Positions 1-64,000 of a stretch of DNA of 64,000 nucleotides are shown here, piece by piece. Location of the stretch: assembly GCA_018062285.1 (NCBI GenBank), contig JAGOSO010000001.1:32773-96772 (forward strand), given 5' to 3'. The position numbers and the translations under genes were made by a program. The notes below the pieces were generated by a model. That model ran no database searches and was not told the origin of the DNA. It saw only the letters and a program-made list of their open reading frames with translations. How positions within the stretch are numbered: position 1 is the first letter of the stretch; each line of letters opens with the position of its first letter. The stretch is from Minisyncoccota bacterium. GTDB lineage: Bacteria > Patescibacteriota > Minisyncoccia > 2-02-FULL-40-12 > GWA2-44-9.

Positions 1-501
1 TTCCGCCAATCTCGGGCGAACATCGACATGACAACCATGTCGTGGTATTTCCTACGAAGACGGTATTGCTCTCGGAGTACAGTTTCGAACTGAAATCCGA
101 GGTGGGCGTACTTAGTGCACGAGGCAGTGTTTTCTTTGAACACTTTCAAGTACACTTTGTGTAAACCAAGCTTGCCAAAAGCAAGAGCAAGAAGTTTCCG
201 TAGGGCCCGTGACGCAAAGTGCTGGCCACGATTCTGCTGTGAGAAAATCATGATACCGACCCTGGCGTTTTTGTTCTGCCTGTCAATTTCGTGAAGTCCA
301 CATGTCCCAATGATTTTGCCGTCACACAAGACAGAGAATAACTTATCTCTGTTGCTGGAGATGGCATGGGACAAATAAGCTTGTTGGCGCTCGACTGTGA
401 CCTTCCGTTCAAAAAACTGGAAGTTCTGTAGCGCGTCGACATTCATGGCTTCACACATTTCTTCCGCATCACTAAAACGTACTGGCCGGATGCTAACAAT
501 C
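1..501 (-). CDS. GNAT family N-acetyltransferase (partial; C-terminus beyond window start)
   Basis: Minus-strand ORF running off position 1. GTG start at 501-499, preceded by GGAGGAGAAAGC. Translation VKKIVSIRPVRFSDAEEM...GIMIFSQQNRGQHFASRALRKLLALAF...LHKVYLKVFKEN is GNAT-like (acetyl-CoA binding Q/RxxGxG/A-type segment). Confidence 0.55.
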
Positions 502-627
502 TTCTTCACGCTTTCTCCTCCCTAATTGTTAAACTTTTACCTCGAAACTTTTTTCGGGGCAAAGAATTGGAATCGAAACTGTTTCAATTACAATTCTTTA
601 GAGTTGACGAAGAGCCTCAGCTCTCCG

Positions 628-1233
628 TCAACGAGTGTCTTTGTAAAGACCGTGAATCGATAGATATTCCTCTGCTTGGGGAACCATTATACCGCTGATT
701 GATTCGCCAGATGCGACCCGTCGTCGAATCTCTTGGCTCGACGCACCTTGTTCAGCCTCGAGACTCAAGACAACACTGTGCGGTGGCAAATCTTCTGGCT
801 GAATTACGTAGCCCGGCCTCTGGATGACCGCGAAATTGAAGGTCTCCCAAACAAGATCCGCTTTCACCCAATGTTGGACATGTGACTGGCCAGAAGCTCC
901 GCCACAGATTAGATCCCCACCAACAACATGGAATATATCTCCTTCACTGGCGAACATCTCTTGAAGCTCGTAACACTTGGTGAACACGGACCGAGTAAGA
1001 TCAAAATCTTCAACTCGCACTCGATTCGGATCTAGCCCAAGAAGAGAAAGCTTCGTCATGGCTAAGCGATGGGCCGAGTCGACATTGTTTGTCGACAGCT
1101 TATCTGGTCGCAGGCCACAGATGATGACCAAAACTAGGTCGAAATACTGGAGTAGTAGTTCAACAATCTTGCGATGGTGTAAACCAAACGGATTGAAACT
1201 ACCACCAAACAAAGCAACTTTTTTTCTGGTCAT
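628..1233 (-). CDS. nadD: nicotinate/nicotinamide mononucleotide adenylyltransferase (NadD/NMNAT family)
   Basis: 201 aa. N-terminal GGSFNPFGLHH matches the GGxFxPxHxxH nucleotidyltransferase motif of NadD. GGAGG RBS 7 nt upstream of the ATG. Confidence 0.8.
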   Translation of the reverse strand: MTRKKVALFGGSFNPFGLHHRKIVELLLQYFDLVLVIICGLRPDKLSTNNVDSAHRLAMTKLSLLGLDPNRVRVEDFDLTRSVFTKCYELQEMFASEGDIFHVVGGDLICGGASGQSHVQHWVKADLVWETFNFAVIQRPGYVIQPEDLPPHSVVLSLEAEQGASSQEIRRRVASGESISGIMVPQAEEYLSIHGLYKDTR

Positions 1234-1278
1234 ACTCGGACCTCCTTTCTGATCGTTAAAATCTGAACCAAACTTTTG

Positions 1279-1320
1279 GAACAGAGATTTAGAACGAAAT
1301 TATTCGTTACAAATCTCTGT
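1279..1320. promoter_or_regulatory. 42-bp near-perfect inverted repeat (AACAGAGATTTGTAACGAA-TAAT-TTCGTTCTAAATCTCTGTT) in the nadD upstream region
   Basis: 19-bp arms with 2 mismatches and a 4-nt centre, read directly from the sequence. It lies between the G/C hairpin at 1333-1368 and the nadD RBS. It does not fit the GT-N7-AC NrtR motif. Confidence 0.3.
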
Positions 1321-1332
1321 TTTAAAAATTTG

Positions 1333-1368
1333 TCAGGGGGGGGCGCACATAGCGCCCCCCCTGACCGA
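1333..1368 (-). terminator. G8/C7 stem-loop (GTCAGGGGGGGGCGC-acata-GCGCCCCCCCTGAC) downstream of the 1378..2412 gene
   Basis: Near-perfect 15-bp GC stem seen in the sequence. A/T-rich tract follows on the minus strand. Possible terminator or attenuator between the amidohydrolase gene and nadD. Confidence 0.4.
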
Positions 1369-1377
1369 GAGAAGGCC

Positions 1378-2412
1378 TCAGGAAAAAATGAGCTGGTCGA
1401 TGGCTTCGTAGTCAGTCGAGTCGACCACATGCGCTCCGCGTTCTTGAAACCGCGTGAGCATATTTTCCATGTGCTCGGTGTAGTCGACCACACCCGGAAC
1501 CACAACTGGAGTCATGCAGTCCCGCAAGAAAACGACCTTGTCGGCAAAAGACGGATCCATCTCAATCAGACCAGTCAATAGATCATCGCCGCTTGCAGGA
1601 ACACAATGACTCCCAGCTTCACCGTCCAAAAAGGTGCGATGAGAGGAGCTGATCTTGTTGATCAACTCAACGTTCCTCTCTGCCCCGACAATCTGACCAC
1701 CGGAGTGTGTTGTCGTAACTTCGGGGGCAAAAATGCTGTAGTGCTCTGTGAGCGGGTTCTCACCCTTCAGAATGATTGGGTTATTCACTCCGCGAACGAA
1801 TCCGTGGAACAAACGAACCTCCTCAATCAGGCCTGCCAACCTGTGCCCATAAGAGCCTTTTAGGCAATGGTAGGGCCAAATTGTCAGTGGCGGCTTGCCA
1901 GCTCTCTCGAGCTGCTCGCAGTAATAGATGAACTGCTTTCGGAGCCAATCGACACCCACCCCAAGCTGATAGGCAAACAACGGGTTGGGTCGGTAGTTCC
2001 GGCGGTACTCATCGGCAGTGATTTGCGTGTGTGGCGCCGGATGATTCCCGCTTGCGTCGATGTGTGCCACTGGGAAAAAAATCTGAAACGGCACATGAGT
2101 GTCCATCGTATTGATGAACTGTGTGATGCACGGAAGATATCGATAACGGAACTCGCTTCTTCGGCGCAAAGCATCCATGGCGCCTGTGCCACTGCGACCG
2201 GCGACGAACAGGGCCCCATCCAGATAGTCGAAGTCCGACTGATCATCGATATCCAGAGCGTAGATTACTCGTGAATCCTGAGACGCCCGAGTAATGTCGT
2301 ATCCATCACGCCAGTAGTTGGCGGCGGCCATCAGAACTGCCGGATCGGGCCGGTAGGACGACACGTAGGCATTCTTGGGATCATAGTGCGGAGGCAACTG
2401 AAATTCTCGCAT
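1378..2412 (-). CDS. isochorismatase-fold cysteine hydrolase, PncA(nicotinamidase)-like, with ~70-aa N-terminal extension
   Basis: 344 aa. Paralogous to the 6859..7686 product: WPYHCLKGSYGH vs WPAHCLIGTWGH, NPLTEHYSIF vs NPWTEHYGAL, GEAGSHCV vs GEASSHCV, LRDCMTPVVVPGVVDY vs LEDCMSPVPAIPGVVDF. Retains a D (IDDQSDF), a K (ILKGENP) and a C (SHCV), plus DTH...AH metal-ligand-like residues. GGAGAGGAAG RBS. Confidence 0.6.
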   Translation of the reverse strand: MREFQLPPHYDPKNAYVSSYRPDPAVLMAAANYWRDGYDITRASQDSRVIYALDIDDQSDFDYLDGALFVAGRSGTGAMDALRRRSEFRYRYLPCITQFINTMDTHVPFQIFFPVAHIDASGNHPAPHTQITADEYRRNYRPNPLFAYQLGVGVDWLRKQFIYYCEQLERAGKPPLTIWPYHCLKGSYGHRLAGLIEEVRLFHGFVRGVNNPIILKGENPLTEHYSIFAPEVTTTHSGGQIVGAERNVELINKISSSHRTFLDGEAGSHCVPASGDDLLTGLIEMDPSFADKVVFLRDCMTPVVVPGVVDYTEHMENMLTRFQERGAHVVDSTDYEAIDQLIFS

Positions 2413-2539
2413 TTCTTCCTCTCCTTCTCTTTTGTAAAGAACCTTTTCCTTGCGTTTTCGAATAAAACAAGGGAATTATGGCCCATCAGCCCCAATTCTC
2501 TTGTCTCATTAAAACCTTCTCAAATTAAGCCATATAATA

Positions 2540-2570
2540 CATTAAAAATGGCCAAATGTCAACGAATAAC
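2540..2570 (-). promoter_or_regulatory. sigma-70-like promoter (TTGACA-N17-TATTAT) for the 1378..2412 gene
   Basis: Minus-strand sequence cgTTGACAtttggccatttttaatgTATTATatgg, about 130 nt upstream of the start codon. Confidence 0.4.
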
Positions 2571-2600
2571 CCTATGTCCCATCTTACTCCCACGAGCCTG

Positions 2601-2621
2601 TTATTGTCAATAGTACACTAA
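2601..2621. promoter_or_regulatory. NrtR-type operator (TTATTGT-CAATAGT-ACACTAA; GT-N7-AC core), slightly degenerate
   Basis: Same 21-bp palindrome family as 3368-3388, 7745-7765 and 7791-7811. Lies upstream of the PncA-like 1378..2412 gene. Its reverse complement carries a TTGACA -35 hexamer followed 17 nt later by GTAAGA/TAAGAT. Confidence 0.5.
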
Positions 2622-2635
2622 CTCTTGGCAAAAAA

Positions 2636-3358
2636 TTAAAGAACATCAATCTGCATAACTCGACCAGAACTAAACTTGTACAATTGAGCTGGTCGCCAAC
2701 GCTGGCCACGACGCTCATTTGCCGACTTCTCCAAGACATCAAGCTTTAATATCTTCTTTCTAAAATTTCTCTTATCCACTCCCCTATCAAGGATAGCCTC
2801 ATAGGCATTCTCGAGTTCAGTTAAAGTAAATTCGTGAGGCATTAATTTACTGATGATGGTGGTAAAGGCAATCTTCGATCTTAATCGTTCAAGACCAACA
2901 GATATAATTTGGCGATGATCATAAGCCAACTTTGGCAAAGCACTCACAGGAAACCACTGAGACACGTCAGAATCTTTTTGCTCTTCTTTTGAAAAACTAG
3001 CCCATGGAGCAAGAGCTAAATAAGCTACTGCAACAACACGGCCACGAGGATCACGCTTAACTTCACTGAAAGTATAAAGTTGTTCCAAATAAATATTTCT
3101 TGGATCAATATGACCTTTGTCTTTTATAATGCGCCTTGTTGCTTCTTCGGCGTTTTCTTCTGGATGAATAAGCCCGCCAGGCAAACCATGAATATTATTA
3201 AAATAGGGCGGAAGGTTAACTGGTATTAAACGAACATACAACATGCCATCACGGAAAGTAAAAAGAACTGTATCCGTAGCGAGAACAGCAAAACGAATCT
3301 TTGATGTTGAATTTTTAGATGTGGCTTTAGTAGTTGCCATATAGAGACATCTTATCAT
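2636..3358 (-). CDS. nrtR: Nudix-domain transcriptional regulator, NrtR family (ADP-ribose-responsive repressor of NAD metabolism)
   Basis: N-terminal Nudix box GLPGGLIHPEENAEEATRRIIKDKGH (Gx5Ex7REUxEExGU). C-terminal ~90 aa is winged-helix-like with NFRKKILKL...RPAQLYKF. Flanked by NrtR-type operators. Probable real start is M7 at 3340; the transcript looks leaderless because the -10 TAAGAT overlaps the first in-frame ATG. Confidence 0.65.
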   Translation of the reverse strand: MIRCLYMATTKATSKNSTSKIRFAVLATDTVLFTFRDGMLYVRLIPVNLPPYFNNIHGLPGGLIHPEENAEEATRRIIKDKGHIDPRNIYLEQLYTFSEVKRDPRGRVVAVAYLALAPWASFSKEEQKDSDVSQWFPVSALPKLAYDHRQIISVGLERLRSKIAFTTIISKLMPHEFTLTELENAYEAILDRGVDKRNFRKKILKLDVLEKSANERRGQRWRPAQLYKFSSGRVMQIDVL

Positions 3359-3367
3359 GTTTCAATC

Positions 3368-3388
3368 TTAGTGTCAATAGTACACTTA
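3368..3388. promoter_or_regulatory. NrtR-type operator (TTAGTGT-CAATAGT-ACACTTA) overlapping the -35 of the nrtR promoter (autoregulation)
   Basis: Palindrome TAGTGT-N7-ACACTA. On the minus strand the site contains TTGACA, then 17 nt, then TAAGAT immediately before the nrtR start. Confidence 0.55.
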
Positions 3389-3393
3389 TCCAC

Positions 3394-3424
3394 ATAAAAA
3401 GCCGCCACGGTGTATTGTGGCGGC
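3394..3424 (-). terminator. rho-independent terminator of the kinase gene (GCCGCCAC-ggtgtatt-GTGGCGGC plus T-run on minus strand)
   Basis: 8-bp GC stem followed by TTTTT on the minus strand (AAAAA at 3396-3400 on plus), directly downstream of the stop at 3435. Confidence 0.6.
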
Positions 3425-3434
3425 GATATTGGCA

Positions 3435-5174
3435 CTATTTCATCCTCAGGGACCAGAGGTCTCCATTGAGAATATAGGTGACCCTATCTCCCCAATTAGA
3501 CAAGCTCATGTCGGTAGCAATAGTTCTGTCATCAATCTGATTAACCTGACCATTGCTCGGCACAAAGATTTTCATCTGGCCATCTTCGACAATTGTTGCA
3601 CAGACACCCTTTGGCAAAATAGCCACGTTGAGTTCTGGACCATCGGCTTTCTCTTTTGAAATTCGATGCGACTTATAGTCGCCACCAAAAAACAAATCAA
3701 ATTTCTGATACTCGCCCGCCCGATCAAGACAGACCACAGAAACAAACCTATTGCCTGCAGAACCGGCAACAACGCGTAAGCCATCCAACTCTGCAACCCT
3801 CACGAGGATTAAAGAGCTATCGGAAAAAGGAACAACAACAAATGTGGCACCCATAGCATCCTGCACACCACACCCATTGAACCAACGAGTGGAATTGGTC
3901 ATGACACCCCAAGTCTTACCAACCGATACGATTGGCTTACCCAAGAGATGCATTTTTACTTCCGTTAAGCCATTCTCGGTAACAGCGAAGAGGCGGTTCT
4001 CATATCTAAGAACACTTCTGGCTTTCAAAGAAAGATCCAGAAGTGTTAATTTGAGACTTCCCTCTTCAACATACTGAAAAATGGTTTGCTGGTTCATTAG
4101 ATCTGCAACCAGCCATCCATCATCTACTTTCACGACCTCACAAGCACGAGAACTAGCTGTGCTAATTTGGCGTTTAGTAGCGACATCAACAAGTGCTCCA
4201 GAAGCCAACAAGACAACTCCGCAATGGAAGAGTCTAACTACTGAATCGTTTGGACGGCTCAGTAGTTTCTCAAAAACCAGAACCCCACTCTTGCTTGTTG
4301 TCACTGTTCGCATAACTTTTGCAGCCAGTGGAACAGTCAGCCCAGTATCAAATGGCGATGGTGGTCTTTGCCTTTCACCTTTTTGAAATGTCGCTTCGTA
4401 CCAACTGAGAAGCGGGGCAGGAATAGCAGAGAAATCTCGCACCGCGCGATTCAATCTCACACCAGAAGAGAAAACTGACGCTCCGGCTTTCATTCTCCCT
4501 TCAAGATTCCCCCGATCAAAACCATCGAGTGTCCCCTTGTAGGGATGCAGGCCGGTGTAGATTTGGAATGTCACAACTCCCCACGAGAACCAATCAGTCT
4601 TGTGATCAAACGTCTTGGCGTGCCAATCGCGAATTGATGGCATGATTACTGAAGCTGGCCAACGGCCAAGCGCCCAGGAATCAACGTCTACAACATGTGG
4701 CTCTGGCTCCGACTTGCGTCGTGATGCAAACCAATTCAATTCATTGGCATCAACGAGCAGAGCATTCTGACTGTGGGCAAAATCCACAACCTGACGCATG
4801 CGATCAACTAGAGTCGATGCATTCTGGTTTGTGAATCCTTCCTTCTGCCAAAATTCATTGGTGAACACTCGTGAAAGTGGATCACCATCAACATATGGCA
4901 TATAGAAGCCGACTGGGTCACCTGCCAGAGAAAAAACAAGCCCTCTGGGAGAAACGACATATGAGTGATTGAACCCAGACAGTATTTTCAACTTGTCTGG
5001 GATGCCTTTTTGTCGCATCTCTTTTGGGTCAAGATACATCTTCACAACAGAGTCACCGACTCGATAAATCGATCCTTCGCCACCAGTGGCAATATGATCG
5101 CTCGGCCGAATCGTAACCGTACCACGACCTTCAAGAACAACTTGGGTATTCCCCCTCACGATAGCTGGGGCCAT
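3435..5174 (-). CDS. protein kinase-like protein (atypical Ser/Thr kinase), third gene of a TerY-P-like triad
   Basis: Start taken at M9 (ATG 5174) because GGAGGAGG lies 7 nt upstream and it overlaps the PP2C stop. Has a glycine-rich loop TGGEGSIYRV, lysine motif SVVKMY, a catalytic-loop-like HSQNALLVDANELNW and a DxD segment VVDVDSW. The C-terminal ~300 aa are uncharacterised. Confidence 0.5.
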   Translation of the reverse strand: MAPAIVRGNTQVVLEGRGTVTIRPSDHIATGGEGSIYRVGDSVVKMYLDPKEMRQKGIPDKLKILSGFNHSYVVSPRGLVFSLAGDPVGFYMPYVDGDPLSRVFTNEFWQKEGFTNQNASTLVDRMRQVVDFAHSQNALLVDANELNWFASRRKSEPEPHVVDVDSWALGRWPASVIMPSIRDWHAKTFDHKTDWFSWGVVTFQIYTGLHPYKGTLDGFDRGNLEGRMKAGASVFSSGVRLNRAVRDFSAIPAPLLSWYEATFQKGERQRPPSPFDTGLTVPLAAKVMRTVTTSKSGVLVFEKLLSRPNDSVVRLFHCGVVLLASGALVDVATKRQISTASSRACEVVKVDDGWLVADLMNQQTIFQYVEEGSLKLTLLDLSLKARSVLRYENRLFAVTENGLTEVKMHLLGKPIVSVGKTWGVMTNSTRWFNGCGVQDAMGATFVVVPFSDSSLILVRVAELDGLRVVAGSAGNRFVSVVCLDRAGEYQKFDLFFGGDYKSHRISKEKADGPELNVAILPKGVCATIVEDGQMKIFVPSNGQVNQIDDRTIATDMSLSNWGDRVTYILNGDLWSLRMK

Positions 5175-5175
5175 C

Positions 5176-6042
5176 TCAAACCTCCTCCGCCAGATCAATG
5201 ACTTGTTCGATTCTTACAACAGCGAAAGAAATGTCATCAATTGGGCCTCGCCCAACCTGATGAAAATCTTTAATGCCTCGAATCATTCTCCGTTTAGCAA
5301 ATTCGCCCGTAGTATTCTTGAAAGCCAAGAGCGAACTCACTGCTTCTTGCCATGAAACACCTTCGACCTGAGTTACACCGTCAGAAAAAACGGCAATAAA
5401 CTCAAGTTCGGAAAGTTTTTCACGACTTAACTCCACCACAAAACCTGATCGTGCATCTTGGAATGGAATTAGGTTAATATTTTCTTCTTCTACTCTGGAC
5501 GAGCACTGCTTGATAGACATAGTGGCCTCAACTACATTGCCACCATGAATCCTATCAATGAATGTGATGGCATCTGCATCATCATACGCCGGATAGAACG
5601 GAGCGTTCTTGGTCCAATCAGAACGGAACATCATTGTTTCCCCGTTGCGATAACGCAAAGCGATAACTCCGTCACCTTGAACATGGACAAAGCCACTATT
5701 CTGGTTAATGAAAATGTAGGCGCAGGTCGAAAGCATATCGACCCTATTCAACCCCAGCATTAGCTGAGTGGATTTAAGGGTCGCCTGTTGGGCACTCGCA
5801 ATCAAGCGAGAATCCATGTCCGCTCGACCGACAAAAAGATGTGAGTCTTTGAGAGCCTGCAATGTTGCCAAGGCAAGCACTCGCGCACCAACATCGGTAT
5901 TCCCACCAGTTGAGCATCCATCTGAAACAATGGCGTAAGCTTCTGTGCCATTCGATCCAGAAATGGAATAGTCTTGGCAGGGCTTCCCACTAGAATAATG
6001 GGCCGCCCCGATGTGGAAGTAATGGTCAGCATAAAGTTTCAC
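5176..6042 (-). CDS. PP2C-family Ser/Thr protein phosphatase (TerY-P triad phosphatase)
   Basis: 288 aa. GTG start with GGAGG 6 nt upstream. PP2C/SpoIIE-like motifs: AIVSDGCSTGGNTDVG, later GDGVIAL and FAVFSDGV. Confidence 0.6.
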   Translation of the reverse strand: MKLYADHYFHIGAAHYSSGKPCQDYSISGSNGTEAYAIVSDGCSTGGNTDVGARVLALATLQALKDSHLFVGRADMDSRLIASAQQATLKSTQLMLGLNRVDMLSTCAYIFINQNSGFVHVQGDGVIALRYRNGETMMFRSDWTKNAPFYPAYDDADAITFIDRIHGGNVVEATMSIKQCSSRVEEENINLIPFQDARSGFVVELSREKLSELEFIAVFSDGVTQVEGVSWQEAVSSLLAFKNTTGEFAKRRMIRGIKDFHQVGRGPIDDISFAVVRIEQVIDLAEEV

Positions 6043-6095
6043 GATAACCCTCCGATAAAAAATGGGGATGGCGCACGTGCCATCCCCATGCGGAC

Positions 6096-6845
6096 CTAGA
6101 TGGTCGCCGCAATGTTCTGACTCGGGCCGCCAGTGCCCAGGGATTGGGACTGGCTCGAGACAGACTGCGAAACAAACTGGGCGATTTTTGCCAGCTTGCC
6201 TTTTGTTGCATCACCGGCGTCGATGTATTTCATGCCGGTTTCGGCTTCGAACTTCTCAAGATAGCCCTTGCAAGACTGAGCGTTGATACCAATGAGCACA
6301 CCAACGAGAGATTCAATCTCTTCGCCGACAAGCCCACGGTCCATCTCGTCTTTGACCATGCTGAGCGTTGCGCTTGAAGTGTTGTCGCCTCCGTCGGTAA
6401 TGACGAAAACGATACCGTTGGCCAGAAAGTCCTGGCCCATCAACCTCTTGGCGTAAGCGTTGGTAGCGCCGACCGCCGAGAAGGCAGCATCGTACAGCGG
6501 AGTCCAGCCACCAGTCCGGAAATCCGGATAGGTGTTCGGGTCAATCTCCCCCAGTGGTTTGAATCCGTGAATTTCTTCGATGCTGTTCTTGAACATATCG
6601 GAGAACAACAGGACTCGCAGGAGAAGATTGTTAGAACGGGGCGACTTCTTACACGAATCGACTGCGGCGATAACGCACCGCCGCAGCTCATCCTTGAAGC
6701 CGCTCACCGAGCCACTGACATCAACCGCGATAGTCACGAGCGTGTACTCGGTCGAGGTCAGGTGATCAATACGAACCGCCGAAAACTGGAAGCCTTGCCG
6801 GCCACCAATCTTCGAGGTTTCCGTGCCGTCATTCATTCGGGGCAT
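6096..6845 (-). CDS. von Willebrand factor A domain protein, TerY-like (TerY-P triad vWA)
   Basis: 249 aa. MIDAS motif VDVSGSVSG (DxSxS), then ...GGWTPLYDAA... and ITDGGDN, typical of TerY-type vWA proteins. GAGAGGAGAG RBS. Start is only 13 nt after the stop of the upstream PncA-like gene. Confidence 0.6.
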   Translation of the reverse strand: MPRMNDGTETSKIGGRQGFQFSAVRIDHLTSTEYTLVTIAVDVSGSVSGFKDELRRCVIAAVDSCKKSPRSNNLLLRVLLFSDMFKNSIEEIHGFKPLGEIDPNTYPDFRTGGWTPLYDAAFSAVGATNAYAKRLMGQDFLANGIVFVITDGGDNTSSATLSMVKDEMDRGLVGEEIESLVGVLIGINAQSCKGYLEKFEAETGMKYIDAGDATKGKLAKIAQFVSQSVSSQSQSLGTGGPSQNIAATI

Positions 6846-6858
6846 GATGCTCTCCTCT

Positions 6859-7686
6859 CTACTTCATGAAATCGACAGAGTTCGTGACGGTCATTCCCAG
6901 ACGCGTCATGTCTTTGAGCCACGCACTGGCAATCGCTGGGAAGTCGACGACCCCCGGGATAGCCGGCACAGGACTCATGCAGTCTTCGAGCAGGTGGAAC
7001 TTCTTGATGTGTTCCTGACCGATGTTCTTCGCGATCTGATTGACCGTGGTCAGCACGCAGTGACTGGAAGCTTCGCCGCCAACCAGAACAATGTCGGCTT
7101 CGGCCATGGTGTTCAGGAACTCCGTGTTCAAACCCGTCGAAGGGTCATCGGGGTCAGGAACTTCGGCCATGAGCGCGCCATAGTGTTCGGTCCAGGGATT
7201 CGAGCCCTTGGTCACGTAGTCGACCATGGCGAATTCCTTGTCCGACCAATGCTGAAGTGCTTCGTTCAGAACAGAGTGGACGTTGTGTCCCCATGTTCCG
7301 ATGAGGCAATGCGCCGGCCAGATGCAAATCTGGTACAGACCCGATGCTTCGAGCGTCTTGGCATAGGCCAAGGCACGCGCTCGGAATTGCGGATTGCGCG
7401 TGGTCCAGATTCCGGCTTCGATGTCCGACGCCGAAATGATCGTGAACGGGTTCGGCTGTTTGCCGCGCTGGTCCATCCAGAAAACCGGATGGGCGATGTC
7501 GAGCAGACGATGGCTGTCCAACGTCACGTGGATATCGTCGAGCTTGTGCCCGATTCGATCCACGAGCTTGGCCAACCGCTTCATGTCCGCATCAGCTCCA
7601 GGAACCGGCAACGTCGCGCCGGGGATGTCGCAGAAGTCGTTCTGCGGATCAATCACCAACAAATGCACCTTGAGAACTTTGCTCAT
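6859..7686 (-). CDS. pncA: PncA-like nicotinamidase / isochorismatase-family amidohydrolase
   Basis: 275 aa. N-terminal LLVIDPQNDFC (PncA VDxQNDF catalytic-Asp motif). Also LDSHRLLDIAHP (metal-ligand DxH...H pattern), K in YVTKGSNP, catalytic Cys in GGEASSHCV. First gene of the operon that continues into vWA, PP2C and kinase. Confidence 0.7.
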   Translation of the reverse strand: MSKVLKVHLLVIDPQNDFCDIPGATLPVPGADADMKRLAKLVDRIGHKLDDIHVTLDSHRLLDIAHPVFWMDQRGKQPNPFTIISASDIEAGIWTTRNPQFRARALAYAKTLEASGLYQICIWPAHCLIGTWGHNVHSVLNEALQHWSDKEFAMVDYVTKGSNPWTEHYGALMAEVPDPDDPSTGLNTEFLNTMAEADIVLVGGEASSHCVLTTVNQIAKNIGQEHIKKFHLLEDCMSPVPAIPGVVDFPAIASAWLKDMTRLGMTVTNSVDFMK

Positions 7687-7744
7687 AACTACCTCTTCTT
7701 TCCTTTGTTTGATTGTTAACGAGCTGTCCGTGTCTTATTTGTAC

Positions 7745-7765
7745 ATAGTGTATTTAGTACACTAT
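7745..7765. promoter_or_regulatory. NrtR-type operator (ATAGTGT-ATTTAGT-ACACTAT) near the -10/+1 of the pncA-like operon promoter
   Basis: Perfect 7-bp arms TAGTGT(A)/ACACTA with a 7-nt spacer (GT-N7-AC core). It sits about 45-60 nt upstream of the 7686 start codon. Confidence 0.5.
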
Positions 7766-7790
7766 GAGGGAAGACTAGCAGACCCTTGTC

Positions 7791-7811
7791 TTAGTGTCAA
7801 TAGTACACTTA
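7791..7811. promoter_or_regulatory. NrtR-type operator (TTAGTGT-CAATAGT-ACACTTA) upstream of the pncA-like/TerY-P operon, divergent to ychF
   Basis: Identical to the site at 3368-3388. Contains a TTGACA -35 on the minus strand. Confidence 0.5.
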
Positions 7812-7908
7812 TTAACAGGGGCAGGAGAGGGGATTTAAAAAATCTTTTAGAAATAAATAAAAACTATGACATGGTTGGTTTTTCGTGGTTTTCTGGTACA
7901 ATAAAGGC

Positions 7909-8995
7909 CATGTTATCAATCGGAATCGTGGGTTTGCCAAACGTTGGGAAGAGTACCCTCTTCAAGGCACTGACCAATAAACAAATAGATATTCAGAACT
8001 ATCCTTTCACCACCATCGACCCAAATGTCGGTGTTGTTGCCGTACCCGATGAGCGTATCGACAAGTTGGCCGAATTCTCGGGGACAAAAAAGAAAGTCTT
8101 CACAACTATCGAATTTATCGACATTGCCGGCCTAGTTAAGGGCGCTTCTCAGGGCGAAGGTTTGGGTAATAAATTTTTAGCCAACATTCGTGAGGCTGAT
8201 GCTATCGCCCAAGTTGTTCGTGCTTTCAACGACGACAATATTACCCACGTTCACAGTCGCGTAAATCCAGCCGAAGATATCGGAATCATAAATACTGAGC
8301 TCATTCTTGCTGACTCTGATACCGTAGCAAAGCGCATGGAAAAAACTTCTAAGCTAGCTCGTGCTGGTGATAAACTTGGTGTCCTTGAAATGGCTGGCCT
8401 TGAAAGATTCAAGAAACAACTAGATGCAGGCAATCTTCTCTATCATCTAACCTTAACGGAAGACGAGCAAAGGTTGATGAAAGAACTCAATCTCCTTACA
8501 GGTAAAAAATTCGTTTATGTTGTAAATGTTTCTGAGGACCAGCTCATTAGTCAGTGGCAGCCACCCCAAGAACTCATTGAGGCTATGGGTGGATCGCCTT
8601 ACGTTATCATGTGCAACAAGCTTGAATTAACCCTCTCTGAAGTTTCTCCGGAAGAAAAAGTTGAATATTTAAAAGAATTTAATCTACCAGAATCTGGCTT
8701 AGACACTTTAATTAAAAAAGGATATTACACTCTCGGACTTTTAACTTTCCTAACCACTGGTGTTGAAGAAACTCGCGCCTGGACCGCTCACCAAGGCGAC
8801 TTAATCCCTGTTGCTTCTCGTGCCATCCACACTGACTTTGAACGCCTCTTTATCCGCGCCGAAGTCATCAACTGGCAAGTCTTATTAGAAGCCGGATCAT
8901 ACGCCAACGCTCGCACCAAAGGCCTCGTCAAAATCGTCGGCCGAGACTACGTTATTCAAGAAGGCGACGTCGTAGATATACTCATTGGTAAATAA
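7909..8995 (+). CDS. ychF: ribosome-binding ATPase YchF (Obg-family GTPase)
   Basis: [22 protein letters not shown] (G1/P-loop), [12 protein letters not shown], and a C-terminal TGS-like domain. The longer track ORF 7394..8995 is an upstream read-through. A TG-extended -10 TACAAT sits 8 nt before the ATG, so the transcript looks leaderless. Confidence 0.9.
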
Positions 8996-9000
8996 AAACG

Positions 9001-9030
9001 AGCTCGGCCGAAGCCGAGCTCTTTTTGTGT
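9001..9030 (+). terminator. rho-independent terminator after ychF (GAGCTCGGC-cgaa-GCCGAGCTC TTTTTG)
   Basis: Perfect 9-bp stem plus T-run immediately after the ychF stop. Confidence 0.65.
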
Positions 9031-9043
9031 TGTTGCCATGACG

Positions 9044-9607
9044 CTAGGCCTTTTTGGCTTTGCGAATCCTTTTTGATCTAATGCAACTCGCCACCAACGG
9101 GATTCTGATAGACAGCCAGTCCTTGAAAATGCTCAAGGCTTCCTTCATCGGACTGGCTCGTTCCCACGAGACCGTCTCGACTGCAATGTCGCCTTCAACA
9201 TTCTCAACCAAGTCTTTTAAATAGTACTGGGCCAGCGTCACGACCCTCAGCGCCCGAGTCGCTTCACAGAAAATAGTGATTCTAAAAGTCTCATTTGTTC
9301 CTCTCTGGAGAGAGTTCCTGATGAACGAGCCGGCATCCTTGATATTCTCAGGGGTGGTATAGGAACCCTCAGAGATATAGAAATACTGGCCAAGGTAGGG
9401 GCCATTCTCCATAATGTACTTAAACATCATTCCACCCTCTGACAAGTGGGGGAACTTCGCCCGTTGGGTAAACCCACCGCAGGTAATGGTGTAGAGTGGC
9501 TGATTCTCTTTCAAGAACATGATCACTCGATCCAGATACGGACGAAGCGGTGAATTCAAGTCGCAGCCATACCCACACACAATCAAAATGGTACGTTTGC
9601 CTTCCAC
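9044..9607 (-). CDS. DUF218 / YdcF(ElyC/SanA)-like protein
   Basis: 187 aa. GTG start with GGAGG 6 nt upstream. ILIVCGYG...ITCGGFTQ...SEGGMMFKYIMENG...ISEGSYTTPENI follows the DUF218 pattern (SGG...sEA..m..yl..G....E..S.nT.eN). Confidence 0.5.
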   Translation of the reverse strand: MEGKRTILIVCGYGCDLNSPLRPYLDRVIMFLKENQPLYTITCGGFTQRAKFPHLSEGGMMFKYIMENGPYLGQYFYISEGSYTTPENIKDAGSFIRNSLQRGTNETFRITIFCEATRALRVVTLAQYYLKDLVENVEGDIAVETVSWERASPMKEALSIFKDWLSIRIPLVASCIRSKRIRKAKKA

Positions 9608-9791
9608 TAACCACCTCCTCGGAATTTACTAGCAATATAATACCACGGTAATTTATACCTGTAAATACTTGACCCAGACCCCATATTTTGATACTATATT
9701 ATCAATTAAATTAATACGTTTTATTCGCTCTTCAGGGTACCCATTAGCGGAAGATCTCCTTCCCTACCTGTCGGCAATCTAACGAAACAAC

Positions 9792-10253
9792 ATGTCGGAT
9801 GTTCGTAGAAATTACGAGTTAGCTTTTCATATCAATCAAAACTTAGAGGAATCTAAGATTATGTCGATTGCAGATGAAATGAAGAACGAGCTAGTTAAGG
9901 GTGGTGCTACTATCAGTTTTGCAAAAGAACCAGAGCGCCAACGCTTGTCTTACGAGATCAAGCACAATGGTGGAAGTTTCTTTGGCTACATTCAGTTCAA
10001 TATGCCTACTGGTAACGAGGATGACAAAGTCAGCTTGGCAGGCGTCGAGGAATACATTAAGCTTAACAATGATATTCTCCGATCTTTGATTCTCCGCCTC
10101 CCATCAGATGCTCAGAAGAGCCAAGCCTTGGAGCGCCAGTTGAAAGCCAAGGAACGACTCGAAAAGCGGGCCCAAACCACAGCCAAAGCCGCTCCAGTGG
10201 TACCTAATGAGAAGTTGGACAAAGAACTCGAAGACGTTATCGGTAAACTATAA
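9792..10253 (+). CDS. rpsF: 30S ribosomal protein S6
   Basis: RNYELAFHINQNL...RQRLSYEIKH...GYIQFNM fits the S6 N-terminal pattern. First gene of the rpsF-ssb-rpsR operon. A TTGACC-N17-TACTAT promoter sits at about 9679-9707. Confidence 0.75.
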   Translation: MSDVRRNYELAFHINQNLEESKIMSIADEMKNELVKGGATISFAKEPERQRLSYEIKHNGGSFFGYIQFNMPTGNEDDKVSLAGVEEYIKLNNDILRSLILRLPSDAQKSQALERQLKAKERLEKRAQTTAKAAPVVPNEKLDKELEDVIGKL

Positions 10254-10265
10254 CAAACCAAAAAT

Positions 10266-10778
10266 ATGAACCTCAACAAAGTTCTCCTCATTGGTCGACT
10301 AACTCAGGACCCAGAAGCTAAAACAACCCCGAGTGGACAAAATGTTGCAACACTCAACATGGCCACTAACCGAGTTTGGAATGATGCCTCTGGCCGCAAG
10401 GAAGCTACCGAATTCCATCGTGTCGTTGCTTGGGGAAAGTTGGGAGACATTGCTTCTAACTATCTCAAGAAAGGCGCCATGGTCATGATTGAAGGTCGTT
10501 TACAAACTCGTTCCTGGGACGATAAGACATCGGGCCAGAAACGCTACATGACCGAAATCATCGCCGAGAATCTCCAGATGGGTCCTCGCGCCACTGGCGC
10601 AGGGTCTGGTTCATTTGAACCATCAGCTGGCGGATACAAACGCCCAACTGAATCAGCCAGTATGCCAGTTACTAAATCAATCGAAAGTGAAATACCAATC
10701 ATTGATGAGAATGAACCTTTGAACGCCGGCGTCGAAGAAGACGAAATGGCTATCAAAGAAAAAGACTTACCATTCTAA
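10266..10778 (+). CDS. ssb: single-stranded DNA-binding protein
   Basis: OB-fold N-terminus MNLNKVLLIGRLTQDPE...HRVVAWGKL..., Gly-rich linker, and an acidic C-terminal tail ending DLPF. Confidence 0.85.
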   Translation: MNLNKVLLIGRLTQDPEAKTTPSGQNVATLNMATNRVWNDASGRKEATEFHRVVAWGKLGDIASNYLKKGAMVMIEGRLQTRSWDDKTSGQKRYMTEIIAENLQMGPRATGAGSGSFEPSAGGYKRPTESASMPVTKSIESEIPIIDENEPLNAGVEEDEMAIKEKDLPF

Positions 10779-10806
10779 AAAATAAATTTAAAAAATACTA
10801 AACAAC

Positions 10807-11016
10807 ATGCACTGCAAACTTTGCGAAGACAATATTGGTCACATCGACTACAAGAACACAAAATACTTGCGACCTTTTGTTACCGCTCAATTCAAAATCG
10901 GCACATCTAAGCGCAATGACCTTTGTGCCAAGCACCAGAGAATGATTGCCAACGCCATCAAACTCGCCCGCTTCATGGCCCTCATGCCATACACCAGAAA
11001 CCAGACAGTTAAGTAA
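10807..11016 (+). CDS. rpsR: 30S ribosomal protein S18
   Basis: 69 aa: CKLCEDNIGHIDYKNTKYLRPFVTAQFKIGTSKRNDLCAKHQRMIANAIKLARFMALMPY is the canonical S18. Confidence 0.85.
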   Translation: MHCKLCEDNIGHIDYKNTKYLRPFVTAQFKIGTSKRNDLCAKHQRMIANAIKLARFMALMPYTRNQTVK

Positions 11017-11029
11017 GTCTGGACCTTAA

Positions 11030-11066
11030 AACAATAAGACCCGCAACTTGGCGGGTCTTATTGTTT
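11030..11066 (+). terminator. terminator after rpsR (AACAATAAGACCCGC-aacttg-GCGGGTCTTATTGTTTT)
   Basis: Long perfect stem plus T-run. Confidence 0.6.
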
Positions 11067-11077
11067 TAAATAATTAA

Positions 11078-11112
11078 AAAGCGGGCAGCTGGAGGAATCT
11101 CCAGCTGCCCGC
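11078..11112 (-). terminator. terminator of the 11122..12312 gene (GCGGGCAGCTGGAG-attc-CTCCAGCTGCCCGC TTTTT on minus)
   Basis: 14-bp perfect stem followed by a T-run on the minus strand. Confidence 0.6.
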
Positions 11113-11121
11113 AACTTCTGC

Positions 11122-12312
11122 TCAACCCCACCTGGCTTCTTTGTCGAGAGGGATGAAGTATGCCACTGACACCTTCGAGGTGAGTCGCCTCGCTCGTCCG
11201 GTATCAATGATGACTCGGTCGCCTTTCGACGGGTACCACCGATGGCTACGATCGTCGAACACATACTTATCCCCGTGGATCGTATTCGCCGCCATCTGAC
11301 GCACGGTACCCCTGGTCTTGTGCTGGAATGAATCCTCATAGACCAGGCCGGTGTTGTAACCAGCCCTGAAAAGCCTCTCGTAAAAGTATTCCCGAGAGGC
11401 ATCCCAGCACCATGTGGACTGCAGATCCTTCTCGCCCGCCTTGATGGCGACCATGAAAAGCGTCATTCCAGGAAGCTTTTCGAGGATGCCTCGACCCGTT
11501 GCTCGATGAGGATCAAGAACGTTCTTGAACACCAGATCGACTGCGAGCTCACAGAGGAGAGTCGTGTTGTTGCCGTCTGCCGCAACCCGAGACACGATCC
11601 GCGCCTTCTCGTCGTTCTGGATGCGAACGAAGTGTCCGAACCCCAGACAGCGAAGCGAAGTGAGGTGTTCCGCCGCCGCCTTGCAGATCTCGACCACCGA
11701 TTCTTCGTCGAGACGCGTTTTGATGTTCTGTTGGTAGCGCAGAACACTGGTCGGAGCCTTGCGGGCCGCCATCAGCATGAGATCTTTCAGCGTGGCATCA
11801 TCAAAGATACTGCCATCTGAATTCGTCGTGCCGAGATCAAGACCGCGCGCGAGGAAGTCGTCCAACATGTTGGAGCATCCCTCGCGAACAACAATCTTGT
11901 CCAGTCGAGCATAGATCATGCCCGCCAGATCTTCGCGAGCAATCCCCGACTCGAGTCCTGCCGCTGCCAGGCCGAGATAGGCGTAGTTGAGACCCAAGTA
12001 GGCCTCACGAACCAACTCGACGCGACGGTCAACCGGCAAAAGGGTGATGAACCCACCTGACAGCGCCGCCCGCACGAAGTGACCGACATCCAGATGATTC
12101 CTCAGAAACACCATCGGATCGATGTCGCCGACCGTAAAGACGTCGGCGTAACGAGGACGGTTATAGTTGAACAACCAGTACGTGCCGACGGAATCTCTCA
12201 CCATGATCTCATCTTCCGTACGGACGGCCTGGCTGAGAAAATCAGCGGTGAGAGTTTTGGAAGCCCAACGGGCCTCCAGCTCAGCGAGCATCTTCTTCGT
12301 GGCTTCAGTCAT
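11122..12312 (-). CDS. hypothetical protein (396 aa), higher-GC accessory gene; shares a 5-prime leader element with the SemiSWEET-like gene at 62171..62458
   Basis: Start set at ATG 12312 (MTEATKKMLAELE...) because GGAGG lies 4 nt upstream. The track ORF's earlier M at 12339 lies upstream of that RBS. I recognise no domain. Predicted helical, about 55% GC against about 43% in core genes. Confidence 0.5.
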   Translation of the reverse strand: MTEATKKMLAELEARWASKTLTADFLSQAVRTEDEIMVRDSVGTYWLFNYNRPRYADVFTVGDIDPMVFLRNHLDVGHFVRAALSGGFITLLPVDRRVELVREAYLGLNYAYLGLAAAGLESGIAREDLAGMIYARLDKIVVREGCSNMLDDFLARGLDLGTTNSDGSIFDDATLKDLMLMAARKAPTSVLRYQQNIKTRLDEESVVEICKAAAEHLTSLRCLGFGHFVRIQNDEKARIVSRVAADGNNTTLLCELAVDLVFKNVLDPHRATGRGILEKLPGMTLFMVAIKAGEKDLQSTWCWDASREYFYERLFRAGYNTGLVYEDSFQHKTRGTVRQMAANTIHGDKYVFDDRSHRWYPSKGDRVIIDTGRARRLTSKVSVAYFIPLDKEARWG

Positions 12313-12391
12313 AGATCCTCCGACGTGCCCTATTAGCACGGTGAGTTAGCGAAATCCAGGTACCGCCTGGCGCGGATCTTACGTTTTCTTG

Positions 12392-12451
12392 GGTTGTTAA
12401 AGAAACCAACCTTGTCTTTATATTATATCATAAAATACACCAAAAAGTCAA
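12392..12451 (-). promoter_or_regulatory. promoter (TTGACT-N18-TATAAT) plus conserved palindromic leader element GGTTGGTTTCTTTAACAACC just downstream of the -10
   Basis: On the minus strand: -35 at 12446-12451, -10 at 12422-12427, palindrome GGTTG-N10-CAACC at 12392-12411, followed by AAAAC GTAAG. The same arrangement recurs at 62506-62564. Confidence 0.55.
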
Positions 12452-12475
12452 TGGCAATTTTGTCTTAAAATCTGT

Positions 12476-12517
12476 ATTAAAAAAGCCCGCAACACGGGTT
12501 ACCATGCGGCGGGCTTG
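12476..12517 (-). terminator. terminator of the 12542..13033 gene; member of a repeated terminator family (AGCCCGCCGCATGGTAACCCGTGTTGCGGGCTTTTTT)
   Basis: Hairpin plus T6 on the minus strand. Similar core ACCCGTGT(T/G)GCGGGC to the terminators at 13132-13170 and 61876-61917. Confidence 0.55.
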
Positions 12518-12541
12518 AAAGTGTGCAAGATAAATCACCAG

Positions 12542-13033
12542 CTAGATCATGTCGATGAGCGAGTCGATGGCCTGAGCCCCCTGGGGCTTACTGGCACCTT
12601 TCTTTGAGGTGCGCCGATCCATCTCTTCCCGAGCCCAGACAAGCAGTCTGTGCATCTCTCCGTAAATCTCAGAGGCCTCTTCAAGATCGATGAGCTCGCC
12701 TGTCCGGCTGGCACCGTCAATCTTGTCGACTTGATCTTCAAGGGTATTGAGGATGTCATCGTGATAGTTAAGGTCGTAGAGCTGGGTCAACTTCTTTTCA
12801 AAAAACTTCGGAGAGTTGCGGAAAAAAACCGCAATAATCTTCCGAACGTCAGCATTGATCTTTACCAGAATCTTGATAGCGCCCGACTCGTCGTTGTTCC
12901 TCTTGAGAGCCCCGGCCCTCTCCAGCTCTTTCTTGATTCCATCGGGCATAACGAAACCCTGAAAAGACTGAGAAAGAACCACCACCGACCTGACCATGGT
13001 CGTCGCCTCTTCTAACGTAAATTGATCAGCCAT
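12542..13033 (-). CDS. hypothetical protein (163 aa), own promoter and terminator
   Basis: GGAGG RBS. Promoter TTGACT-N16-CATAAT at 13080-13107. No recognisable domain. Weak similarity (LVWxRE segment) to the next gene's product. Confidence 0.45.
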   Translation of the reverse strand: MADQFTLEEATTMVRSVVVLSQSFQGFVMPDGIKKELERAGALKRNNDESGAIKILVKINADVRKIIAVFFRNSPKFFEKKLTQLYDLNYHDDILNTLEDQVDKIDGASRTGELIDLEEASEIYGEMHRLLVWAREEMDRRTSKKGASKPQGAQAIDSLIDMI

Positions 13034-13131
13034 CTAAAGCCTCCGGATATAAAGCACAAAAAAAAAGCACAACTCTTGTATTATGGCGTAATAAATAAAA
13101 AAGTCAATAGATACTTATATCTTATTCTGTA

Positions 13132-13170
13132 TTAAAAAGGCCCGCCACACGGGTCGCCGATGGCGGGCCT
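13132..13170 (-). terminator. terminator (GGCCCGCCATCGGCGACCCGTGTGGCGGGCC plus T5), repeated family
   Basis: Near-identical to the terminator at 61884-61916 (GGCCCGCCACGCGGCGACCCGTGTGGCGGGACC on minus). Confidence 0.6.
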
Positions 13171-13192
13171 TTGTGTTGGCGGGCTTGTGAGA

Positions 13193-13624
13193 CTACTTCT
13201 GCTCCATGATCTCGAGCACTTTGTCCAACATCTCTCGACGCGACCGAATCGCAGCGAGATGCCCTTCTTTCTTTCTCTCTGCTTCCTGAAGGACCTTCCG
13301 GAGGGCAAGGAGAAGATCTTCGAGAATGGCCTCTCGCCAAACAAGAGGCTGAGCCTTGAAGTTGTCCATCTCGTCCAGCGACCCGAACTCGCCGGTACGG
13401 TCGACAACAAGTCGGCAATACTCGTGGTGGGGTAGCGGCATCAACACAATAACACGATGCCCACTTGCCGTCAGCCGGTCGATGTACTTCGCAATTGGCT
13501 TAATACTGCCAACCAGCTCAGTGATCATCCGGCACGCTTGATCAACGAATGAGACCTCGTCGGGCCCCTCGAGTTCACTCAGCCTGACTTTCAGGTCTGT
13601 AGCGAAACTGTTGGTCGTAACCAT
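13193..13624 (-). CDS. hypothetical protein (143 aa), own promoter and terminator
   Basis: GAAGGAA RBS. Promoter TTGACT-N18-TATAAT (-35 13722-13727, -10 13698-13703). The terminator-promoter junction is about 80% identical to the one at 12420-12500. Confidence 0.45.
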   Translation of the reverse strand: MVTTNSFATDLKVRLSELEGPDEVSFVDQACRMITELVGSIKPIAKYIDRLTASGHRVIVLMPLPHHEYCRLVVDRTGEFGSLDEMDNFKAQPLVWREAILEDLLLALRKVLQEAERKKEGHLAAIRSRREMLDKVLEIMEQK

Positions 13625-13754
13625 TGTCAGTTCCTTCGATTTTCAATGAGCGAATTTGCTCACGGAAGCCCTATCTCAAGAGCTTCAACGTATTTATATT
13701 ATAGCACAATATATGCCAAAAAGTCAATAGTAATTTTACCTTAAAATTTGTATT

Positions 13755-13846
13755 AAAAAAGCCAACCATACGAGATCCACATGGTTGATCGAGGATCCAA
13801 AAGAAAGGCTATTTAAAAAATAAAACGCCGCGCATTTCGCGCGGCA
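13755..13846 (-). terminator. two consecutive terminator hairpins downstream of the 13907..14191 gene
   Basis: GCCGCGCG-aaat-GCGCGGCG plus TTTTATTTTTT at 13814-13846. CAACCATGTGGATCTCGTATGGTTG plus T6 at 13755-13789. Confidence 0.55.
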
Positions 13847-13906
13847 CCTTTGACCCCCAAGGCTAGGAATCCTCTTTTACGTAGAAGGATACAAACACGT
13901 AACGCA

Positions 13907-14191
13907 CTACCTCATCAAAGCACTCGCTCGAAGGCCGGACGACATTCCGTCGGAGAAAACCCTGGCAATGAGTCTTTCGATCTCGCGGCCAATGCTTCCC
14001 TCGTGCTCGATATTCACTGCCGCGATTGCGCAGAGCGCGTCCATCGCCTCACTTTCAATCGAGATAAAGTGGATGACCCTTTCGCCTCCACCGGCCTCGT
14101 CCAACTGTGCCTGAACTTCCTCACGACTAGAACAGCTCGTGATTGAAGCTTGGACTTCCGAACCCCCAATCGCAGAGAAGTAGATCTTCAT
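13907..14191 (-). CDS. hypothetical small protein (94 aa, MKIYFSAIGGSEV...), translationally coupled to the upstream gene
   Basis: Its ATG overlaps the stop of the 14188..14550 gene in an ATGA arrangement. Looks like a small alpha/beta protein. The track ORF's longer N-terminus is ignored. Confidence 0.4.
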   Translation of the reverse strand: MKIYFSAIGGSEVQASITSCSSREEVQAQLDEAGGGERVIHFISIESEAMDALCAIAAVNIEHEGSIGREIERLIARVFSDGMSSGLRASALMR

Positions 14192-14550
14192 GACCGCTCC
14201 TTGTTTGAGAAGATGATCACTCCACGCTCTAACGGGAAGGCGAAACATTCTACTTTCGGACTAATCGTCTTGGCCATCTTGCCGATCTTGGCCACGAAAC
14301 CATCCAAATGGGCCGGATTCTTCTCCGCGAACCAATGGGCTTCCTCGGACCAAATCTTAACCATGTAAACGCCACAGTTAAGGAAGTTCACCGCCATCGC
14401 GAGCGGACCCATCCATACAGACGGTTCACCGTGCCGGCCAGAATCATTGATGGCAATGACAGGGTTCTCACCCTCTCGAACCATCACCGTCTGGACACCG
14501 TCACTCTGGATGAGAAGCTTACCTCTTTCGGCACCTGATGTTTTCCGCAT
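14188..14550 (-). CDS. hypothetical small protein (120 aa); paralog of the 73-aa product at 61930..62152
   Basis: GGTGGAG RBS. N-terminus MRKTSGAERGKLLIQSDGVQTVMV resembles MRVIFEDSQWLIQIDSTGDLSIL in the other protein. Promoter TTGACT-N18-TATAAT (-35 14647-14652, -10 14623-14628). Confidence 0.45.
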   Translation of the reverse strand: MRKTSGAERGKLLIQSDGVQTVMVREGENPVIAINDSGRHGEPSVWMGPLAMAVNFLNCGVYMVKIWSEEAHWFAEKNPAHLDGFVAKIGKMAKTISPKVECFAFPLERGVIIFSNKERS

Positions 14551-14654
14551 CTTTTTTCTCCACCCGTTAAGGGCATCGTTCGCTCAGGATTGAGACGAAC
14601 TAGGACTTACGCTAACCATGCTATTATACAACACAAATCCCCATTAAGTCAATA

Positions 14655-14680
14655 GTAAAAACAGCACCCGCTTGGGTGCT
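14655..14680 (-). terminator. recA terminator (GCACCC-aagc-GGGTGC TGTTTTT on minus)
   Basis: Hairpin plus T-run immediately downstream of the recA stop. Confidence 0.55.
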
Positions 14681-14693
14681 GTTTTTACTAAGA

Positions 14694-15782
14694 TTATTCT
14701 TTCTCCTCTGCGTCCGGTGCCATAGTGACTGGAGCGACTTCTTCAGAGGCGGCGGCGGCGCGAACTTTGGTGACAATCTCGTTCATAATTTTTGGATTCT
14801 CCTTGAGGAACTGACGAGAACCTTCAATCCCCTGACCAATCTTTTCACCGTTGTAGCTGAACCAAGAACCAGCTTTAACCACGACACCATAACGAACACC
14901 GGCATTTACAACATCAGCGTATTTAGAAATACCTTCGTTGTAGAGAATGTCGAATTCGCAAGTACGGAAAGGTGGGGCAACTTTGTTTTTAACAATTTTA
15001 ACTTTAGTGCGATTGCCCACAATCTTTTCACCAGATTGAATCTGGGCAGAGCGACGGATTTCAATACGAACAGAAGAATAGAATTTCAAAGCCATACCGC
15101 CAGTAGTGGTTTCTGGATTACCAAACATGACACCAATCTTCATGCGAAGCTGGTTGATAAAGATAACGGTAGTCTTTGATTTAGCAACAATAGCAGTGAG
15201 CTTACGCAAAGCGTGAGACATCAAACGAGCCTGAGTACCCATGTGCTGTTGATCCATTTCACCCTCAATTTCAGCGCGTGGAGTTAAAGCGGCAACAGAG
15301 TCGATAACGATAACATCAACGCCACCAGATTTAACCAAGGACTCAACAATGTCTAAAGCTTGTTCGCCTGTATCTGGCTGAGAAATCAAAAGCTGATCAA
15401 TTTTAACGCCGATTCTTTTTGCATATTCAGGATCCAAGGCATGCTCAGCATCAACATAAGCTGCAATGCCACCCTGCTTTTGGGCTTCAGAAACAATATG
15501 CAAACAAAGAGTAGTTTTACCAGAAGATTCCGGACCATAGATTTCGATCACACGACCACGAGGAACACCGCCAACCCCCAAAGCGATATCGAGTGACAAC
15601 GAACCAGTCGGAATAACATCTATATCAACCTTGCTAACTTCACCCAATCTCATGATTGAGCCCTCGCCATATTTCTCCTGTAATTCCTTGACCATCATCT
15701 CGACATTCTTGCCACGACCCTCTTGGACCTTGGCTGATGCCGACTTTTTATCTTCTTTTTCTGAGTGTTTTTTTGTTGCCAT
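14694..15782 (-). CDS. recA: recombinase RecA
   Basis: 362 aa with canonical RecA segments: [33 protein letters not shown] (Walker A), [10 protein letters not shown], and others. Confidence 0.95.
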
Positions 15783-15879
15783 AAAAATAGATTAATTTGA
15801 GCTAATTCATCTTACAAAACGAGTATAAGAATGCAAGTTTACTTATCCCAAAAAGAACGAGCGACGCAAATGCGTCGCT

Positions 15880-16086
15880 CTATGGGGATGACTTTGGGTC
15901 TGAGTTGTCTTTCTTGTCGGGCGGCGCCTCAACGGTGAGCTTCCCGTCACGAACAACAAACACAGCAAGGACCTCGCAGTCCTCCTCTCGAATAACTGAG
16001 GGCTGACGATAAGAACGGCCCTGGTCATCAATCATCAGCATTCGCTGAAACTGTCGAAAAGCACGATGAGGATCTGACATTTTCAC
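15880..16086 (-). CDS. hypothetical small protein (68 aa)
   Basis: AAAGGA RBS 11 nt upstream. Followed by a perfect terminator hairpin GAGCGACGC-aaat-GCGTCGCTC (15856-15880). Has its own TTGTGA-N16-TATTAT promoter at about 16275-16305 and a long leader. Confidence 0.35.
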   Translation of the reverse strand: MKMSDPHRAFRQFQRMLMIDDQGRSYRQPSVIREEDCEVLAVFVVRDGKLTVEAPPDKKDNSDPKSSP

Positions 16087-16344
16087 TATCCTTTCGCGTT
16101 CATGATAGTGGATAGATCGGTAGAGGTCATGATTTCACTCCGCCGAATTTTTTCAACTTCTTCCTTGCACAACTTTCGAATCTTCACAACGAAGACTCGA
16201 CGTCGCTGGCAGTGGCAACATTCACAACCAGACTCAAATCCTGCATGGATAAGCAATGGCATGCCACACTCAACCTTTCTGTTAATAATGAGCTACTAGA
16301 ATAATACATCACCAAACAAAAATCACAAGACTAAATAAACCCGC

Positions 16345-16375
16345 CAGAAGAGCGGGTTTATTATTGGTCGAGAAT
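16345..16375 (-). terminator. ftsK terminator (AAACCCGC-cagaaga-GCGGGTTT ATTATT on minus)
   Basis: Hairpin plus a T-rich run. Confidence 0.5.
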
Positions 16376-16394
16376 GAGATTTTGATTCAGCGGA

Positions 16395-18626
16395 CTAAAC
16401 CTCGTCTTGTTCAGCCTCCGGAGTGTCGGCACTTATCGCAGTAGCACTTGGAACGGCCATTGAAGCAGAGGCGATGCCGGCATGAGCCATATCATCATCG
16501 TTATTGTTCTTTACGTAAACCTCACGAGGCTTGGCACCGTCCCCAGGCCCGATAATACCCTTGTCTTCAAGAATATCGAGTAAGCGGGCAGCTCGGGCAT
16601 AACCTACACGTAGGCGGCGTTGTAGCAACGATGCGGAGGCTTTACCGGCTTCCATGACCACAGCTTTGGCTTCTGGGTACATATCATCTTCGGTGTCGTT
16701 ATCCCCCTCGGCATATCCAGCAGCAACAGGAGCATTGAAATCAACCTGGAGTGACTGTTCGTTGCTGATTTCCAATTGATCGCCTTGATCTTTAATAAAT
16801 TTAACAACATCATGGACTTCTTGTTCGGTAACCAGCGCTCCCTGAACACGACGTGGTTGAGCGCTATCAGAAGACAAGAAGAGCATATCGCCCTTACCTA
16901 ACAACTTTTCAGCGCCTGGCATATCCAAAATTGTACGAGAGTCGATCTGACTTGGTACAGCCAAAGCAATACGAGTAGCAACATTGGCCTTAATCAAACC
17001 AGTAATAACTTCAACGGATGGGCGCTGAGTAGAAAGAATCAAGTGAATACCAACAGCGCGAGACATTTGAGCCAAGCGAACGATTGAAGCTTCAACGTCA
17101 CGACCATAAGTGGCCATCAAATCAGCCAACTCGTCGATAACAATAACGATCGCAGGCATGATTGGCTCACCTTTGTCAGTCATCTTGGCGTTGAAGGAGA
17201 ACATGTCTTTGGAACCAACCTTGGCCAACTGTTCGTAGCGTCGATCCATCTCGCCTATCGCCCATTTCAAAGCACCAATAACTTTTTTGTTGTCAGTGAT
17301 AACTGGGGTAATCAAATGCGGGATATCATTGTACAAAGTTAACTCAACGCGCTTAGGGTCGACGAGAATTAACTTCAAAGCATTTGGGGAATGCTTGTAC
17401 AGCAAGGAAAGAATGATTGCGTTGATGGCAACAGATTTACCGGTGCCAGTCGCGCCGGCAACTAGCAAGTGGGGCATCTTTTCTAAACCAGCAAAAATTG
17501 GCGTGCCGGAAACGTCGCGACCCAAAGCAAGCGGCAAGAAGTATTTAGACTTCTTGAACTCTTCGCTATCAAACATGTTATGCAAACCAACGATAGCAAC
17601 TTTCTTGTTTGGAACTTCGATACCAACCAAAGACTTACCAGGAATTGGCGCTTCGATACGGATAGGATGAGCAGCAAGAGCCAAAGATAAGTCAGGGTTC
17701 AAGGCACCAATACGTGACAACTTAACACCTACAGCGGGACGCAAAGTAAACTGTGTAACGGTCGGCCCGATTGCAACTTCGCCCATCTCCACATCGATAC
17801 CGAAGTTAGACAAAGTGCGCTTGATAATCGTGGCGCTAGCATTAATGTCACCAGTGACAGCTTCTTCTTGGTCCTCGTTTAACAAATCAAATGGAGGTAA
17901 GGCCCACTTGCCGAGCTTAAGATTCTTGATAACAAATTCCTTATCACTCATTGGCTCTGCTTTAGCTGGCTTTGCACTAATAGCCGTAACAGATGGTTTG
18001 AATTCTGGTTTTTTCTGGTCAACAATTTCGTTGCCTTTCTTCACAACAACATCAGTTGATTCAACAACTTCTTCTTTCTTGGCAAACAAATCACTTATCG
18101 AAATATTTAAAGATATTAAAACGGCAATCATACTCAAGGCAATCAAAACAATTGTTGAGGCAGTGAAACCAACTGAGGCTAACAATGGGTAGCCAAGAAT
18201 GACACCAAGATAACCGCCCTGGACTACCCGAGCGTGGGTATCGCCTCCACCAAAAATATAAAATAGGCCCAGGAAAGTAAGAATAAATAAAACTGTCCCA
18301 AAAACCGCACTAGTATAAACCTTACGCGAAAGAGACTTCACAAAAGATACTCCCAAAAATATAAAGGCTACTGGAATAATAAAAAAACCCCAGCCAAAAA
18401 GGGAACGTGAAGTAATATTAAATAATTCTCCTGCCTTACCTGCCTTACCCACAAAACTTAATAAGCTCAAAAGGGCCAAGCTAAAACTGGCAATGCCCCA
18501 AATACTGTTTCTGGTTTCTTGTCCCAAATCAAAAGTCGATACCTTTTCTTCCTTTGGTGGTCGGCCTCGTCTCTTGGGCTTATCATCTTCTTCCTCGATT
18601 TCCTTATTCTTCGGTGGTCGTCCCAT
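16395..18626 (-). CDS. ftsK: DNA translocase FtsK/SpoIIIE
   Basis: 743 aa. N-terminal TM helices, Walker A GATGTGKSV, then DELADLM..., and a C-terminal gamma-like winged-helix domain. Confidence 0.9.
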   Translation of the reverse strand: MGRPPKNKEIEEEDDKPKRRGRPPKEEKVSTFDLGQETRNSIWGIASFSLALLSLLSFVGKAGKAGELFNITSRSLFGWGFFIIPVAFIFLGVSFVKSLSRKVYTSAVFGTVLFILTFLGLFYIFGGGDTHARVVQGGYLGVILGYPLLASVGFTASTIVLIALSMIAVLISLNISISDLFAKKEEVVESTDVVVKKGNEIVDQKKPEFKPSVTAISAKPAKAEPMSDKEFVIKNLKLGKWALPPFDLLNEDQEEAVTGDINASATIIKRTLSNFGIDVEMGEVAIGPTVTQFTLRPAVGVKLSRIGALNPDLSLALAAHPIRIEAPIPGKSLVGIEVPNKKVAIVGLHNMFDSEEFKKSKYFLPLALGRDVSGTPIFAGLEKMPHLLVAGATGTGKSVAINAIILSLLYKHSPNALKLILVDPKRVELTLYNDIPHLITPVITDNKKVIGALKWAIGEMDRRYEQLAKVGSKDMFSFNAKMTDKGEPIMPAIVIVIDELADLMATYGRDVEASIVRLAQMSRAVGIHLILSTQRPSVEVITGLIKANVATRIALAVPSQIDSRTILDMPGAEKLLGKGDMLFLSSDSAQPRRVQGALVTEQEVHDVVKFIKDQGDQLEISNEQSLQVDFNAPVAAGYAEGDNDTEDDMYPEAKAVVMEAGKASASLLQRRLRVGYARAARLLDILEDKGIIGPGDGAKPREVYVKNNNDDDMAHAGIASASMAVPSATAISADTPEAEQDEV

Positions 18627-18689
18627 ATCCCTATATTATCTCTAATCTGCCGATAAAAACAAGTTGATTATTCACTTTATAAAAAATTA

Positions 18690-18995
18690 AAAACGGCGCT
18701 CTCTCGTAAGAGAACGCCGGTCTCGGAAGTGGCAATACTGTTCGTGGGAGTTTGTTTGCGGCCATCCCTTTCAGGATCTCCCGGGCGCGGTCACCCATGG
18801 CCTACTCTTTGCGTCGAGACTTCCGGCTCAACGACTTGGTTCACCTACGCATGATCTTCGACCTCCACGGTCAGCCCCTCGGGGCGGTTGTGTGGACCCG
18901 GGCGGACTTTATTTCGTATCCACCCTCTGTTGAATTTTAGGCCTTACGCGGGACCTGCCCGCTTGGTTGTGCCATATTCAGTTTAGTCGCCGAAC
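18690..18995 (-). ncRNA. candidate GC-rich (~60% GC) structured non-coding RNA / long 3-prime UTR ending in a terminator
   Basis: No credible ORF in any frame (only Arg-rich wrong-frame ORFs). Multiple strong stems, for example GGCCATCCC...GGGATGGCC and CGUUGAGCC-GGAA-GUCUCGACG. Ends with GGCGTTCTCTTACGAGAGAGCGCC plus T-run at 18690-18730. GC content is far above the local core-gene background. Confidence 0.3.
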
Positions 18996-18997
18996 TT

Positions 18998-19234
18998 CTA
19001 GTTGCGCTGACGCGAGTTGACCGGCATCGCCATCGCGGCGATTCCGTGCCAACGCTTCAGCGTCGCCGGCTTCTTGGTCTGCGAGCTCTTGAGCACCGCG
19101 GCAGCGCGCTCGGCGATTTCCTTCTTCGTGGCACCCCAGGTGCCATCGGCGGAAACGGTGACGCCAATCGCCTTGACGACGGCGGTCACCTGTGACTTGT
19201 CCTTGGCCTTCAACGCATCGAACATGCTGGTCAT
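18998..19234 (-). CDS. small Lys/Ala-rich basic protein (78 aa), possibly nucleic-acid-binding
   Basis: AGGAGA RBS 6 nt upstream. Perfect consensus promoter TTGACA-N17-TATAAT (-35 19343-19348, -10 19320-19325), followed by a roughly 95-nt structured leader. Sequence MFDALKAKDKSQVTAVVKAIGVTV...KKEIAERAAAVLKSSQTKKPA. Confidence 0.45.
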   Translation of the reverse strand: MTSMFDALKAKDKSQVTAVVKAIGVTVSADGTWGATKKEIAERAAAVLKSSQTKKPATLKRWHGIAAMAMPVNSRQRN

Positions 19235-19380
19235 GACTGTCTCCTGGTTGTAAACGGCCCACTGCGGGCCTAACTTCTTGGGCCATCCGCCTTAATGCGG
19301 ATCTCAGCCTCATGTATGTATTATACTCCCATTTTAGGTATTTGTCAATAGCCCTTAAAATAAGTCTTATTTTAATCAAA

Positions 19381-19408
19381 AACCACCCCGAGGGGTGGTT
19401 TTTGATTG
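19381..19408 (-). terminator. rpoC terminator (AAAAACCACCCC-tcg-GGGGTGGTTTTT), bidirectional
   Basis: Perfect stem flanked by A and T runs. Confidence 0.65.
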
Positions 19409-19418
19409 TTTGAGAGAA

Positions 19419-22400
19419 CTACTCCATCGACTGGAAGCCTGTTCCGGCTGGGATCAAGCGACCGATGATGACGTTTTCCTTCAAACCACGGAGATGATCT
19501 TCTTTGCCCATGAGTGCACTTTCGATAAGGACCGGAGCGGTCATCTGGAAAGATGCAGCGGACAAGAAACTGTCAGTTGAGAGAGATACCTTGGAGATAC
19601 CCATTAACAACTGTTCGTAAGTAGCTTCCTGTTTCTTGTTAGCTTTAGCCTTTTCATTTTCAGTAAAGACTTTGCGCTTTTCAACAACAGATTCAGCCAA
19701 AAGTTCAGTCTCACCTGGATCAAGAACTTTCACACGAGAGAACATCTGTTTAGTGATGAGCTCGACGTGCTTGTCGTTGACACTGTCTCCAGTTGGAGAG
19801 TAGATGCCGTGGACTTCACGAACGATGTAGCGGGTAACCAAGTCGATATCGTTAGTGGTTTCGAACAATTCACGAAGGTCAACGTTACCTTCACTCAATT
19901 GCTGACCAATACCGACCAAGTCACCGACACCAACCATTACTGGAATATTTGGAGTTAAGACGTACTCTCTCTTCTCGCCGGTCATTGCAACTTCGATAAC
20001 CATGACACGAGTCTTGGCACGTTCTTCGATGGCGATGACTTTGCCATCAACATCAGAGATAACGGCTTTGAATGAAGGAGAACGAGCTTCAAAAATTTCA
20101 ACGATACGTGGGAGACCCATAGTGATGTCTGCGCCGCCAGCACCTGCAACACCTCCGGTATGGAAGGTTCTCATGGTCAACTGGGTACCAGGTTCACCGA
20201 TAGCCTGAGCAGTAACGATACCGACAGCTTCACCCATGTTAACTAATTCGTTCTTGGATAAGTCGTAACCGTAACACAAACGGCAGATACCATTGATGGA
20301 CTTACATTTAACAACGGATCGGATGCGAATAGTTGGAAGCTTAAGTTCGTCGATCTTCTTTGAAGTGTCTTTGTCGACGATTTTGCCTTTCTTGGCCACA
20401 ACAGTGCCGTCAGCGGCAACAATATCATCCATGATGACACGACCCTTGATGCGTCGAGCCAAAGATTCACCACTAAACTTAGAGTCTTCAGCGTAGAGAG
20501 TAAGACCTTCTTTGTCTTTGCAGTCTTCTTCGAGAATAACAACATCCTGAGCAACATCAACCAAACGGCGGGTAAGATAGCCGGCTTCGGCAGTCTTCAA
20601 GGCAGTATCTACGAGACCCTTACGAGCACCGTGAGTAGAGATGAAGTATTCCAAAGGTTGCATACCTTCCTTGAGTGAGTTCTTAACTGGCAATTCCATC
20701 AATTCACCAGAAGGGTTAACCACGATACCGCGCATACCCATGAGCTGGTCGAGAACTGACCAAGAACCACGAGAGTTAGAATCAACCAACATGAAAGCTG
20801 AGTCACTTGGCTTAAGCTGTTTCTTCACGAGAACAGACAATTGAGCCTTAGCATCAGTCCAAATTTCGATAGCTTTGGTTTTGCGTTCGTGTTCGGTTAA
20901 CAAACCACTGTCATATGAAGCACGATTATCTTCAATAAGCTTGTCAGCGGCAGCGATGATACCTGGCTTCTCTGATGGTAAGTGCAAGTCAGCGAGAGTC
21001 CATGAGACACCAGACTGAGTAGCATAGGAGAAACCAAGCTGAGTAATATTGTTTAAGAATTTAACAGTAACAGCTTCACCACGTTCATCCCAGATATCCA
21101 ACTCGATACGCTTAAGTTCGCCTTTGGTCATCTTGGCATTAACGAATGGGTGACCTTCTGGTAAAGCTTTGTTGAAGATAATTCTACCAATACTGGTTTC
21201 AAATAATTCCAACTTGTCTTTGACGGCTGGGTTTGGAACTTTGATCTTGGCTTGAATGTTAACGATGTCATTTTCGTAGGCCAACAAAGCATCTTCAACT
21301 GAGTAGAAGACTTTGCCTTCACCCTTAGCGCCTTCAGCGATAACAGTTAGGTAGTAGCAGCCCAAAACGATATCGTTCTTAGCAGCAGCAACAGGTTCGC
21401 CGGTAGCTGGTTTCAAAATAGCATGACTGGCCAACATCAAGTCGCGAGCTTCACGTTGAGCTTCTTCGGTCAAAGGCAAGTGAACAGCCATCTGGTCACC
21501 GTCGAAGTCGGCGTTGAAAGCGATAGTTGGAAGGGCTGGGATTTTAACGGCCTTACCTTCAATCAAACTTGGCTTGAAAGCCTGAACAGACAAACGGTGC
21601 AATGTAGGAGCGCGGTTGAGCAAGACTAATTTATTAGTCATAGCTTCTTCCAAAGCGGCCCAGACATCAGGAGTTTCCTGTTCGATTAAACGACTGGCGG
21701 ATTTAATGTTGTGAGCTAATTCCTTGCGGATCAAAATACCAATAACGAAAGGCTTGAATAATTCCAAGGCCATACGCTTTGGCAAACCGCACTGATCGAT
21801 TTCCATTTCTGGACCAACAACGATTACGGAACGAGCTGAGTAGTCAACGCGCTTACCGAGCAAGTTTTGTCGGAAACGACCTTGCTTACCCTTGAGCATG
21901 TCAGCCAAAGATTTCAAAGCTCTCTTTTGACCAGTTGAAGCAGCGGTGGCAGACTGACTGCGCTTCATTGAGTTATCAATGAGTGAGTCAACAGCTTCCT
22001 GTAACATGCGCTTTTCGTTCTTAGTGATAACCTCAGGAGCTTTTAATTCCAAAAGGTGTTTCAAACGGTTGTTGCGGTTGATAACACGGCGATATAAATC
22101 GTTTAAGTCGGAAGTAGCAAAGCGTCCTCCATCTAACGGAACCATTGGGCGCAAAGCTGGTGGGATAACTGGCAAGATACTGATGATCATCCATTCTGGA
22201 CGAATACCAGCATTCTTCATCCCACGGATGAATCGCAAGCGGCGAGACATCTTACGGAATTCAAGAGGATTCTTTTCGTTCTTAATCTCCCCTTCTAAGT
22301 TAGGGATTAAAGTATCAAAATTTAATTCTTCTAAGAGTTTCTTGATTGCATCAGCACCGATTCCAGCTTCGAAGACTTCACCGTACTTCAAAGACAAGTC

Positions 22401-22979
22401 GCGGAAATCTAATTCGGAAACAACTTGGTACTTAAGCAAATTGCGGAGACTATTCTTTTCGCGTTCTTTTAATTCTTTGAGAGCTTCTTCCTCTTCGGCA
22501 TTCTTAACATTCTTAACTTTAGATTTGAATTCGTTCTCAATACGGCGCATAGCTTCCGCTTTGAGCTCTTCGTTAACTTTCATAACGATGTAGCTAGCGA
22601 AATAGACAACCTTTTCGAGTTCAGGCAAAGAAACGCCCAAGATGGCAGCAACCTTTGAAGGAACGCCACGGAGGAACCAAATATGAGCTACCGGAGCAGC
22701 CAACTTGATGTGACCCATGCGTTCACGACGAACGATAGCGCGAGTAACTTCGACACCGCAGCGATCGCAGATGATTCCCTTATAGCGGATTCTCTTGTAC
22801 TTACCGCAGTAACATTCCCAGTCTTTAGTAGGACCGAAGATGGCTTCCGAAAACAAACCTTCACGTTCAGGTTTCTGAGTTCGGTAGTTAATAGTTTCTG
22901 GCTTGGTGACTTCACCGTACGACCATGACAAAATATCCTCTGGTGACGCGACTTTGAGTTTTATTGATGCGAGATCCAT
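19419..22979 (-). CDS. rpoC: DNA-directed RNA polymerase subunit beta-prime
   Basis: 1186 aa. N-terminal zinc-binding CYCGKYKRIRYKGIICDRCGVEV, and the catalytic NADFDGD motif. Confidence 0.97.
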   Translation of the reverse strand: MDLASIKLKVASPEDILSWSYGEVTKPETINYRTQKPEREGLFSEAIFGPTKDWECYCGKYKRIRYKGIICDRCGVEVTRAIVRRERMGHIKLAAPVAHIWFLRGVPSKVAAILGVSLPELEKVVYFASYIVMKVNEELKAEAMRRIENEFKSKVKNVKNAEEEEALKELKEREKNSLRNLLKYQVVSELDFRDLSLKYGEVFEAGIGADAIKKLLEELNFDTLIPNLEGEIKNEKNPLEFRKMSRRLRFIRGMKNAGIRPEWMIISILPVIPPALRPMVPLDGGRFATSDLNDLYRRVINRNNRLKHLLELKAPEVITKNEKRMLQEAVDSLIDNSMKRSQSATAASTGQKRALKSLADMLKGKQGRFRQNLLGKRVDYSARSVIVVGPEMEIDQCGLPKRMALELFKPFVIGILIRKELAHNIKSASRLIEQETPDVWAALEEAMTNKLVLLNRAPTLHRLSVQAFKPSLIEGKAVKIPALPTIAFNADFDGDQMAVHLPLTEEAQREARDLMLASHAILKPATGEPVAAAKNDIVLGCYYLTVIAEGAKGEGKVFYSVEDALLAYENDIVNIQAKIKVPNPAVKDKLELFETSIGRIIFNKALPEGHPFVNAKMTKGELKRIELDIWDERGEAVTVKFLNNITQLGFSYATQSGVSWTLADLHLPSEKPGIIAAADKLIEDNRASYDSGLLTEHERKTKAIEIWTDAKAQLSVLVKKQLKPSDSAFMLVDSNSRGSWSVLDQLMGMRGIVVNPSGELMELPVKNSLKEGMQPLEYFISTHGARKGLVDTALKTAEAGYLTRRLVDVAQDVVILEEDCKDKEGLTLYAEDSKFSGESLARRIKGRVIMDDIVAADGTVVAKKGKIVDKDTSKKIDELKLPTIRIRSVVKCKSINGICRLCYGYDLSKNELVNMGEAVGIVTAQAIGEPGTQLTMRTFHTGGVAGAGGADITMGLPRIVEIFEARSPSFKAVISDVDGKVIAIEERAKTRVMVIEVAMTGEKREYVLTPNIPVMVGVGDLVGIGQQLSEGNVDLRELFETTNDIDLVTRYIVREVHGIYSPTGDSVNDKHVELITKQMFSRVKVLDPGETELLAESVVEKRKVFTENEKAKANKKQEATYEQLLMGISKVSLSTDSFLSAASFQMTAPVLIESALMGKEDHLRGLKENVIIGRLIPAGTGFQSME

Positions 22980-22988
22980 AGATTTATT

Positions 22989-25900
22989 TTATTTTTCCAT
23001 TAACTCGACATTCAATGCCAAGCCTTTAATTTCGGATAACAATACTTTAAATGATTCTGGTAAGTGTGGTGCTTTGATCTCTTCGCCATTAACAATCGAT
23101 TCGTAAGTCTTAGCACGGCCCAAAACATCGTCTGACTTGATGGTCAACATTTCCTGCAATGTATGTGCAGCACCATAACCTTCAAGAGCCCATACTTCCA
23201 TTTCTCCAAAACGCTGACCTCCGAATTGAGCTTTACCGCCCAATGGCTGTTGAGTGATTAATGAGTACGGCCCGATAGAACGCATGTGGAGCTTGTCTTC
23301 CACCATGTGAATCAGTTTCAAGAAGTAAGTAACACCAACATGAACAGGCTTGGAGTATGGTAAACCAGTCTTACCGTCATAGAGTTGCTGGCGACCATCA
23401 ACGGGGAAACCGGCTTTCTTTAATTCTTCTATAATAACTTCGTTACTTGGACCAGCCATTGAAGGGGTCGAAGCTTTGTAGCCCAACTTCTTAGCAGCTA
23501 AGCCAAGGTGAGATTCCATGATTTGACCAATGTTCATACGAGAAATAACACCGAGGGGAGAGAGAACGATATCGACTGGTGTACCATCGGCCAAGAAAGG
23601 CATGTCCTCCTGAGGCAAGATAACAGAGATAACACCCTTGTTACCGTGACGACCGGCAAGCTTGTCACCGACCTGAATCTTACGGAGCTGAGCAACAGAA
23701 ACTTCGATGCGCTTAATAACACCAACATCGAGCTTGTCACCTTCTTCGCGGGTGAACGTCTTAATATCGACGACACGACCCTGGCGGCCATATTCGAGGC
23801 GCATAGAAGAATCCTTAACGTCGCGAGACTTGTCACCGAAGATAGCACGGAGCAATCTTTCTTCAGCGGTTAAGTCAGATTCACCTTTTGGAGAAATCTT
23901 ACCGACGAGAATGTCTTGAGAGTGAACTTCAGCACCAACACGGACAACGCCGTCTGGGTCTAAGTCGTTCAAACGCTCCATGGCTACGTTTGGAATATCG
24001 TAAGTTGTGAGTTCTGGCCCGAGCTTAGTATCGCGAACGTCCATTGCGTAATCTTCAACGTGAATAGATGAAAGGACGTCTTCTTTGACTAAGCGGTCAG
24101 AAAGAATGATAGCGTCTTCGAAGTTAGCGCCTTTGAATGACATGTAAGCCACCAAAAGGTTTTTACCCAAAGCCAATTCCCCACCATCGGTTGATGGACC
24201 ATCAGCGAGGACATCGCCCTTCTTAACCTTCTGATCTTTCTGAACGATTGGGCGCTGGTTTAAAGCAGTAAATTTATTTGAACGTTGGAATTTGAGAAGC
24301 TTGAATTCGTATTCTTTTCCTTTTTCAGTTTCAAGAACAATCTTTCCAGAATCAACTTTAGTGATGGTGCCGGCTTCAGGAGCGATAACCAACATGCCTG
24401 AGTCACGAGCAACCTTGGCTTCCATACCAGTACCAACATAAGGAGCTTCTGGGGTAATCAAAGGAACGGCCTGCTTCTGCATGTTCGTTCCCATGAGCGC
24501 GCGGTTAGCATCATCGTTTTCCAAGAAAGGAATCAAGGTTGTAGCAACAGAGAACTGTTGTTTTGGAGAAACGTCGATGTAATCGATTTCTTCAGCGGTA
24601 GCAGTGTTGGCTTCACCTTTAATACGAACTGGGATTTTATCACCAACGAGCTTGCCAGATTTATCGACGACAGCACCGGCTTGAGCGATAACATAGCGCT
24701 CTTCTTCGGTGGCATCCATATAGATAACTTCTTCAGTGATCTTAGCGTCTTTAACTTTAATATAAGGAGTCAAAATGAATCCCAATGGAGAAATCTTGGA
24801 ATACATGGCCAAGTGGCCAACTAGACCAATGTTGGCACCTTCTGGGGTAGCAATAGGACAAATACGACCGTAGTGAGAAGGGTGAACGTCGCGAACTTCG
24901 AAACTGGCGCGTTCACGAGTTAAGCCACCCGGCCCGAGTGCGGTTAAACGACGTTTGTGCTCAAGTTCGGATAAAGGATTTTCTTGATCCATGAATTGAG
25001 ACAGCTGGCCAGAAGCAAAGAATTCTTTCAAAGCTGCGACGAATGGTCTGGCATTGATAAGCTGAGATGGCAAAACTGTAGCGACATCAGAAGTCGACAT
25101 ACGGTCTTTAATATTGCGCTCCATTCTAGAGAAAGCGACTCGCAAACGATCCTGGAGTAATTCACCCAATGTTTTAACACGGCGATTACCCAAGTGGTCG
25201 ATATTGTCTGGCTTGGATTGAGGATCGTTGTTTAAGCGGATGATTTCCTTGAGGATCAAGACGACGTCTTCAACACGAAGAACGCGATTCTTGGCATCGT
25301 CATAGTTAACATCCTGGTTGAAGCGTTGATTCAATCGGAAACGACCGACTTTAGACAAGTCATAACGAGATGAATTAGTGAACAAATTCATGATCATCTG
25401 CTTGGCATTGTCTGGGGTAGCAGGATCACCTGGGCGGACACGCTTGTAGAGCTCAATGAAACCTTCGTCTTCATTTGAAGATGGATCTTGGAGAATAGTG
25501 GCCAAGATATACTTCATATTTGGATCAGTATCAACGTCAGCAAAAGTCTTTTTAATATCTTCGTCCTTGGACAAACCTAAAGCACGCAACAAGGCAGTTG
25601 CGGCAACTTTTCTCTTTCTATCAATACGGACAGAGATAACACCGTTGTATTCAGTTTCGAATTCAAGCCAAGCACCACGGGCTGGGATTAATTTGGCACC
25701 AAAAAATCGCTGATGGCGACTAGATCGAGACATAGAGAACAAGGCACCAGGGCTACGGATCAATTGTGAGATAACAACACGTTCAACTCCATTAATAATG
25801 AAGGTGCCGCGCGGGGTCATCAATGGAAAATCAGCGATAAACAATTCTTGTTCGCGATATTGCCCAGTTCTCTTGTTTTGTAGACCAACTTTTACTTTAA

Positions 25901-26168
25901 GAGGAGCTTCATATGAAGTATTCTTCTCGATTGCAGTGCGTTCATTGTACTTTGGCTCTTCAAGTTTATAATCAGAAAAACTCAACTGTAATTCTTTGCC
26001 AGTCCAGTCTTCGATTGGAGAAACTTCTGAGAGGAGTTCCTTGAAACCAATATCCAAAAACCACTTATATGAATCTAACTGAACCTGTACTAAATTTGGT
26101 GCTTCAAACTGATCGACACCAAATTTTGAAAATAGTTTTCTGGACATACAATCAATGTTAACCGACAC
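22989..26168 (-). CDS. rpoB: DNA-directed RNA polymerase subunit beta
   Basis: 1059 aa, canonical beta-subunit conserved regions. Start may be M8 (MSRKLFSKFG...). Confidence 0.97.
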   Translation of the reverse strand: MSVNIDCMSRKLFSKFGVDQFEAPNLVQVQLDSYKWFLDIGFKELLSEVSPIEDWTGKELQLSFSDYKLEEPKYNERTAIEKNTSYEAPLKVKVGLQNKRTGQYREQELFIADFPLMTPRGTFIINGVERVVISQLIRSPGALFSMSRSSRHQRFFGAKLIPARGAWLEFETEYNGVISVRIDRKRKVAATALLRALGLSKDEDIKKTFADVDTDPNMKYILATILQDPSSNEDEGFIELYKRVRPGDPATPDNAKQMIMNLFTNSSRYDLSKVGRFRLNQRFNQDVNYDDAKNRVLRVEDVVLILKEIIRLNNDPQSKPDNIDHLGNRRVKTLGELLQDRLRVAFSRMERNIKDRMSTSDVATVLPSQLINARPFVAALKEFFASGQLSQFMDQENPLSELEHKRRLTALGPGGLTRERASFEVRDVHPSHYGRICPIATPEGANIGLVGHLAMYSKISPLGFILTPYIKVKDAKITEEVIYMDATEEERYVIAQAGAVVDKSGKLVGDKIPVRIKGEANTATAEEIDYIDVSPKQQFSVATTLIPFLENDDANRALMGTNMQKQAVPLITPEAPYVGTGMEAKVARDSGMLVIAPEAGTITKVDSGKIVLETEKGKEYEFKLLKFQRSNKFTALNQRPIVQKDQKVKKGDVLADGPSTDGGELALGKNLLVAYMSFKGANFEDAIILSDRLVKEDVLSSIHVEDYAMDVRDTKLGPELTTYDIPNVAMERLNDLDPDGVVRVGAEVHSQDILVGKISPKGESDLTAEERLLRAIFGDKSRDVKDSSMRLEYGRQGRVVDIKTFTREEGDKLDVGVIKRIEVSVAQLRKIQVGDKLAGRHGNKGVISVILPQEDMPFLADGTPVDIVLSPLGVISRMNIGQIMESHLGLAAKKLGYKASTPSMAGPSNEVIIEELKKAGFPVDGRQQLYDGKTGLPYSKPVHVGVTYFLKLIHMVEDKLHMRSIGPYSLITQQPLGGKAQFGGQRFGEMEVWALEGYGAAHTLQEMLTIKSDDVLGRAKTYESIVNGEEIKAPHLPESFKVLLSEIKGLALNVELMEK

Positions 26169-26365
26169 CCATGTGCCAGCCGGTTATTATCACCCAACGT
26201 CTAGCGCCTCCCAACAAACGATGCTAAAACCACACACAATTATATATGTTGTGCGTGGTTTTCTATTCGTTTATTATTTTTTGGGATGCGTCCAGGACAA
26301 TTTGGGCGAATTGTTAGCTATTGAGTACTCATTGGGAAACCTGTGAAGACTCAATAACCCGCAAT

Positions 26366-26626
26366 TTACTTAATTTTTAGGGCCTCTGCGACCGTTTTTG
26401 CTATAAGGAACGACATACTGGACTCATCCTCGAAACCCTCGAGAACCACCTCTAAAGATGACACTCTTGTTATTCTATTCCTTTTTAAAAGTTTGTCAAT
26501 AGAAGTTACCAACACCGTATCAAAATGAATGTCAATGGCAATAATCAACAAGTCCAATAACTGCCCATTCTCAATTATGCACAAGTCAATAGTCTCCCTA
26601 TTTTTTTTAATAATTTTAAGATTCAT
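26366..26626 (-). CDS. hypothetical protein (86 aa, low GC)
   Basis: ORF between the SEDS gene and the rpoB leader. No recognisable motif. Confidence 0.3.
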   Translation of the reverse strand: MNLKIIKKNRETIDLCIIENGQLLDLLIIAIDIHFDTVLVTSIDKLLKRNRITRVSSLEVVLEGFEDESSMSFLIAKTVAEALKIK

Positions 26627-26631
26627 CGTGA

Positions 26632-27738
26632 TTAACCGTAGCGCCTAATACTCTGCAATGTACCCAACCCAATCAACAAAGACCAGAGACTACTCCCCCC
26701 ATAACTAATAAAGGGGAAAGGAATACCCGTTACAGGCATCAGCCCCAAATCAACGCCCGAGCCAATTACTGCATGAGTGGCAATAATGATAGCTATCCCC
26801 ACAGCGAACAATCTACCAAAATTTGAAGTCGCGCGAGAAGCAATTTTCATTATCCGGGATATTAAAAATACTATTGCCCCCAAAACCGCCCCAATACCAA
26901 CCAAACCAAACTGATCAGCCGTTGATGCAAAAATAAAATCATTGTAAGGCTCCGGCAAAAATCCATTAGTTGTCTGAGGACCCTTCCCCCAACCGCTTCC
27001 AAACAAATGACCAGCTCCGATAGCAATCTTAGATTGAATTAAATTATAACCACTGCCATGCGGGTCGCTGCCGGGATTCAAAAAAGATACCACGCGTACC
27101 TTTTGATAAGGTTTCAAAGCAAAAGACCATCCGACCGTACCCACAATCAACAAAAGCACAGCCAAAACAAAAAGTTGCTTACGATTTAAACCAATGGCCA
27201 CCAACATGCCTATCCAAATAAAAAACATAATTATTGCTGACCCAAGATCGGGCTGAATCAATGTAATACCAATTGGAATCATGCAATAAAGGCCAGATAC
27301 AATAATATGCCTATAGTCGTTAATGTGAATATGGCGCTGGGAAAAATACTTGGCCATGAAGACGACTAGGACCAACTTAACAAACTCGGCTGGTTCAAAA
27401 GTTAATCCTCCGAGAGAAATCCAAGCTCGCACTCCTCGAATTGAAACAAAGAAGAATGGCATCAACAAAAGAATCACAGAAACAACATAGAGAGCAAAAA
27501 CAGCTACTGAATTATTTTTTAAATAACGATAATTAAAAAAAGACAAGATCGCCATCATCAATACTCCAAAAATAACAAAAGCGACCTGCTTCCAAAAATA
27601 AGGATTCTGTGTGCCACCAATACCATATATATCAACCAAGCTAAACAAACACAGCGCCACAACTGTGGCGAAAAGTGGTCGATCAATACCAGAAAAGTAT
27701 TGATTAATAATACTGCTGAAACTTTTCTTGAGTTCCAT
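26632..27738 (-). CDS. SEDS-family peptidoglycan polymerase/lipid II flippase (FtsW/RodA)
   Basis: 368 aa polytopic membrane protein with characteristic segments ...IQPDLGSAII..., ...GSGWGKGPQTTNGFLPEPYNDFIFA... and a C-terminal ...GSSLWSLLIG.... Confidence 0.85.
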   Translation of the reverse strand: MELKKSFSSIINQYFSGIDRPLFATVVALCLFSLVDIYGIGGTQNPYFWKQVAFVIFGVLMMAILSFFNYRYLKNNSVAVFALYVVSVILLLMPFFFVSIRGVRAWISLGGLTFEPAEFVKLVLVVFMAKYFSQRHIHINDYRHIIVSGLYCMIPIGITLIQPDLGSAIIMFFIWIGMLVAIGLNRKQLFVLAVLLLIVGTVGWSFALKPYQKVRVVSFLNPGSDPHGSGYNLIQSKIAIGAGHLFGSGWGKGPQTTNGFLPEPYNDFIFASTADQFGLVGIGAVLGAIVFLISRIMKIASRATSNFGRLFAVGIAIIIATHAVIGSGVDLGLMPVTGIPFPFISYGGSSLWSLLIGLGTLQSIRRYG

Positions 27739-28525
27739 TTCTTTTTATGAAATTAGAATTATTAAATACATTGGTGTTAATTTCTGTTTTTACACGAGAA
27801 CCAGCCGGCAAGACAAATGGCCAAACAACCTTAATGGAACGCTCGGTTTTTGCCAAAAAAGTCTGGAAGTTTGTTCTATTTGTCGCAATAATAGATCCCG
27901 AACTATCGGTCACCACAATGTCGACATCAATCGTATCAAAATCAAAATTGGTATTATTTGTAATTACTGCCTGATAGGTGGTCTGACTGGAATCAAAAGT
28001 GGTTGCCTCTCTTCCCACGTTAAAAGTTATATCTGAGGCTGTAGTAGTTTTTATCCAATCGACACTTTTAATCTGCAGCTGGGCCGAAGAACCATCGGGA
28101 ATATTTTTCAAAGAAGTCTGGACAATATATTTTGTTTGACCGGGAAGAATATAAAAAGATGATGTCTGGCGAGAAATTTCTTTTCCAGAATAATCCAACA
28201 CTACCAAATCATAATCAGTCACATCAGTACCATAATCCACGTTGGGATTATAAACCAAAGCCGCCAAATCATAATCCCCAATTGCTGTTTTAAATAATTG
28301 CACATCTTGAACTTCCAAAGCCTGAATTGGAGAAGAACAAGCGACACCACAAGCCACCGTGCCACAATCCACTCTTTCTTCTTGCCCATTTTTAATCCCA
28401 TCGTTACAGGTTGGTCTATTTTTAAAATACAAATTTCCACCCACAACCAAAACAACTATCAGGATATAAATACTGCCTATAATTAACTGCTTTTGAGTTC
28501 GCGGAAGCATAAAATCATTATACAT
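27704..28525 (-). CDS. hypothetical membrane-anchored protein with Cys-rich extracellular segment (273 aa)
   Basis: N-terminal TM helix IIGSIYILIVVLVVG, then CNDGIKNGQEERVDCGTVACGVACSS. Sits directly upstream of the SEDS gene. It lies immediately after the rRNA terminator, with a possible TATAAT-based leaderless start at M6. Confidence 0.4.
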   Translation of the reverse strand: MYNDFMLPRTQKQLIIGSIYILIVVLVVGGNLYFKNRPTCNDGIKNGQEERVDCGTVACGVACSSPIQALEVQDVQLFKTAIGDYDLAALVYNPNVDYGTDVTDYDLVVLDYSGKEISRQTSSFYILPGQTKYIVQTSLKNIPDGSSAQLQIKSVDWIKTTTASDITFNVGREATTFDSSQTTYQAVITNNTNFDFDTIDVDIVVTDSSGSIIATNRTNFQTFLAKTERSIKVVWPFVLPAGSRVKTEINTNVFNNSNFIKRNGTQEKFQQYY

Positions 28526-28532
28526 TTCTCAC

Positions 28533-28572
28533 AAAAAAACGAAAGGAGCGACCCAAATCGCTCCTTTCGGAG
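28533..28572 (-). terminator. terminator of the 23S-5S rRNA transcription unit (AAAGGAGCGA-tttgg-GTCGCTCCTTTCG TTTTTTT on minus)
   Basis: Strong hairpin plus T7 just downstream of the 5S rRNA. Confidence 0.65.
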
Positions 28573-28588
28573 TAAAACAAAAGCATTA

Positions 28589-28702
28589 GTCTGGCGGCTA
28601 CCTACTTTCGCTGGATGAGTCCAACTATCATGGGCCTTAAGGGATTTCACTTCTGAGTTCGGGATGGGATCAGGTGGGACACCCTTAGCATAGCCACCAA
28701 GC
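28589..28702 (-). rRNA. rrf: 5S ribosomal RNA
   Basis: Minus-strand sequence GCUUGGUGGCUAUGC...GUCCCACCUGAUCCCAUCCCGAACUCAGAAGUGAAAUCCC...GCCGCCAGAC matches the conserved 5S core (CCGAACUCAGAAGUGAAA) and helix I. Confidence 0.9.
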
Positions 28703-28796
28703 TAATGCTTTTGTTTCTGGCTGAATTATATTAGTTAGAAGGAGAAAGGTCTATTGTTGCATTGAGTCATGTTGAAAGAAAAATTCAATCAAACGA

Positions 28797-31700
28797 TTAC
28801 TCAAAATTATGACTGTTTAGTAGCTCTTGGCTGAGCACCTCGCGGTGCGTACACCTAAGCCCTATCAACCTCGTAATCTACAAGGAGTCTAAGAAATCTA
28901 ATCTTGGGGCCCGTTTCGTACTTATATGCTTTCAGTACTTATCGGCACCGAACATAGCTACCCAGCGCTGCTCTTGGCAGAACAGCTGGCAGACCAGAGG
29001 TTCGTTCATCTCGGTCCTCTCGTACTAGAGACAACCCCCCTCAAATTTCAACGCCCGCACCAGATATGGACCAACCTGTCTCACGACGGTTTGAACCCAG
29101 CTCGCGTACCCTTTTAATTGGCGAACAGCCAAACCCTTGGGGCCTTCTTCAGTCCCAGGATAGGGCGAGCCGACATCGAGGTGCCGAACACTGCCGTCGC
29201 TGTGAACGCTCGGGCAGTACTAGCCTGTTATCCCCGGAGTAGCTTTTATTTGTTGATCTTCGCCCCTCCTACGAGGTAGCGTCGGTTCACTAAGTTCTGC
29301 TTTCGCATCTGCGCGACACATCCGTCTTGCAGTTAAGCTGGCTTTTGCCTTTACGCTATCGTTCCGATGTCCATCCGGAACTAGCCAACCTTGATAAACG
29401 CCTCCATTACTCTTTAGGAGGCAAGTGCCCCACTTAAACTGCCTGCCAGGCACTGTCTCGATAACACCCTAACAAGGTGTAACAAATAAAAATCTAAAAT
29501 CACTCCAACTAAATTAGTACAATAATGCACTATTTAGTATTACCAGAGTTCACTTTAGCTTTTTATGTTTCACCCTCTTAGGGTGCTACCGGTTAGAGCT
29601 ACAAATCGTTAAAATGGGTGTTTCATTGGCGGATCCATCGGGCCCGAGAGCACGACTTCAAATCCTCCCCACTACGCTACGTATAACAACTCGTAGACCA
29701 ATACCAAGCTGCAGTGAAGCTTCCGGGGTCTTTCCGTCTAGGTGCGGGTAGTCGGCATCTTTACCGACATTGCATTTTCACCGAGCTATTGGCTGAGACA
29801 GTCCCCCAGTCGTTCCGCTATTCATGCGCGTGGGAACTTACCCCACAAGGTATTTCGCTACTTTTAGACAGTTATAGTTACTGCCGTCGTTCACCGGCGC
29901 TTCGGGCCTCCCCAGTACATCTTGCGACATACCAGTTCAACCGTTAACGTTCCGGCACCGGACAAGCGTCACCCCGTATACATCGCCTTGCGGCTTAGCA
30001 CGGAGTTGTGTTTTTGATAAACAGTCGCCAGGGGTTCTTTCGCTGCGGCCCCCATCATCTTGCGATGAAAAGGGCAGGCCTTATACCGAAGGTACGGCCG
30101 CTTTTTTGCCGAGTTCCTTAGCCAATAATCACTCGTTCGCCTTAGTACACTGATACTAGTCCACCTGTGTCGGTTTTGCGGTACGTTTCCAATGTTGATA
30201 ATCTTAGAAGTTTTTCTTGGAAGCGTGCTCAGTTGAATTTCGTCTTGCGACAATTCGTAAGGCGCTCGGATGTGTCTTGCGACTGGACGTGGATTTTCCT
30301 GCGTCCCACCCTCACGCTATACCCGTTAAATCCGATTATACGGTCAACCTACAACTCTCCGTCACTCCTTCGATCAACACTGGAGGGCCAGAATATTAAC
30401 TGGCTGTCCATTATGATCGGTGGCCCTAAAGCCACCTTACACTTAGGCACGCCTAACCCTCCGATGATTGCCATCGCGGAGGAAACCTTGGACTTACGGC
30501 GGTGATGGTTTTCACATCACATGCGGTTACTCATCCCAACATTCTCCCTTCTCAACGCTCCAGCAAACTTCACAGTTCACCTTCACAGCAGTTGAGAATG
30601 CTCCCCTACCACTCGTACAAGTAAATGTACGAATCCACAATTTCGGTATTATGCTTAGCCCCTATACATTTTCGGCGCACATTGCCTCTCCGTCTTGCGA
30701 CGGAATCGAGTAGTGAGCTATTACGCACTCTTTAAAGGATGGCTGCTTCTAAGCCAACCTCCTACCTGTCTAAGGCAACGAACTTCCTTTTCACTTAGCA
30801 TAAATTTTGGGACCTTAATTTGTGATCTGGGCTGTTTCCCTTGCGTACACGAAGCTTAGCCCTCGCGTACTCACTGGCATAGATTTCATGAAGGTATTCG
30901 GAGTTTATTTGGTAGGCCTACCATTGCTGGCACGGCTAACCAATTAGTGCTCTACCCCCTTCATTACTCCATACCGCTGTCCCTAAAGACATTTCGGGGA
31001 GAACCAGCTATTACCAAGCTCGATAAGCTTTTCACTTCTAACCACAAGTCATCCGATGACATTGAGCGATCAAACGGTTCGGGCCTCCACTTATCTTTCG
31101 ATAAGCTTCACCCTGCTCATGGTTAGCTCGCCTGGCTTCGGGTCTTACCTATACCGCATAAAGACATTTCACCTATAAGCCCTAAAGCTTGTAGGTGAAA
31201 GTTCTTAAACGCGCTATTAACACTCGGTTTCCCTGTCCATACGTCCCAGTGGAACTTATAGTGCGGTGTAAGTAAACTCGTCGGGTCATTCTTCAATAGG
31301 CACACCGTTACCCGACGTCTTGCGACGGCAGGCTCCGGCTCTTTGTAGGCACACGGTTTCAGTTTCTATTTCACTCCCCTCGCCGGGGTTCTTTTCGCCT
31401 TTCCCTCACGGTACTGGTTCACTATCGATCACGAATAGTATTTAGCCTTATCCAGTAGTATGGACAAATTCACCCCGGACATTCTTATCCTGGGCTACTC
31501 AGGTAACAATACAGAAGTTCGTTTGGTTTCGGATACAGGACTGTCACCTGCTATGGTCGGCTGTTCCAAGGCCGTTCTCCTACCGCACGAATTTTTAACT
31601 TCTTATGAAGTTTTAACTCCACGCACGATGTGTCTGCGCGAAGTTAAAATTTCAAGTGTACTATCCCTATTACCCCACCCTCATTTTAGTAAACTAATTT

Positions 31701-31982
31701 GAAAATGGTTTAGGCTGTGCCGCTTTCGCTCGCCGCTACTCACGGTATCTAATTCTATTTATTTTCCTTTGGGTACTGAGATGTTTCACTTCCCCAAGTA
31801 TGCTTCCTGCTTGCGCAGAATAATCATGGTTCACATGATTGGGTTGCCCCATTCGGACATCTCCGGGTCATAGCTTGCTCGACAGCTCACCGAAGCTTTT
31901 CGCAGTCACGCAACGTCCTTCATAGCCTATTCGTGTCAAGGCATCCTCCGTGCGCCCTTTAATGTGGTCATTTTGCTTGACC
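28797..31982 (-). rRNA. rrl: 23S ribosomal RNA (about 3.2 kb; includes an AT-rich roughly 110-nt expansion segment near 29465-29580)
   Basis: The 5-prime end GGUCAAGCAAAAUGACCACAUUAAAGGGCGCACGGAGGAUGCCUUGAC is at about 31982. Domain V sequences are present (GGAUAACAGGCUAGUACUGCCCGAGCGUUCACAGCGACGGCAGUGUUCGGCACCUCGAUGUCGGCUC). The 3-prime helix-1 partner is near 28797-28815. End coordinates are approximate to about 15 nt. Confidence 0.85.
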
Positions 31983-32287
31983 TTTGAGTAATCGCTTGAT
32001 TGATGTTTCCTTTATCTTCCAAAGTTCTAAGGAAATAAAACTTGGAAGAACTAACTAACTTAATGCAATATCTTTTAGATACTTTCTTACCCTCTAACTA
32101 ATATAATTTTTAAGTTGCATTCCATTAGCAGCCAGCGAAGAGTTTCCTTGAAACCTATCGTCGAACGCCAATCTATTTTTTAAAAAAATTACCGCTTTCT
32201 AGCGGCAGACCTAAGCGCATCAATATGCTAGGTTTTTAGCCGCGTTTACCTCTTAGTTGTAACGTAGTTAACATAGAATATTTCAGT

Positions 32288-32320
32288 AATGTTAGTATAG
32301 CAAACTAGCCCTCATAGAGT
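32288..32320 (-). promoter_or_regulatory. candidate promoter of the 23S-5S unit (TTGACT-N18-TATACT)
   Basis: Minus-strand sequence ggctaTTGACTctatgagggctagtttgcTATACTaac, about 320 nt upstream of the mature 23S 5-prime end. There is no 16S rRNA or tRNA between the promoter and the 23S. Confidence 0.4.
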
Positions 32321-32329
32321 CAATAGCCC

Positions 32330-33499
32330 CTAGGGGGCTGGGTCAAAAGCCTCTAAGGAATGGGCTAATTTGTCCACTTCTTCCCAACCAGCCTTAGAAT
32401 CAAAGTTGTATCTCGCAGGCAAAGCAATTACATATTTTGAATTCTGCCCCAAAATACTTGGCGGGATTGGTGCTGCCCCAACCGATATGTTGTCATCGGA
32501 AACTTTGTCATTAGTTACTCTTCTCCATTCATCCAATGTAAAAATCATTACTGGCAAATCTTCCCTCATGCTAGATGTCGCCCACTGAGGATGACGGAGT
32601 ATTATCTTCGGACCACGAATCGTCTTATTGTTATCATTCAAATATGCACCCTCCCACTGACTATTTAAAACCGTGTATCCCTTCCAAGCACTGGTTAATG
32701 GAATTGAAAATCCATACTGATTATTTTTATAGATAATAGAACTCGCTGAATCTTTTGATTTAAATGTGGTCAACATCTGATCAAAAATTTTGTCTTCTTG
32801 CTCAGGAGTCATAACACCTGGCAAAGCTAATATTTTTTTATAGTCCGTAATCAATGGTGTTCTCTCGGGATTGAAAGGTCTCTTGATGACAAGGGTGTGA
32901 TTAGCATCTATTGAAAAATAATATGTGTCGACACCACAGCCTTCTGCCCCCATCCTGAATCTGTAGCCACTCAAACCACCAGATGAATATGTATCGACGA
33001 AACCAGGCGACAATTTAAACTGACCATTTTCAAAAATATCTTTGGGGTAAAAATAATCTTTGGCCACACTTGAGCCCATGTCTCCATTAAACATTTTCCA
33101 TGCAGAATTAAAATCAACCACTTGAGTTAATGGCTGACTATCCCCTTTCATGTCGCAAGTATCTGAGTGTTGATATGGAACACCATGAGTAATTCTCGCA
33201 CCATCAACATTCTCCTGAATCAAAAAATTATTAGGATACTTAAACTCAAACCCATACTGTGTATTCACATACGTCTTCCAGCCTGCCGTCTCATCAGCCC
33301 CTAATGTTGGTGTTGGAGTTGCCACAACTACCGTTTGTTGTTTCTGCCAATACCAGATACCGACATAGGCACCAGCGCCGAGTAAAATTAAAATGCCTAA
33401 AGTGATGGCAAACTTTTTATTTAGGAAATGACGATGAGGATTAGAGTAAGTTGCAAGTGGGACTAAGGGCTGTTCTGCTTGAGGGGTTATTGGGTCCAT
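32330..33499 (-). CDS. N-terminally membrane-anchored secreted protein with repeated WKTYxNxxYGFEFKYP-motif domains (389 aa)
   Basis: Tandem paralog of 33487..34533. Shared N-terminus HRHFLNKKFAITLGILILLGAGAYVGIWYWQKQQ, a Pro/Thr linker, and repeats GWKTYVNTQYGFEFKYPNNF plus a degenerate second copy. Confidence 0.5.
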   Translation of the reverse strand: MDPITPQAEQPLVPLATYSNPHRHFLNKKFAITLGILILLGAGAYVGIWYWQKQQTVVVATPTPTLGADETAGWKTYVNTQYGFEFKYPNNFLIQENVDGARITHGVPYQHSDTCDMKGDSQPLTQVVDFNSAWKMFNGDMGSSVAKDYFYPKDIFENGQFKLSPGFVDTYSSGGLSGYRFRMGAEGCGVDTYYFSIDANHTLVIKRPFNPERTPLITDYKKILALPGVMTPEQEDKIFDQMLTTFKSKDSASSIIYKNNQYGFSIPLTSAWKGYTVLNSQWEGAYLNDNNKTIRGPKIILRHPQWATSSMREDLPVMIFTLDEWRRVTNDKVSDDNISVGAAPIPPSILGQNSKYVIALPARYNFDSKAGWEEVDKLAHSLEAFDPAP

Positions 33500-34533
33500 G
33501 GTTTTATTACTCTAAAGGTTGAAAGTATTTGGTGAGAGACATCATTATCAATAAAGTCAAAGATGGCTAAAGGCATCTTTGAGTCACGGGAAAGAATTGC
33601 AGTCTTCCCAGGGTAAAGCCAATCCGGACCAGTAAGACACTGATCGACTGCGAAACTAGCAAACCTAGAGACAACACAATTAGTGAAATTTTCCCTGGGC
33701 TGTTCTTTGCCTGAGGTATCTATCAACATGGTTGGCGGATCTCCTGCGACAACGCTGGTATCTACCAAAACAAAGCTTGCGTCACCCTGAGAACCAACCC
33801 AATTGGCAGGATATTTAAACTCAAACCCATACCTTGTATTTTTGTATGTTTTCCAATTTGAGGTCTCGATAGAATCAGTGAATTTAAATGTAGAGATAAT
33901 TTTTTCTATGACGGACAATTGTTCTTGTCTACAAGTTTCAAAAACAACAGCTGACTTGTTGTGCGCAATCTCAAAAACATAATCACCACAAAGATTTTGA
34001 ACGGCCTGATAAGATGTAACCTCTAAACCACCTACCACAGACTTCTTTACGCCAACAAAAAGATCTTTCGCCTTTACGGGAACATTGCCCATGCTATTAA
34101 TGCTATTAATCTTTTCTTCGACAGTTGCACTAAGCGGAATGAGTCTCACGTCATAGTATGGACCAGGCATTGATTCCATTGACGATACTGTACTTGGGGA
34201 TTGAAAATCGACAACTCCATCGTCTGTAAGGGATGGAGACGGAACCCAATCTGAAGGGTACTTAAACTCAAAACCATATTCTGTACTGGTATATGTTTTC
34301 CAATTCACTGTTTCACCTGTCTTAGGTGTCGGTGTTGGGGCCACCACCGCAACTTGCTGTTTTTGCCAATACCAAATACCAGCATACGCGCCAGTAGCCA
34401 ACAAAATCAAAACACCAAAAGTGATTGCAAATTTTTTGTTTAGGAAATGACGATGAGGCTCGGGCACAAAGGGGGACGGGACTGGAGTATTTTGTTTAGC
34501 AGAAGTTCCTGGAGCAAATGAAGTATAATCCAT
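33487..34533 (-). CDS. N-terminally membrane-anchored secreted protein with two WKTYxNxxYGFEFKYP-motif domains (348 aa)
   Basis: HRHFLNKKFAITFGVLILLATGAYAGIWYWQKQQ, then PTPTPK linker, then NWKTYTSTEYGFEFKYPSDW and NWKTYKNTRYGFEFKYPANW. Confidence 0.5.
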   Translation of the reverse strand: MDYTSFAPGTSAKQNTPVPSPFVPEPHRHFLNKKFAITFGVLILLATGAYAGIWYWQKQQVAVVAPTPTPKTGETVNWKTYTSTEYGFEFKYPSDWVPSPSLTDDGVVDFQSPSTVSSMESMPGPYYDVRLIPLSATVEEKINSINSMGNVPVKAKDLFVGVKKSVVGGLEVTSYQAVQNLCGDYVFEIAHNKSAVVFETCRQEQLSVIEKIISTFKFTDSIETSNWKTYKNTRYGFEFKYPANWVGSQGDASFVLVDTSVVAGDPPTMLIDTSGKEQPRENFTNCVVSRFASFAVDQCLTGPDWLYPGKTAILSRDSKMPLAIFDFIDNDVSHQILSTFRVIKPWTQ

Positions 34534-34678
34534 TATGGTTCTAGTTGGTCTCGTAAAAGTTGCCTAGGGTCGCGCTGAGAGAGCGAGCAGGACTTTACGC
34601 AAGACAAGTTTTATTAATTATCCCACTTAACTAAAAGGTCCGCCAGTGGCGGACCTTTTAGTTATAAACTTTTACTGT

Positions 34679-36925
34679 TTAGGCGAGTCGGATAAGTCCG
34701 AGAACTTTTCGGCGACCAGCATACAAGGCAGACGACAACAATCCACCAAATCCAGCTAAGGCAAAAGCATCAGCAGGTCCAGTTTTCACATGCAAGGCAT
34801 TAGCTAAAACTTGATTGCCGATTGTAATGTAAACTGGATTTGAAGTTATGGAGCCAGTGTTATCAGCACGGGTTGTTGCAGTATTAACCAACTGTTGATT
34901 AAGTGAAACACCTGCATTGATGGTGGCATAGAATTTCATCTCGGCCTTTTGGCCTGAAGACAAACTTCCGATATTTAAGCCACCAGAAACAATACCATCA
35001 GTCGTAACAATATTATTTAATGTTGTACTGTGAGCAGTGTAAGTCATCCCAGCAGGCAAAACATCGGTAACAACAACATTATTTAAGTTTGTGTTGTAAG
35101 GGGCAACGACAGTAATAGTGAATTCGATACCATCACCTGCATGTGCTCCAAAAGATGTACTCTCGACATTATTACCAGCAGAAATATTACGGCCAGTCTT
35201 TTGAATTGTTAGAGCGTTTGAAACTACGTTAGCGAGCGTGACTGAAGCAGTGTCAGTTACCGTTGTCGCATTACTTGCATAAGCCGAGGCGCTATTAGTA
35301 AGGGTAGCGTAACCATAGTTATACTGGTTGTATCCCTGACCAACCGTAGCTCTAAAACGAAGTGTAACAGAGCGAGTTGGGTAGAATGTACCAAGACTTA
35401 AGCCACCAGAAGTTAATCCGTCAGCCACATAAGAATAGTCATTAGTGGTACTACCTGAGACATATCCCAAACCATAAGGAAGGGTGTCCGTGACTCTAAC
35501 GCTGTTTGCATTCTCGTAACTAGCATTGGAGACGCGGAGAATAAATTCTACGGTATCACCAACTTTCGCATTAACTGATTTTGACTCACTTGAATTCGAT
35601 GTAATATTTCTGACGGTCTTTGTAATATTTAGGGTCGAAGTTAGATCCGTAACAATACATGGGCCAGTTACATAAACAACTGTGTTTGCGGAAGCGTAAC
35701 CACTTGGATAGCCATAGGCGGTAGCAGTATAAGTTGTGGTCTGAGAAGGGGTCACAGTCCTGCTTCCACTTAGAGCCACGTTACCCAATGAGCTTACAGA
35801 AACCTGAGAAGCATTCTGGGAAGACCATGCCAAAGTGGCTGACTGGCCAATACAGACTGAAGCTGGGCTGGCTGAAATAGAAACTGTCGGAGTTGGTGTT
35901 GGTGTTGGTGTTGGTGTTGGAGTTGGAGTTGGAGTTGGGGTTGGAGTTGGTGTCGGAGTTGGAGTTGGTGTCGGAGTTGGAGTTGGTGTCGGAGTTGGAG
36001 TTGGTGTCGGAGTTGGAGTTGGTGTCGGAGTTGGAGTTGGTGTCGGAGTTGGAGTTGGTGTCGGAACAAAACCACACAATTCACCGCCACCGTACTTAAC
36101 ATCAAATACTCTTCGGCCAGCAGAAGCATAATCTGGAGGAGTTAATGGGTAACCTTCAATCAAATCAACTTGATAGCGACAAGCTGGAACACCAACAACT
36201 AATACATTCGTATCTATAGTTTGATGAGGGTTTAAAGTTACGGTTTTAGAATCAAACAATGTTTGGGTAGAAATCCAATCAGATCCAAGACTAAACATTT
36301 TGTAAGAAACTAAACTAACAGTATAAGTACAATTAGAAGTATTAGTGATGCGTCCAGTTGCAGTTGTAGAACCAGCTGAGACAACAGAGCCAACAACATT
36401 ATCAATAACCGATCCGGTACAAGTTGGAGGAGGAGTTGGGGTTGGAGAATATGTTGGGGTTGGGGTTGGAGTTGGAGTCGGTGTTGGAGAATAAGTTGGG
36501 GTTGGGGTTGGGGTTGGGGTTGGAACACCACAAGCATTACTACGAACAGTTCGAGAATCCAAAACAGTAGAATCACTTGAAACAACCAAGCGATACTGAC
36601 AATCAGGAACGTTGATGTGTAATTCTAAGCTTTCAAAAGGACCAACAACAGTAGAAGCAGAATCGTAATGGGAATTGTTTGATGTGAGATAGTCATCCAT
36701 TGCCACATTAAAAGAACAAGCCGAGTTGTTAATAATTATACCCAAAGCGCCACCACCAAATTCACCAGTGGAAACGATTGATGCGGTCAAGGCTGACTGG
36801 GGGCCCCCACAATCCTCCGTACTAGCCTTAGATAACTTCATTACTGAAAAAGTAACAGTAACAGCTAGAGCAACAACTAAAGTTGCCTTAGTAATTCTGT
36901 TCATATTTGTGTTGTTCATATTCAT
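34679..36925 (-). CDS. large secreted cell-surface protein with (TP)n linkers and C-terminal sortase-type sorting signal
   Basis: Signal peptide [36 protein letters not shown] (start taken at M23 of the track ORF 34679..36991). Contains a roughly 40x TP repeat and DUF11-like repeat domains. C-terminus [28 protein letters not shown] has a xKTGP motif, a hydrophobic helix and a basic tail. The sortase gene is adjacent. Confidence 0.6.
35880..36075. repeat. tandem nucleotide repeat (period 6/18, GGTGTCGGAGTTGGAGTT...) encoding the (TP)n linker
   Basis: Direct inspection shows about 30 consecutive GTTGGNGT(T/C)GGA units. They are in-frame inside the surface-protein CDS, and the out-of-frame track ORFs there are artefacts. 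Confidence 0.85.
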
Positions 36926-37039
36926 ATTTTTTGTTTTAAAACCCCTTATTTTTATTGATTTTATTGACTGTTTGCGACTAATATAGCCCATTCGATACAG
37001 GATAATAATAACATAACAGGCCTTATTCTGTCAAGCCCC

Positions 37040-37765
37040 CTATTTGATGAGAGTAGCACTCACGGCAACACGGTTTAAATCCGTGCCAATTGGCCAACAA
37101 GTAGAGACGACCAAATCACCAGTTAAACCAGAGCTGACGAGCTGTTGAGCACTTCCTTTTTGAATAGTGGTGACCTTGTAGGCATACTTAGTTGGGCCCA
37201 CGGTTACATAAATAATGTCATTAGCTTCCAGTTTACCCAGCAGAGAAAAGACAGCAGAATAAGCAGTCCAGGGCAAATCAGAAGATGAGTGCCCAATGAT
37301 TACCGAAGTCCCCGATTGCCCAGGCATTGATGACCCAGGATAAAGGACCACGCCTTTTTTAAGGGCCGCCAAGACAGTCGCGTCTGTATTATTGCTAACC
37401 TGCAAAACTGGAGCCGAAACACCTATTTTTGGGATATCAATAATTGCGCTTAGTTGAGCCTGTCCTACTGGACCGGTTGGCTGAGTTGGCTTGAGGGTTG
37501 GTGCAGCATTAGACTTAAGTGCTGAAGTAATTATTTCGGGGTGCTTATCGTATCCATATAAATCACGATATTGTTGAGTCAGCAATTCATTATCTGCTTC
37601 TGGTGTGTGCGTAAAAGGATACTTGATAGCTTTATACAGAGTAGGCCCATTCAAAACAATCATGATTATAACGAAGGCCGTAACGAAAATAGCGACCAAA
37701 CTTTTCCAAGAAGTCTTCTTTTCTGGTTTGGGAACTTTAAGTTGTGACAATACTGGAATATCCAT
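37040..37765 (-). CDS. sortase (class A/E-like cysteine transpeptidase)
   Basis: N-terminal TM anchor. Catalytic His in VIIGHSS, TLxTC-like LVVSTCWP with the catalytic Cys, and a downstream RVAVSATL Arg. Confidence 0.7.
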   Translation of the reverse strand: MDIPVLSQLKVPKPEKKTSWKSLVAIFVTAFVIIMIVLNGPTLYKAIKYPFTHTPEADNELLTQQYRDLYGYDKHPEIITSALKSNAAPTLKPTQPTGPVGQAQLSAIIDIPKIGVSAPVLQVSNNTDATVLAALKKGVVLYPGSSMPGQSGTSVIIGHSSSDLPWTAYSAVFSLLGKLEANDIIYVTVGPTKYAYKVTTIQKGSAQQLVSSGLTGDLVVSTCWPIGTDLNRVAVSATLIK

Positions 37766-37766
37766 T

Positions 37767-38510
37767 TTATTTAGTTAAAATTTCTGGGCCGTTTTCTGTA
37801 ATGGCAACCGTGTGTTCAATGTGAGCCGCGGGTTTTTTGTCAGCGGTAATATAAGCAAAGCCATCTGGTCCGTTTGCTATTTTGTGGCTACCAAGAACCA
37901 CCATTGGTTCAATAGCGATAACCATACCAGCTTTTAAAACTGGGCCCTCACCACGCTTACCGTAATTAGGGACTTCTGGTTCTTCGTGAAGTTCTGTGCC
38001 AATACCATGACCAATTAAATCACGGACCACATCCATTTTTTGTGATTTAACGTATTCATGGATAGCATGACCCACATCACCGAGAGTATTGCCGACTTTA
38101 GCATTTTCAATTCCAATAGCCAAAGCCTCAGCCGTAATGTCAACGAGCTTACGCAAATCAAGCCGGCCCACAGAGCCAATTATTACAGAACGTGCACTAT
38201 CGGTATAAAAACCTTTGTGCAAAACCCCGAGGTCTAGTTTGACTAAATCGCCATCTTTTAGCTTCCTCTCCGAAGGTAAACCATGAACAATTTCTTCGTT
38301 TATGGAAACACAAAGACTGGCCGGGAAGCCATTATAATTAAGGAAGGCTGGTTTAGCTCCGCGGGCAATAATCAAATCACGAGCCATGGCGTCTAGGTCT
38401 TTTGTTTGAATTCCGGCCTTGGCTGAAGCAACCAAAACATCAAGAACCTCGGCCAAAATATGGCCACCTTCGCGCATTAATTCAATTTGTTGGGGTGTCT
38501 TTATTTGCAT
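37767..38510 (-). CDS. map: type I methionine aminopeptidase
   Basis: 247 aa with the canonical MetAP fold and metal ligands (D...D...H...E...E pattern; segments GHGIGTELHEEP and VIAIEPM). Confidence 0.9.
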   Translation of the reverse strand: MQIKTPQQIELMREGGHILAEVLDVLVASAKAGIQTKDLDAMARDLIIARGAKPAFLNYNGFPASLCVSINEEIVHGLPSERKLKDGDLVKLDLGVLHKGFYTDSARSVIIGSVGRLDLRKLVDITAEALAIGIENAKVGNTLGDVGHAIHEYVKSQKMDVVRDLIGHGIGTELHEEPEVPNYGKRGEGPVLKAGMVIAIEPMVVLGSHKIANGPDGFAYITADKKPAAHIEHTVAITENGPEILTK

Positions 38511-38513
38511 TAA

Positions 38514-39191
38514 TTACCACAGCTTATTAAGGATTTCTCTATGAACATTCTCGATGGATTGCTCTCCATTTATGGTAATTACATTATACCCTTTTTTTGA
38601 TAAAAAGTCAATAACAGGCTCTGTTTCAGAAACATAGACCTGGTAACGCTTTTTAATGGTTTCTGGGGTGTCGTCCGCCCGAAAAATAATCGAACTTCCA
38701 TCTTGGGGACAGGCAGTGATTCCTTCGTTGTCTTTAGTGTCGTAGATTGGATGACCGTTCTTCTCGCAAACTCGACGCTTACTATTTCTTTTAACAGACT
38801 CTTCTTCGCTTAATTTTATATAGACGACCTTGATTGAGTCTTTGGAATAATATTTATCTACGGCCGGCATTTCAATTTCGGCCTCCTCCAGCTTACGGGG
38901 CCACCCATTCCCAACTAAACCATCACCGCTCTTCCCCACTTCTTCAATTTTTTCTATCGCCCAAGCCTCAACCAAACTGCTTGTGTTTAGTTGCCCGGAT
39001 TCTTTAAGATCTTTTTCATGAGCCATAACAAGGTCACCTGGATCGGCCGACCTTAATTTGTCTTCAATTATTTTTGAAGTTTTTATTTCTAAAAAATGTA
39101 GTTCTCGAGCCAGCAATTCTGATTGAGTATCCTTGCCACTTCCTGGCGGCCCGATTAATATAACTGCCCACTTATTTTGAGTTGTTTCCAT
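38514..39191 (-). CDS. adk: adenylate kinase (with zinc-lid insertion)
   Basis: P-loop ILIGPPGSGKDTQS, and a LID region with C...CPQDGS cysteines. Confidence 0.9.
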   Translation of the reverse strand: METTQNKWAVILIGPPGSGKDTQSELLARELHFLEIKTSKIIEDKLRSADPGDLVMAHEKDLKESGQLNTSSLVEAWAIEKIEEVGKSGDGLVGNGWPRKLEEAEIEMPAVDKYYSKDSIKVVYIKLSEEESVKRNSKRRVCEKNGHPIYDTKDNEGITACPQDGSSIIFRADDTPETIKKRYQVYVSETEPVIDFLSKKGYNVITINGEQSIENVHREILNKLW

Positions 39192-39244
39192 AAATCAATA
39201 ATAACATCCCTTTTAAAATAAAACAGCGACCAGGAATGGTCGCC

Positions 39245-39565
39245 TTAAAGATATTTGTATGCCCAATATTCCCGAGGAATCGTCTGGTCTTTAATGGTGC
39301 ACTTTCTCGGAGGATCAGCGTTAAAACCCATCAAATCAACAAGGTCCTTGAAGTGGGTTTGATTCTTGATCCAAGAACACTTAACCACTAGGAACAATGC
39401 AACTTCTCCGTCACGCGTCCCCCAAAGCTCAAAACAGGAAGTGGCGGGATCAAATACAGCCGTATCGCCTCGGCGAATTCTTTTGGCGCTTTGAACAACA
39501 GTGTTAACTTTCCCGATCTCTGCCTTTTCCCTGATTGTTTGATTGCGGTTGGTGATATCCGGCAA
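39245..39565 (-). CDS. hypothetical protein (106 aa) inserted between secY and adk
   Basis: ORF with somewhat higher GC. No recognisable motif. It sits in the normally tight secY-adk junction. Confidence 0.35.
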   Translation of the reverse strand: MPDITNRNQTIREKAEIGKVNTVVQSAKRIRRGDTAVFDPATSCFELWGTRDGEVALFLVVKCSWIKNQTHFKDLVDLMGFNADPPRKCTIKDQTIPREYWAYKYL

Positions 39566-39582
39566 AGCCCCTCCTCCTTACT

Positions 39583-40845
39583 CTAGTATTCGTACATCGA
39601 CAACTGGGCATTCAACTGCTTCATGATTTCAAGAGCAACAGAAACAACAATGAGGATTGAAGTACCACCAACAGCAAAGTCGGTTACAGAAGTGAAGCGC
39701 TGAACAACATTTGGCAAAACAGCGATGATACCCAAGAAGACGGCGCCAACCAAAGTGACGCGATTCAATAAATGGTAGAGGAACTGAGCAGTTGAGGCAC
39801 CAGGACGAATACCAGGGATATAACCACCCTGCTTCTGAATATCTTCAGAAATTGCTTTTGGGTCAAAAGTGATAGCGGTATAGAAATAAGTAAATATCAC
39901 TACTAGGGCGAAATAGAAGATAGCATACCAGGTTCCTGTTGGTGCCAAGAATGCGTTAACGGATGAGGCAATACTAGAAACAATAGCAATCTTGGTATTA
40001 ATAAAGAATCCAGAAATAAGACTAGGGAAAAGCAACAAAGAAAGAGCGAAGATGATTGGCATCACACCAGCGTTGTTTAAACGCATTGGCAAATAGGTAG
40101 ACACTCCACCATAAACCTTAGAGCCACGAACACGGCGAGCATAGTTAACGGGAATATTGCGTTGAGCTTCAGAAATATAAACCACAGCAGCAATAACGAC
40201 TACCGACAAAATCGAGAACGCCAAGTAACTAAAGAAGAGGGATGAATTATATTTAAATAGGGCCTGCTGAAGCTGAACCGGGAAATGGGCAACGATACCA
40301 GCCAAGATTAAAATCGAAACACCATTACCGATATTCTTTTCGGTAATGAGCTCACCTAACCACATCAAGAAAATGCTTCCGGCGACAACTACCGAAATAA
40401 CAGTTGCCCACTGAAACAAATTTAAGAAGCCAATAACATTTTGGTGCTGCAGGGAAACCAAGAAACCATAGCCAGACAAAGCGGCCAACGGCACAGTAAG
40501 AATTCGAGAGTATTGATTAAAACGAGCACGACCAGCTTCACCATCACGTTTATATAATTCTTCCAAAGAAGGGAAGATCATGGTCATTAGCTGCATGATG
40601 ATTGAAGAAGAAATGTATGGCCCCAAAGCAAGCATCACGATTGAAAGCTGGGCCAAAGAACCGCCAGTCAAAGCAGAAAGCAAACCATAGAATTGGTTAT
40701 TGGCAAAAAAAGCTTGGAGTTGAGACGAGTCAACGTAAGGGATAGGAATGTTAGCTACAAATCTGTAAACAACAAGGAGACCAAGAATGAACAATACCTT
40801 ATTGCGGATGTCTTTTTTCTTAAAGATTTGGAGAAACTTATTCAT
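39583..40845 (-). CDS. secY: protein translocase subunit SecY
   Basis: 420 aa, 10 TM helices, canonical SecY segments. Confidence 0.95.
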   Translation of the reverse strand: MNKFLQIFKKKDIRNKVLFILGLLVVYRFVANIPIPYVDSSQLQAFFANNQFYGLLSALTGGSLAQLSIVMLALGPYISSSIIMQLMTMIFPSLEELYKRDGEAGRARFNQYSRILTVPLAALSGYGFLVSLQHQNVIGFLNLFQWATVISVVVAGSIFLMWLGELITEKNIGNGVSILILAGIVAHFPVQLQQALFKYNSSLFFSYLAFSILSVVVIAAVVYISEAQRNIPVNYARRVRGSKVYGGVSTYLPMRLNNAGVMPIIFALSLLLFPSLISGFFINTKIAIVSSIASSVNAFLAPTGTWYAIFYFALVVIFTYFYTAITFDPKAISEDIQKQGGYIPGIRPGASTAQFLYHLLNRVTLVGAVFLGIIAVLPNVVQRFTSVTDFAVGGTSILIVVSVALEIMKQLNAQLSMYEY

Positions 40846-40861
40846 TTGGAGAATAAAGGAA

Positions 40862-41335
40862 TTAGACTATCTTGCCGCCAGCCTTAGTGATCTTTTCTTT
40901 GGCTGAATCAGAGAAAGCAAATCCCTTAAGGGTTACTTTCTTCTTAAGGACGCCATTACCGAGAACTTTAACAGTATCTGTAGTATTTTCAATGATACCC
41001 TTGTCGATAAGCATCTGGGCTGTTATTTCTTGGCCTTCAGAGAATTTATCAAAAGCATCAAGATTGATAGCGGTTGGCTTATCATGCTTCAATTGGAAAA
41101 AGCGATGCTTGCGGTGTGGGCTATTATTACCTGGTTTCTTGGATGCACCACGTTGTTTTGGGAACAATTGCCAAATGCGATTATCGCCTCCTCGAAAACC
41201 TGTCTTAATGCCAGCACCAGCACGAGAAGCCTGACCCTTGGTACCCTTACCAGAAGTGGTTCCTCTTTTACCTCCACGACCAACACGTTTGGCGTATGTT
41301 CGTTTGGTTTTTGGTTTTAATTGATGAATATTCAT
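40862..41335 (-). CDS. rplO: 50S ribosomal protein L15
   Basis: MNIHQLKPK...RVGRGGKRGTTSGKGTKGQ is the L15 N-terminus. It follows S5 directly, with no L30 gene. Confidence 0.9.
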   Translation of the reverse strand: MNIHQLKPKTKRTYAKRVGRGGKRGTTSGKGTKGQASRAGAGIKTGFRGGDNRIWQLFPKQRGASKKPGNNSPHRKHRFFQLKHDKPTAINLDAFDKFSEGQEITAQMLIDKGIIENTTDTVKVLGNGVLKKKVTLKGFAFSDSAKEKITKAGGKIV

Positions 41336-41340
41336 ATTGA

Positions 41341-42021
41341 TTACTTATGCTGAGATAATGGTCGGATCATTTTCAAAGCTTTAACAGTTGCTTGAGCAAT
41401 GTTGAGTTTGTTGTTAGTGCGCTCGATAAGTTTACCAGTTAAACCAGTAATACCTGCCAATTTGGCAACGACACGAACTGGACCACCAGCCTTAACACCA
41501 CCGCGGCCTGGTTTCAAAATCACAACAGCAGAATTATATTTAGCTTCGACTTGATAAGGAATTGTTCCGTTCTTTAATGGGACGAGGAACAAATGCTTCT
41601 TGGCTTGGTTAACAGCTTTCTGGACAGACTGAGCAACATCTTTACCCTTGGCCATACCGACAGCAACACGACCCTTACCATCGCCAATAACAATAGTGGC
41701 GCGGAAACTAAAGCGCTTACCACCCTTAGTTACACGAGCAACACGAGCGAGCTCAAGAACCTTTTGATCAAATTCTGATTTAGGACGCTCACCACCACGA
41801 CGCATTCCACCTCGGCCACCACGGCCGCCAAATTGACCACCACCTCGGCCACCACGGCCGCCACCAAAACCACCTTGTCTAGGGGCAGGGGCTGCTGGAT
41901 GGGCAGGTAAACGAGTTCCAGTTTCTGGGCCACGAACGACAGGAGCTTCGGCTGGTACTTCTACCGCTTCTGTTGCTGGAGTGACTACTTCTTCTGATTG
42001 TGGTTCGATTATTGGGTCCAT
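41341..42021 (-). CDS. rpsE: 30S ribosomal protein S5 with roughly 70-aa N-terminal RGG-repeat extension
   Basis: S5 core ...VARVTKGGKRFSFRATIVIGDGKGRVAVGMAKGKDVAQ..., preceded by GGFGGGRGGRGGGQFGGRGGRGGMRRG. Confidence 0.9.
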   Translation of the reverse strand: MDPIIEPQSEEVVTPATEAVEVPAEAPVVRGPETGTRLPAHPAAPAPRQGGFGGGRGGRGGGQFGGRGGRGGMRRGGERPKSEFDQKVLELARVARVTKGGKRFSFRATIVIGDGKGRVAVGMAKGKDVAQSVQKAVNQAKKHLFLVPLKNGTIPYQVEAKYNSAVVILKPGRGGVKAGGPVRVVAKLAGITGLTGKLIERTNNKLNIAQATVKALKMIRPLSQHK

Positions 42022-42026
42022 ATAGA

Positions 42027-42389
42027 TTACATTTTAATTCCGGCTTCACGTAAACCTTCAGCTAAGGCTTTTACGCGTCCATGATATTTAAATCCACCAC
42101 GGTCAAACAAAACAGCATCAATTCCCTTCTTCTTCAAGGCATCAGCGAGGGCTTTACCATTTGATGTGGCTTTTTCAATTTTAGTTCCTTTTGCAGATTT
42201 GGTTTTCTTGCCAGCATAGTCAGAAACAGAAAGGATGGTAACACGTGCGGTGTCATCAATGACCTGAGCATAGGTATATTTATTACTCTTGTAGACAGCA
42301 ACACGAGGACGAGAAGCGGTACCAGAAATTTTGGCACGAACTCGAACATGTCGACTGACGCGGCGTGATTGTTTTGATGAAGTATTCAT
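42027..42389 (-). CDS. rplR: 50S ribosomal protein L18
   Basis: 120 aa, L18 family, in spc-operon order. Confidence 0.9.
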   Translation of the reverse strand: MNTSSKQSRRVSRHVRVRAKISGTASRPRVAVYKSNKYTYAQVIDDTARVTILSVSDYAGKKTKSAKGTKIEKATSNGKALADALKKKGIDAVLFDRGGFKYHGRVKALAEGLREAGIKM

Positions 42390-42395
42390 AATAGT

Positions 42396-42941
42396 TTATG
42401 CGGCTGTTGCTGCTTTCTTACCAGCTTTACGTTTAATAACTTCGCCTTGATAACGAATACCGCTACCCTTATAAGGTTCTGGCAAACGGTGCATGCGAAT
42501 CTTGGCGGCAATCTTACCAATCAATTCTTTATCGATTCCTTGAATCTTGATTGAACTCTTGTCGGTTACGAAAGTAATACCTTCTGCCCCTTCAATAGTC
42601 ACTGGGTGAGAAAAGCCGAGGCCCATTTCCAGATTGGCACCCTTAGCGGCAGCTTTGTAACCAACGCCTTGGAATTCGAGAACAGTTTCAAATCCAGTGG
42701 TAACACCGGTGACCATATTCTGAACCAAGGCGCGAGTAAGACCCCAGAAAACCTTACCTTCTTTTGAAGGGTTTTCAGCCAACTTTATTTTAATCTCGTT
42801 GCCCTCAACGGCAATAACAACATCTTTAAATATTGCTCTTTCGAGAGTCCCCTTTGGGCCTTTTACGGAAATTAAATCACCGTTGATTTTTACTTCAACA
42901 CCCTGAGGAATAGTGATTGGTTTTTTTCCGATTTTAGACAT
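42396..42941 (-). CDS. rplF: 50S ribosomal protein L6
   Basis: 181 aa, L6 family. Confidence 0.9.
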   Translation of the reverse strand: MSKIGKKPITIPQGVEVKINGDLISVKGPKGTLERAIFKDVVIAVEGNEIKIKLAENPSKEGKVFWGLTRALVQNMVTGVTTGFETVLEFQGVGYKAAAKGANLEMGLGFSHPVTIEGAEGITFVTDKSSIKIQGIDKELIGKIAAKIRMHRLPEPYKGSGIRYQGEVIKRKAGKKAATAA

Positions 42942-42949
42942 ATATTTGT

Positions 42950-43351
42950 TTACCAGATTTCACAGATTAATTCACCGCCAAGCTTTTGCTTGCGAGCATC
43001 CCTGGAATTCATAACTCCTTGGGATGTCGAAATAATAGCCAAGCCGTAACCAGAATGAACAGGACGAATAGCTTCAGCTTTAATATACATTCGGCGGGAA
43101 GGCTTACTTATGATCTTGATTCCTTGAATTACGCCTTCACCTTCATTGTATTTTAAGGTCAACAATAAATATTCGTGTTCGGTCTTTTTGATTTTCTTGT
43201 TTTTGCGTTCAACCTCGCTCAAGTAACCAGCAGCTTTCAAAACATTAGCCATTGCAAATTTCATTTTTGAAAACGGAAGCAACACTTGGTCTTTAGAAAC
43301 CATTTGAGCATTCTTGATCTGTATTAATAAGTCTGAAATAGGGTCTGTCAT
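42950..43351 (-). CDS. rpsH: 30S ribosomal protein S8
   Basis: 133 aa: MTDPISDLLIQIKNAQ... is the S8 N-terminus. Confidence 0.9.
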   Translation of the reverse strand: MTDPISDLLIQIKNAQMVSKDQVLLPFSKMKFAMANVLKAAGYLSEVERKNKKIKKTEHEYLLLTLKYNEGEGVIQGIKIISKPSRRMYIKAEAIRPVHSGYGLAIISTSQGVMNSRDARKQKLGGELICEIW

Positions 43352-43362
43352 AATAATTTAAA

Positions 43363-43548
43363 TTACCAAGATGATTTTTTAACTCCAGGCAATAATCCGG
43401 CACTAGCCAATTCACGGAAGTGAATACGGCACAAACCAAATTTGCGCATGTAGCCACCCTTTCGGCCACACAAGAAGCAACGCAAAACTATTCTTGATGA
43501 ATATTTTGGTTTCTTATTTGACCGTGCGATTGTTGATTTCTTTGCCAT
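43363..43548 (-). CDS. rpsN: 30S ribosomal protein S14 (type Z, zinc-binding)
   Basis: 61 aa with a CxxC...CxxH motif [23 protein letters not shown]. Confidence 0.9.
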
Positions 43549-43551
43549 AGA

Positions 43552-44088
43552 TTATTTAAGTGGGAACCCTAAGCTCTTAAACAAGGCCACGCCTTCGGCA
43601 TGGGTGTGAGCAGTGGTTGTAAATGTTACCTGCAAACTGAATATATCTTTAACATTCTCATAATTCAGTTCCGGGAAAATACTTGATTCCTTAAGACCAA
43701 TGTTTAAATTTCCGCTTGTGTCGACGTTGGCAACAGAAAGACCACGGAAGTCTTTAGAACGAGGCAAGGCAACATTGATGAAACGATCAGCAAAATCATA
43801 CATGCGAGCACCACGGAGAGTCACAGCAATACCAACTGGCACGCCCTGACGAACCTTGAAACTAGCAATTGATTTTTTGGCCATACGGAAAGTTGGCTTT
43901 TGACCAGACAAAGCAGCAACATCGCCAGCAATTCTTTCTAAAATCTTGTCTTCCTTGAACAACTTGCCGACACCAACATTAATAACAACCTTACTAAGTT
44001 TTGGGGTTGCCATAACATTTGCAATATTAAACTCCTTCTGCAATGCAGGGATTGAGTGTTTGCGGTATTGTTCAATTAATTGGGTCAT
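43552..44088 (-). CDS. rplE: 50S ribosomal protein L5
   Basis: 178 aa, L5 family. Confidence 0.9.
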   Translation of the reverse strand: MTQLIEQYRKHSIPALQKEFNIANVMATPKLSKVVINVGVGKLFKEDKILERIAGDVAALSGQKPTFRMAKKSIASFKVRQGVPVGIAVTLRGARMYDFADRFINVALPRSKDFRGLSVANVDTSGNLNIGLKESSIFPELNYENVKDIFSLQVTFTTTAHTHAEGVALFKSLGFPLK

Positions 44089-44097
44089 AACGATTGC

Positions 44098-44406
44098 TTA
44101 TTGTACTGCACTTTTACACTTTTTACAAATGCGGACCTTTGATTCTCCTTTAATTTCATAACCAACGCGGGTAGCTTTGCCACATGCTTTGCAGATAACG
44201 GCAACACTAGCAGCACTGATCGCTCTTTCCTTATTTACAATTTGACCTGACTGGCCTTGCTTGCGGGCTTTGGTATGACGCTTGATCATATTCAAACCTT
44301 CAACAACAACCTTGCCCTCATCGGCCAAAACCAATAAGATCTTTGCTTTCTTGCCTCGGTCCTTACCGCTAAGCATTACCACGTTGTCTCCTTTAAGTAA
44401 TTTCAT
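44098..44406 (-). CDS. rplX: 50S ribosomal protein L24 (C-terminal CxxC...CxxC zinc-ribbon variant)
   Basis: KOW motif VVMLSGKDRGKKAKIL. C-terminus CKACGKATRVGYEIKGESKVRICKKCKS has four Cys at positions where E. coli L24 has none. Confidence 0.9.
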   Translation of the reverse strand: MKLLKGDNVVMLSGKDRGKKAKILLVLADEGKVVVEGLNMIKRHTKARKQGQSGQIVNKERAISAASVAVICKACGKATRVGYEIKGESKVRICKKCKSAVQ

Positions 44407-44420
44407 GGATATAATAAATC

Positions 44421-44789
44421 TTATACTACCTCTTCGGCTAATGAAGCGATGGTGTTAAAACCTCTTTCTTTAATTTCTCTTGGGATTGGCCCGAAAATAC
44501 GTCCGCCCTTTGGCTCATTGCCAGCGGCCAAAATAACAACGGCATTATCATCAAATCTGATATAAGTACCATCCTTGCGTCGGAATGGTTTACGTTGACG
44601 AACAACGACACACTTAACAACATCTTTTTTCTTTACGGCCTTACGTGGTTCGGCAACTTTAACAGAAGCAACAACGATATCTCCGATTTCAGCATAGCGG
44701 CGGCCAGAACCTCCAAGCACCTTGAAAACACCGACGACTTTTGCGCCTGAGTTATCTGCCACTGTAACGATTGATCGAAGCTGTAACAT
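44421..44789 (-). CDS. rplN: 50S ribosomal protein L14
   Basis: 122 aa, [17 protein letters not shown]... is canonical L14. Confidence 0.95.
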
Positions 44790-44798
44790 GGATTAAAT

Positions 44799-45044
44799 TT
44801 AGATTTTAGAAATAACAGTCCAGCGTTTTTCCTTGGACATTGGTCGGCCTTCCTGAATGATAACCTTATCGCCCGTATGATATGCATCCTCTGGGTTGTG
44901 GGCCTTAAATCGTGTTGAAACTTTATAAGACTTCTTATACTTCGGATGAATCTTCATTCGGGTTACTTCAACCACAACAGTCTTCTGCATTTTGTCAGAG
45001 ACGACATATCCTTTTAGTGTTCGGTGTTGGGCTGTAGTATTCAT
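44799..45044 (-). CDS. rpsQ: 30S ribosomal protein S17
   Basis: 81 aa, S17 OB-fold pattern. Confidence 0.9.
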   Translation of the reverse strand: MNTTAQHRTLKGYVVSDKMQKTVVVEVTRMKIHPKYKKSYKVSTRFKAHNPEDAYHTGDKVIIQEGRPMSKEKRWTVISKI

Positions 45045-45046
45045 AT

Positions 45047-45224
45047 TATTTGGCTAAAGCAGTTAAAATTCTGGCTATATCTTTTTTGGTTTTTTTAAAT
45101 TGACTAAAGTCTTTTAACTTTTTGTCGGCACGATCAAAACTAAGTTCATTCATTTTAACACGCATCTCATTTAAAGAGGCAGTTAATTCTTCTCTTGACT
45201 TATTGTTTATATCGAAGCGTTTCA
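45047..45224 (-). CDS. rpmC: 50S ribosomal protein L29
   Basis: 59-aa ORF absent from the track because it is under 60 aa. Manual translation gives MKRFDINNKSREELTASLNEMRVKMNELSFDRADKKLKDFSQFKKTKKDIARILTALAK. It sits between rplP and rpsQ in the expected operon position. Confidence 0.8.
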
Positions 45225-45626
45225 TTATCGTGCAACAATTTTAGTTTTGATTGGTAATTTGTGGGCACCTAAGCGCAATGCTTCACGGGCGGATGCTTCT
45301 GGTAAACCGTCGATCTCAAAAATAACGCGACCGATTTCAACTGGAGCAACGAAATAAGCCAAAGGACTGCGACCGCCCCCCATACCTTTTGTTCCACCGC
45401 TACTAGTGCGAGGTTTGTCTGGGAAAACACGCATCCAGATCTTTCCACCGCGAGCAATGAAACGAGTCATTACTTTACGGGCAGCTTCTAGCTGGTTGGA
45501 ACGCAACCACTTTGCTTCTTCGGATTTCAAACCGAAAGATCCAAAACTCAACTTGGTTCCGCGGGTAGCGAATCCTTTATTGCCGTTCTTGTGAGTTTTT
45601 GTATGTTTTACTCTTGAAGGTTGCAT
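45225..45626 (-). CDS. rplP: 50S ribosomal protein L16
   Basis: 133 aa, L16 family. Confidence 0.95.
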   Translation of the reverse strand: MQPSRVKHTKTHKNGNKGFATRGTKLSFGSFGLKSEEAKWLRSNQLEAARKVMTRFIARGGKIWMRVFPDKPRTSSGGTKGMGGGRSPLAYFVAPVEIGRVIFEIDGLPEASAREALRLGAHKLPIKTKIVAR

Positions 45627-45664
45627 GGTCGTGTTATTATATCAGATTCTTTAGTGTTTGTCTA

Positions 45665-46303
45665 TTATTCTTCGAATTTCTCGCCTTTATATATCCAGAC
45701 CTTAACACCGATAGTTCCAAAGGTGGTATGGGCTGTGGCCTTAGCGTAGTCGATATCGGCACGCAAGGTCTGAAGAGGCAAACTGCCTTCTTCTAAGTGC
45801 TCGGCGCGAGCGATTTCAGCCCCATCTAAACGGCCTCCCATATAAATCTTGGCTCCTTTAACTTGGCGAGAAGACATGATTTTTATCAAAGTCTGTTTCA
45901 TCAAGCGTCGGAATGGGATACGTTTTTCAATTTGCTCAACGATTGTTTCGGCCATCACTCGAGCAGATTCTTCTGGGTTTCTGAACTCCATCACCTCTAA
46001 ACGGATGGCAACTTTCTTTTTTAATTTGGTACTAATCGCCTTTTTCAAATCTTCGATACCTGTACCGCCACGGCCGATTAATAAACCTGGCTTTGTGGTT
46101 GTAACAATAACGTTCAAGGTATCACTGCCACGTTCAAGACGAATATCGGCAACACCCATACCCTTGAATTTCTTTTCTAAGAAATCGCGAACAATTAAGT
46201 CATCCTTCAAGTAAGGAATATATTTTTTGCCACCAAACCAAGTGGATGACCAGTCCTTTAGTATGCCAACACGTAATGAAATTGGAGAGATTTTTTGTCC
46301 CAT
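45665..46303 (-). CDS. rpsC: 30S ribosomal protein S3
   Basis: 212 aa with KH domain ...LLIGRGGTGIEDLKK.... Confidence 0.95.
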   Translation of the reverse strand: MGQKISPISLRVGILKDWSSTWFGGKKYIPYLKDDLIVRDFLEKKFKGMGVADIRLERGSDTLNVIVTTTKPGLLIGRGGTGIEDLKKAISTKLKKKVAIRLEVMEFRNPEESARVMAETIVEQIEKRIPFRRLMKQTLIKIMSSRQVKGAKIYMGGRLDGAEIARAEHLEEGSLPLQTLRADIDYAKATAHTTFGTIGVKVWIYKGEKFEE

Positions 46304-46309
46304 AGTATT

Positions 46310-46837
46310 TTAGATTGATTTGCGTTGGAACATCTTACGAACACCCTTTTTAGGTTCCGCAATTTTCTTTCCAAGCTCAGTTTTAACGGCTGGTTTGCCT
46401 TCGTTCTTCATCTTTGGCTGGTCAGCTTCGGTGTGATCGTGGGTATGACCTTCATGCTTATGGTCTTCTTTTGTTTCTTTCTTTTCGCCTTTTAATCCTG
46501 GAACTTTTTCAGCCAACACTAAATGAATATGGCTGGTTTTCTTTTGGATTTCACCAACAGCACCCATAGCTTTAGGCTGATAGCGTTTTAATTTAACACC
46601 TTCATCAACATAGAATTCTTTAATATAGAGATTGCTTGCAACCATGTTGAAGTTGTTCTCGGCATTAGCAATAGCAGAACGAATAAGTTTCGAAACTGGT
46701 AAAGCTGGTCGGCGAATAACGAACTCAAGCTGTTGCAAAGCTTTCAATGCACCCTTGCCTCTGACAAGGTTGACGATAAGTCTGACCTTACGAGGGGCTT
46801 GGCGTAGACTATTTAATTGTGCGGATACAGTTGCCAT
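46310..46837 (-). CDS. rplV: 50S ribosomal protein L22 with Lys/His/Glu-rich C-terminal extension
   Basis: L22 core, then a roughly 60-aa charged tail (KKETKEDHKHEGHTHDHTEADQPK...). Confidence 0.9.
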   Translation of the reverse strand: MATVSAQLNSLRQAPRKVRLIVNLVRGKGALKALQQLEFVIRRPALPVSKLIRSAIANAENNFNMVASNLYIKEFYVDEGVKLKRYQPKAMGAVGEIQKKTSHIHLVLAEKVPGLKGEKKETKEDHKHEGHTHDHTEADQPKMKNEGKPAVKTELGKKIAEPKKGVRKMFQRKSI

Positions 46838-46846
46838 ATTAAATTA

Positions 46847-47203
46847 TTATTTCTTAGCTGGTGTTTTAGCATCAGCGGCTGGGGCTTTTGCGGCCTGTGC
46901 AGCTTCAATTTCTTTTTGTTTTGCAGCAGCTTCCATTTCCTTCTGCATCTTGCCTCCGTGGCGACTAAACTTCCTGGTAGGTGCAAATTCGCCCAATTTA
47001 TGACCAACCATATCTTCAGTGACAAATACTGGAAGGTGAACGCGTCCGTTGTGAACACCAAAAGTATAGCCAATCATTTCTGGAGATATAGAACATGCGC
47101 GAGACCAAGTTTTGATGATGGTCTTGTCGCCTGCTTTCAAGTTGGCAATCTTCTTAAGAAGACGCTCATCTCGATATGGACCTTTTTTGAGTGATCGTGA
47201 CAT
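46847..47203 (-). CDS. rpsS: 30S ribosomal protein S19 with Ala/Lys-rich C-terminal tail
   Basis: S19 core ...[18 protein letters not shown]..., then [34 protein letters not shown]. Confidence 0.9.
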
Positions 47204-47208
47204 ATGGT

Positions 47209-48042
47209 TTATTTAGTCCTGCGTCTAACAATGAATTTATTTGTTTTATTCTTCTTGTTTCTGGTCTTGCGTCCTCCCGTAATCTTACCTTGGGCAGTCT
47301 TTGGTCGGCGTGTACCTCGACTTTGTCGGCCTTCGCCTCCACCGTATGGATGGTCAACAGGGTTCATGGCACTAGCTCTGACTTTTGGTCGTCGGCCTAA
47401 CCAACGAGTTCGGCCGGCTTTACCCAAACTAACTGAACTATGCTCAGAGTTCGAAAGCTGTCCGATAGAAGCAAAGCACTGGTCAGAAATCAATCGAGTT
47501 TCAGAAGAAGGCATAACCAATTGAACATATCCACCTTCACTGGCCAAAACACTAGCAGCCGAACCAGCAGAGCGAACGAGTGTTCCACCTTGGTTGGGAT
47601 GCATTTCAATATTGTGGACCAAAGAACCTTGAGGAATGTTCTTGAGCTTCATGCGGTTGCCTGGTTTCAAAGAGGCACGTTCAGCAGTGATAATAGCATC
47701 ACCAGCCTTCATTTCTTGAGGAGCAAGAATATAGCGCTTTTCACCATCAGCAAAGTGAACACGGGCGATACGACTAGTTCGGTTTGGATCGTATTCAATA
47801 GATGCAATGACTCCTGGAATATCGATTTTGTTTTGTTTGAAATCAATATCACGGAAAACACGCTTGTGGCCACCGCCACGTCCTTGACGACCAGCGGAAA
47901 TATGACCTTTGTTGTCACGACCATAAGCCTTCTTGAAGCCATGCTTCTTAGACTTTAATGGAGCGATATCAGTCAATCCAGAGAAATCATAACCCTGCAT
48001 GGATCGGCGTGATGGACTTGTTGGTTTATAATCTTTTGGCAT
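47209..48042 (-). CDS. rplB: 50S ribosomal protein L2
   Basis: 277 aa, canonical L2. Confidence 0.95.
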
Positions 48043-48046
48043 AAAA

Positions 48047-48457
48047 TTAGGCTTTGGCAGAATTAATTGAATCGCCCTCAGCTAAAGTAACAATCGCCTT
48101 TCGGAAACCAGCTTTGGTTCCAATGTGTCGGCCGACAGTTCTCTTTTTGGAAGGCATGTTGATCATATTAACTGCTACAACTTTAACCTTATATCTGTTT
48201 TCGATAGCCTTCTTAACTTCTGGCTTGTTGGCATCGCGAGTAACCTTGAACATATATTGGTTCATGGTTTCTAAGCGACTAGCCTTTTCGGAAACATAAG
48301 GATGCAAAATTGCTGAAACTTTTGAAATAATTAAATTAGAAGTATTGGCGACAACTGGAGCAGCCTCAACTTTAACTTCTTTGGTGGCCTTAACCTTAGC
48401 AACTGTTTTGCTCTTGGTGGCAGCCTTTTTAGTTTTGAAAATATTAAGTGCGCTCAT
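48047..48457 (-). CDS. rplW: 50S ribosomal protein L23 (with Lys/Ala-rich N-terminal extension)
   Basis: 136 aa; the L23 core follows a basic N-terminal segment. Confidence 0.85.
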   Translation of the reverse strand: MSALNIFKTKKAATKSKTVAKVKATKEVKVEAAPVVANTSNLIISKVSAILHPYVSEKASRLETMNQYMFKVTRDANKPEVKKAIENRYKVKVVAVNMINMPSKKRTVGRHIGTKAGFRKAIVTLAEGDSINSAKA

Positions 48458-48458
48458 A

Positions 48459-49106
48459 TTATTCAGATTTCTTGCCCCATTGCTTTTCGATAGCAGCCAA
48501 AGATTCTTTTGAAAGAATCACTCGGTTAGCTTCAAGCAAAACTAATGGATTTAAATTTCTGGATTCGATTGTATTTAAGTATGGTAAATTGCGGGCCGAT
48601 TTGTATACAACCAATGAATCAGTTGGGGTAACCAACAAGACATTACTCAAGCGACCAATGACGCCACCGAGCTTGTTCATGATAGTAGCCATCTCTTTAG
48701 TCTTTGGCTTTTCAAGAGTCAAAGCATCAACGATAAACAATTGGCCATCGCGAGCTTTGGATGACAAAGCAACCTTTAGTGCTTTCTGCATCATCTTCTT
48801 GTTAATTTCTTTTTTGAAATTCTTTTCTTTAGTTGGACCACCAGTTACGCCCCCAGAACGCCAGATTGGTGAACGGATAGAACCGTGACGAGCTCGGCCG
48901 GTGCCTTTTTGCTTCCAAGGTTTCTTGCCGCCTCCGCGAACTTCGCCTCGGCCTTTAGTGTGAGCCAAAACCTGTCTCTTGTTAGACATCTGAGAAGTAA
49001 TAATTTGATGAAGCAAGTCTTGATTCATTGGCAAACCGAAGATTGAATCAGAAAGATCAATCGTGCCGACTTGCTTTGCCTCTTTGTTGTATAAAGGGAA
49101 TTCCAT
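48459..49106 (-). CDS. rplD: 50S ribosomal protein L4
   Basis: Start set at MEFPLYNKEAKQ... (ATG 49106), five nt after the L3 stop. The longer track ORF overlaps rplC. Confidence 0.85.
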   Translation of the reverse strand: MEFPLYNKEAKQVGTIDLSDSIFGLPMNQDLLHQIITSQMSNKRQVLAHTKGRGEVRGGGKKPWKQKGTGRARHGSIRSPIWRSGGVTGGPTKEKNFKKEINKKMMQKALKVALSSKARDGQLFIVDALTLEKPKTKEMATIMNKLGGVIGRLSNVLLVTPTDSLVVYKSARNLPYLNTIESRNLNPLVLLEANRVILSKESLAAIEKQWGKKSE

Positions 49107-49113
49107 ATTCGTG

Positions 49114-49710
49114 TTATGCGCTAATTTCCAACATACTACCTTTGTTGCCAGGAACGGCACCAGTGATAGCCATCAATTTATTTTCTGCATCAATCTTAAC
49201 AATCTTCAAACCGCGAATTGATTTATTGACACCACCCATTCGGCCAGCCATGCGCATACCCTTCAACGTATGTTGTGGGAAGCGTTGACCAATAGAACCG
49301 GCGTGACGCAAAACTGAATGAGCACCGTGAGATGCAGGCATACCTCGGAAGCCATGGCGTTTAACAACACCTTGGAAACCCTTACCCTTAGATACGCCAC
49401 TGACTTTTACGCTCTCGCCTTCAGCAAAAGCAGAAATATCAATGGTGTCTCCAACTTTTAATTCACTATCGGCTTTAAATTCTTTTAAGATTGCAAACAT
49501 CCCCAAATCTTTAACATGACCCTTGGCTGGCTTGTTTAACTTTTTCTTAAGACCAGTTCCAATTTGAACAGCTTCATAACCATCATTTTCTTTGGTCTTA
49601 ACTTGAACAACAACGTTAGGCTCGATTTGAACCAAAGTAACAGGGACGACGGTTCCGTCTTCCTTAAACATTTGAGTCATCCCGATTTTTGTTCCCAAGA
49701 TATACTTCAT
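49114..49710 (-). CDS. rplC: 50S ribosomal protein L3
   Basis: Start set at MKYILGTKIGMTQMF... (ATG 49710), which is the canonical L3 N-terminus. Confidence 0.9.
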   Translation of the reverse strand: MKYILGTKIGMTQMFKEDGTVVPVTLVQIEPNVVVQVKTKENDGYEAVQIGTGLKKKLNKPAKGHVKDLGMFAILKEFKADSELKVGDTIDISAFAEGESVKVSGVSKGKGFQGVVKRHGFRGMPASHGAHSVLRHAGSIGQRFPQHTLKGMRMAGRMGGVNKSIRGLKIVKIDAENKLMAITGAVPGNKGSMLEISA

Positions 49711-49970
49711 ATCGTTTTGAAATTTTGCCACAAAAAATACCGGACACGCCGGCAAAGCGCAAGTCCATCTAATTTTGTGTGTTCCTGAATCTTATATTAA
49801 ACCGGCCTAATAATCAAGGTCGTAGCTAAGCGGTGCATTTTTACAAACCGGATGTGGCAGGTGTTCTCGCTTCCGCGAACTTTCCTGTCCCTTGCCGGAT
49901 AAATACTGCCGTCTTCATTACTACCTTATTCTCCTCTCCTGGTTTCCCAAGAGAGGAAGTAAGATAACAA
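49711..49970 (-). promoter_or_regulatory. 260-nt structured spacer between rpsJ and rplC (internal attenuator-like hairpins)
   Basis: These two genes are normally adjacent. The spacer contains stems CCTCTCTTGG-gaaa-CCAGGAGAGG and CCGGCGTGTCCGG followed by TATTTTTTG just before the rplC RBS. No ORF. Confidence 0.35.
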
Positions 49971-50309
49971 TTACATTTTTACTTCGATATCGACACCAGC
50001 TGGGAGATTCAAGTTCATCAGAGCATCGATAATCTTTGGACTAGGCGATGTGATGTCTATCAATCTCTTGTGGGTACGCATTTCGAACTGCTCGCGGGAA
50101 TTCTTATCGATGAAGGGCGATCGGTTGACCGTGTACTTCTGAATTTCCGTTGGCAATGGGACTGGGCCAATTGGCCTGCCACCAAAGCGTTCAATCGTTT
50201 CCACAATTTGCTTAGCGGACTTATCGATAATCTTATTATCGTAAGCCTTAAGCTTAATGCGAATACGCTGCTCGGTTGATTCTGGTTTTTTTGATGCTTT
50301 GGTTGCCAT
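49971..50309 (-). CDS. rpsJ: 30S ribosomal protein S10
   Basis: ...[10 protein letters not shown]...PLPT...R...[18 protein letters not shown] is canonical S10. Confidence 0.95.
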
Positions 50310-50361
50310 ATCTTTTAGGAAAGAACTTGCGAGTCCTGGCCGAAGCCAGAACTCACTTGTT

Positions 50362-51561
50362 TTACTTGATGATTTTAACTACCGCACCTGCACCGACGGT
50401 CTTACCTCCTTCGCGGATAGCGAAACGAAGTTTCTCGTCCATGGCAACTGGGGCAATCAATTTAACATCCAAAGTGATGGTATCACCAGGCATAACCATT
50501 TCTGTTCCTTCTGGAAGAATGATTTCGCCAGTAACATCGGTAGTTCGGAAGTAGAATTGAGGTTTGTAACCTTTCAAGAATGGAGTGTGTCGTCCACCTT
50601 CTTCTTTGGTCAAGACATAAATCTCAGCTGAGAAGTCAGTGTGTGGAGTGATCGAACCTGGCTTGGCCAAAACCTGACCACGTTCAACATCTTCTTTCTT
50701 GGTACCGCGGAGCAAGATACCAGCATTGTCGCCAGCCTCACCTGAGTCCAACTGCTTGTTGAACATTTCGATACCAGTGACAACAGTCTTTACTGTTGGC
50801 TTCAAACCAACGATTTCAACTTCATCGTTAAGTTTAAGGGTACCGCGTTCGATACGACCAGTAACAACAGTGCCACGACCTTCGATAGCGAAGATATCTT
50901 CGATAGGCATCAAGAATGGCTTATCGGTATCGCGAACTGGATCTGGAATGAAACTATCAAGAGCATTCACCAATTCAATGAAAGGCTTGGTAGCATCGTC
51001 TTTTGCGTTTGAAGCAAGAGCTTTGGTTGCTGAACCACGGATAATAGGAGTGGTGTCGCCTGGGAAACCATTCTTAGTCAATAACTCACGAATTTCAGCT
51101 TCAACCAAATCAGCTAATTCAGCATCTTCAACCATGTCCATCTTGTTCATGAAGACAACGATATAAGGAACGCCGACCTGCTTAGCGAGCAAGATGTGTT
51201 CACGAGTTTGAGGCATAGGACCATCTGGAGCAGAAACAACCAAGATTGCACCGTCCATCTGGGCAGCACCGGTGATCATGTTCTTGATGTAGTCGGCGTG
51301 ACCTGGGCAGTCAACGTGAGCATAGTGACGCTTTGGGGTTTCGTATTCTGAGTGGTGAGTAGAGATTGTAATACCTCTGGCTCGTTCTTCAGGAGCCTTG
51401 TCGATTGAATCAACACCTTCTACGCGTGAACCATAGCTTTCGTCCTTGTACAAATCCAAAACATGCAAAATAGCCGCCGTAGTGGTGGTTTTTCCATGGT
51501 CAACGTGGCCAATAGTGCCGACGTTTACGTGTGGTTTATTTCTTTCAAATTTTCCTGCCAT
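50362..51561 (-). CDS. tuf: elongation factor Tu
   Basis: 399 aa: [21 protein letters not shown]. Confidence 0.97.
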
Positions 51562-51685
51562 TCGGGTATATAGCTTATAGGTTTTTACGTATCGGTTGAA
51601 TTGGAAGCCGAGACGTAAGAGTCCAGAAGCTATCTGTTAATGTGTATATCTATTTTAGCTGAAAACCAAATGAGAGTCAAGCCTT

Positions 51686-51970
51686 TTAGATACCGAGTCC
51701 TTTTTCCTCTTCTTCGATCTGTTCCTTGAGGGCCAAGATGTCCTTATTTATCCTCTCCAACAGCTCCATATCACTACTCTGATTTACCGCTGGTGACACA
51801 ACTGGCTGGGCCACAAAACGAGGCTCTTTTACTGACGAATCCCCTTCGGTCTTTTCTAACAAATCCTTGTAGGACTTATAGTCTACGACCACATACGATG
51901 GTTCTCCGTTATCCATAATCAAAACCGCTGTCGAATGCTTGAGCATCTTCTTTAATTCAGAGATATTCAT
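51686..51970 (-). CDS. Phd/YefM-like antitoxin-fold protein (94 aa) with acidic coiled-coil C-terminus
   Basis: N-terminus MNISELKKMLKHSTAVLIMDNGEPSYVVVDYKSYKDLLE fits the YefM/Phd pattern (...I..nG.p..V..s.eeYe.L.E). Part of an insertion between fusA and tuf. Confidence 0.45.
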   Translation of the reverse strand: MNISELKKMLKHSTAVLIMDNGEPSYVVVDYKSYKDLLEKTEGDSSVKEPRFVAQPVVSPAVNQSSDMELLERINKDILALKEQIEEEEKGLGI

Positions 51971-51995
51971 ATTGCCCCCATACTAACGCAATCCA

Positions 51996-52049
51996 TAAAA
52001 AAGAAAAGCCCTGACAAGGATGTGTTGTTGAACACATCCTTGTCAGGGC
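51996..52049 (-). terminator. strong terminator of the 52064..52936 gene (19-bp perfect stem GCCCTGACAAGGATGTGTT/AACACATCCTTGTCAGGGC plus T-run)
   Basis: Read directly from the sequence. On the minus strand it is followed by TTTTCTTTTTTAT. Confidence 0.7.
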
Positions 52050-52063
52050 AAAGAACGACCGAC

Positions 52064-52936
52064 TTACGATCCCGTCTTTCGGGTCTCCTGCCTCTTCCAG
52101 AATTCATCTGCCCGGAATCTAAAATGTTCCTTCCAGGTTCGACTGGGAACAATGCCATGGTCGTACGCAACCGACTCAAGATTTTCCCGCAGGATCTGGC
52201 AGGCGGGCGAGCGATATCGCCCCATATCTTCTCTCGCAGACTCGAGAATACCCTGAATGGCTTTCTGTAATTCGATGTGTTGCTTCTCTTCTGTCTTTAT
52301 TGATTCCAACATCGACAGGACGTCGATGTGGTTAAAAATATTTTCAAGACTAGAGAATGTCAAAAAATTCTTCTGGGTCAAGACGAAAAGCGGGCCGTCT
52401 TTCCCAATCACTCGCTTCAAAGACCACTTCTTGGCCAAATTTCCATGAATCTTGACCGGGAACCTGAAACGGCTGTTGGAAAAAGCGAGGAGAGAAAAAT
52501 CGGCACCTTCCAAAAAAGCTCGTGTTTTCTGAAGCCTCAACCATTCACCAAGAGAGATCTCTTTTATCTTGTTGTCATATCCAATCCTGTACGTGCTGGT
52601 CGGACCAAACCACTTCCAGAACAAGTCATCCGAAAACCCACTCATAGAATTAATGAACACAATGGCGCTCATAAAGGAAATCGCCACCCAAGTCGATTCA
52701 TAGTGCGCAGACAAGAAGGTGGATTTGGGGATTACCCAATTTGTGATGACCCACCACCACACTTTCACAAACAGTAACCCGGCCACAACCATAATAGAGG
52801 TGTAGGAAAAACGATTCCAATTTTTAAGGTCACGGAAAAATGTTGCGATCACAAACCCGGGGTAACCACAGAGCCCGAAGAAAAAACTCATAAGGCTCCA
52901 AAAAACGAGAACGAAAAAATACAACATAGCACACAC
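52064..52936 (-). CDS. hypothetical integral membrane protein (290 aa: N-terminal about 4 TM helices plus about 170-aa cytoplasmic domain), own promoter and terminator
   Basis: GAGGAG RBS. Promoter TTGATT-N17-TATAAT (-35 53069-53074, -10 53046-53051) right after the fusA terminator. It is inserted between fusA and tuf. Confidence 0.45.
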   Translation of the reverse strand: MCAMLYFFVLVFWSLMSFFFGLCGYPGFVIATFFRDLKNWNRFSYTSIMVVAGLLFVKVWWWVITNWVIPKSTFLSAHYESTWVAISFMSAIVFINSMSGFSDDLFWKWFGPTSTYRIGYDNKIKEISLGEWLRLQKTRAFLEGADFSLLAFSNSRFRFPVKIHGNLAKKWSLKRVIGKDGPLFVLTQKNFLTFSSLENIFNHIDVLSMLESIKTEEKQHIELQKAIQGILESAREDMGRYRSPACQILRENLESVAYDHGIVPSRTWKEHFRFRADEFWKRQETRKTGS

Positions 52937-53091
52937 TCCTCAGCGATAGGCCCAAAGTCCTACCGGTGAACGAAGCCGCTCATGGCCATTTCGCAGAATT
53001 GCGAACTTTCCATGCGGAGCCTCTTTGTTAACGAACAACGACAATATTATACAATACTAATTTATAAAAATCAATATTAAGATGCCCCCAC

Positions 53092-53120
53092 CAAAAAACA
53101 CCCGTATGGGTGTTTTTTGG
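53092..53120 (-). terminator. fusA terminator (AAAAAACACCCATACGGGTGTTTTTTTGG on minus)
   Basis: Hairpin plus T-run immediately downstream of the fusA stop. Confidence 0.6.
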
Positions 53121-53151
53121 TGTCGAGAATGACGAGAGGCGGAATGAGCGA

Positions 53152-55254
53152 TTATTTCTTGCCTTCAATAATCTGCTGAGCGACGTTTGATGGAACTGGT
53201 TCGTAGTGATCGAATTCCATGGTGTAGTTACCACGACCTTCAGTTAATGAGCGGAGGGAAGTTGAGTAACCAAACATTGAAGATAATGGAACACGAGCAT
53301 CGATAACTTTCAAACTCAATGATGATCGATCAGCAATGTTAATAATCTGACCACGGCGTCCAGCAATATCACCGGTTGTTTCACCCATCGATTTTTCAGG
53401 AATGATAACTTCAACTTTCATGATAGGTTCAAGTAAAACTGGTTTGGCGCGCTTGGAAGATTCTTGTAATGCAGTTGAGCCAGCCATTTTGAAAGCGATT
53501 TCAGAAGAGTCGACTTCGTGGTAAGAACCATCGTACAAAGTAACTTTGATGTCTACCATTGGGAAGCCGGCGACAACGCCACGCTCAAGAGCTTCTTGAA
53601 TACCCTTTTCAGTTGGTTTCACGAATTCTTCAGGAATGGCACCGCCTTTAATAGCGTTAACGAATTCATAACCAGCACCACGTTCCAATGGTTCAACTTT
53701 CAACCAAACGTGACCGTACTGACCACGACCGCCGGATTGTTTAATATATTTACCTTCAGCTTGAGCTTCTTGAGTAATAGTTTCTTTATAAGCAACCTGT
53801 GGGCGACCGACGTTGGCTTCAACAGAGAATTCACGGCGCATGCGGTCAACCAAAACGTCTAAGTGCAATTCGCCCATACCAGATATAATGGTTTCGCCGG
53901 TTTCAGCATCGGTGCGAATACGGAAAGTTGGGTCTTCATCAGAAAGTTTGCGCAAAGCCATGCCCATCTTTTCTTGGTCGGCTTTTGTCTTAGGTTCGAT
54001 ACGCAAAGAGATAACTGGTTCTGGCGCATCGATACCCAACAAAGTAACTGGGTGCTCAGGATCGCAAAGAGTATCGCCTGTTTTAGTAGCTTTCAAACCA
54101 ACAGCGGCAGCAATACCACCAGCGTCGATTTCTTTGATTTCTTCACGTTCGTTAGCGTGCAAACGAACGATACGTCCAATACGTTCTTGCTGACCAGTAC
54201 GAGTATTTAAAACATAGGAACCGGCTTGCAACATACCAGAATAGACACGGAAGAAAGTAAGCTGACCAACATAAGGGTCGGTTGCGACTTTGAAAGCCAA
54301 AGCACGGAAAGGTTCTGAATCAGATGGCTTAGCGATTATTTCTTCACCAGCTTCACCCTTACCGATTGTTGGAGGAACATCTATTGGAGAAGGTAAGAAG
54401 AAGGCAACAGCGTCAAGAACGAGCTGAACACCTTTATTCTTCAAAGCAGAACCGCAATACACAGGGTAAATTTTACCAGCGATAACAGCAGAGCGAAGAA
54501 TAGTTTTTAATTTTTCAACTGGAATTTCTTTACCTTCAAGATAGTCGTTCATGGCGACTTCATCATTCTCGACAATCTTTTCTACCAAAATAGCGCGCTG
54601 TTTTTCAGCCTCTTCTTTTAATTCAGCAGGAATTGGACCACGAACAATCTTTTCACCTTTCACACCTTCAAACTGAACAAAATCCATCTCCATCAAATCA
54701 ACGACACCAGTAAACTGGTCTTCGTGGCCATTTGGAATCTGCATCTTTACAGCATTCGGTGTAAGACGTTCGAGAATCGATTGGTAAGAACGTTCAAATG
54801 ATGCGCCCAAGCGGTCTAATTTATTAATAAAGCAAACACGAGGAACATTGTAATCATCAGCGTAGCGCCAGTTGGTTTCAGATTGAGGTTCGACGCCGGC
54901 AACACCGTCGAAAACGACAACAGCACCATCAAGAACACGCATGGAGCGCTTAACCTCGATGGTAAAGTCGATGTGTCCTGGGGTATCGATTAAGTTGATC
55001 TTGATCTTTTTGGTGAGATCTCCAGCGGCGTTTGTTGGAGTCCAAAAAGTAGTTGTAGCGGCGGCTGTAATAGTAATACCACGTTCACGTTCCTGTTCCA
55101 TCCAGTCCATGACAGTATCCCCTTCGTGAACTTCACCGATTTTGTGACTAACACCAGTATAGAACAAAATGCGCTCGGAAACGGTCGTTTTTCCAGCGTC
55201 GATGTGGGCGATGACTCCAATATTTCTGACCTTTTCGATAGGGTATTCTCTCAC
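53152..55254 (-). CDS. fusA: elongation factor G
   Basis: 700 aa: [17 protein letters not shown], and the remaining G-domain motifs and domains II to V. Confidence 0.97.
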
Positions 55255-55333
55255 AAACAGAACTTAGGATTTAGAACCTAGGATTCAGATTAGAGCTAAA
55301 TCCTAACCACTATGTCCTAATGACTAGTTATTT

Positions 55334-55810
55334 TTATTTATTGCCCCAAGCAAAGTGAGCAAAGGCTTTGTTGGCGTCGGCCATGCGGTGCATGTCGAGC
55401 TTCTTCTTGACGGCGTTTCCAGTATTATTAAAAGCATTCAATAATTCTTCGGCGAACTTTTCTTCCATTGGGCGGCCTTTAGCATTACGAGCAGCCTCAA
55501 CTAACCAGCGGACAGCTAAAGCGTTTTTGCGTTCTGGGCGAACTTCAATAGGAACCTGATAGTTAGCGCCACCGATACGGCGGGATTTCAATTCCATGTT
55601 TGGAGCAGCATTAGTGATAGCCGTTTCCAAAACTTCTAAAACAGGCTTCTTGGCTTTTTCGCCAGCGATTTCTAGAGCTTTGTAAACGATGCGAGTAGCA
55701 GTAGATTTGTGACCAGAATACATAATTCGGTTGATGATTTTAGCAACAACAAGACTCTGGTATTGGAGGTCTGGTTCTACGTGTGTTTTTCGTTTAACGG
55801 GTCTGCGCAT
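55334..55810 (-). CDS. rpsG: 30S ribosomal protein S7
   Basis: 158 aa, canonical S7. Confidence 0.95.
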   Translation of the reverse strand: MRRPVKRKTHVEPDLQYQSLVVAKIINRIMYSGHKSTATRIVYKALEIAGEKAKKPVLEVLETAITNAAPNMELKSRRIGGANYQVPIEVRPERKNALAVRWLVEAARNAKGRPMEEKFAEELLNAFNNTGNAVKKKLDMHRMADANKAFAHFAWGNK

Positions 55811-55833
55811 GTTTAAAGATTATAACTTAGTTA

Positions 55834-56244
55834 TTATTTACTTTTCTTAGCACCGTACTTAGAGCGCTGCTGCTTTCGGCCTTCAACGGCACCAGCATCA
55901 AGCACGCCACGAACGATATGATAACGAACACCTGGAAGATCCTTTACGCGACCACCACGGATAACAACAACTGAGTGCTCTTGTAAGTTATGACCAATAC
56001 CAGGGATATAGGCGGTGACTTCGTTGCCATTGGTTAAACGGACACGAGCGATTTTACGTAAAGCTGAGTTAGGTTTCTTAGGGGTCATTGTACGAACCTG
56101 AATGCAAACACCACGCTTAAATGAAGCTGGATAATAGACTGGCTTATTCTTAAGAGAGTTCATGCCGAACGTTAAAGCAGGCGACTTTGTTTTCGCTTTA
56201 GCTATTTTACGTGGCTTTTTTAATAGTTGTCTGAATGTTGGCAT
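55834..56244 (-). CDS. rpsL: 30S ribosomal protein S12
   Basis: 136 aa: ...[50 protein letters not shown]... TAGGAGG RBS. Confidence 0.95.
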
Positions 56245-56338
56245 TTATAAGTAAAAAAATATTCCTTACCTCCTAGCTGAATTGTTGTTCAACTTGTTTT
56301 GATATATTACCAGAAATAAAATACAAACGCAAGCCCGC

Positions 56339-56995
56339 CTACATATTCAGGCCCGTAATCAAATGAAACAGCCAAGGGACCAATGGGTAGATAATGGGGT
56401 AAATGAATAAAAGGAAGATAATAAAAAAGAAGATACTATATCTATATAGAAAGGCCTTGAAAGCATGATACCTATCTGAAAGAAGGGTCATTAGCACCCA
56501 ATGACCATCAAGAGGCGGGATGGGGAAAAGATTAAAAATAGCGAGCACTAAATTTATGGCCACAATTATGGCGAAGAGTTGGGGGAAGATTCCAGCTGGC
56601 AAAGCGCTTGGGAAGAAACGCAACATTAAACCGAAAACAAGAGCGATTAACATGTTTGAAGCTGGTCCAGCCATCGCCACCTTAAGAGGACCATATTTTT
56701 GATCTCTTAAATTTCTAGGATCATAAGGCACAGGCTTCGCATAACCAAATACAAAAGGACTGCCCGACAACAATAGAAGCAAAGGCAGAACAATTGAACC
56801 AAAAATATCAACATGACGAAGAGGATTCAAACTTAATCTACCCATTAAACGGGCAGTATCGTCTCCTAATGATTGAGCGGCAAAACCGTGGCTGACCTCA
56901 TGAATAACCACTGAATATAAGAAAGCCACCAAGCCAAATATGGTAATGATAGACATCGGTATTGCAATACTAACAATTTTAGTGTAATATAACAA
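56339..56995 (-). CDS. M50-family (site-2 protease-like) membrane zinc metalloprotease
   Basis: 218 aa polytopic protein with HExxH inside a TM helix (VIHEVSHGFAA) and downstream LDG. Confidence 0.65.
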   Translation of the reverse strand: MLYYTKIVSIAIPMSIITIFGLVAFLYSVVIHEVSHGFAAQSLGDDTARLMGRLSLNPLRHVDIFGSIVLPLLLLLSGSPFVFGYAKPVPYDPRNLRDQKYGPLKVAMAGPASNMLIALVFGLMLRFFPSALPAGIFPQLFAIIVAINLVLAIFNLFPIPPLDGHWVLMTLLSDRYHAFKAFLYRYSIFFFIIFLLFIYPIIYPLVPWLFHLITGLNM

Positions 56996-57000
56996 ACATT

Positions 57001-57192
57001 ATGACCAGATGTTCTAACTGCGGGAAAAAGCCGGTTATGTCGACCACACGAGTTCTTCTCCGTGGTCATTATAATCCAACAGTAAAATCCAAGCGCTACC
57101 CAAACCTTCAGTGGGCCCGCGTTGACGGCAAACGAGTCAAACTCTGCACTGACTGCATAAAGACTATCGCCAAGAAAGCTGCTAAAGCCTAA
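57001..57192 (+). CDS. rpmB: 50S ribosomal protein L28
   Basis: 63 aa: CSNCGKKP...GHYNPTVKSKRYPNLQWARVDGKRVKLCTDC matches L28 with Zn-binding Cys pairs. Promoter TTGCAA-N17-TAATAT directly upstream. Confidence 0.8.
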   Translation: MTRCSNCGKKPVMSTTRVLLRGHYNPTVKSKRYPNLQWARVDGKRVKLCTDCIKTIAKKAAKA

Positions 57193-57217
57193 GCCAAACA
57201 ATTTAATAAACAAAAGA

Positions 57218-57252
57218 ACGGGTTGAGCGCTTACGTGCTCAACCCGTTTTAG
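57218..57252 (+). terminator. bidirectional terminator (AACGGGTTGAGCGCTTACGTGCTCAACCCGTTTT)
   Basis: Perfect 13-bp stem. Serves rpmB on plus and the 57249..57506 gene on minus. Confidence 0.6.
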
Positions 57253-57506
57253 TACTTCACGATCCACTTCAGGAACTGAGTGGCCGACAAATCCGGCCAG
57301 ACCACCGATGCCTGCTGACACTCACGAATGAGAGCCTGCTGACAACGGGTAAACATCTTGCGAGCTTCTTCAAGCCCCCCAGATTCCTTCTTGAACGTTG
57401 CACGGTTCTGCGCCAACAAAAGTTCGTGCGCAGCATCACACAAGTTCTTCCAAAATGGGGCGAGTCGCGCATTGCGCTCGCAAATCTTTCCGAACCGAGA
57501 CAGCAT
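57249..57506 (-). CDS. hypothetical protein (85 aa), second gene of a two-gene higher-GC operon
   Basis: AAGGGAGGG RBS 5 nt upstream, immediately after the stop of the 57521..57991 gene. No recognisable motif. Confidence 0.4.
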   Translation of the reverse strand: MLSRFGKICERNARLAPFWKNLCDAAHELLLAQNRATFKKESGGLEEARKMFTRCQQALIRECQQASVVWPDLSATQFLKWIVKY

Positions 57507-57520
57507 CTGACCCTCCCTTA

Positions 57521-57991
57521 TTATTCGCTTCCGTTAATTTCCTCTTCCGTGAGATCCTTGCCCAGCAAATAGCGGGCGACGGACAAGGCCCAACGGCCGA
57601 TCTGGCCCCTATGTTGGATTCCAATTATATCACCTCTCCAAGAATTGTCAAGACCATTCGTCTTGTACAATCTGGACAGCTGGTTAGCCGCATCAATAAG
57701 AGAATCGTGGACTATTTTACGTGCCCTATCTGCGTTCTCGACGGTGGGTTTATCGGAAAAATTCTTTTTGTGCTTTGAAAGACGGATAACAGCATCAGCG
57801 TAAGCTCCGATCGTTTGGGTCAGGTTTTCTGTCGCCTCTCTAAGCGCCTTATTGCCCTCGGCTTGTTTTTCTAGTTTTAAATAAAGATCAGTCGCCTTTG
57901 TGTCCCTAACGACACTAACGGCCTGCTCTTCATCGGCCTTTCGGTGCCAAAGTTCATCTAAGAATGGCTCTCGTTGTTTTTCTCCTGGCAT
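57521..57991 (-). CDS. hypothetical protein (about 156 aa from M18; track ORF 57521..58042)
   Basis: A TTG/M1 start at 58042 would leave no RBS spacing. TTGACT at 58035-58040 and an A/T-rich -10 suggest a leaderless start at ATG 57991. No recognisable domain. Confidence 0.35.
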   Translation of the reverse strand: MPGEKQREPFLDELWHRKADEEQAVSVVRDTKATDLYLKLEKQAEGNKALREATENLTQTIGAYADAVIRLSKHKKNFSDKPTVENADRARKIVHDSLIDAANQLSRLYKTNGLDNSWRGDIIGIQHRGQIGRWALSVARYLLGKDLTEEEINGSE

Positions 57992-58066
57992 GGATTTAAA
58001 TATTAATAAATACAGTATCTCTTGATTTGCTTGGTGAGTCAATTCTCCTGTATAGTAAGGTCACTT

Positions 58067-58137
58067 CGGGCTGTAGTGTAACGGTAGCACGAGTCCATGG
58101 GGTGGATTTAGTCCGGGTTCAAATCCCGGCAGCCCGA
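58067..58137 (+). tRNA. tRNA-Pro (anticodon GGG)
   Basis: Manual fold: 7-bp acceptor CGGGCUG/CAGCCCG, U8, D-stem GUGU/GCAC, anticodon stem AGUCC/GGAUU with loop AUGGGGU (U33, anticodon GGG, G37), T-arm CGGGU-UCAAAUC-CCCGG, discriminator A. CCA is not encoded. A terminator follows at 58153-58180. Confidence 0.75.
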
Positions 58138-58152
58138 CATTTTATAAACCAA

Positions 58153-58180
58153 TTAAAAACCGTCGAAAGACGGTTTTTAA
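58153..58180 (+). terminator. terminator after tRNA-Pro (AAAAACCGTC-gaaa-GACGGTTTTT)
   Basis: Perfect stem flanked by A and T runs. Confidence 0.6.
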
Positions 58181-58623
58181 CAAGATCCCCGCAAGAGTAA
58201 TAATGACTAGAGTCTTCTAAACTAAGTGGGTTCTCGCACGACGAACTATCGGAATTCGGTTTAAGGAACTCTTCCAAGATCATCAGATAATAAAGATCCC
58301 TATATATTAGTTTGGCTCAAGTTTTACAGGAACAGAGGTCCTCATGCTTAATACAACGTAGGCCGGATGGATATGTTACACCCGCTTCATAAATACTAAA
58401 AAATCGACGCAATACGTCGATTTTTTAGTAGGCCCACCGTCTACAAAAGCATTGATCACATGATACAGGTGGGTCTCCGCAAAGATAATTCTTCGGAACC
58501 AGTAAAGGCTCGCCAGAACTATATGATATGAGAGTCCCTTGAAAATGTTTTGTCTTAAGCTTTTGCAAACAGAGATGACCTACAAGTATTCTACTCCCAA
58601 ACAGAGATCTGCCAAGTGGCTAA

Positions 58624-59094
58624 CTATTCCCCTCGTTCGACATCATGATGGAAGGCCTCGTTTGGTCTTTCATACGAGAATAATTCTTCTGGCTTAAAGT
58701 GAATCGCAATCTCTTTTTCACCAGCTGCTGCATCCTCAGATGAGTGGATTATGTTGCGAGCAATAGACATACTGAAATCACCACGAATGGTTCCTGGCGC
58801 TGCTTGTCGACCATTTGTTGGACCACAGATTGCACGGACCACAGAAGCGGCTTCCATTCCTTCTAAAGCAACAACTAGCACTGGCAACATTTTCATGAAC
58901 TTCTTTGTTGGTTCAAAAAAAGATTTTCCAGCATGAGCAGAGTAGTGCTCATTTAAAGTTTCCTCCGACAAATGGTTCATCTTAAAACCGATGAACTTTA
59001 ATCCCTTCCTCTCGAATCGGTGAATAATTTCACCAACCAAACCCCTCTGAAACGCATCCGGCTTCAAAATAATAAGTGTTCGTTCTGTATTCAT
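58624..59094 (-). CDS. ndk: nucleoside diphosphate kinase
   Basis: 156 aa: LIILKPDAFQRGLVGEIIHRFE...NIIHSS (catalytic His). A TATAAT -10 sits 7 nt before the ATG, so the transcript looks leaderless. Confidence 0.9.
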   Translation of the reverse strand: MNTERTLIILKPDAFQRGLVGEIIHRFERKGLKFIGFKMNHLSEETLNEHYSAHAGKSFFEPTKKFMKMLPVLVVALEGMEAASVVRAICGPTNGRQAAPGTIRGDFSMSIARNIIHSSEDAAAGEKEIAIHFKPEELFSYERPNEAFHHDVERGE

Positions 59095-59177
59095 GTCCTA
59101 GATTATAACTTAAATATTAAAAAACAAAAGGCCCCGACGAGTCGAGACCTTTCTCTTTCCTCGTCGAGGCTTAGTAA

Positions 59178-59402
59178 TTAGCCGTGCCCCACAACCTCAA
59201 CGGCTGGGCGAACTCGGTCGGCAACAACTGCCATCTCTGAATTGTCGCCGGCAACAACTGCCAGATTGCCCAATTTTTCAACGACTTGCAAAGATGGCTT
59301 AGCTCCACCCTTGCGAGCAATTTCGACCCGAAGTCTGCCGTTGGGCAGAAGATGCACGGACACCTGCGAGTGATCGTCTTCCACAATAATTGGTTCTGAC
59401 AC
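59178..59402 (-). CDS. hypothetical small protein (74 aa; GTG start), possible paralog of the 61930..62152 and 14188..14550 products
   Basis: AAGGAGGG RBS 5 nt upstream of the GTG. MSEPIIVEDDHSQVSVHLLPNGRLRVEI aligns with MRVIFEDSQWLIQIDSTGDLSILKKE. Higher-GC segment. Confidence 0.4.
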   Translation of the reverse strand: MSEPIIVEDDHSQVSVHLLPNGRLRVEIARKGGAKPSLQVVEKLGNLAVVAGDNSEMAVVADRVRPAVEVVGHG

Positions 59403-59488
59403 AAAACCCTCCTTATCCTGACAAGAAAGAACCGTCCAACTCGCAAATACTATCACATAAAATCAAAAATCAAAACGAGCAAAAATAT

Positions 59489-60118
59489 TTACCACTGGGC
59501 GGGTTTTTGATTTCGAGCCCATGTTGGGAACATTCTCTTTAATTCTTCTTTGTCGGCTTGGGGGATACTATTGTATACAGCAACCCAAGTCGTTGTGATA
59601 GCCCTCTGGGCAGCAGAAAGACTTATCTTTCCGTTACATACTTCGCGGTGTAAATAATTTACCGTAAGATCTTTTTCTATAAACCCAGGCCTTGGATCAG
59701 CTGGGAATGGCCAGAGATTAGCAATGTCATTACTACCTCCAAGTGTTAGAGGAATATAGTGATCTAATTCATAAGTCCCAAAAGGTGGTGGATAGACAAC
59801 ACCGTATGCTCTATAGATTTTTTTCTTTAGTGAAACCGAAACATCACGCACCGTCTTGGTGTAACCAGAAACACAGATTTTATCAACTGTGACGTCAGAG
59901 AAAATTGCCCCAGGAGTACAGGCAGGATCAGGTAGACTATCCTGAATAACACATTGCGAATTTTTAGTCGGCAACTGAGCAACGAACGGCCCAGTGTCAC
60001 TAAACAAAGCTTGCTGTGTCGAAACAGAGATTGAATCTTTGCCAGAATAAAAACCAGTTAGCCCAGCAATGATAAAGCCAATCACCAACCAAATTGTTCT
60101 AATTTGTTTTGGATCCAT
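59489..60118 (-). CDS. membrane-anchored HNH-family endonuclease
   Basis: Start at MDPKQIRTIWLVIGFIIAGL (TM anchor). HNH signature ELDHYIPLTLGGSNDIANLWP...REVCNGKIS. Its start overlaps the last codons of comEC. Confidence 0.55.
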   Translation of the reverse strand: MDPKQIRTIWLVIGFIIAGLTGFYSGKDSISVSTQQALFSDTGPFVAQLPTKNSQCVIQDSLPDPACTPGAIFSDVTVDKICVSGYTKTVRDVSVSLKKKIYRAYGVVYPPPFGTYELDHYIPLTLGGSNDIANLWPFPADPRPGFIEKDLTVNYLHREVCNGKISLSAAQRAITTTWVAVYNSIPQADKEELKRMFPTWARNQKPAQW

Positions 60119-61679
60119 CTTTCTGTAATTTTTTAACACTCCATATTCCAAAAATAATTAGGGCATACAAACCAATCAAAATAAACGCAGGCATCATTAC
60201 GGTTACGGCCGAGAATGACAAACCGCCAAACCATTTAACAACGCTTAGTTGCCACCAAGATAAAATCCAAGAGATAGTCCCGACAGCCTGACCCAATGAG
60301 CTAGCCACAAAACCAGCAAGGCCAGTCAAAAATCCAAACAACATGGTGTAGGGCATTAATGGCAGGACTAATAGGTTGGCGGGAATAGATACTAAAGAAA
60401 AAGTATGGAAAGTATATGCGAGCAATGGCGCAACCATAATCTGGGCCGAGACAGACATTAAAACTGTTTCTTTTAAGCCCATCCATTCCGGAATCTTTTT
60501 AAATCTTTCTTTGAGAAGCGGACCAACGTACATCAAACCCAGCACAGCCAAGAAAGACAACTGGAAACCGACATCAAATCGTAAAGCCAAAGGATCAATC
60601 AGTACCATGGCCGCACCAGCAAATAAAATTGAATTCTTCGGGTCATACAGTCGACCATAACCATTTGCAAACAATAACAATAATCCCATGACCGCGGCAC
60701 GGACTACTGAAGCGCCAGCTCCAGTCATAATTGTAAAGACAATAATAAAACCAACCGAAACCCAGAAGGCTCGACGGCGGCGCATAAAGAATACCAAGAC
60801 CGCTAATAGGGCTTCGCCGATAATCGTAATGTTGTAACCGGAAATAGCCAGTACGTGAGTTGTGCTAGTTTTATTGAATGCATCAGTTAGCTCGGCTGGA
60901 ATATCCTGCTTTGTGCCCAAGAGCACCCCATTGATGTACGCCGAATACGGAACACCCAAGGAACGACTGACGGAACTTTCGAAACTGTCCTTAATGGCGA
61001 ATATCTTTTTATAAAACCCTATCTTTAGCCCTTGGAACGTCGAAACATGTATCTTTGAATCAAAAATAATTTTAGGGTAGGGGATGGTCGTCCGAATTGA
61101 TTTATTTTTTAAATATTGTACGTAATCAAAATCTGGAGAAAAATTATCAGGCAACATTAAAGCGCCATCAACAGAAATTAAATCTCCGTAATGATAGACG
61201 GGATAAGCTTTTAGAAAAATCAGAGTTAGTTCATTGACTGGAAACTTTCGCCCACCAACTTCCACTTCCGTTGCATGCAAAACTAATTGTGCCTTGTCCC
61301 CGTCCACCGCCATCTCACCATCAACAAATCCTTTTGTTATGACAGGGATCCCTTTATTTTTTTCACCTGTCGAAGGGCTATTGTATTGATGTGTCGCAAA
61401 TTCAGTGAGTGCACTCTCTACCAGATTCGCCTGCCCGTATCTGAACACCCCCAGTGCTAGAACTAAGACACAGGCCCCAATCAAAACTCCCACTCGCCTG
61501 TTCCGCTCTGCTGTCTTGGTATTAACAAAAGTTTTTTCATATGCCGAAACTACAACGATAATTGTGCCTACTAAAATCATGGCCAACACACCTGTGTTTG
61601 ATCCCCCAAACCACGGACCACAAAAAACTCCCACCAAAAACGAGATTAATAAATATCCAAAAACTTGAGCCTTATGCAT
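60099..61679 (-). CDS. comEC: DNA internalisation-related competence protein ComEC/Rec2 (no beta-lactamase domain)
   Basis: 526 aa polytopic membrane protein with an N-terminal DUF4131-like region and the ComEC channel domain (...HVLAISGYNITII...). Confidence 0.75.
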   Translation of the reverse strand: MHKAQVFGYLLISFLVGVFCGPWFGGSNTGVLAMILVGTIIVVVSAYEKTFVNTKTAERNRRVGVLIGACVLVLALGVFRYGQANLVESALTEFATHQYNSPSTGEKNKGIPVITKGFVDGEMAVDGDKAQLVLHATEVEVGGRKFPVNELTLIFLKAYPVYHYGDLISVDGALMLPDNFSPDFDYVQYLKNKSIRTTIPYPKIIFDSKIHVSTFQGLKIGFYKKIFAIKDSFESSVSRSLGVPYSAYINGVLLGTKQDIPAELTDAFNKTSTTHVLAISGYNITIIGEALLAVLVFFMRRRRAFWVSVGFIIVFTIMTGAGASVVRAAVMGLLLLFANGYGRLYDPKNSILFAGAAMVLIDPLALRFDVGFQLSFLAVLGLMYVGPLLKERFKKIPEWMGLKETVLMSVSAQIMVAPLLAYTFHTFSLVSIPANLLVLPLMPYTMLFGFLTGLAGFVASSLGQAVGTISWILSWWQLSVVKWFGGLSFSAVTVMMPAFILIGLYALIIFGIWSVKKLQKDGSKTN

Positions 61680-61875
61680 TGATAAAATGTAACAGGAATT
61701 TATTTAGTTCGCTAGTCGCAAAACCTCACCCCTTTCTCGACCCTCTGGTTCGGAATGAAATAACCCCTTGCCTCCCCGCATAAAATTCTGCTGAATTTTT
61801 GCTTTGATCTCGGCCCGTCGGCCTGCGAACAGTCGGCAATAGGTTATTCCATTCCTCCCCACTATTTTTATTGGA

Positions 61876-61917
61876 ATTAAAAAGGCCCGCCACACGGGTC
61901 GCCGCGTGGCGGGACCT
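61876..61917 (-). terminator. terminator (GGTCCCGCCACGCGGCGACCCGTGTGGCGGGCC plus T5), repeated family
   Basis: Near-identical to the terminator at 13139-13169. Lies downstream of the 61930..62152 gene. Confidence 0.6.
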
Positions 61918-61929
61918 TCGTGCTGCGGG

Positions 61930-62152
61930 CTACATGGTCACCAGAAACCCAGGATTGTGAATGTGGTTGAGGTGTGGGGCCAAGCGACAAGATTCAGCCG
62001 TCACGACCATGCCATCGGTTCGCCGACCATTGATATGAATCTCCGGACCGGGCCGAGTGGTTGTCGCATGATATTCCTTCTTCAGAATCGACAAATCTCC
62101 TGTCGAGTCGATCTGGATAAGCCATTGGCTATCCTCAAAGATCACTCTCATC
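61930..62152 (-). CDS. hypothetical small protein (73 aa), co-transcribed with the SemiSWEET-like gene
   Basis: GGAGAGAAAG RBS directly before the ATG at 62152, 18 nt after the upstream stop. Paralogous N-terminus to the 14188..14550 product. Confidence 0.45.
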
Positions 62153-62170
62153 TTTCTCTCCTTCTGCGCC

Positions 62171-62458
62171 TTAGGCGCGTGGACGATACTTGCGGTAAGC
62201 GATGAGGATGACCAAGGACACAAAGGCGCTGAGGCCCATGCACCACATGAACATGTCATTGTGAGTGAAAAATCCTTCAACGGAAAATGACAGCTGAAGA
62301 ATCATGTACAACCAGAACATGCCGGGGCTGATGGCCGCGACATCCTTGGTACGCACGATCTTGATCAACTGCGGAAGCATCGCCCCCACATTGATCACAC
62401 CAGCGAGCCAGATGAACTGGTGCCAGTGGATCATGAGGGCAAACTCTTCTCTCGTCAT
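62171..62458 (-). CDS. SemiSWEET / PQ-loop family small transporter (3-TM, 95 aa)
   Basis: GAMLPQLIKIVRTKDVAAISPGMFWLYM matches the SemiSWEET PQ motif region (FLPQ...R...TK...IS..M). Three predicted TM helices. Confidence 0.65.
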   Translation of the reverse strand: MTREEFALMIHWHQFIWLAGVINVGAMLPQLIKIVRTKDVAAISPGMFWLYMILQLSFSVEGFFTHNDMFMWCMGLSAFVSLVILIAYRKYRPRA

Positions 62459-62505
62459 TACCTAATCCTTCCTGCGCTTCAACGCCGCTAACTTACGAAT
62501 TTTTT

Positions 62506-62564
62506 GGTTGTTAAAGAAACCAACCTAGCCTATATATTATACTCCTTTTGGTCAAAAAAGTCAA
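62506..62564 (-). promoter_or_regulatory. promoter (TTGACT-N17-TATAAT) plus the same GGTTGGTTTCTTTAACAACC palindromic leader element as at 12392-12411
   Basis: On the minus strand: -35 at 62559-62564, -10 at 62536-62541, palindrome at 62506-62525, followed by AAAAAATTCGTAAG (the other copy has AAAACGTAAG). Confidence 0.55.
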
Positions 62565-62592
62565 ATAGGCCCAGAGGGCCTATTTGATAGAA
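62565..62592 (-). terminator. terminator hairpin (AATAGGCCC-tct-GGGCCTATT plus T-run) overlapping the downstream -35
   Basis: Follows the structured element downstream of nrdJ. Confidence 0.5.
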
Positions 62593-62608
62593 AAACAGTG
62601 AGAATTTG

Positions 62609-62700
62609 AGCTTTAGTCTTAGCCGACCGTCGCAGGCGGGTAGCCGAGGGCAGAGCGGAAAAGTCAGCAGACTTTTAACGCGGGTCGGCGGGACTAAAGC
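62609..62700 (-). ncRNA. candidate structured RNA element immediately downstream of nrdJ
   Basis: 10-bp outer stem AGCUUUAGUC/GACUAAAGCU encloses inner stems CCGCCGACC/GGUCGGCGG-like and AAAAGUC-agcag-GACUUUU. No ORF. Confidence 0.25.
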
Positions 62701-62710
62701 TTAAATTCAA

Positions 62711-64000
62711 CTAGTTGCAGACTCCTGTGGTCGCAAAACAATTAGGGCAACTGAAGCAGGCGCCGGCACGGACCATGAGGGTACCACACTGACAGATTGG
62801 GGCGTCAGCTTGAGAACGAGTGGTCATGCCTGGTTGGTGACGTTCTGGGGCCTCTGCTGAACGAACTGGGGCACGTTCTGGGGTAGCAGTTGGAGCGTCA
62901 GCAACAAGACTAGAGAGCAACGAATCGGTTTGATTTTTTACTTCCATAACGCGCTCGGTGAAATCAGGGCCAAAAGTAGCATCAGGGCCAAACAACTCTT
63001 CTCTATCTTCACGTGACAAGTATTTCATCCCTAGATAGCGGAAGACGTAATCAACAATTGATTTAGCTGTTGGAATTTCCGTGTTCGACGTAAAACCAGA
63101 TGGGTCAAAGCGCATATCTTTAAACTTCTTAACCAAGACCTTGAGCGGTACACCGGATTGAAGACAAATAGAAATAAGGGTGGCGATAGTATCGAGCAAT
63201 CCCGAGAAAGTACTTCCCTCTTTGGCCACAGTAATAAATGTCTCCCCCGGTTTCATGGTGTCCGGATAGAAACCAACGTTGAGGTAACCTTTGTGTCCAC
63301 CAACATCAAACTTGTGGGTAATTGATGGGCGCTCATCTGGGAGTTTGCGACGAATATACCCATTACTTTTTTCGATAAGTGGATCGACACCTACTTTAGC
63401 TTTTACTTCTTCAGTGGTGTCAGAGTCTTTCTTCGTGTTTAAAGGCTGGATTGTTTTGCATCCGTCGCGGTACAAAGCAATAGCTTTCAAACCAAGTTTC
63501 CAACCTTGGATAAATACGTCTCGAACATCTTCGACAGTGGCTTCCGTTGGCAAGTTGATTGTTTTAGAAATAGCACCTGAAATAAATGGCTGAACAGCGG
63601 CCATCATGTTTAAGTGGCCCATGTGACTGATGCTGCGAGTACCATTGGCAGCCTTGAAAGCACAGTCAAAAACAGGCAAATCTTTTTCTTTAAGGTGTGG
63701 GGCACCTTCAATAGTATCCTGTTCAGTGATGTGAGCAATGATGTCTTCTGTTTCTTGGTTGGAATAACCCAATCGACGCAAAGCCATTGGGACCTGATTA
63801 TTCACGAGCTTCAAAACACCACCACCAACAAGCTTTTTGTATTTGACCAGAGCGATATCAGGTTCAACACCAGTGGTCTGACAATCCATCAAGAAAGCGA
63901 TTGTTCCCGTTGGGGCCAAGACGCTAATTTGAGAATTGCGAACACCATATTTTTCAGCGAGTTCCAAGGTTTCGTGCCAGACTTGGCGAGAAGCGTTCAA
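62711..64000 (-). CDS. nrdJ: class II (adenosylcobalamin-dependent) ribonucleotide reductase NrdJ, C-terminal part (N-terminus beyond window end)
   Basis: Active-site and C-terminal segments characteristic of NrdJ: ...LAPTGTIAF..., ...ISHMGHLNMMAAVQPFISGAISKTINLP..., and a C-terminal Cys cluster CQCGTLMVRAGACFSCPNCF. The ORF continues past 64000. Confidence 0.8.
   Translation of the reverse strand: MNASRQVWHETLELAEKYGVRNSQISVLAPTGTIAFLMDCQTTGVEPDIALVKYKKLVGGGVLKLVNNQVPMALRRLGYSNQETEDIIAHITEQDTIEGAPHLKEKDLPVFDCAFKAANGTRSISHMGHLNMMAAVQPFISGAISKTINLPTEATVEDVRDVFIQGWKLGLKAIALYRDGCKTIQPLNTKKDSDTTEEVKAKVGVDPLIEKSNGYIRRKLPDERPSITHKFDVGGHKGYLNVGFYPDTMKPGETFITVAKEGSTFSGLLDTIATLISICLQSGVPLKVLVKKFKDMRFDPSGFTSNTEIPTAKSIVDYVFRYLGMKYLSREDREELFGPDATFGPDFTERVMEVKNQTDSLLSSLVADAPTATPERAPVRSAEAPERHQPGMTTRSQADAPICQCGTLMVRAGACFSCPNCFATTGVCN

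Follow-up and report, generated by a model that had tools for sequence, protein, structure and literature searches.

A conserved 20-bp element at two predicted transcription starts in a Candidate Phyla Radiation bacterium, a possible DNA operator shared by a SemiSWEET-type operon and the gene for a predicted alpha-solenoid/OB-fold protein

The stretch of DNA analysed here (the window, 64 kb in length, from a Candidate Phyla Radiation (CPR) bacterium) contains two transcription units that carry the same short element in their leaders. One comprises a gene for a 396-aa protein, and the other a gene for a 95-aa PQ-loop/SemiSWEET-like membrane protein followed by a 73-aa ORF (Table 1). Each of these units is insulated by an upstream intrinsic terminator, and the SemiSWEET unit is also closed by a terminator downstream, past the 73-aa ORF, in keeping with an earlier assignment of the element to two unlinked genes. 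Both predicted promoters match the sigma-70 consensus at 11 of 12 positions, and the second overlaps the tail of the nrdJ terminator (62561-62587). The strings TTGACTTTTT and TATAATATA are common to both sites and occur at other, unrelated promoters in the window as well, so we regard them as part of the general promoter consensus of this genome and place them outside the specific element. Elsewhere in the window, a 23S rRNA match (28797-31965, minus strand) measures 3169 nt against a 2925-nt model and thus probably carries insertions; since no 16S rRNA was found anywhere in the 64 kb, the rRNA genes appear to be unlinked.

Table 1. Positions of the features discussed in the text, numbered from the first letter of the window.
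Feature	Coordinates	Strand	Basis or remark
Promoter 1, TTGACT-18-TATAAT with TG, 11/12	12422..12451	-	sigma-70 consensus scan
Element copy 1	12392..12411	-	covariance-model match 60.3 bits
CGTAAG box 1	12378..12383	-	8 nt downstream of copy 1
Structured 5' UTR of 396-aa gene	12313..12376	-	kept in all three orthologs
Hairpin H2 of 396-aa 5' UTR	12356-12370	-	
Anti-SD CUC of 396-aa 5' UTR	12343-12345	-	
Hairpin H3 of 396-aa 5' UTR	12324-12340	-	
SD GGAGG of 396-aa 5' UTR	12317-12321	-	
396-aa gene	11122..12312	-	predicted alpha-solenoid and C-terminal S1-like OB fold
Promoter 2, TTGACT-17-TATAAT, 11/12	62536..62564	-	sigma-70 consensus scan
Element copy 2	62506..62525	-	identical to copy 1; SemiSWEET operon transcript start; covariance-model match 60.1 bits
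CGTAAG box 2	62492..62497	-	8 nt downstream of copy 2
95-aa PQ-loop/SemiSWEET-like membrane protein	62171..62458	-	Pfam/NCBIfam
73-aa ORF, second gene of SemiSWEET operon	61930..62151	-	
Intrinsic terminator closing SemiSWEET operon	61886..61913	-	
nrtR, NrtR/AraR-family regulator	2636-3358		NrtR_WHD E=1.7e-22; NCBIfam match
NrtR-type site	2602-2620	-	overlaps -35 box of 344-aa/nadD operon promoter
NrtR-type site	3369-3387	-	overlaps -35 box of nrtR's own promoter
NrtR-type tandem sites	7746-7764, 7792-7810	-	before 275-aa isochorismatase-like gene
275-aa gene, VIDPQNDFC signature	6859-7686	-	weak Isochorismatase match E=3e-4, below cut-off

The product of the 95-aa gene scores 25.9 bits against the PQ-loop family PF04193 (cut-off 22), 22.3 bits against MtN3_slv, just below that family's cut-off of 23.7, and 28.9 bits against NCBIfam SemiSWEET_2, below the cut-off of that model. 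By these profile scores it is a PQ-loop/SemiSWEET-type protein. The 73-aa ORF gave no family match and has no recognised homolog. The operon sits between nrdJ and comEC in an interval that behaves as a variable slot (window 61680-62710; positions 1918-2306 of locus L193 and 1455-2009 of locus L194), occupied by SemiSWEET and the 73-aa ORF in the window and by unrelated small genes in two relatives, and provided with its own consensus promoter and terminator in every case. At least one of the two units that host the element is therefore located in a variable gene slot.

NCBI lists the 396-aa protein as hypothetical, from a Candidatus Pacebacteria MAG, and it has no family match. Structure prediction, which the preliminary description had proposed as a means of identifying it, gave a high-confidence model with an alpha-solenoid over approximately residues 1-316 and a C-terminal OB fold of the S1/cold-shock type. 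The only close homolog (P0002, at locus L001 of GCA_034680565.1) shares 51% protein identity; a third ortholog (P0018, locus L072), 39% identical to the window protein, emerged from an exhaustive HMMER search along with about 90 distant, unannotated relatives. The alpha-solenoid/OB-fold family comprises about 95 sequence clusters, all of them unannotated. Judging from the modelled fold, a nucleic-acid-binding role for this protein is more likely than an enzymatic one; since the model carries no sign of an enzyme, the idea of a transporter and an enzyme jointly serving the salvage of one metabolite finds no support. A family of helical proteins of 163-195 aa accompanies the alpha-solenoid/OB gene in 3/3 genomes (window 12542-13033, where the member is a 163-aa protein; L001; L072), which points to a conserved pairing of the two genes.

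The 5' UTR of the 396-aa gene has a structure with counterparts at positions 4942-5003 of L001 and 425-489 of L072. In the three-ortholog alignment its 13 pairs are 100% paired, with four of them compensatory (two per hairpin), while slid controls collapse. A CUC(ACC) anti-SD segment pairs with the GGAGG ribosome-binding site (CUC/GAG), and the structure could be a translational switch or a thermosensor. Since the structure is present in L072, where the element is missing, the element is a separable module placed in front of it.

The element itself is the 20-mer GGTTGGTTTCTTTAACAACC, present in the window as two exact copies, both on the minus strand (0 expected). With up to three mismatches allowed no further match was found in the window, and 100 shuffles gave none, so the identity of the two sites first described stands. 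The description of the element as palindromic holds for its outer 5+5 bases (GGTTG/CAACC), which form a perfect inverted repeat with half-site centres 15 bp apart (approximately 1.5 helical turns), but not for the central 10 nt, GTTTCTTTAA, which are asymmetric. This asymmetric centre is invariant and lies in the same orientation relative to transcription at 3/3 sites, the third being the copy in L001. Identity between the two window leaders extends over 21 nt, an A followed by the 20-mer, and ends exactly at the inverted arms; these 21 nt plus CGTAAG make up the specific signal that the two leaders share. The gap from the -10 box to the element is 10 nt at both window sites, within the 10-12 nt previously given, and 11 nt in L001. 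Counted from the transcript start predicted for the 396-aa gene, copy 1 spans approximately +4 to +24.

Several other candidates were set aside. A third GGTTG-N10-CAACC, at 35326, falls within a 770-aa ORF and was therefore treated as chance, and a site with six mismatches at 13748 is the 3' half of an intrinsic terminator. Readings of the element as an integron attC site or a terminator were rejected on sequence grounds alone (no integrase, a weak stem, and a sense strand without a T tract), as was a leader peptide starting from the TTG inside the element, which has no SD and for which the frame of CGTAAG differs between the window and L001 because the spacing is 8 nt in the former and 6 nt in the latter.

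CGTAAG follows the window copies after the 8-nt spacers CAAGAAAA and AAAAAATT. The hexamer is moderately over-represented in the window (33 observed versus 21 expected), yet the probability that it turns up by chance in the 9 or so positions that follow a given site is only approximately 0.002. Box 1 is contiguous with a block, CGTAAGATCCGCGC, that is kept in the ortholog. An A-rich tract followed by CGTAAG had been noted behind both copies; the tract is present at both window sites (CAAGAAAA and AAAAAAUU) but is replaced by AGAUUU (DNA AGATTT) in L001, so that only the CGTAAG portion of this arrangement is conserved in the relative. At other places in the window, CGTAAG at 18705-18710 (plus strand) and 57230-57235 (minus strand) caps intergenic hairpins as C(GUAA)G, a GNRA tetraloop, the hairpin at 57230 having a T-run after it, and CGTAAG at 14606-14611 (minus strand) lies 12 nt past the -10 box of the promoter of a 120-aa gene. 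A C(GUAA)G tetraloop cap, the role that the hexamer has in two terminators of the window, was considered for the two leaders and rejected, there being no flanking stem.

The leader of the ortholog in L001 runs TTGACT...TATAAT, 11 nt, the identical 20-mer, 6 nt and CGTAAG. The spacers on both sides of the 20-mer have diverged between L001 and the window while the 20-mer is 100% identical, which points to selection rather than to recent common descent of the whole region. This comparison shows the element to be real and under selection, and we consider a common cis-regulatory role a fair inference given its conservation in the relative. At the third ortholog locus, L072, the 5' arm and the dyad are absent. 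The leader there reads TATAAT-tatat-GTTTCCTTAGCAAG... and contains an 11/14 match to the centre and 3' arm of the element, likewise 31 nt away from the conserved block further downstream. Although suggestive, this partial match was picked out post hoc; such matches are expected at a rate of approximately 0.4 per 6.7 kb by chance, and two others of 11/14 quality occur within L072 itself.

Further copies had been proposed as something to seek in relatives, and apart from the identical copy at the ortholog in L001 none came to light. The exact 20-mer, searched for in 185,579 species genomes (one per species), gave a single match, in a Bacteroidota coding region and attributable to chance. An 18-mer core had 60 matches in JGI metagenomes, 0 of them with a promoter, the outer arms or a CGTAAG tail, and these were judged from their sequence context to be chance; the matches to a 16-mer core in IMG/VR had neither the CGTAAG tail nor a promoter setting, and BLAST searches of phage and plasmid collections returned no relevant match to the element. 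A covariance model built from the three copies (two from the window and one from L001) found no diverged copy in the window and 13 related loci, where the next best score was 11.5 bits. Five SemiSWEET homolog loci, with proteins 52-58% identical, have short, unrelated leaders and no element, which argues against a general link between the element and SemiSWEET genes; it was absent at SemiSWEET homolog loci L064-L066, L068, L069 and L071. The nrdJ-comEC interval of two close relatives with NrdJ proteins 79-80% identical has a comparably strong promoter ahead of its small genes but contains neither a SemiSWEET gene nor the element. Given these scans, the element is confined to a narrow lineage. 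Moreover, since all three copies are identical, they allow no covariation. The preliminary description had stated that its proposal would fail if there were no other occurrences and no covariation, an outcome that it took to suit a DNA operator only, and this is largely what was found, the sole extra copy being the identical one at the ortholog.

We hypothesize that the 20-bp sequence is a DNA operator for a candidate repressor and overlaps the transcription start, a reading to which we assign a probability of roughly 0.45. A repressor operator at the start site was among the original suggestions, and it offers the best explanation of an inverted repeat at the start of two units. Located directly downstream of the -10 box, the element would lie inside the RNA polymerase footprint at two near-consensus and presumably strong promoters, where the GGTTG...CAACC dyad, once occupied by a protein, would keep polymerase from binding or from escaping the promoter. 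Such a block would co-repress the 396-aa gene and the SemiSWEET/73-aa operon until a signal releases the protein. Base rates favour such an arrangement, as 20-bp dyads shared between start sites are usually operators.

The geometry and conservation of the element are consistent with a DNA operator. The perfect 5+5 inverted repeat exactly bounds the 21-nt identity block of two otherwise unrelated leaders, the distance to the -10 box is nearly fixed (10, 10 and 11 nt) at 11/12 promoters, and the 20-mer is 100% conserved against 51% protein identity and diverged spacers. That L072 keeps the structured 5' UTR without the dyad argues that the element is independent of the gene-specific RNA. RNA-level signals are also missing, with an ordinary hairpin, loop-tail pairing at chance and no Rfam family, and the same genome offers a precedent in four NrtR operators that overlap consensus promoters. 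Other observations weigh against an operator. A Pfam scan of 49 window ORFs turned up no transcription factor besides NrtR; an invariant, sense-oriented asymmetric centre is not something that a symmetric dimer needs; half-site centres approximately 1.5 turns apart are unusual for a simple dimer on one face of the helix; and the dyad-less leader of L072 still matches the centre and 3' arm at 11/14 in the same 31-nt register. The variable spacing of CGTAAG (8, 8 and 6 nt) is awkward for a rigid protein-DNA contact, and the operator model leaves this hexamer unexplained; it may be an auxiliary contact or a separate RNA feature. The three copies, all identical, yield no statistics on variation, and no motif model of the element is derivable from them.

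These points against an operator favour recognition of the RNA by a protein, a reading that we consider possible although on the unlikely side. According to this alternative, a 5'-proximal hairpin (GGUUG/CAACC stem, loop GUUUCUUUAA) together with CGUAAG would be read by a trans-acting RNA-binding protein that acts on both operons through the stability or the translation of their mRNA. An invariant loop in the sense orientation at 3/3 sites and a CGUAAG kept at flexible spacing (8/8/6 nt) are in its favour, and the stem-less leader of L072 keeps GUUUCCUUAGCAAG (11/14) at the same register, although the chance expectation and post hoc nature of that match count here as well. The hairpin is present in the minimum-free-energy fold of every full leader and begins a few nt from the predicted 5' end; stem-loops near the 5' end of an mRNA can affect its decay. 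However, the stem is short (5 bp with a 10-nt loop, -5.5 kcal/mol) and its stability resembles that of shuffled sequence (z about 0 to -1.5), the identical copies provide no covariation, and the element lies approximately 45-80 nt from the ribosome-binding sites, and the three copies have no conserved pairing with these sites.

An obvious candidate for a protein that reads the hairpin, on the strength of its modelled fold, is the OB-fold protein encoded behind copy 1, as the element occurs on the 396-aa gene's own mRNA in two species. A candidate version of the alternative is autoregulation, in which the 396-aa protein would recognise both the leader of its own mRNA and that of SemiSWEET. Stated in full, a previously undescribed RNA-binding protein family (alpha-solenoid plus S1-like OB) would bind the loop GUUUCYUUARCAA in its own 5' UTR and in the SemiSWEET leader, a case of post-transcriptional autoregulation in a CPR bacterium; we regard this complete scenario as distinctly unlikely. 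The probability left over by all the readings considered in this text falls to other, unexplained functions of the element.

Less likely than a protein-bound RNA is a new riboswitch class of approximately 35 nt. The preliminary description had hinted at a leader hairpin with a pseudoknot-capable tail, loosely of the preQ1-I type. Spelled out, this would be a mini-riboswitch in which a 5-bp P1 encloses a 10-nt loop and, past a linker, the 3' CGUAAG pairs with CUU(U)A of the loop in an H-type pseudoknot; it would sense a metabolite imported by the SemiSWEET protein. The size of the module (34 nt in the window copies and 32 nt in the relative) and the order of its parts resemble preQ1-I; CUU/AAG plus A-U pairing is possible in 3/3 copies, and one of the two targets is a transporter. 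The best loop-tail duplexes of the three copies, however, have energies of -3.5, +0.4 and -1.6 kcal/mol, not better than those of shuffled tails, which were as good or better in 158/500 cases for window copy W1, 204/500 for L001 and 500/500 for W2 (the SemiSWEET copy), and the best duplex in W1 uses AAGAAA rather than CGUAAG. An Rfam search of both leaders at E<=10 returned no family, including preQ1-I/II/III and the pnuC (NAD+-II) motif, its sole match (rliH, 7.6 bits) being noise, and a whole-window Rfam scan at the gathering threshold found nothing at the element. Queuosine genes are absent from its vicinity, the downstream products being the PQ-loop protein, the 73-aa orphan and the alpha-solenoid/OB protein. 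Moreover, the A-rich linker is not conserved (AGAUUU in L001), there is no expression platform, with no terminator after the element and no conserved SD pairing found, and the module is carried by two lineages only; neither the third ortholog nor any of the SemiSWEET homolog loci inspected has it. The proposed preQ1-type pseudoknot is thus not borne out, and we give it a slim chance.

The NrtR/AraR-family regulator encoded in the window offers a further candidate for binding the element. Previous work described NrtR operators, sited between the promoter and the start codon, as 21-bp semi-palindromes built on a GT-N7-AC core, and found that NrtR regulons often include the NAD-precursor transporters niaP and pnuC (PMC2330246). 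The solved structures closest to the window NrtR are BtAraR and SoNrtR, and its recognition helix, DKRNFRK, is identical to that of BtAraR, for which contacts in the crystal structure define GTGT-N7-ACAC (PMC4666351). Four sites of this type occur in the window, all on the minus strand (0 expected), with the consensus (T/A)AGTGTACTA(TTG/AAT)ACA(C/A)TA, also written (T/A)AGTGTACTAttgACACTA and TAGTGTACTATTGACACTA. Going by their sequences and positions, these four sites are predicted to form a complete small NrtR regulon at NAD-salvage promoters. A gene for a nicotinate-nucleotide adenylyltransferase-like protein (nadD-like) adjoins nrtR, and the 275-aa gene product is a possible nicotinamidase.

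Other features were noted around this regulon. The 275-aa gene is hidden under an over-long plus-strand ORF call (7394-8995), in which the true start of YchF is probably close to 7900. At 1281-1320 (minus strand) a near-perfect AT-rich palindrome of 40 bp, ACAGAGATTTGTAACGAATAATTTCGTTCTAAATCTCTGT, separates the nadD-like gene (628-1233) from the terminator of the 344-aa gene. The leader of the 344-aa gene (2413-2600, minus strand) is approximately 150 nt long and contains a hairpin, CCTTGTTTTATTCGAAAACGCAAGG, at approximately 2448-2473, with no Rfam match at the gathering threshold. An operator reading in which this NrtR, encoded 9 kb away, binds the element and SemiSWEET is a PnuC-like NAD-precursor importer can appeal to the string GTtaaagaaAC (GT-N7-AC) within the 20-mer just downstream of the -10 box, and to the SWEET-like fold of PnuC, by which SemiSWEET could in principle import an NAD precursor, but it has a slimmer chance still and is in our judgement largely refuted: the genome's NrtR sites are a different motif, present four times at NAD-salvage promoters and nowhere near either element copy, and the element in the same register reads TTGT-N7-ACCA and lacks the Lys179-contacted G in both halves. 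This difference in sequence makes NrtR binding very unlikely. As for the target genes, the 396-aa protein is not an NAD enzyme.

CPR genomes encode very few regulators, and to our knowledge gene regulation in these bacteria is almost unexplored. The element links a SemiSWEET-type transporter to an uncharacterised protein that probably binds RNA, and so delimits a concrete, if putative, two-operon regulon that could be used to fish for the regulator and to guess the function of both products. If the element acts as RNA and is bound by the 396-aa protein, the two would constitute a new protein-RNA regulatory pair. As a lineage-restricted cis-element with three identical copies, its significance is local rather than general.

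Each of the known systems nearest to the element agrees with it in some features and differs in others. The element is like the preQ1-I riboswitch (RF00522) in size, in its 5-bp stem and loop of approximately 10 nt, and in having a 3' tail that possibly pairs with the loop, and unlike it in lacking a CM match, queuosine genes, a conserved A-rich tail and an expression platform, with loop-tail pairing not above chance. Like the autoregulatory leaders of RNA-binding proteins (e.g. those of ribosomal-protein and ThrRS genes), it places a conserved hairpin whose loop is invariant in the 5' UTR of a gene for a predicted RNA-binding protein; unlike them, it has a second target, SemiSWEET, with no functional relation to the first, and the protein belongs to an uncharacterised family. 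NrtR/AraR operators (PMC2330246, PMC4666351) resemble it in length, in being semi-palindromic, in the GT-N7-AC string and in their position between promoter and gene, whereas the element has no outer G in either half-site, and the axis about which it is most symmetric lies half a base pair off. When lac O1 and the NrtR/AraR sites are taken together as start-site operators, the element departs from them in a central 10 bp that is asymmetric yet invariant and in the extra CGTAAG 6-8 bp downstream. It shares with them a dyad of approximately 20 bp that lies in the interval from the -10 box to about +25 of a strong promoter, recurs at unlinked operons and is kept between species while its flanks drift.

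Follow-up and report, generated by a model that had tools for sequence, protein, structure and literature searches.

A conserved RNA with a predicted pseudoknotted fold in the rpoC-to-ftsK interval of a Patescibacteria lineage

Introduction

Weinberg et al. reportedly described 224 candidate structured RNA motifs in 2017 (PMC5737381), an example of orphan motifs obtained by comparing GC-rich intergenic DNA across genomes. The locus presented here resembles such motifs: it is non-coding DNA of high GC content within a genome of lower GC content, narrowly distributed and with no assigned function, and its core is defined solely by sequence conservation together with covarying helices and pseudoknots. 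Unlike those motifs, this core matches none held in Rfam 15, lies in a 3' UTR rather than in a 5' UTR or free intergenic region, and originates from Patescibacteria MAGs.

Several functionally described systems share individual traits with the locus. Small RNAs of the CpxQ and SgrS type are simple hairpins that act via short single-stranded seeds with Hfq or ProQ; the core resembles such 3'-UTR-derived or dual-function RNAs in sharing the 3' end and terminator of an mRNA, and one relative consists of the RNA only (L010), whereas it is predicted to adopt a compact pseudoknotted fold in which no free seed is obvious. The SAM-II and preQ1-II riboswitch aptamers contain an H-type pseudoknot whose third loop is A-rich, comparable with the P2/P3 pair of the core, its A-rich 9-nt linker and the terminator directly after it; however, there is no sequence or covariance-model similarity, the core follows ORFs, its terminator appears to be constitutive in 9 of the 10 loci, and neither a consistent regulated gene family nor a ligand logic is apparent. 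In the pistol ribozyme, a 5' hairpin loop pairs with a downstream single strand, as could occur in this RNA of ~90–115 nt; here, by contrast, the conserved nucleotides differ, Rfam returns no match, and the loop-tail pairing is supported by invariance only. Finally, in the ToxIN type III toxin-antitoxin system the RNA is an array of tandem repeats that precedes the gene for an endoribonuclease of ~170 aa. Our locus, too, is a short transcription unit that holds both a structured RNA and a protein gene along with a terminator, but the RNA is single-copy and downstream of a 78-aa helical protein, and the two parts are found without each other.

Results

Layout of the locus

We analysed a 64,000-nt stretch of a Patescibacteria genome (hereafter, the window), in which an earlier note had marked a GC-rich island carrying a small protein gene and a structured non-coding segment. 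The locus sits on the minus strand between rpoC and ftsK (Table 1). The GC content of 18690–19348 was 57.5%, reaching 65% in individual 200-nt windows, compared with 44.8% for the whole window and 45% for the flanking ftsK and rpoC genes, in agreement with the note. The island is best explained as a single minus-strand transcription unit between the rpoC terminator and ftsK. This unit would begin with a consensus promoter and a leader that has a stem-loop near its 5' end, continue with a gene of the protein family designated A, a strain-specific spacer and an RNA domain of ~114 nt, and close with an intrinsic, constitutive terminator; the use of the promoter, the ends of the transcript and the stability of the RNA we infer from the sequence.

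Table 1 Features of the locus (window coordinates).
Feature	Position	Strand	Evidence and remarks
rpoC terminator hairpin (likely)	19377..19407	minus	AAAAACCACCCC-UCGG-GGGUGGUUUUU; read from sequence; ends upstream transcription unit
Sigma-70-type promoter TTGACA-N17-TATAAT	19320..19348	minus	12/12 consensus matches in promoter scan
5' leader, ~79 nt	19235..19313	minus	Two predicted hairpins; folding z = −2.0
Leader 5'-proximal stem-loop	19312-19279	minus	Core AUCCGC/GCGGAU
Leader second hairpin	19270-19256	minus	GGCCC/GGGCC
Shine-Dalgarno AGGAGA	19240..19245	minus	5 nt upstream of ATG
ORF78, 78-aa basic helical protein (family A)	18998..19234	minus	Coding bias, homologues, dN/dS
Strain-specific 3' UTR spacer	18838..18997	minus	56% GC; folding z = −0.9
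Conserved structured RNA core, 114 nt	18724..18837	minus	Covariance models; covariation in 10 loci
P1 helix	18833-18827 with 18818-18812	minus	Loop 18826-18819 holds invariant GGAAG
P2 helix	18802-18797 with 18765-18760	minus	H-type pseudoknot partner of P3
H2 hairpin	18796-18792 with 18787-18783	minus	Manual alignment fitted to structure
P3 helix	18782-18778 with 18750-18746	minus	Pseudoknot with P2; manual alignment fitted to structure
Lineage-specific hairpin insert	18777-18764	minus	Within core
Near-invariant linker GCAAACAAA	18759-18751	minus	9 nt, A-rich, G(C/A)AAAC(C/A)AA
Invariant tail ACUUCC	18730-18725	minus	Within core
Intrinsic terminator	18688..18719	minus	11-bp stem CGGCGUUCUCU/AGAGAGCGCCG (18719-18694), UACG loop, U-tract
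ftsK promoter (possible)	18635..18662	minus	TTGTTT-N16-GATAAT; ends 8 nt before ftsK ATG at 18626; inferred from sequence

The element recurred base for base on two further contigs, one 100% identical and the other, from a second sample, 99.8% identical, which rules out an assembly artefact. Two close strains (L001 and L002) carry zero substitutions within the element and are thus uninformative on covariation. Upstream, a hairpin equivalent to the likely rpoC terminator is kept in relatives; it was not among the calls of the terminator scan, and Rfam matches at its position were only weak and terminator-like.

The promoter and the ribosome-binding site are as the earlier note had claimed, with a perfect consensus in the former and AGGAGA ahead of the ATG in the latter. 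Most related loci examined carry TTGAC(A/T)-N16-18-TATA(A/C)T at the equivalent place, and an ACAAC..AGGAG motif is common to relatives. The leader retains the two hairpins proposed earlier, whereas its length is ~79 nt instead of ~95 nt, assuming a transcription start ~7 nt past the −10 box. The 5'-proximal hairpin appears to be kept in relatives with other stem sequences (GUCUGCC/GGUAGAC, GUCUGUC/GACAGAC and GUCCAC/GUGGAC; judged by eye).

ORF78 encodes a small basic protein

ORF78 is a real protein-coding gene under purifying selection. Its coding status follows from its GC content by codon position (0.53/0.49/0.86, i.e., a GC3 of 0.86), from comparison with the L003 orthologue (dN 0.26, dS 1.2, dN/dS ~0.22) and from the 13 members found for family A. 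With 14 Ala, 10 Lys and a pI of 10.6, the product is the 78-aa basic protein described earlier. The homology search that had been proposed for it recovered P0002, P0003 and P0005–P0014, nearly all encoded in the rpoC-to-ftsK slot of close relatives, and the family A genes measured showed a GC3 of 0.69–0.86 despite genomes of 44–52% GC.

No function could be assigned by similarity. Searches of ORF78 and the other cassette ORFs against Pfam, NCBIfam, PHROG and PADLOC gave no credible match (the sole PADLOC match was a marginal Cas7b, E = 0.034), the fold search with the AF2 model of ORF78 (pLDDT 65–66) found nothing similar, and ORF78 showed no similarity to known toxins. A scan of a genome collection with a small-protein profile returned nothing, suggesting that neither the window genome nor L003 serves as a species representative there.

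The downstream segment consists of two parts

The ~300 nt downstream of ORF78, presented earlier as one structured segment, is two distinct parts: a proximal one of 160 nt and a distal one of 114 nt. Read on the minus strand, the 316-nt downstream segment as a whole outperformed 99 of its 100 shuffled versions in folding (z = −2.76); the plus strand gave z = −0.40. The core with its terminator yielded z = −2.1 and the proximal 160 nt z = −0.9, and the signal therefore stems from the distal part. Blastn and tblastn of the proximal spacer against all fetched loci revealed no homologue; it is absent from L003, other loci hold different modules at this position (designated U and M1), and no similarity was detected that would make it a decayed second ORF or RNA module of relatives. 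The earlier proposal of a novel sRNA or structured 3' UTR consequently survives for the distal ~114 nt, with its conservation and compensatory changes in 10 loci and no Rfam family, but not for the proximal ~160 nt.

Conservation and predicted fold of the RNA core

The core was found in 10 distinct loci. Covariance-model matches outside the seed were obtained for L053 (5e-25), L054 (1.5e-21), L058 (2e-20), L055 (2e-17), L005 (6e-14) and L006 (5e-10). Across the alignment, 90% of cells were paired and 10 of 30 pairs were altered on both sides, compared with 32–49% of cells and 0–2 pairs in slid controls; the observed pairing values were reached by 0 to 2 of 500 shuffles. MAFFT with RNAalifold recovered P1 and P2 independently of the manual alignment, and support for H2 and P3 depends on that alignment, which was fitted to the structure. 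P1 contains U-G pairs in 6 of 10 sequences, which would appear as A-C mismatches on the opposite strand; together with significant folding on the minus strand only, these pairs point to the minus strand as the RNA strand.

These comparisons support a predicted architecture of two hairpins (P1 and H2) and a P2/P3 H-type pseudoknot with the A-rich linker. Some 26 positions are invariant, and many of these are unpaired. A second pseudoknot could in addition form between GGAAG in the P1 loop and the ACUUCC tail, both of them invariant; this pairing shows zero compensatory changes and one A-to-G change that retains a G-U pair (L055). Under the double-pseudoknot fold, GCAAACCAA and GGAAG would be the segments expected to be protected.

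Between the window and L003, nucleotide identity was 88% for the core, 88% for rpoC and 69% for the ORF. All 10 core sequences derive from one locus in one narrow clade (RpoC C-terminal segment at least ~76% identical to that of the window), which limits their phylogenetic independence, and the core was absent from ~40 other Yanofskybacteria-like rpoC-downstream regions and is therefore dispensable at group level. Within this scope, sequence covariation shows the distal domain to be a new conserved RNA of predicted structure without an Rfam family.

Comparison with known RNA classes

An E-value scan of 18000–20000 against Rfam 15 (E ≤ 10) gave no match on the element, nor did scanning the entire window at the gathering thresholds, and the homologous regions of four relatives (L005, L006, L007 and L010) were equally unmatched in an E-value scan. 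The Rfam scan that had been suggested for this region hence assigned no family to 18690–19000; the sole overlap was a plus-strand CcsR1 hit at 18994–19074, with 12.7 bits against a threshold of 65 bits.

The absence of tmRNA, RNase P and SRP hallmarks, first noted by inspection, was corroborated by ARAGORN and Rfam. A tmRNA (SsrA) combines a tRNA-like acceptor and T-arm with a tag reading frame; ARAGORN found none, its only call in the window being a tRNA-Pro at 58067, and Rfam found none at E ≤ 10. RNase P RNA is marked by the P4 helix, by a core of GAGGAAAGUCC / ACAGAA..GGCUUA that is conserved, and by its fit to the bacterial models in Rfam; no Rfam match at E ≤ 10 was seen in 18000–20000 or the four relatives; an RNase P-like string (AAAGUCCG, at ~18855) falls within the homologue-less spacer and has no covariance-model support. 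SRP RNA is a long hairpin with the symmetric and asymmetric loops of domain IV and a GNRA tetraloop. No Rfam SRP match (4.5S / 6S-like) was found, and the bases that close the SRP-like GGAA in the P1 loop vary across loci (C-G, G-G, U-G and A-G).

Catalysis was considered in the same comparison. A self-cleaving ribozyme, or an RNase processing signal, that splits a stable 3' RNA from the mRNA would fit the compact pseudoknotted fold predicted here, in which numerous unpaired nucleotides are invariant and a hairpin loop could pair further downstream (reminiscent of the pistol architecture), as well as a patchy, narrow distribution like that of several small ribozyme classes. We nevertheless consider it very unlikely, given no Rfam ribozyme match at E ≤ 10, including to the pistol, twister, hatchet, hammerhead and HDV-like consensus, and no recognisable cleavage-site signature.

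Terminator and ftsK junction

The terminator claimed earlier is, in the window, an 11-bp stem followed by a U-tract, and a terminator hairpin directly 3' of the tail, at a distance of 0–8 nt, was part of the minimum free energy fold in all 10 loci. The core is located after the ORF stop and ahead of this hairpin, thus sharing the mRNA terminator as 3'-UTR-derived sRNAs do, and the promoter scan detected no internal promoter between the ORF and the terminator. In L010 alone, the terminator overlaps the core: the 3' strand of P3 (CCCGC) doubles as the terminator 5' strand, and the terminator 3' strand repeats the P3 5' strand (GCGGG). Wherever downstream sequence was readable, the RNA is followed by ftsK, or by one small gene and then ftsK. 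The possible ftsK promoter fell below the threshold of the promoter scan; a block near ftsK (AUAAUCAACUUGUUUUUAU..AGAUUAGAGAUAAU) is conserved in L003, L006 and L055.

This arrangement might suggest a riboswitch, or an attenuator that depends on a protein, controlling how much transcription from the strong promoter continues into ftsK, since ftsK recurs downstream, the conserved tail abuts the terminator, the strand sharing in L010 is a classic mutually exclusive design, and the density of invariant unpaired bases is aptamer-like. We judge this improbable: a competing design is seen in L010 only, and 9 of 10 loci have a separate, independent terminator hairpin with no conserved competing pairing; a conserved promoter-like block stands between the terminator and ftsK; core-less loci retain the terminator-to-ftsK layout; and an RNA located 3' of 0–2 small ORFs, instead of in a 5' UTR, is unusual for a riboswitch and has no Rfam riboswitch match.

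The core might instead be a purely cis-acting 3' structure that blocks 3'-to-5' exonucleases or tunes translation, stabilising a highly expressed mRNA for the small protein together with the 5' stem-loop. A terminator hairpin normally suffices for this, however, and the core-less loci L004 and L059 manage with the terminator alone; the ~26 invariant positions exceed the needs of a roadblock, and L010 retains the RNA though no ORF needs protection. Against these points stand the constant location of the core at the extreme 3' end directly ahead of the terminator, a conserved 5'-proximal leader hairpin typical of mRNA stabilisers, and an H-type pseudoknot whose A-rich linker makes for a mechanically stable fold. 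On balance, we regard a purely cis role as unlikely.

RNA and protein gene are separable modules

The loci differ in how RNA and ORF are combined. L010 consists of a promoter, ~230 nt of RNA and a terminator, with no credible ORF; L004, L059/L060, L062 and L064 carry a family A ORF and a terminator without the RNA; and L053 has the RNA behind two unrelated small ORFs. The RNA and the ORF are separable because the former occurs without the latter in L010 and the latter without the former in other relatives, and the comparison shows them as modules of a fast-evolving mosaic cassette. The RNA-only arrangement of L010 lends indirect support to an RNA that may accumulate as a stable species by itself and act in trans. 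The protein also outpaces the RNA, with 65% amino-acid identity where RpoC reaches 97%, while the RNA equals the nucleotide identity of rpoC.

Modularity bears on whether the core serves as binding partner of the small basic protein, be it as an autoregulatory operator, within a small RNP or as a type III-style RNA antidote. Family A proteins are small, helical and strongly basic throughout (pI 9.8–11.2), a family A gene lies directly upstream in 6 of 10 RNA loci, and further RNA loci encode different Arg-rich small ORFs. We still think such a partnership unlikely, because each part occurs without the other in the loci listed above, the protein evolves much faster than the RNA, and neither tandem RNA repeats, a credible PADLOC match nor known-toxin similarity was seen. 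As for a type III toxin-antitoxin system specifically, a single-copy RNA downstream of the ORF, the lack of a convincing defence model and the separate occurrence of RNA and protein all argue against it.

Divergence is far higher in the cassette, which is a mosaic, than in its flanks, so related lineages may have exchanged it. The earlier suggestion of horizontal acquisition found no support as regards an outside donor: the cassette occupies the same slot in close relatives with a shared high GC3, blastn of the 659-nt element against plasmid and phage collections gave no match, and viral-contig scans with the RNA pattern and a family A protein returned nothing. A related view, that the island is a foreign high-GC remnant or an assembly chimera whose stems arise by chance from GC content, could appeal to 58% GC in a 45% GC genome, to the orphan, not unusually structured proximal 160 nt, and to a first protein search in which ORF78 matched just itself. 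The recovery of the identical element from a second sample, the syntenic relatives, purifying selection on the ORF, covariation in the core and the empty plasmid, phage and viral searches make it extremely unlikely overall; it is largely refuted for the ORF and the core and may hold for the spacer at 18838–18997.

As a separate observation, orphan genes of high GC content have a hot spot in this group at the junction of rpoC and ftsK.

Discussion

The explanation we favour, with confidence and doubt about evenly balanced, is that the core is a new structured RNA, restricted to this lineage, with a function of its own. The domain would fold into a compact, probably doubly pseudoknotted body and persist as a stable 3' terminus on a transcript made in abundance. 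Instead of only serving the upstream ORF, it would bind a cellular partner that is conserved, most likely a protein and less likely a ligand. The co-encoded small basic proteins would be passengers or optional partners in a quickly reshuffled cassette.

A more far-reaching version is that the core represents a new ligand-sensing or catalytic RNA class confined to a Patescibacteria lineage, a constant module in a hypervariable, persistently GC-rich and strongly transcribed cassette of small basic proteins whose rapid turnover next to rpoC would reflect conflict or host interaction. We consider this quite unlikely; if it were true, the cassette proteins could be effectors or defence factors with which an episymbiont acts, to give one example.

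To our knowledge, very little is known about the non-coding RNAs of candidate-phyla-radiation bacteria, which have reduced genomes and little DNA to spare. The narrow distribution of the core RNA limits its immediate impact; at ~115 nt, with a covariation-supported predicted pseudoknot and no Rfam relative, it is a small and concrete target. That the core is kept at the nucleotide conservation of rpoC while neighbouring protein genes turn over quickly suggests a lineage-specific function at the RNA level, and the GC-rich orphan genes at the rpoC-to-ftsK junction bear on how these minimal genomes gain new functions.

Anatomy of the unit

The element occupies the minus strand of the rpoC-ftsK interval in a Candidatus Pacebacteria / Yanofskybacteria-like MAG with 44.8% GC. 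At 57.5% GC with a peak of 65%, against 45% in the flanking genes, it is the GC-rich island described in the earlier note; the consensus promoter, the AGGAGA ribosome-binding site (5 nt 5' of the ATG), the small basic ORF (ORF78) and the canonical terminator claimed there were likewise confirmed (see table). The leader does carry two predicted hairpins (folding z = -2.0), but measures ~79 nt rather than 95. Two further contigs, one 100% identical and one, from a second sample, 99.8% identical, carry the element without a single base difference; it is thus no chimera. Such a unit would be transcribed strongly, and its conserved RNA block (the core) plus terminator would make a compact, stable 3' body; that the core serves as a cis 3' stabiliser is a reading we consider unlikely.

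Positions of features in the window and, where named, in related loci
Feature	Position	Strand	Remarks
Element	18690-19348	-	
rpoC	19419-22979		neighbour of element
ftsK	16395-18626		neighbour of element
Promoter	19348-19320	-	TTGACA-N17-TATAAT, 12/12
ORF78	18998-19234	-	78 aa, pI 10.6, 14 Ala, 10 Lys
Spacer	18838-18997		160 nt
Core	18724-18837	-	conserved RNA
Terminator	18719-18694	-	11-bp stem + U-tract
Nine GC3-rich orphan ORFs	1378-2412, 6096-6845, 9044-9607, 11122-12339, 12542-13033, 13193-13624, 14188-14550, 57249-57506, 61930-62280	-	no Pfam domain
Promoters of orphan ORFs	62564, 57651, 14652, 13727, 12451		TTGACT-N17-TATAAT
Leader hairpins	~62535-62490, ~12421-12380	-	AGGUUGGUUUCUUUAACAACC
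23S rRNA match	28797-31965	-	
5S rRNA	28589-28701	-	after 23S
Module U	L005 4905-4983; L007 4836-4926; L053 363-275 (-); L062 ~455-550		GGUUAAGCCGAAAGG..GACGGAGACCAACUC..UUGCCUGAAAAGCAGAAGGAAAC
Module M1	L054 6642-6696; L058 ~2200-2245; L008 5017-5061; L064 ~700-750		GAUGCGGGGUACCCGC..GGUACCACAUGAGGUG
MITE-like repeat	L005 ~5228-5365; L006 ~5082-5222; L053 ~96-1 (-); L054 ~6929-7086		GCCAGGTAGTGAAAATYCGAC ... GTCGAATTTCTACTACCTGGC

ORF78 and its protein family

ORF78 is a real gene, with GC of 0.53/0.49/0.86 at codon positions 1/2/3. A first word-indexed protein search returned the self match only; the homology search proposed earlier, performed exhaustively on representative proteins, revealed a 72-aa protein (64% identity) in the same rpoC-X-ftsK slot of GCA_034680565.1 (locus L003), and a 71-aa protein (48%) 3' of the rpoC gene end in locus L004. 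Comparison with the L003 orthologue gave dN = 0.26 and dS = 1.2, and the resulting dN/dS of ~0.22 indicates purifying selection on the protein. For rpoC of the same pair, dN was 0.02 and dS 0.71; the ORF78 protein is estimated to change ~13 times faster than RpoC, though under purifying selection. A profile of seven members of the ORF78 family (family A) detected 13 proteins, all basic, and none was matched in Pfam, PHROGs, NCBIfam or PADLOC. AlphaFold2 produced a low-confidence four-helix model of ORF78, with which fold searches gave no specific match. Residues 77-102 of a 553-aa repeat protein, P0004, weakly matched ORF78 residues 41-66 (E = 6e-4); its repeat unit is RRAAVLDxSxKATPENIxSWREIA, and ORF78 may be like one such helical-hairpin unit.

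A spacer and a conserved block follow ORF78

On the minus strand, the 316 nt 3' of the ORF78 stop were more stably folded than 99 of 100 shuffles; no such excess was seen on the plus strand. This "300 nt" consists of two distinct parts, spacer and core: in the window-L003 alignment, ~100-145 nt right after the stop are absent from L003, and the next ~130 nt are ~88% identical, matching rpoC nucleotide identity, with the ORF78 gene at only 69%. No locus fetched contained a homologue of the spacer at nucleotide or protein level, and the spacer folded no better than shuffles (z = -0.9); the conserved element is the distal block, not the proximal 160 nt. Of the ~300-nt structured segment put forward as a candidate novel sRNA or structured 3' UTR, then, the novel structured RNA is real for the distal third of the transcript only, the proximal 160 nt being not unusually folded. 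A meaningless foreign remnant is tenable for the spacer only, and is hardly credible as an account of the element.

Predicted fold of the core

In the predicted fold, taken from the 5' end, P1 is a 7-bp hairpin whose 8-nt loop holds an invariant GGAAG; the GGCY of a conserved UAGGCY motif pairs with a downstream RGCC (P2); H2 is a variable hairpin always carrying GCG in its loop; and GGGRG pairs with CYCCC (P3). Because this last strand lies past the P2 3' strand, P2 and P3 would form an H-type pseudoknot. The core also contains a nearly invariant, A-rich linker, G(C/A)AAAC(C/A)AA, and a tail that is variable before ending in an invariant ACUUCC, complementary to the P1 loop. Pairing of loop and tail is a candidate interaction, suggested by their joint invariance and a single G-U-compatible change.

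Pairs were counted on a manual alignment of 10 core sequences (N-padded; an 8-sequence version was also counted), all from one narrow clade. Here 90% of cells were paired and 10/30 pairs had changed on both sides, versus 32-49% and 0-2 pairs in controls where the partner was shifted 1-3 columns; the observed pairing values were reached by 0 to 2 of 500 shuffles. Covariation was seen in P1 (e.g., U-A to C-G, A-U to G-C), P2 (e.g., U-A to C-G), H2 (e.g., GGG/CCC, GCGG/CCGC, GCAG/CUGC, GUGAG/CUCAC) and P3 (e.g., GGGAG/CUCCC, GGGGG/CCCCC, GCGGG/CCCGC). MAFFT and RNAalifold recovered P1 and P2 without manual input, with four covarying pairs; H2 and P3 rest on the manual alignment. U-G pairs identify the window minus strand as the RNA strand.

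The Rfam 15 scan suggested earlier gave no match on the element (E <= 10, window) and none on the homologous region of four relatives (E <= 5), and ARAGORN found no tmRNA, in agreement with the earlier note. RNase P-like and SRP-like strings failed comparison across relatives. On comparative grounds, the core constitutes a new bacterial family of structured RNA, with a defined predicted fold and a narrow distribution.

Distribution and cassette modularity

Anchoring on the RpoC C-terminus yielded 47 Yanofskybacteria-like loci. Covariance model R1, built from three sequences, found the core in L005, L006 and L007, with a weak match in L010. L053 and L054 came from scanning JGI metagenomes with a degenerate pattern, and contigs of newly found family-A proteins added L055 (E = 2e-17) and L058 (E = 2e-20) with model R2, both outside its seed. 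The L057 copy is degenerate, and the core was absent from all other rpoC-downstream regions examined.

The consensus promoter and 5'-proximal leader hairpin recur in most related loci examined, the stem differing in sequence with pairing kept (judged by eye). The content between leader and core differs by locus: a single family-A gene in the window, L003, L007 and L055; family A with a second Arg-rich ORF in L054 and L058; a different small ORF together with family A in L005 and L006; and a pair of unrelated small ORFs in L053. L010 has no credible ORF there (consensus promoter, ~230 nt RNA, terminator). Family A followed by a terminator only, with the core absent, occurs in L004 and L059/L060, and other 3' RNA modules (U, M1) stand without the core in L062, L064 and L008. 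RNA and ORF are separable; that the basic protein has its partner or antidote in the core seems unlikely to us. Modules U and M1 are conserved in 3'-UTRs of the same cassettes, each found both alongside the core and in its absence.

Among these genomes RpoC identity is 92-97% and that of family-A proteins drops to 25-33%, indicating a mosaic, fast-evolving cassette. Measured family-A genes hold GC3 at 0.69-0.86 in genomes of 44-52% GC, which speaks against one recent import from a foreign donor of high GC and is compatible with persistent constraint or repeated exchange among relatives. With this GC3 retained and no match in plasmid, phage or viral collections, the possible horizontal acquisition raised earlier is not supported for an outside donor.

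In ~47 Yanofskybacteria-like genomes (L005-L051), the ~1.5 kb 3' of rpoC form a hot spot, often with a consensus promoter followed by differing GC-rich ORFs of unassigned function; ~205-aa ORFs there in L054 and L009 appear alike over a short stretch. In several relatives, a MITE-like inverted repeat has inserted at or next to the start codon of ftsK; the window lacks it; in L006, ATGGCC stands on both its sides, as expected of target-site duplication.

Elsewhere in the window, nine long orphan ORFs have GC3 >= 0.56 (eight at 0.61-0.67; housekeeping genes 0.3-0.45), several preceded by consensus promoters. Genes of this kind, GC-rich orphans behind strong promoters, seem to form a class in this genome, the element being its most extreme case. 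Leaders 3' of two of these promoters (62564, 12451) share a near-identical hairpin, which may be a repeated leader element. The 23S match spans 3169 nt versus a 2925-nt model, implying ~240 nt of insertions, and no 16S gene adjoins within the window.

Possible role of the core

The RNA-only locus L010, rpoC-level conservation beside fast-evolving ORFs, and many invariant unpaired bases point to a core that may function in its own right, via a conserved partner, rather than as a mere ORF appendage; from sequence comparison, we hold this about evenly balanced. In L010, P3 and the terminator are mutually exclusive in design, as might be found in a riboswitch or attenuator governing read-through into ftsK; however, in 9/10 loci the terminator stands as a separate hairpin, and ftsK has its own conserved promoter-like block, and we judge this role decidedly improbable. 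A ribozyme or processing signal we regard as highly improbable. Though rare, the core is a clean, testable new RNA from a poorly explored phylum.

Follow-up and report, generated by a model that had tools for sequence, protein, structure and literature searches.

Is the 1.47-kb interval that separates fusA from tuf in this genome a single mobile module, or a composite of unrelated parts? The DNA is that of a groundwater CPR bacterium; CPR bacteria are uncultivated, and their translation systems are reduced and unusual. An earlier note had read the interval as a two-gene insertion of the toxin-antitoxin (TA) or abortive-infection (Abi) kind, in which a membrane effector is paired with a YefM-like protein. 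In the window (the whole 64,000-nt stretch that was analyzed), every element listed in that note is present on the minus strand, in the order fusA, terminator, promoter, leader, membrane protein (ORF290), 19-bp terminator, 94-aa protein (ORF94), and tuf. The anatomy of the cassette that was claimed (promoter, leader, membrane protein, and 19-bp terminator) was thus found as described. Literature searches turned up no description of this fusA-tuf locus, and the functions that we propose for ORF94, ORF290, and the leader RNA are deduced from sequence comparison. We conclude that the interval combines two independent units and is not a single mobile module. With moderate confidence, we favor as the best explanation of the whole a resident ORF94 that would be a toxin-less adaptor, accompanied by a separate, conditionally expressed ORF290 cassette with a structured leader. 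The features of the locus, in the direction of transcription, are as follows.

53152 to 55254, minus strand: fusA (EF-G, 700 aa), the upstream boundary, from the list of open reading frames; 70-98% identical to fusA of all related loci
53089 to 53122, minus strand: hairpin after the fusA stop codon, with a stem of 15 bp, the U-run serving as its 3' arm; fold energy -31.6 kcal/mol (z -6.7), 0/200 shuffles
53046 to 53074, minus strand: promoter of the ORF290 cassette, TTGATT-17-TATAAT, from a pattern scan; almost the same in the closest relative, L001
52927 to 53036, minus strand: structured 5'UTR RNA of about 105-110 nt, with a BoxA-like 5' tail (GTTCGTTAACA) and two domains, from covariation and a covariance model
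52064 to 52927 (287 aa, ATG start) or to 52936 (290 aa, GTG start), minus strand: ORF290, a divergent member of a transmembrane (TM)-anchored family
51998 to 52049 (stem and U-run 52008 to 52049), minus strand: intrinsic terminator of the ORF290 cassette, with a perfect 19-bp stem, a loop of 4, and a U-run; z -9.8, 0/200 shuffles
51686 to 51970, minus strand: ORF94, a small acidic protein of 94 aa, from profile matches, synteny, and a dN/dS of 0.04
51652 to 51680, minus strand: tuf promoter, TTGACT-17-TAAAAT, 6 nt past the ORF94 stop codon, from a pattern scan
51570 to 51633, minus strand: conserved hairpin of the tuf 5' leader, with base ATAGCTTCTGGA.../...AAGCTAT and loop CUUCCAAUUCAA; fold z -4.5, covariation in 6 leaders
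50362 to 51561, minus strand: tuf (EF-Tu, 399 aa), the downstream boundary, from the list of open reading frames

Position of ORF94 and the variable slot upstream

ORF94-family genes lie between fusA and tuf in all 52 distinct Paceibacteria/Yanofskybacteria-type loci; because ORF94 itself was the starting point for collecting most of these loci, this constant placement describes ORF94-bearing loci. The upstream gene is fusA in 42/42 informative loci, and the downstream gene is tuf in 46/46, at a distance of 61-296 nt in 44; in two loci, an integrase or HicAB lies between ORF94 and tuf. ORF94 starts at most 100 nt after fusA in 18 of the 42 loci with a readable upstream flank, including TAATG overlaps, and the placement holds even for members that are only 29-31% identical. 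A cognate toxin gene of the Doc, YoeB, or RelE/ParE type was found beside ORF94 in none of the 52 distinct loci, and viral contigs contained no copy of the family. From this placement and conservation, we conclude that ORF94 has been inherited vertically and is a clade-specific resident of the str/tuf region in a group of Paceibacteria (Yanofskybacteria-like CPR bacteria), where the ancestral gene order is rpsL-rpsG-fusA-ORF94-tuf-rpsJ.

The distribution of the membrane protein differs. An HMM scan detected the ORF290 family in 17/52 distinct loci, each time within the gap between fusA and ORF94, and ORF94 stands without it in the other 35. The comparison of fusA-tuf junctions that the earlier note had proposed as a check therefore splits the two genes: the 94-aa gene occupies the same position in all related loci examined, often abutting or overlapping the fusA stop codon, an outcome that the note itself had named as refuting and that is incompatible with a single two-gene insertion, whereas the membrane protein gene is limited to a subset. 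The spacer between fusA and ORF94 may be regarded as a variable slot, which the ORF290 cassette fills in about one-third of the genomes, including this one. The fusA-ORF94-tuf interval of relatives holds IS200-like Y1 transposases, an rve integrase, HicAB, HepT/MNT, a type IIG restriction-modification (RM) enzyme, and HTH regulators, and the general statement that TA or mobile modules enter such junctions is borne out by these genomes. In the window, no repeats or integrase flank the ORF290 cassette. The GC content of the interval equals that of its flanks, and a recent foreign origin was rejected on this ground; a phage origin was likewise rejected, since viral contigs gave no hit to the ORF94 family or to the leader.

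Between the two genes lies a strong terminator. The ORF290 cassette is self-contained, with its own promoter, 5'UTR, coding sequence, and terminator, and a comparable hairpin and T-run follow every ORF290-family gene examined. ORF94 begins 37 nt past the terminator, with no recognizable promoter in the window. At the other end, the hairpin after the fusA stop codon is likely the intrinsic terminator of fusA; a pattern scan overlooked it because its T-run sits within the maximal stem. Promoter-like matches as a class are not enriched (9 observed compared to 9.8 expected from shuffles); nevertheless, the specific site TTGATT-17-TATAAT is kept in the closest relative and other loci, and most of the other loci have a promoter of the form CTTGATTTTTT...TGGTATGAT ahead of the leader.

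The ORF94 protein and its possible partners

A search of 1.84 billion proteins yields 199 representatives of the ORF94 family (E≤1e-3). ORF94 starts with a truncated alpha-beta-beta-alpha core of the Phd/YefM-like type (residues 1-42); a disordered linker follows (residues 43-62), and then an amphipathic helix that is nearly invariant (residues 63-91, ELLERINKDILALKEQIEEEEK). Acidic residues predominate over basic ones (12 K/R compared to 18 D/E), and the dN/dS of 0.04 relative to the closest relative implies strong purifying selection. Single-sequence and profile searches of Pfam, NCBIfam, PADLOC, PHROGs, and PDB sequences returned only weak Phd/YefM and "antitoxin" matches: PF02604 (E 1e-3, 19.1 bits, under the cut-off of 29.8), TIGR01552 (15.6, under the cut-off of 20.8), and the PHROG 2268 "antitoxin" (E 3.3e-7), with no hit in PADLOC. 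PF02604 was matched below threshold by 45/45 family members (best E 1.2e-5), over profile positions 14-51 only. An hhalign comparison of the N-domain profile with approximate YefM and Phd sequences gave the expected register and was not significant, and fold searches with ORF94 recovered no YefM fold.

YefM contacts DNA through Asn5-Ser7 and Arg10-Gln11 (PMC7544224). The start of the Pfam alignment at position 14 and the single short helix that precedes the beta-hairpin in the AF2 model imply that beta1 and the Arg10/Gln11 helix are absent from ORF94, so that the complete N-domain (beta1-alpha1-alpha2-beta2-beta3) with its DNA-reading residues is not present. The assignment of the N-terminus to the Phd/YefM fold in the earlier note is thus upheld by a weak, family-wide profile match and contradicted by the missing DNA-reading region and the failure to recover the fold. 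On these alignments, the relationship of ORF94 to Phd/YefM is one of remote similarity and not of family membership.

The C-terminal helix is identical (100%) in the window and L001, and its near-invariance on every face points to a protein partner. ORF290 is an improbable candidate for the partner that keeps the helix constant, because it diverges (52% identity to the L001 copy) while the helix does not. Instead, ORF94 may be a toxin-less derivative of a Phd/YefM antitoxin that lost the N-terminal DNA-reading part and retained the small dimerizing core together with a flexibly linked C-terminal helix that binds a partner. It would then act, probably as a dimeric adaptor, by docking its invariant helix on a very conserved partner, most plausibly a co-expressed translation component (EF-G, EF-Tu, or the ribosome). 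Hence the designation of ORF94 as, probably, a toxin-less adaptor linked to translation factors.

An unlikely alternative, although the best placed of those considered here, is that ORF94 is a transcription factor, a Phd/YefM-type dimer that binds at the tuf promoter or at its own and tunes expression of EF-Tu and the S10 operon. Phd/YefM N-domains are DNA-binding dimers (PMC7544224, PMC1802561), and a conserved strong promoter, GGGGTTGACT-N17-TAAAAT, lies just downstream of ORF94 at the equivalent place in most related loci, together with a conserved initial transcribed region. By contrast, the parts of YefM that read DNA (beta1 and the Arg10/Gln11 helix) are those that ORF94 lacks, the protein is acidic, no conserved palindrome is evident around the tuf promoter, and a helix that is invariant on every face is more consistent with the protein partner of the adaptor reading.

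The ORF290 cassette and its structured leader

The true start of ORF290 is likely the ATG at 52927, which predicts a protein of 287 aa: a Shine-Dalgarno (SD) sequence, GAGGAG, lies 8 nt upstream, and homologues begin at that ATG. The NCBI annotation has 262 aa. Hydropathy indicates three clear TM segments and the AF2 model four helices, followed by a C-terminal domain of about 170-190 aa that is predicted to be cytoplasmic and to consist of a beta-rich subdomain and a helical bundle. No known fold was found for this domain, which is rich in Arg and Trp and contains the motifs FRRRSAIYG and RYRS. Single-sequence and profile searches with the ORF290 family (Pfam, NCBIfam, PADLOC, PHROGs, and PDB sequences) gave a weak H3TH/HhH-like match in 7/27 members and otherwise scattered, chance-level matches, in agreement with the earlier description of a membrane protein of no recognizable family. 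The family profile had 29 matches, and the three that were looked up (P0136, P0141, and P0144) all lie in the fusA-ORF94 slot. ORF290 evolves fast, since its 52% identity to the L001 copy compares to 98% for fusA, and is under purifying selection, with a dN/dS of 0.16 relative to the closest relative.

The 5'UTR of ORF290 contains two domains behind the BoxA-like tail. Domain 1 is a long helix that surrounds a variable, AAUUC-looped hairpin, and domain 2 is a hairpin whose 3' strand adjoins the SD sequence; conserved unpaired nucleotides and loops of variable length are also present. In an alignment of 16 leaders, compensatory changes occur in 12 of the 24 consensus pairs, and 96.6% of alignment cells are paired, compared to 87.0% in shuffles (0/500 reach the observed value) and 31-48% in slid-partner controls. 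Double changes appear in 18/24 pairs of an alignment of 22 hits that were fitted to the model. The covariance model (R1) finds a single site across the 64-kb window (88.7 bits, E 7e-24). Each of its 21 hits at E≤2e-14 ends at an ORF290-family start codon, and the motif begins 7-10 nt past the -10 box. We rejected the leader as an N-terminal coding extension or upstream ORF because several loci have an in-frame TAG, third-position bias is absent, and the stems co-vary. Rfam 15 gave no match at E≤1 for the region and none that was meaningful at E≤10 for the leader alone. The covariation shows that the ORF290 5'UTR is a conserved structured RNA; it is previously undescribed and has a putative cis-regulatory role.

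The tail was compared to the BoxA consensus GYTCTTTAANA, which was defined in gamma-proteobacteria (PMC5725501). Between 8 and 11 of the 11 positions fit this gamma-proteobacterial consensus in 19/20 leaders, and the window tail GTTCGTTAACA fits at 10/11. Across the window, the 11-mer is not enriched (11 matches compared to 9.2 expected), and no convincing BoxA match lies within 360 nt upstream of the 23S gene that the window contains; the 16S gene is outside the window. The leader RNA may set ORF290 translation, transcript elongation, or both, in that domain 2 has its 3' end in the SD region and NusB/S10 could be recruited by the BoxA-like tail. By eye, an alternative anti-SD pairing (CUCCGG with CUGGAG) is not kept in window-type leaders, and no obvious alternative terminator/antiterminator pairing was found in the leader. 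ORF290 is probably a membrane protein that is expressed conditionally.

A bolder form of the adaptor reading, which we regard as speculative and improbable in its entirety, would make ORF94 an antitoxin-derived, clade-specific translation accessory factor, a dimer with flexibly linked helices that engage EF-Tu, EF-G, or the ribosome, either in a stalk-like recruiting role or to shield EF-Tu from Doc-type kinases, and would make the ORF290 leader a new riboswitch or Nus-dependent class that permits terminator read-through into ORF94 and tuf.

The adjacency of ORF290 and ORF94 across deep divergence could imply a functional link. The ORF290 family is found only directly upstream of ORF94, in lineages whose fusA genes are 73-98% identical, and hairpins with RAUUC loops occur in both flanking 5'UTRs: such a loop is present in 25/44 tuf leaders compared to 4.5% of shuffles, in a leader whose exact 12-mer ATAGCTTCTGGA recurs in more than 20 loci. 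The two proteins might therefore be partners of a non-TA kind, in which ORF290 tethers or sequesters ORF94 at the membrane in the manner of an anti-sigma factor, or in which either protein binds the RAUUC loops common to both leaders and couples the state of the envelope to elongation-factor expression; the Arg/Trp-rich cytoplasmic domain and its weak HhH/H3TH-like match would suit this role. We give this partnership a slightly smaller chance than the bolder adaptor reading, because the co-location may reflect one ancient insertion that was inherited and then lost repeatedly, ORF94 is unaltered where the ORF290 family is missing, the evolutionary rates of the two proteins are mismatched, and ORF94 is acidic without an RNA-binding signature. 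Moreover, RAUUC is just 5 nt long and the loci are related, so that the likeness of the loops may be due to chance or shared ancestry.

The reading of the earlier note, that ORF290 and ORF94 are a mobile TA/Abi-like pair inserted at fusA-tuf, in which a YefM-like antitoxin neutralizes a membrane effector, is very improbable. The weak antitoxin profile matches of ORF94, the restriction of ORF290-family genes to sites beside ORF94, the genuine TA modules drawn to the slot in relatives, and the fast evolution of ORF290 are in its favor. By contrast, obligate co-occurrence, co-transcription, and a patchy mobile distribution were not found; the genes have separate promoters and a fixed chromosomal position. 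ORF94 occurs without the ORF290 family in about two-thirds of loci, at a low dN/dS and often coupled to fusA; the effector would precede the antitoxin, and the two genes are divided by a strong terminator and regulated separately; the putative neutralizing helix is invariant while ORF290 is hypervariable; and ORF290 had a chance-level PADLOC match only, with no match to a known toxin family, no compositional anomaly, and no viral copies.

Equally remote is the proposal that ORF94 is an orphan antitoxin, a recognized category (PMC7354431), that gives immunity to toxins from elsewhere, such as Doc-type kinases that phosphorylate EF-Tu: Phd uses its C-terminal segment to neutralize Doc, whose target is EF-Tu (PMC9207808, PMC10728895), which would account for a Phd/YefM-like core with a conserved C-terminal helix beside tuf, but a Doc/Fic partner was rejected for the 64-kb window (no Fic motif) and none is adjacent in the loci compared, a gene that is fixed across the clade and translationally coupled to fusA would be an unusual immunity gene, and the ORF94 helix has no detectable similarity to the Doc-binding segment of Phd.

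Comparison with known systems

A small protein that keeps its place between the EF-G and EF-Tu genes across a clade, often abutting fusA, makes ORF94 a concrete candidate for a factor in translation or regulation that is specific to this lineage of CPR bacteria; it would also be a case of an antitoxin fold taken into a housekeeping role. The ORF290 5'UTR is well supported as a structured RNA that had not been described; it has a BoxA-like start and is directly testable in vitro. For annotation, the locus implies that an antitoxin-like gene with a membrane protein neighbor does not amount to a defense module without comparative context.

The fusA-tuf interval is a recurrent landing site for mobile and defense genes in these genomes. 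It resembles the integration hot spots at tRNA genes, tmRNA genes, and housekeeping junctions in that its cargo varies by genome; the ORF290 cassette of the window is not one of the mobile elements seen in relatives, and it has the composition of its flanks. ORF94 shares with Phd/YefM antitoxins (PF02604, TIGR01552) its small size and acidity, a beta-hairpin and helix in register with YefM beta2-beta3-alpha, and a disordered middle followed by a C-terminal helix that resembles a fold-on-binding partner site. It differs in scoring below the curated thresholds, in lacking beta1, the DNA-reading helix, and a cognate toxin, in occupying a fixed site between fusA and tuf, in many cases with coupling to fusA, rather than being mobile, and in having a helix that is near-invariant rather than co-varying with a toxin.

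The ORF290 leader is outside all Rfam 15 families, but like riboswitches and ribosomal protein leaders, it is a multi-helix, covarying RNA that is tied exclusively to one gene family, with a 3' helix that extends to the SD sequence. Compared to the 5'UTRs that bind Nus factors through BoxA (rrn leaders, suhB, and rpsJ; PMC5725501), ORF290 leaders mostly have G at position 5 of the element. They resemble these 5'UTRs in a BoxA-like 11-mer at the extreme 5' end of the transcript that is followed by hairpins, and in a neighborhood of ribosomal protein and elongation factor genes that includes rpsJ (NusE).

Layout of the fusA-tuf interval

The fusA-tuf interval of the window is a composite structure, in which we recovered every element that the earlier note had listed: the hairpin after fusA, the promoter, the leader (≈110 nt), the 19-bp terminator, and both ORFs. 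Genes below are from the ORF list.

55834-56244, minus strand: rpsL
55334-55810, minus strand: rpsG
53152-55254, minus strand: fusA
53089-53122, minus strand: 15-bp hairpin 3' of the fusA stop (fold z -6.7)
53074-53046, minus strand: TTGATT-17-TATAAT promoter (pattern match; kept in relatives)
downstream of this promoter, minus strand: leader of ≈110 nt
52064-52936, minus strand: ORF290, the 290-aa membrane-protein ORF
52008-52049, minus strand: perfect 19-bp terminator (z -9.8)
51686-51970, minus strand: ORF94, the 94-aa ORF
50362-51561, minus strand: tuf
49971-50309, minus strand: rpsJ

Although promoter-like matches overall show no enrichment (9 observed compared to 9.8 expected), the match at 53074-53046 is conserved in relatives. 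The GC content of ORF290 and ORF94 equals that of their flanks, their dN/dS values against the closest relative are 0.16 and 0.04, respectively, and both are real genes under purifying selection. Elsewhere in the window, uL22 (46310-46837, 175 aa), uS19 (46847-47203, 118 aa), and uL23 (48047-48457, 136 aa; all minus strand) bear long terminal extensions, charged or rich in Ala/Lys, relative to typical bacterial lengths. The 23S and 5S rRNA genes lie at 28589-31965 (minus strand) and we detected no 16S gene in the 64 kb of the window; therefore, the rRNA operon appears to be unlinked here.

ORF94 is a fixed resident between fusA and tuf

Among 5.8 billion proteins searched, 181 were homologues of ORF94, the named ones from Yanofskybacteria, Paceibacterota, or Parcubacteria, and the ORF94 profile matched 199 of 1.84 billion representatives, all small and of the same full-length architecture. 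Exact-protein look-up, GTDB species genomes, and metagenome contigs gave 52 distinct loci after de-duplication, most of them gathered through ORF94 itself, and the counts describe the position of ORF94 rather than its universality in the clade. fusA was upstream on the same strand in 42 of 42 loci with an informative upstream flank, and tuf was downstream in all 46 informative loci, at 61-296 nt in 44 of these; the two exceptions carry, on the tuf side of ORF94, an rve-type integrase (L031, 5298-6365) or a HicB-HicA pair (L033, 5296-5778). The fusA-to-ORF94 distance was ≤100 nt in 18 of 42 loci, and in several loci the fusA stop and ORF94 start overlap as TAATG or are separated by 2-18 nt. The same gene order holds in members whose ORF94 is only 29-31% identical to that of the window, where fusA is 69-73% identical. 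Because these flanks are constant across the informative loci, the related loci examined all carry ORF94 here, which contradicts the proposal that ORF290 and ORF94 arrived as a single two-gene unit splitting fusA from tuf; ORF94 is a fixed resident and no insertion.

The accompanying suggestion that TA and mobile modules land in this junction was borne out by genuine mobile and defence cargo in relatives. A type IIG Eco57I-like restriction-modification enzyme (L014, 1734-4415), MNT and HepT (L019, 3980-4764), IS200-like Y1 transposases (L021, L040, L048, L061), XRE and ArsR regulators (L010), and genes of no known identity (L035, L041, L046) occupy the fusA-tuf interval, which is an integration hot spot across relatives. 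An imperfect inverted repeat of ≈150 nt (CCAGCCACATACCCCC...GGGGGTATGTGGCTGG) recurs upstream of ORF94 in the fusA-ORF94 gap of several loci (L011, ≈3720-3860; L013, ≈4340-4480; L021, ≈5960-6130; a similar piece in L049, ≈520-570). It had no Rfam match at the gathering score and may represent a MITE-like element or else a structured RNA.

The ORF290 cassette and its leader RNA

The probable start of ORF290 is ATG 52927 (287 aa), which has the Shine-Dalgarno (SD) sequence GAGGAG 8 nt upstream and is backed by homologues P0002 and P0003 and by the alignment with L001, the closest relative. The public annotation KBC81_00485 (262 aa; 52852-52936, minus strand) starts 25 codons late relative to the homologues and the SD, and this GenBank version would delete the first TM helix. 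A single-sequence search with ORF290 found three proteins; ORFs in the fusA-ORF94 gap of other loci have related C-terminal domains, and a profile built from these gap ORFs matched 29 proteins. In most members a single TM helix precedes WLKGSRxxY, a beta-rich stretch that contains FRRRSAIYG...W, and then GLxVExALxLINTYPSLQAMLDRIAELEK and RYRS, whereas the branch of the window and L001 has a 3-4-helix membrane part in place of the single helix. The family occurs in 17 of the 52 loci, every time inside the fusA-ORF94 gap (twice, as paralogues, in L001), and look-ups from the distant members P0136, P0141, and P0144 all led to positions between fusA and ORF94/tuf. These comparisons make ORF290 a divergent branch of a broader family confined to this slot; the family is without known relatives, in keeping with the earlier description of a cytoplasmic domain of no recognisable family. 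Sorted by fusA identity, loci that carry the family are intermingled with loci that lack it, which suggests repeated loss or gain. A strong hairpin with a T-run lies 3' of each family gene examined, and the cassette is autonomous. Variants include a full leader before an 82-aa soluble protein (L055, 143-500; truncated), a form lacking leader and TM segment (L040, 3467-4099), and a gene broken into two ORFs, probably frameshifted or a pseudogene (L061, 3893-4687).

The whole 5'UTR upstream of family genes is far better conserved than the encoded protein; the window and L019 share a leader 20-mer with a single mismatch, although their proteins are only ≈22% identical. The alignment of 16 leaders gave 24 consensus pairs, which form two domains. 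GCUCCGGAYGG pairs with CCRUUCGCAGC around a variable hairpin with an AAUUC-type loop in domain 1, and CACCGCUGGG pairs with CCCAGAGCUGG in domain 2, where the 3' strand reaches into the SD GGAGG. Compensatory changes occur in 12 of 24 pairs, paired cells amount to 96.6% compared to 87.0% in shuffles (0/500) and 31-48% with slid partners, and large insertions are confined to loops (L037, L063). The covariance model gave 21 strong matches (E≤2e-14) in 419 kb, all of which end at an ORF290-family start codon (one before the truncated L055 variant), and a single match in the window (52927-53036, 88.7 bits). Rfam 15 has no matching family. A coding explanation is unlikely, as several loci have an in-frame TAG and the variation does not fall on third positions. 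The leader is a conserved structured RNA and a candidate new cis-regulatory RNA.

The first 11 nt of the leader (GTTCGTTAACA in the window) match the BoxA consensus GYTCTTTAANA, which was derived for gamma-proteobacteria (PMC5725501), at 8-11 of 11 positions in 19 of 20 leaders. Because no BoxA was confirmed upstream of the window 23S gene, we treat this assignment as no more than a lead. In the window, ORF94 begins 37 nt past the cassette terminator with no recognisable promoter between, and its expression would need read-through, which a BoxA-dependent mechanism could supply, or an unrecognised promoter.

The tuf 5' leader (51562-51650, minus strand) also has a conserved hairpin, with the exact 12-mer ATAGCTTCTGGA at its base in >20 loci (listed for L001, L005, L006, L009, L011-L013, L026-L028, L034, L035, L040, L043, L045, L049, L051, L055, L058, and L061). 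A hairpin loop containing RAUUC is present in 25 of 44 tuf leaders compared to 4.5% of shuffles. In leaders of the ORF290 family, the P2 loop has this RAUUC as well; a trans-acting factor common to both kinds of leader is possible. The tuf promoter (51652-51680, minus strand) starts 6 nt past the ORF94 stop, is conserved across loci, and shares the form GG(G)G-N-TTGACT-N17-TA(A/T)A(A/C)T with the 23S rRNA promoter (32270-32330, minus strand), and the first transcribed tuf bases, TGCRCRYTTTAAY, are likewise conserved and weakly BoxA-like (8-9/11).

ORF94 and the Phd/YefM family

A 45-member alignment and an AF2 model divide ORF94 into a conserved N-domain of ≈42 residues (helix 3-11, strands 13-20 and 23-30, helix 31-39; pLDDT 65-70), a variable, disordered linker, and a C-terminal helix (63-91; pLDDT 91-95) that is invariant at almost every residue (ELLERINKDILALKEQIEEEEK) and whose RLNxEILALK core persists in the most distant members. 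The Phd/YefM-like N-terminus claimed earlier survives as a weak profile likeness, to PF02604 (E 1e-3, under the gathering score, profile positions 14-51 of 74; sub-threshold in 45 of 45 members) and to PHROG 2268, annotated 'antitoxin' (E 3e-7). Profile-to-PDB sequence searches did not recover Phd/YefM. By the two matches, the N-domain is remotely related to the Phd/YefM core and truncated with respect to it. The YefM N-terminal domain comprises beta1 and an alpha1-turn-alpha2 motif, with Asn5-Ser7 and Arg10-Gln11 reading DNA (PMC7544224). Only ≈12 residues of ORF94 precede the strand that aligns with YefM beta2, which implies that the DNA-reading part is missing, and the protein is acidic (12 K/R compared to 18 D/E). 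A transcription factor, as the Phd/YefM likeness might suggest, is therefore unlikely.

That ORF94 and ORF290, neighbours in the window, form a functional pair is quite improbable: the ORF94 helix does not differ between the window and L001, whereas ORF290 is only 52% identical there, which suggests that the constraining partner is something very conserved. An ORF290-ORF94 TA pair is very unlikely, and so is an orphan immunity antitoxin, as no toxin gene adjoins ORF94 in the loci examined and its site is fixed. The profile search found zero ORF94 copies in viral contigs, and the 64-kb window contains no Fic motif. We largely reject the TA/mobile-insertion interpretation. What is left, at a locus for which we found no descriptive paper, is a set of leads: a small str/tuf-region protein that is fixed in its clade, a new RNA motif with good support, and a hot spot for integration.

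We favour a reading in which ORF94 would have retained a dimerising core together with a helix that binds a partner, while losing the toxin and the head that reads DNA. Its partner may be a component of the translation apparatus, our best guess because of the coupling to fusA and the position before tuf, and ORF290 would be a conditionally expressed membrane protein under leader control. ORF94 resembles Phd/YefM proteins, yet falls outside the family on score threshold, complete N-domain, and adjacent toxin, and is best called a toxin-less, truncated Phd/YefM variant in a new, fixed context.
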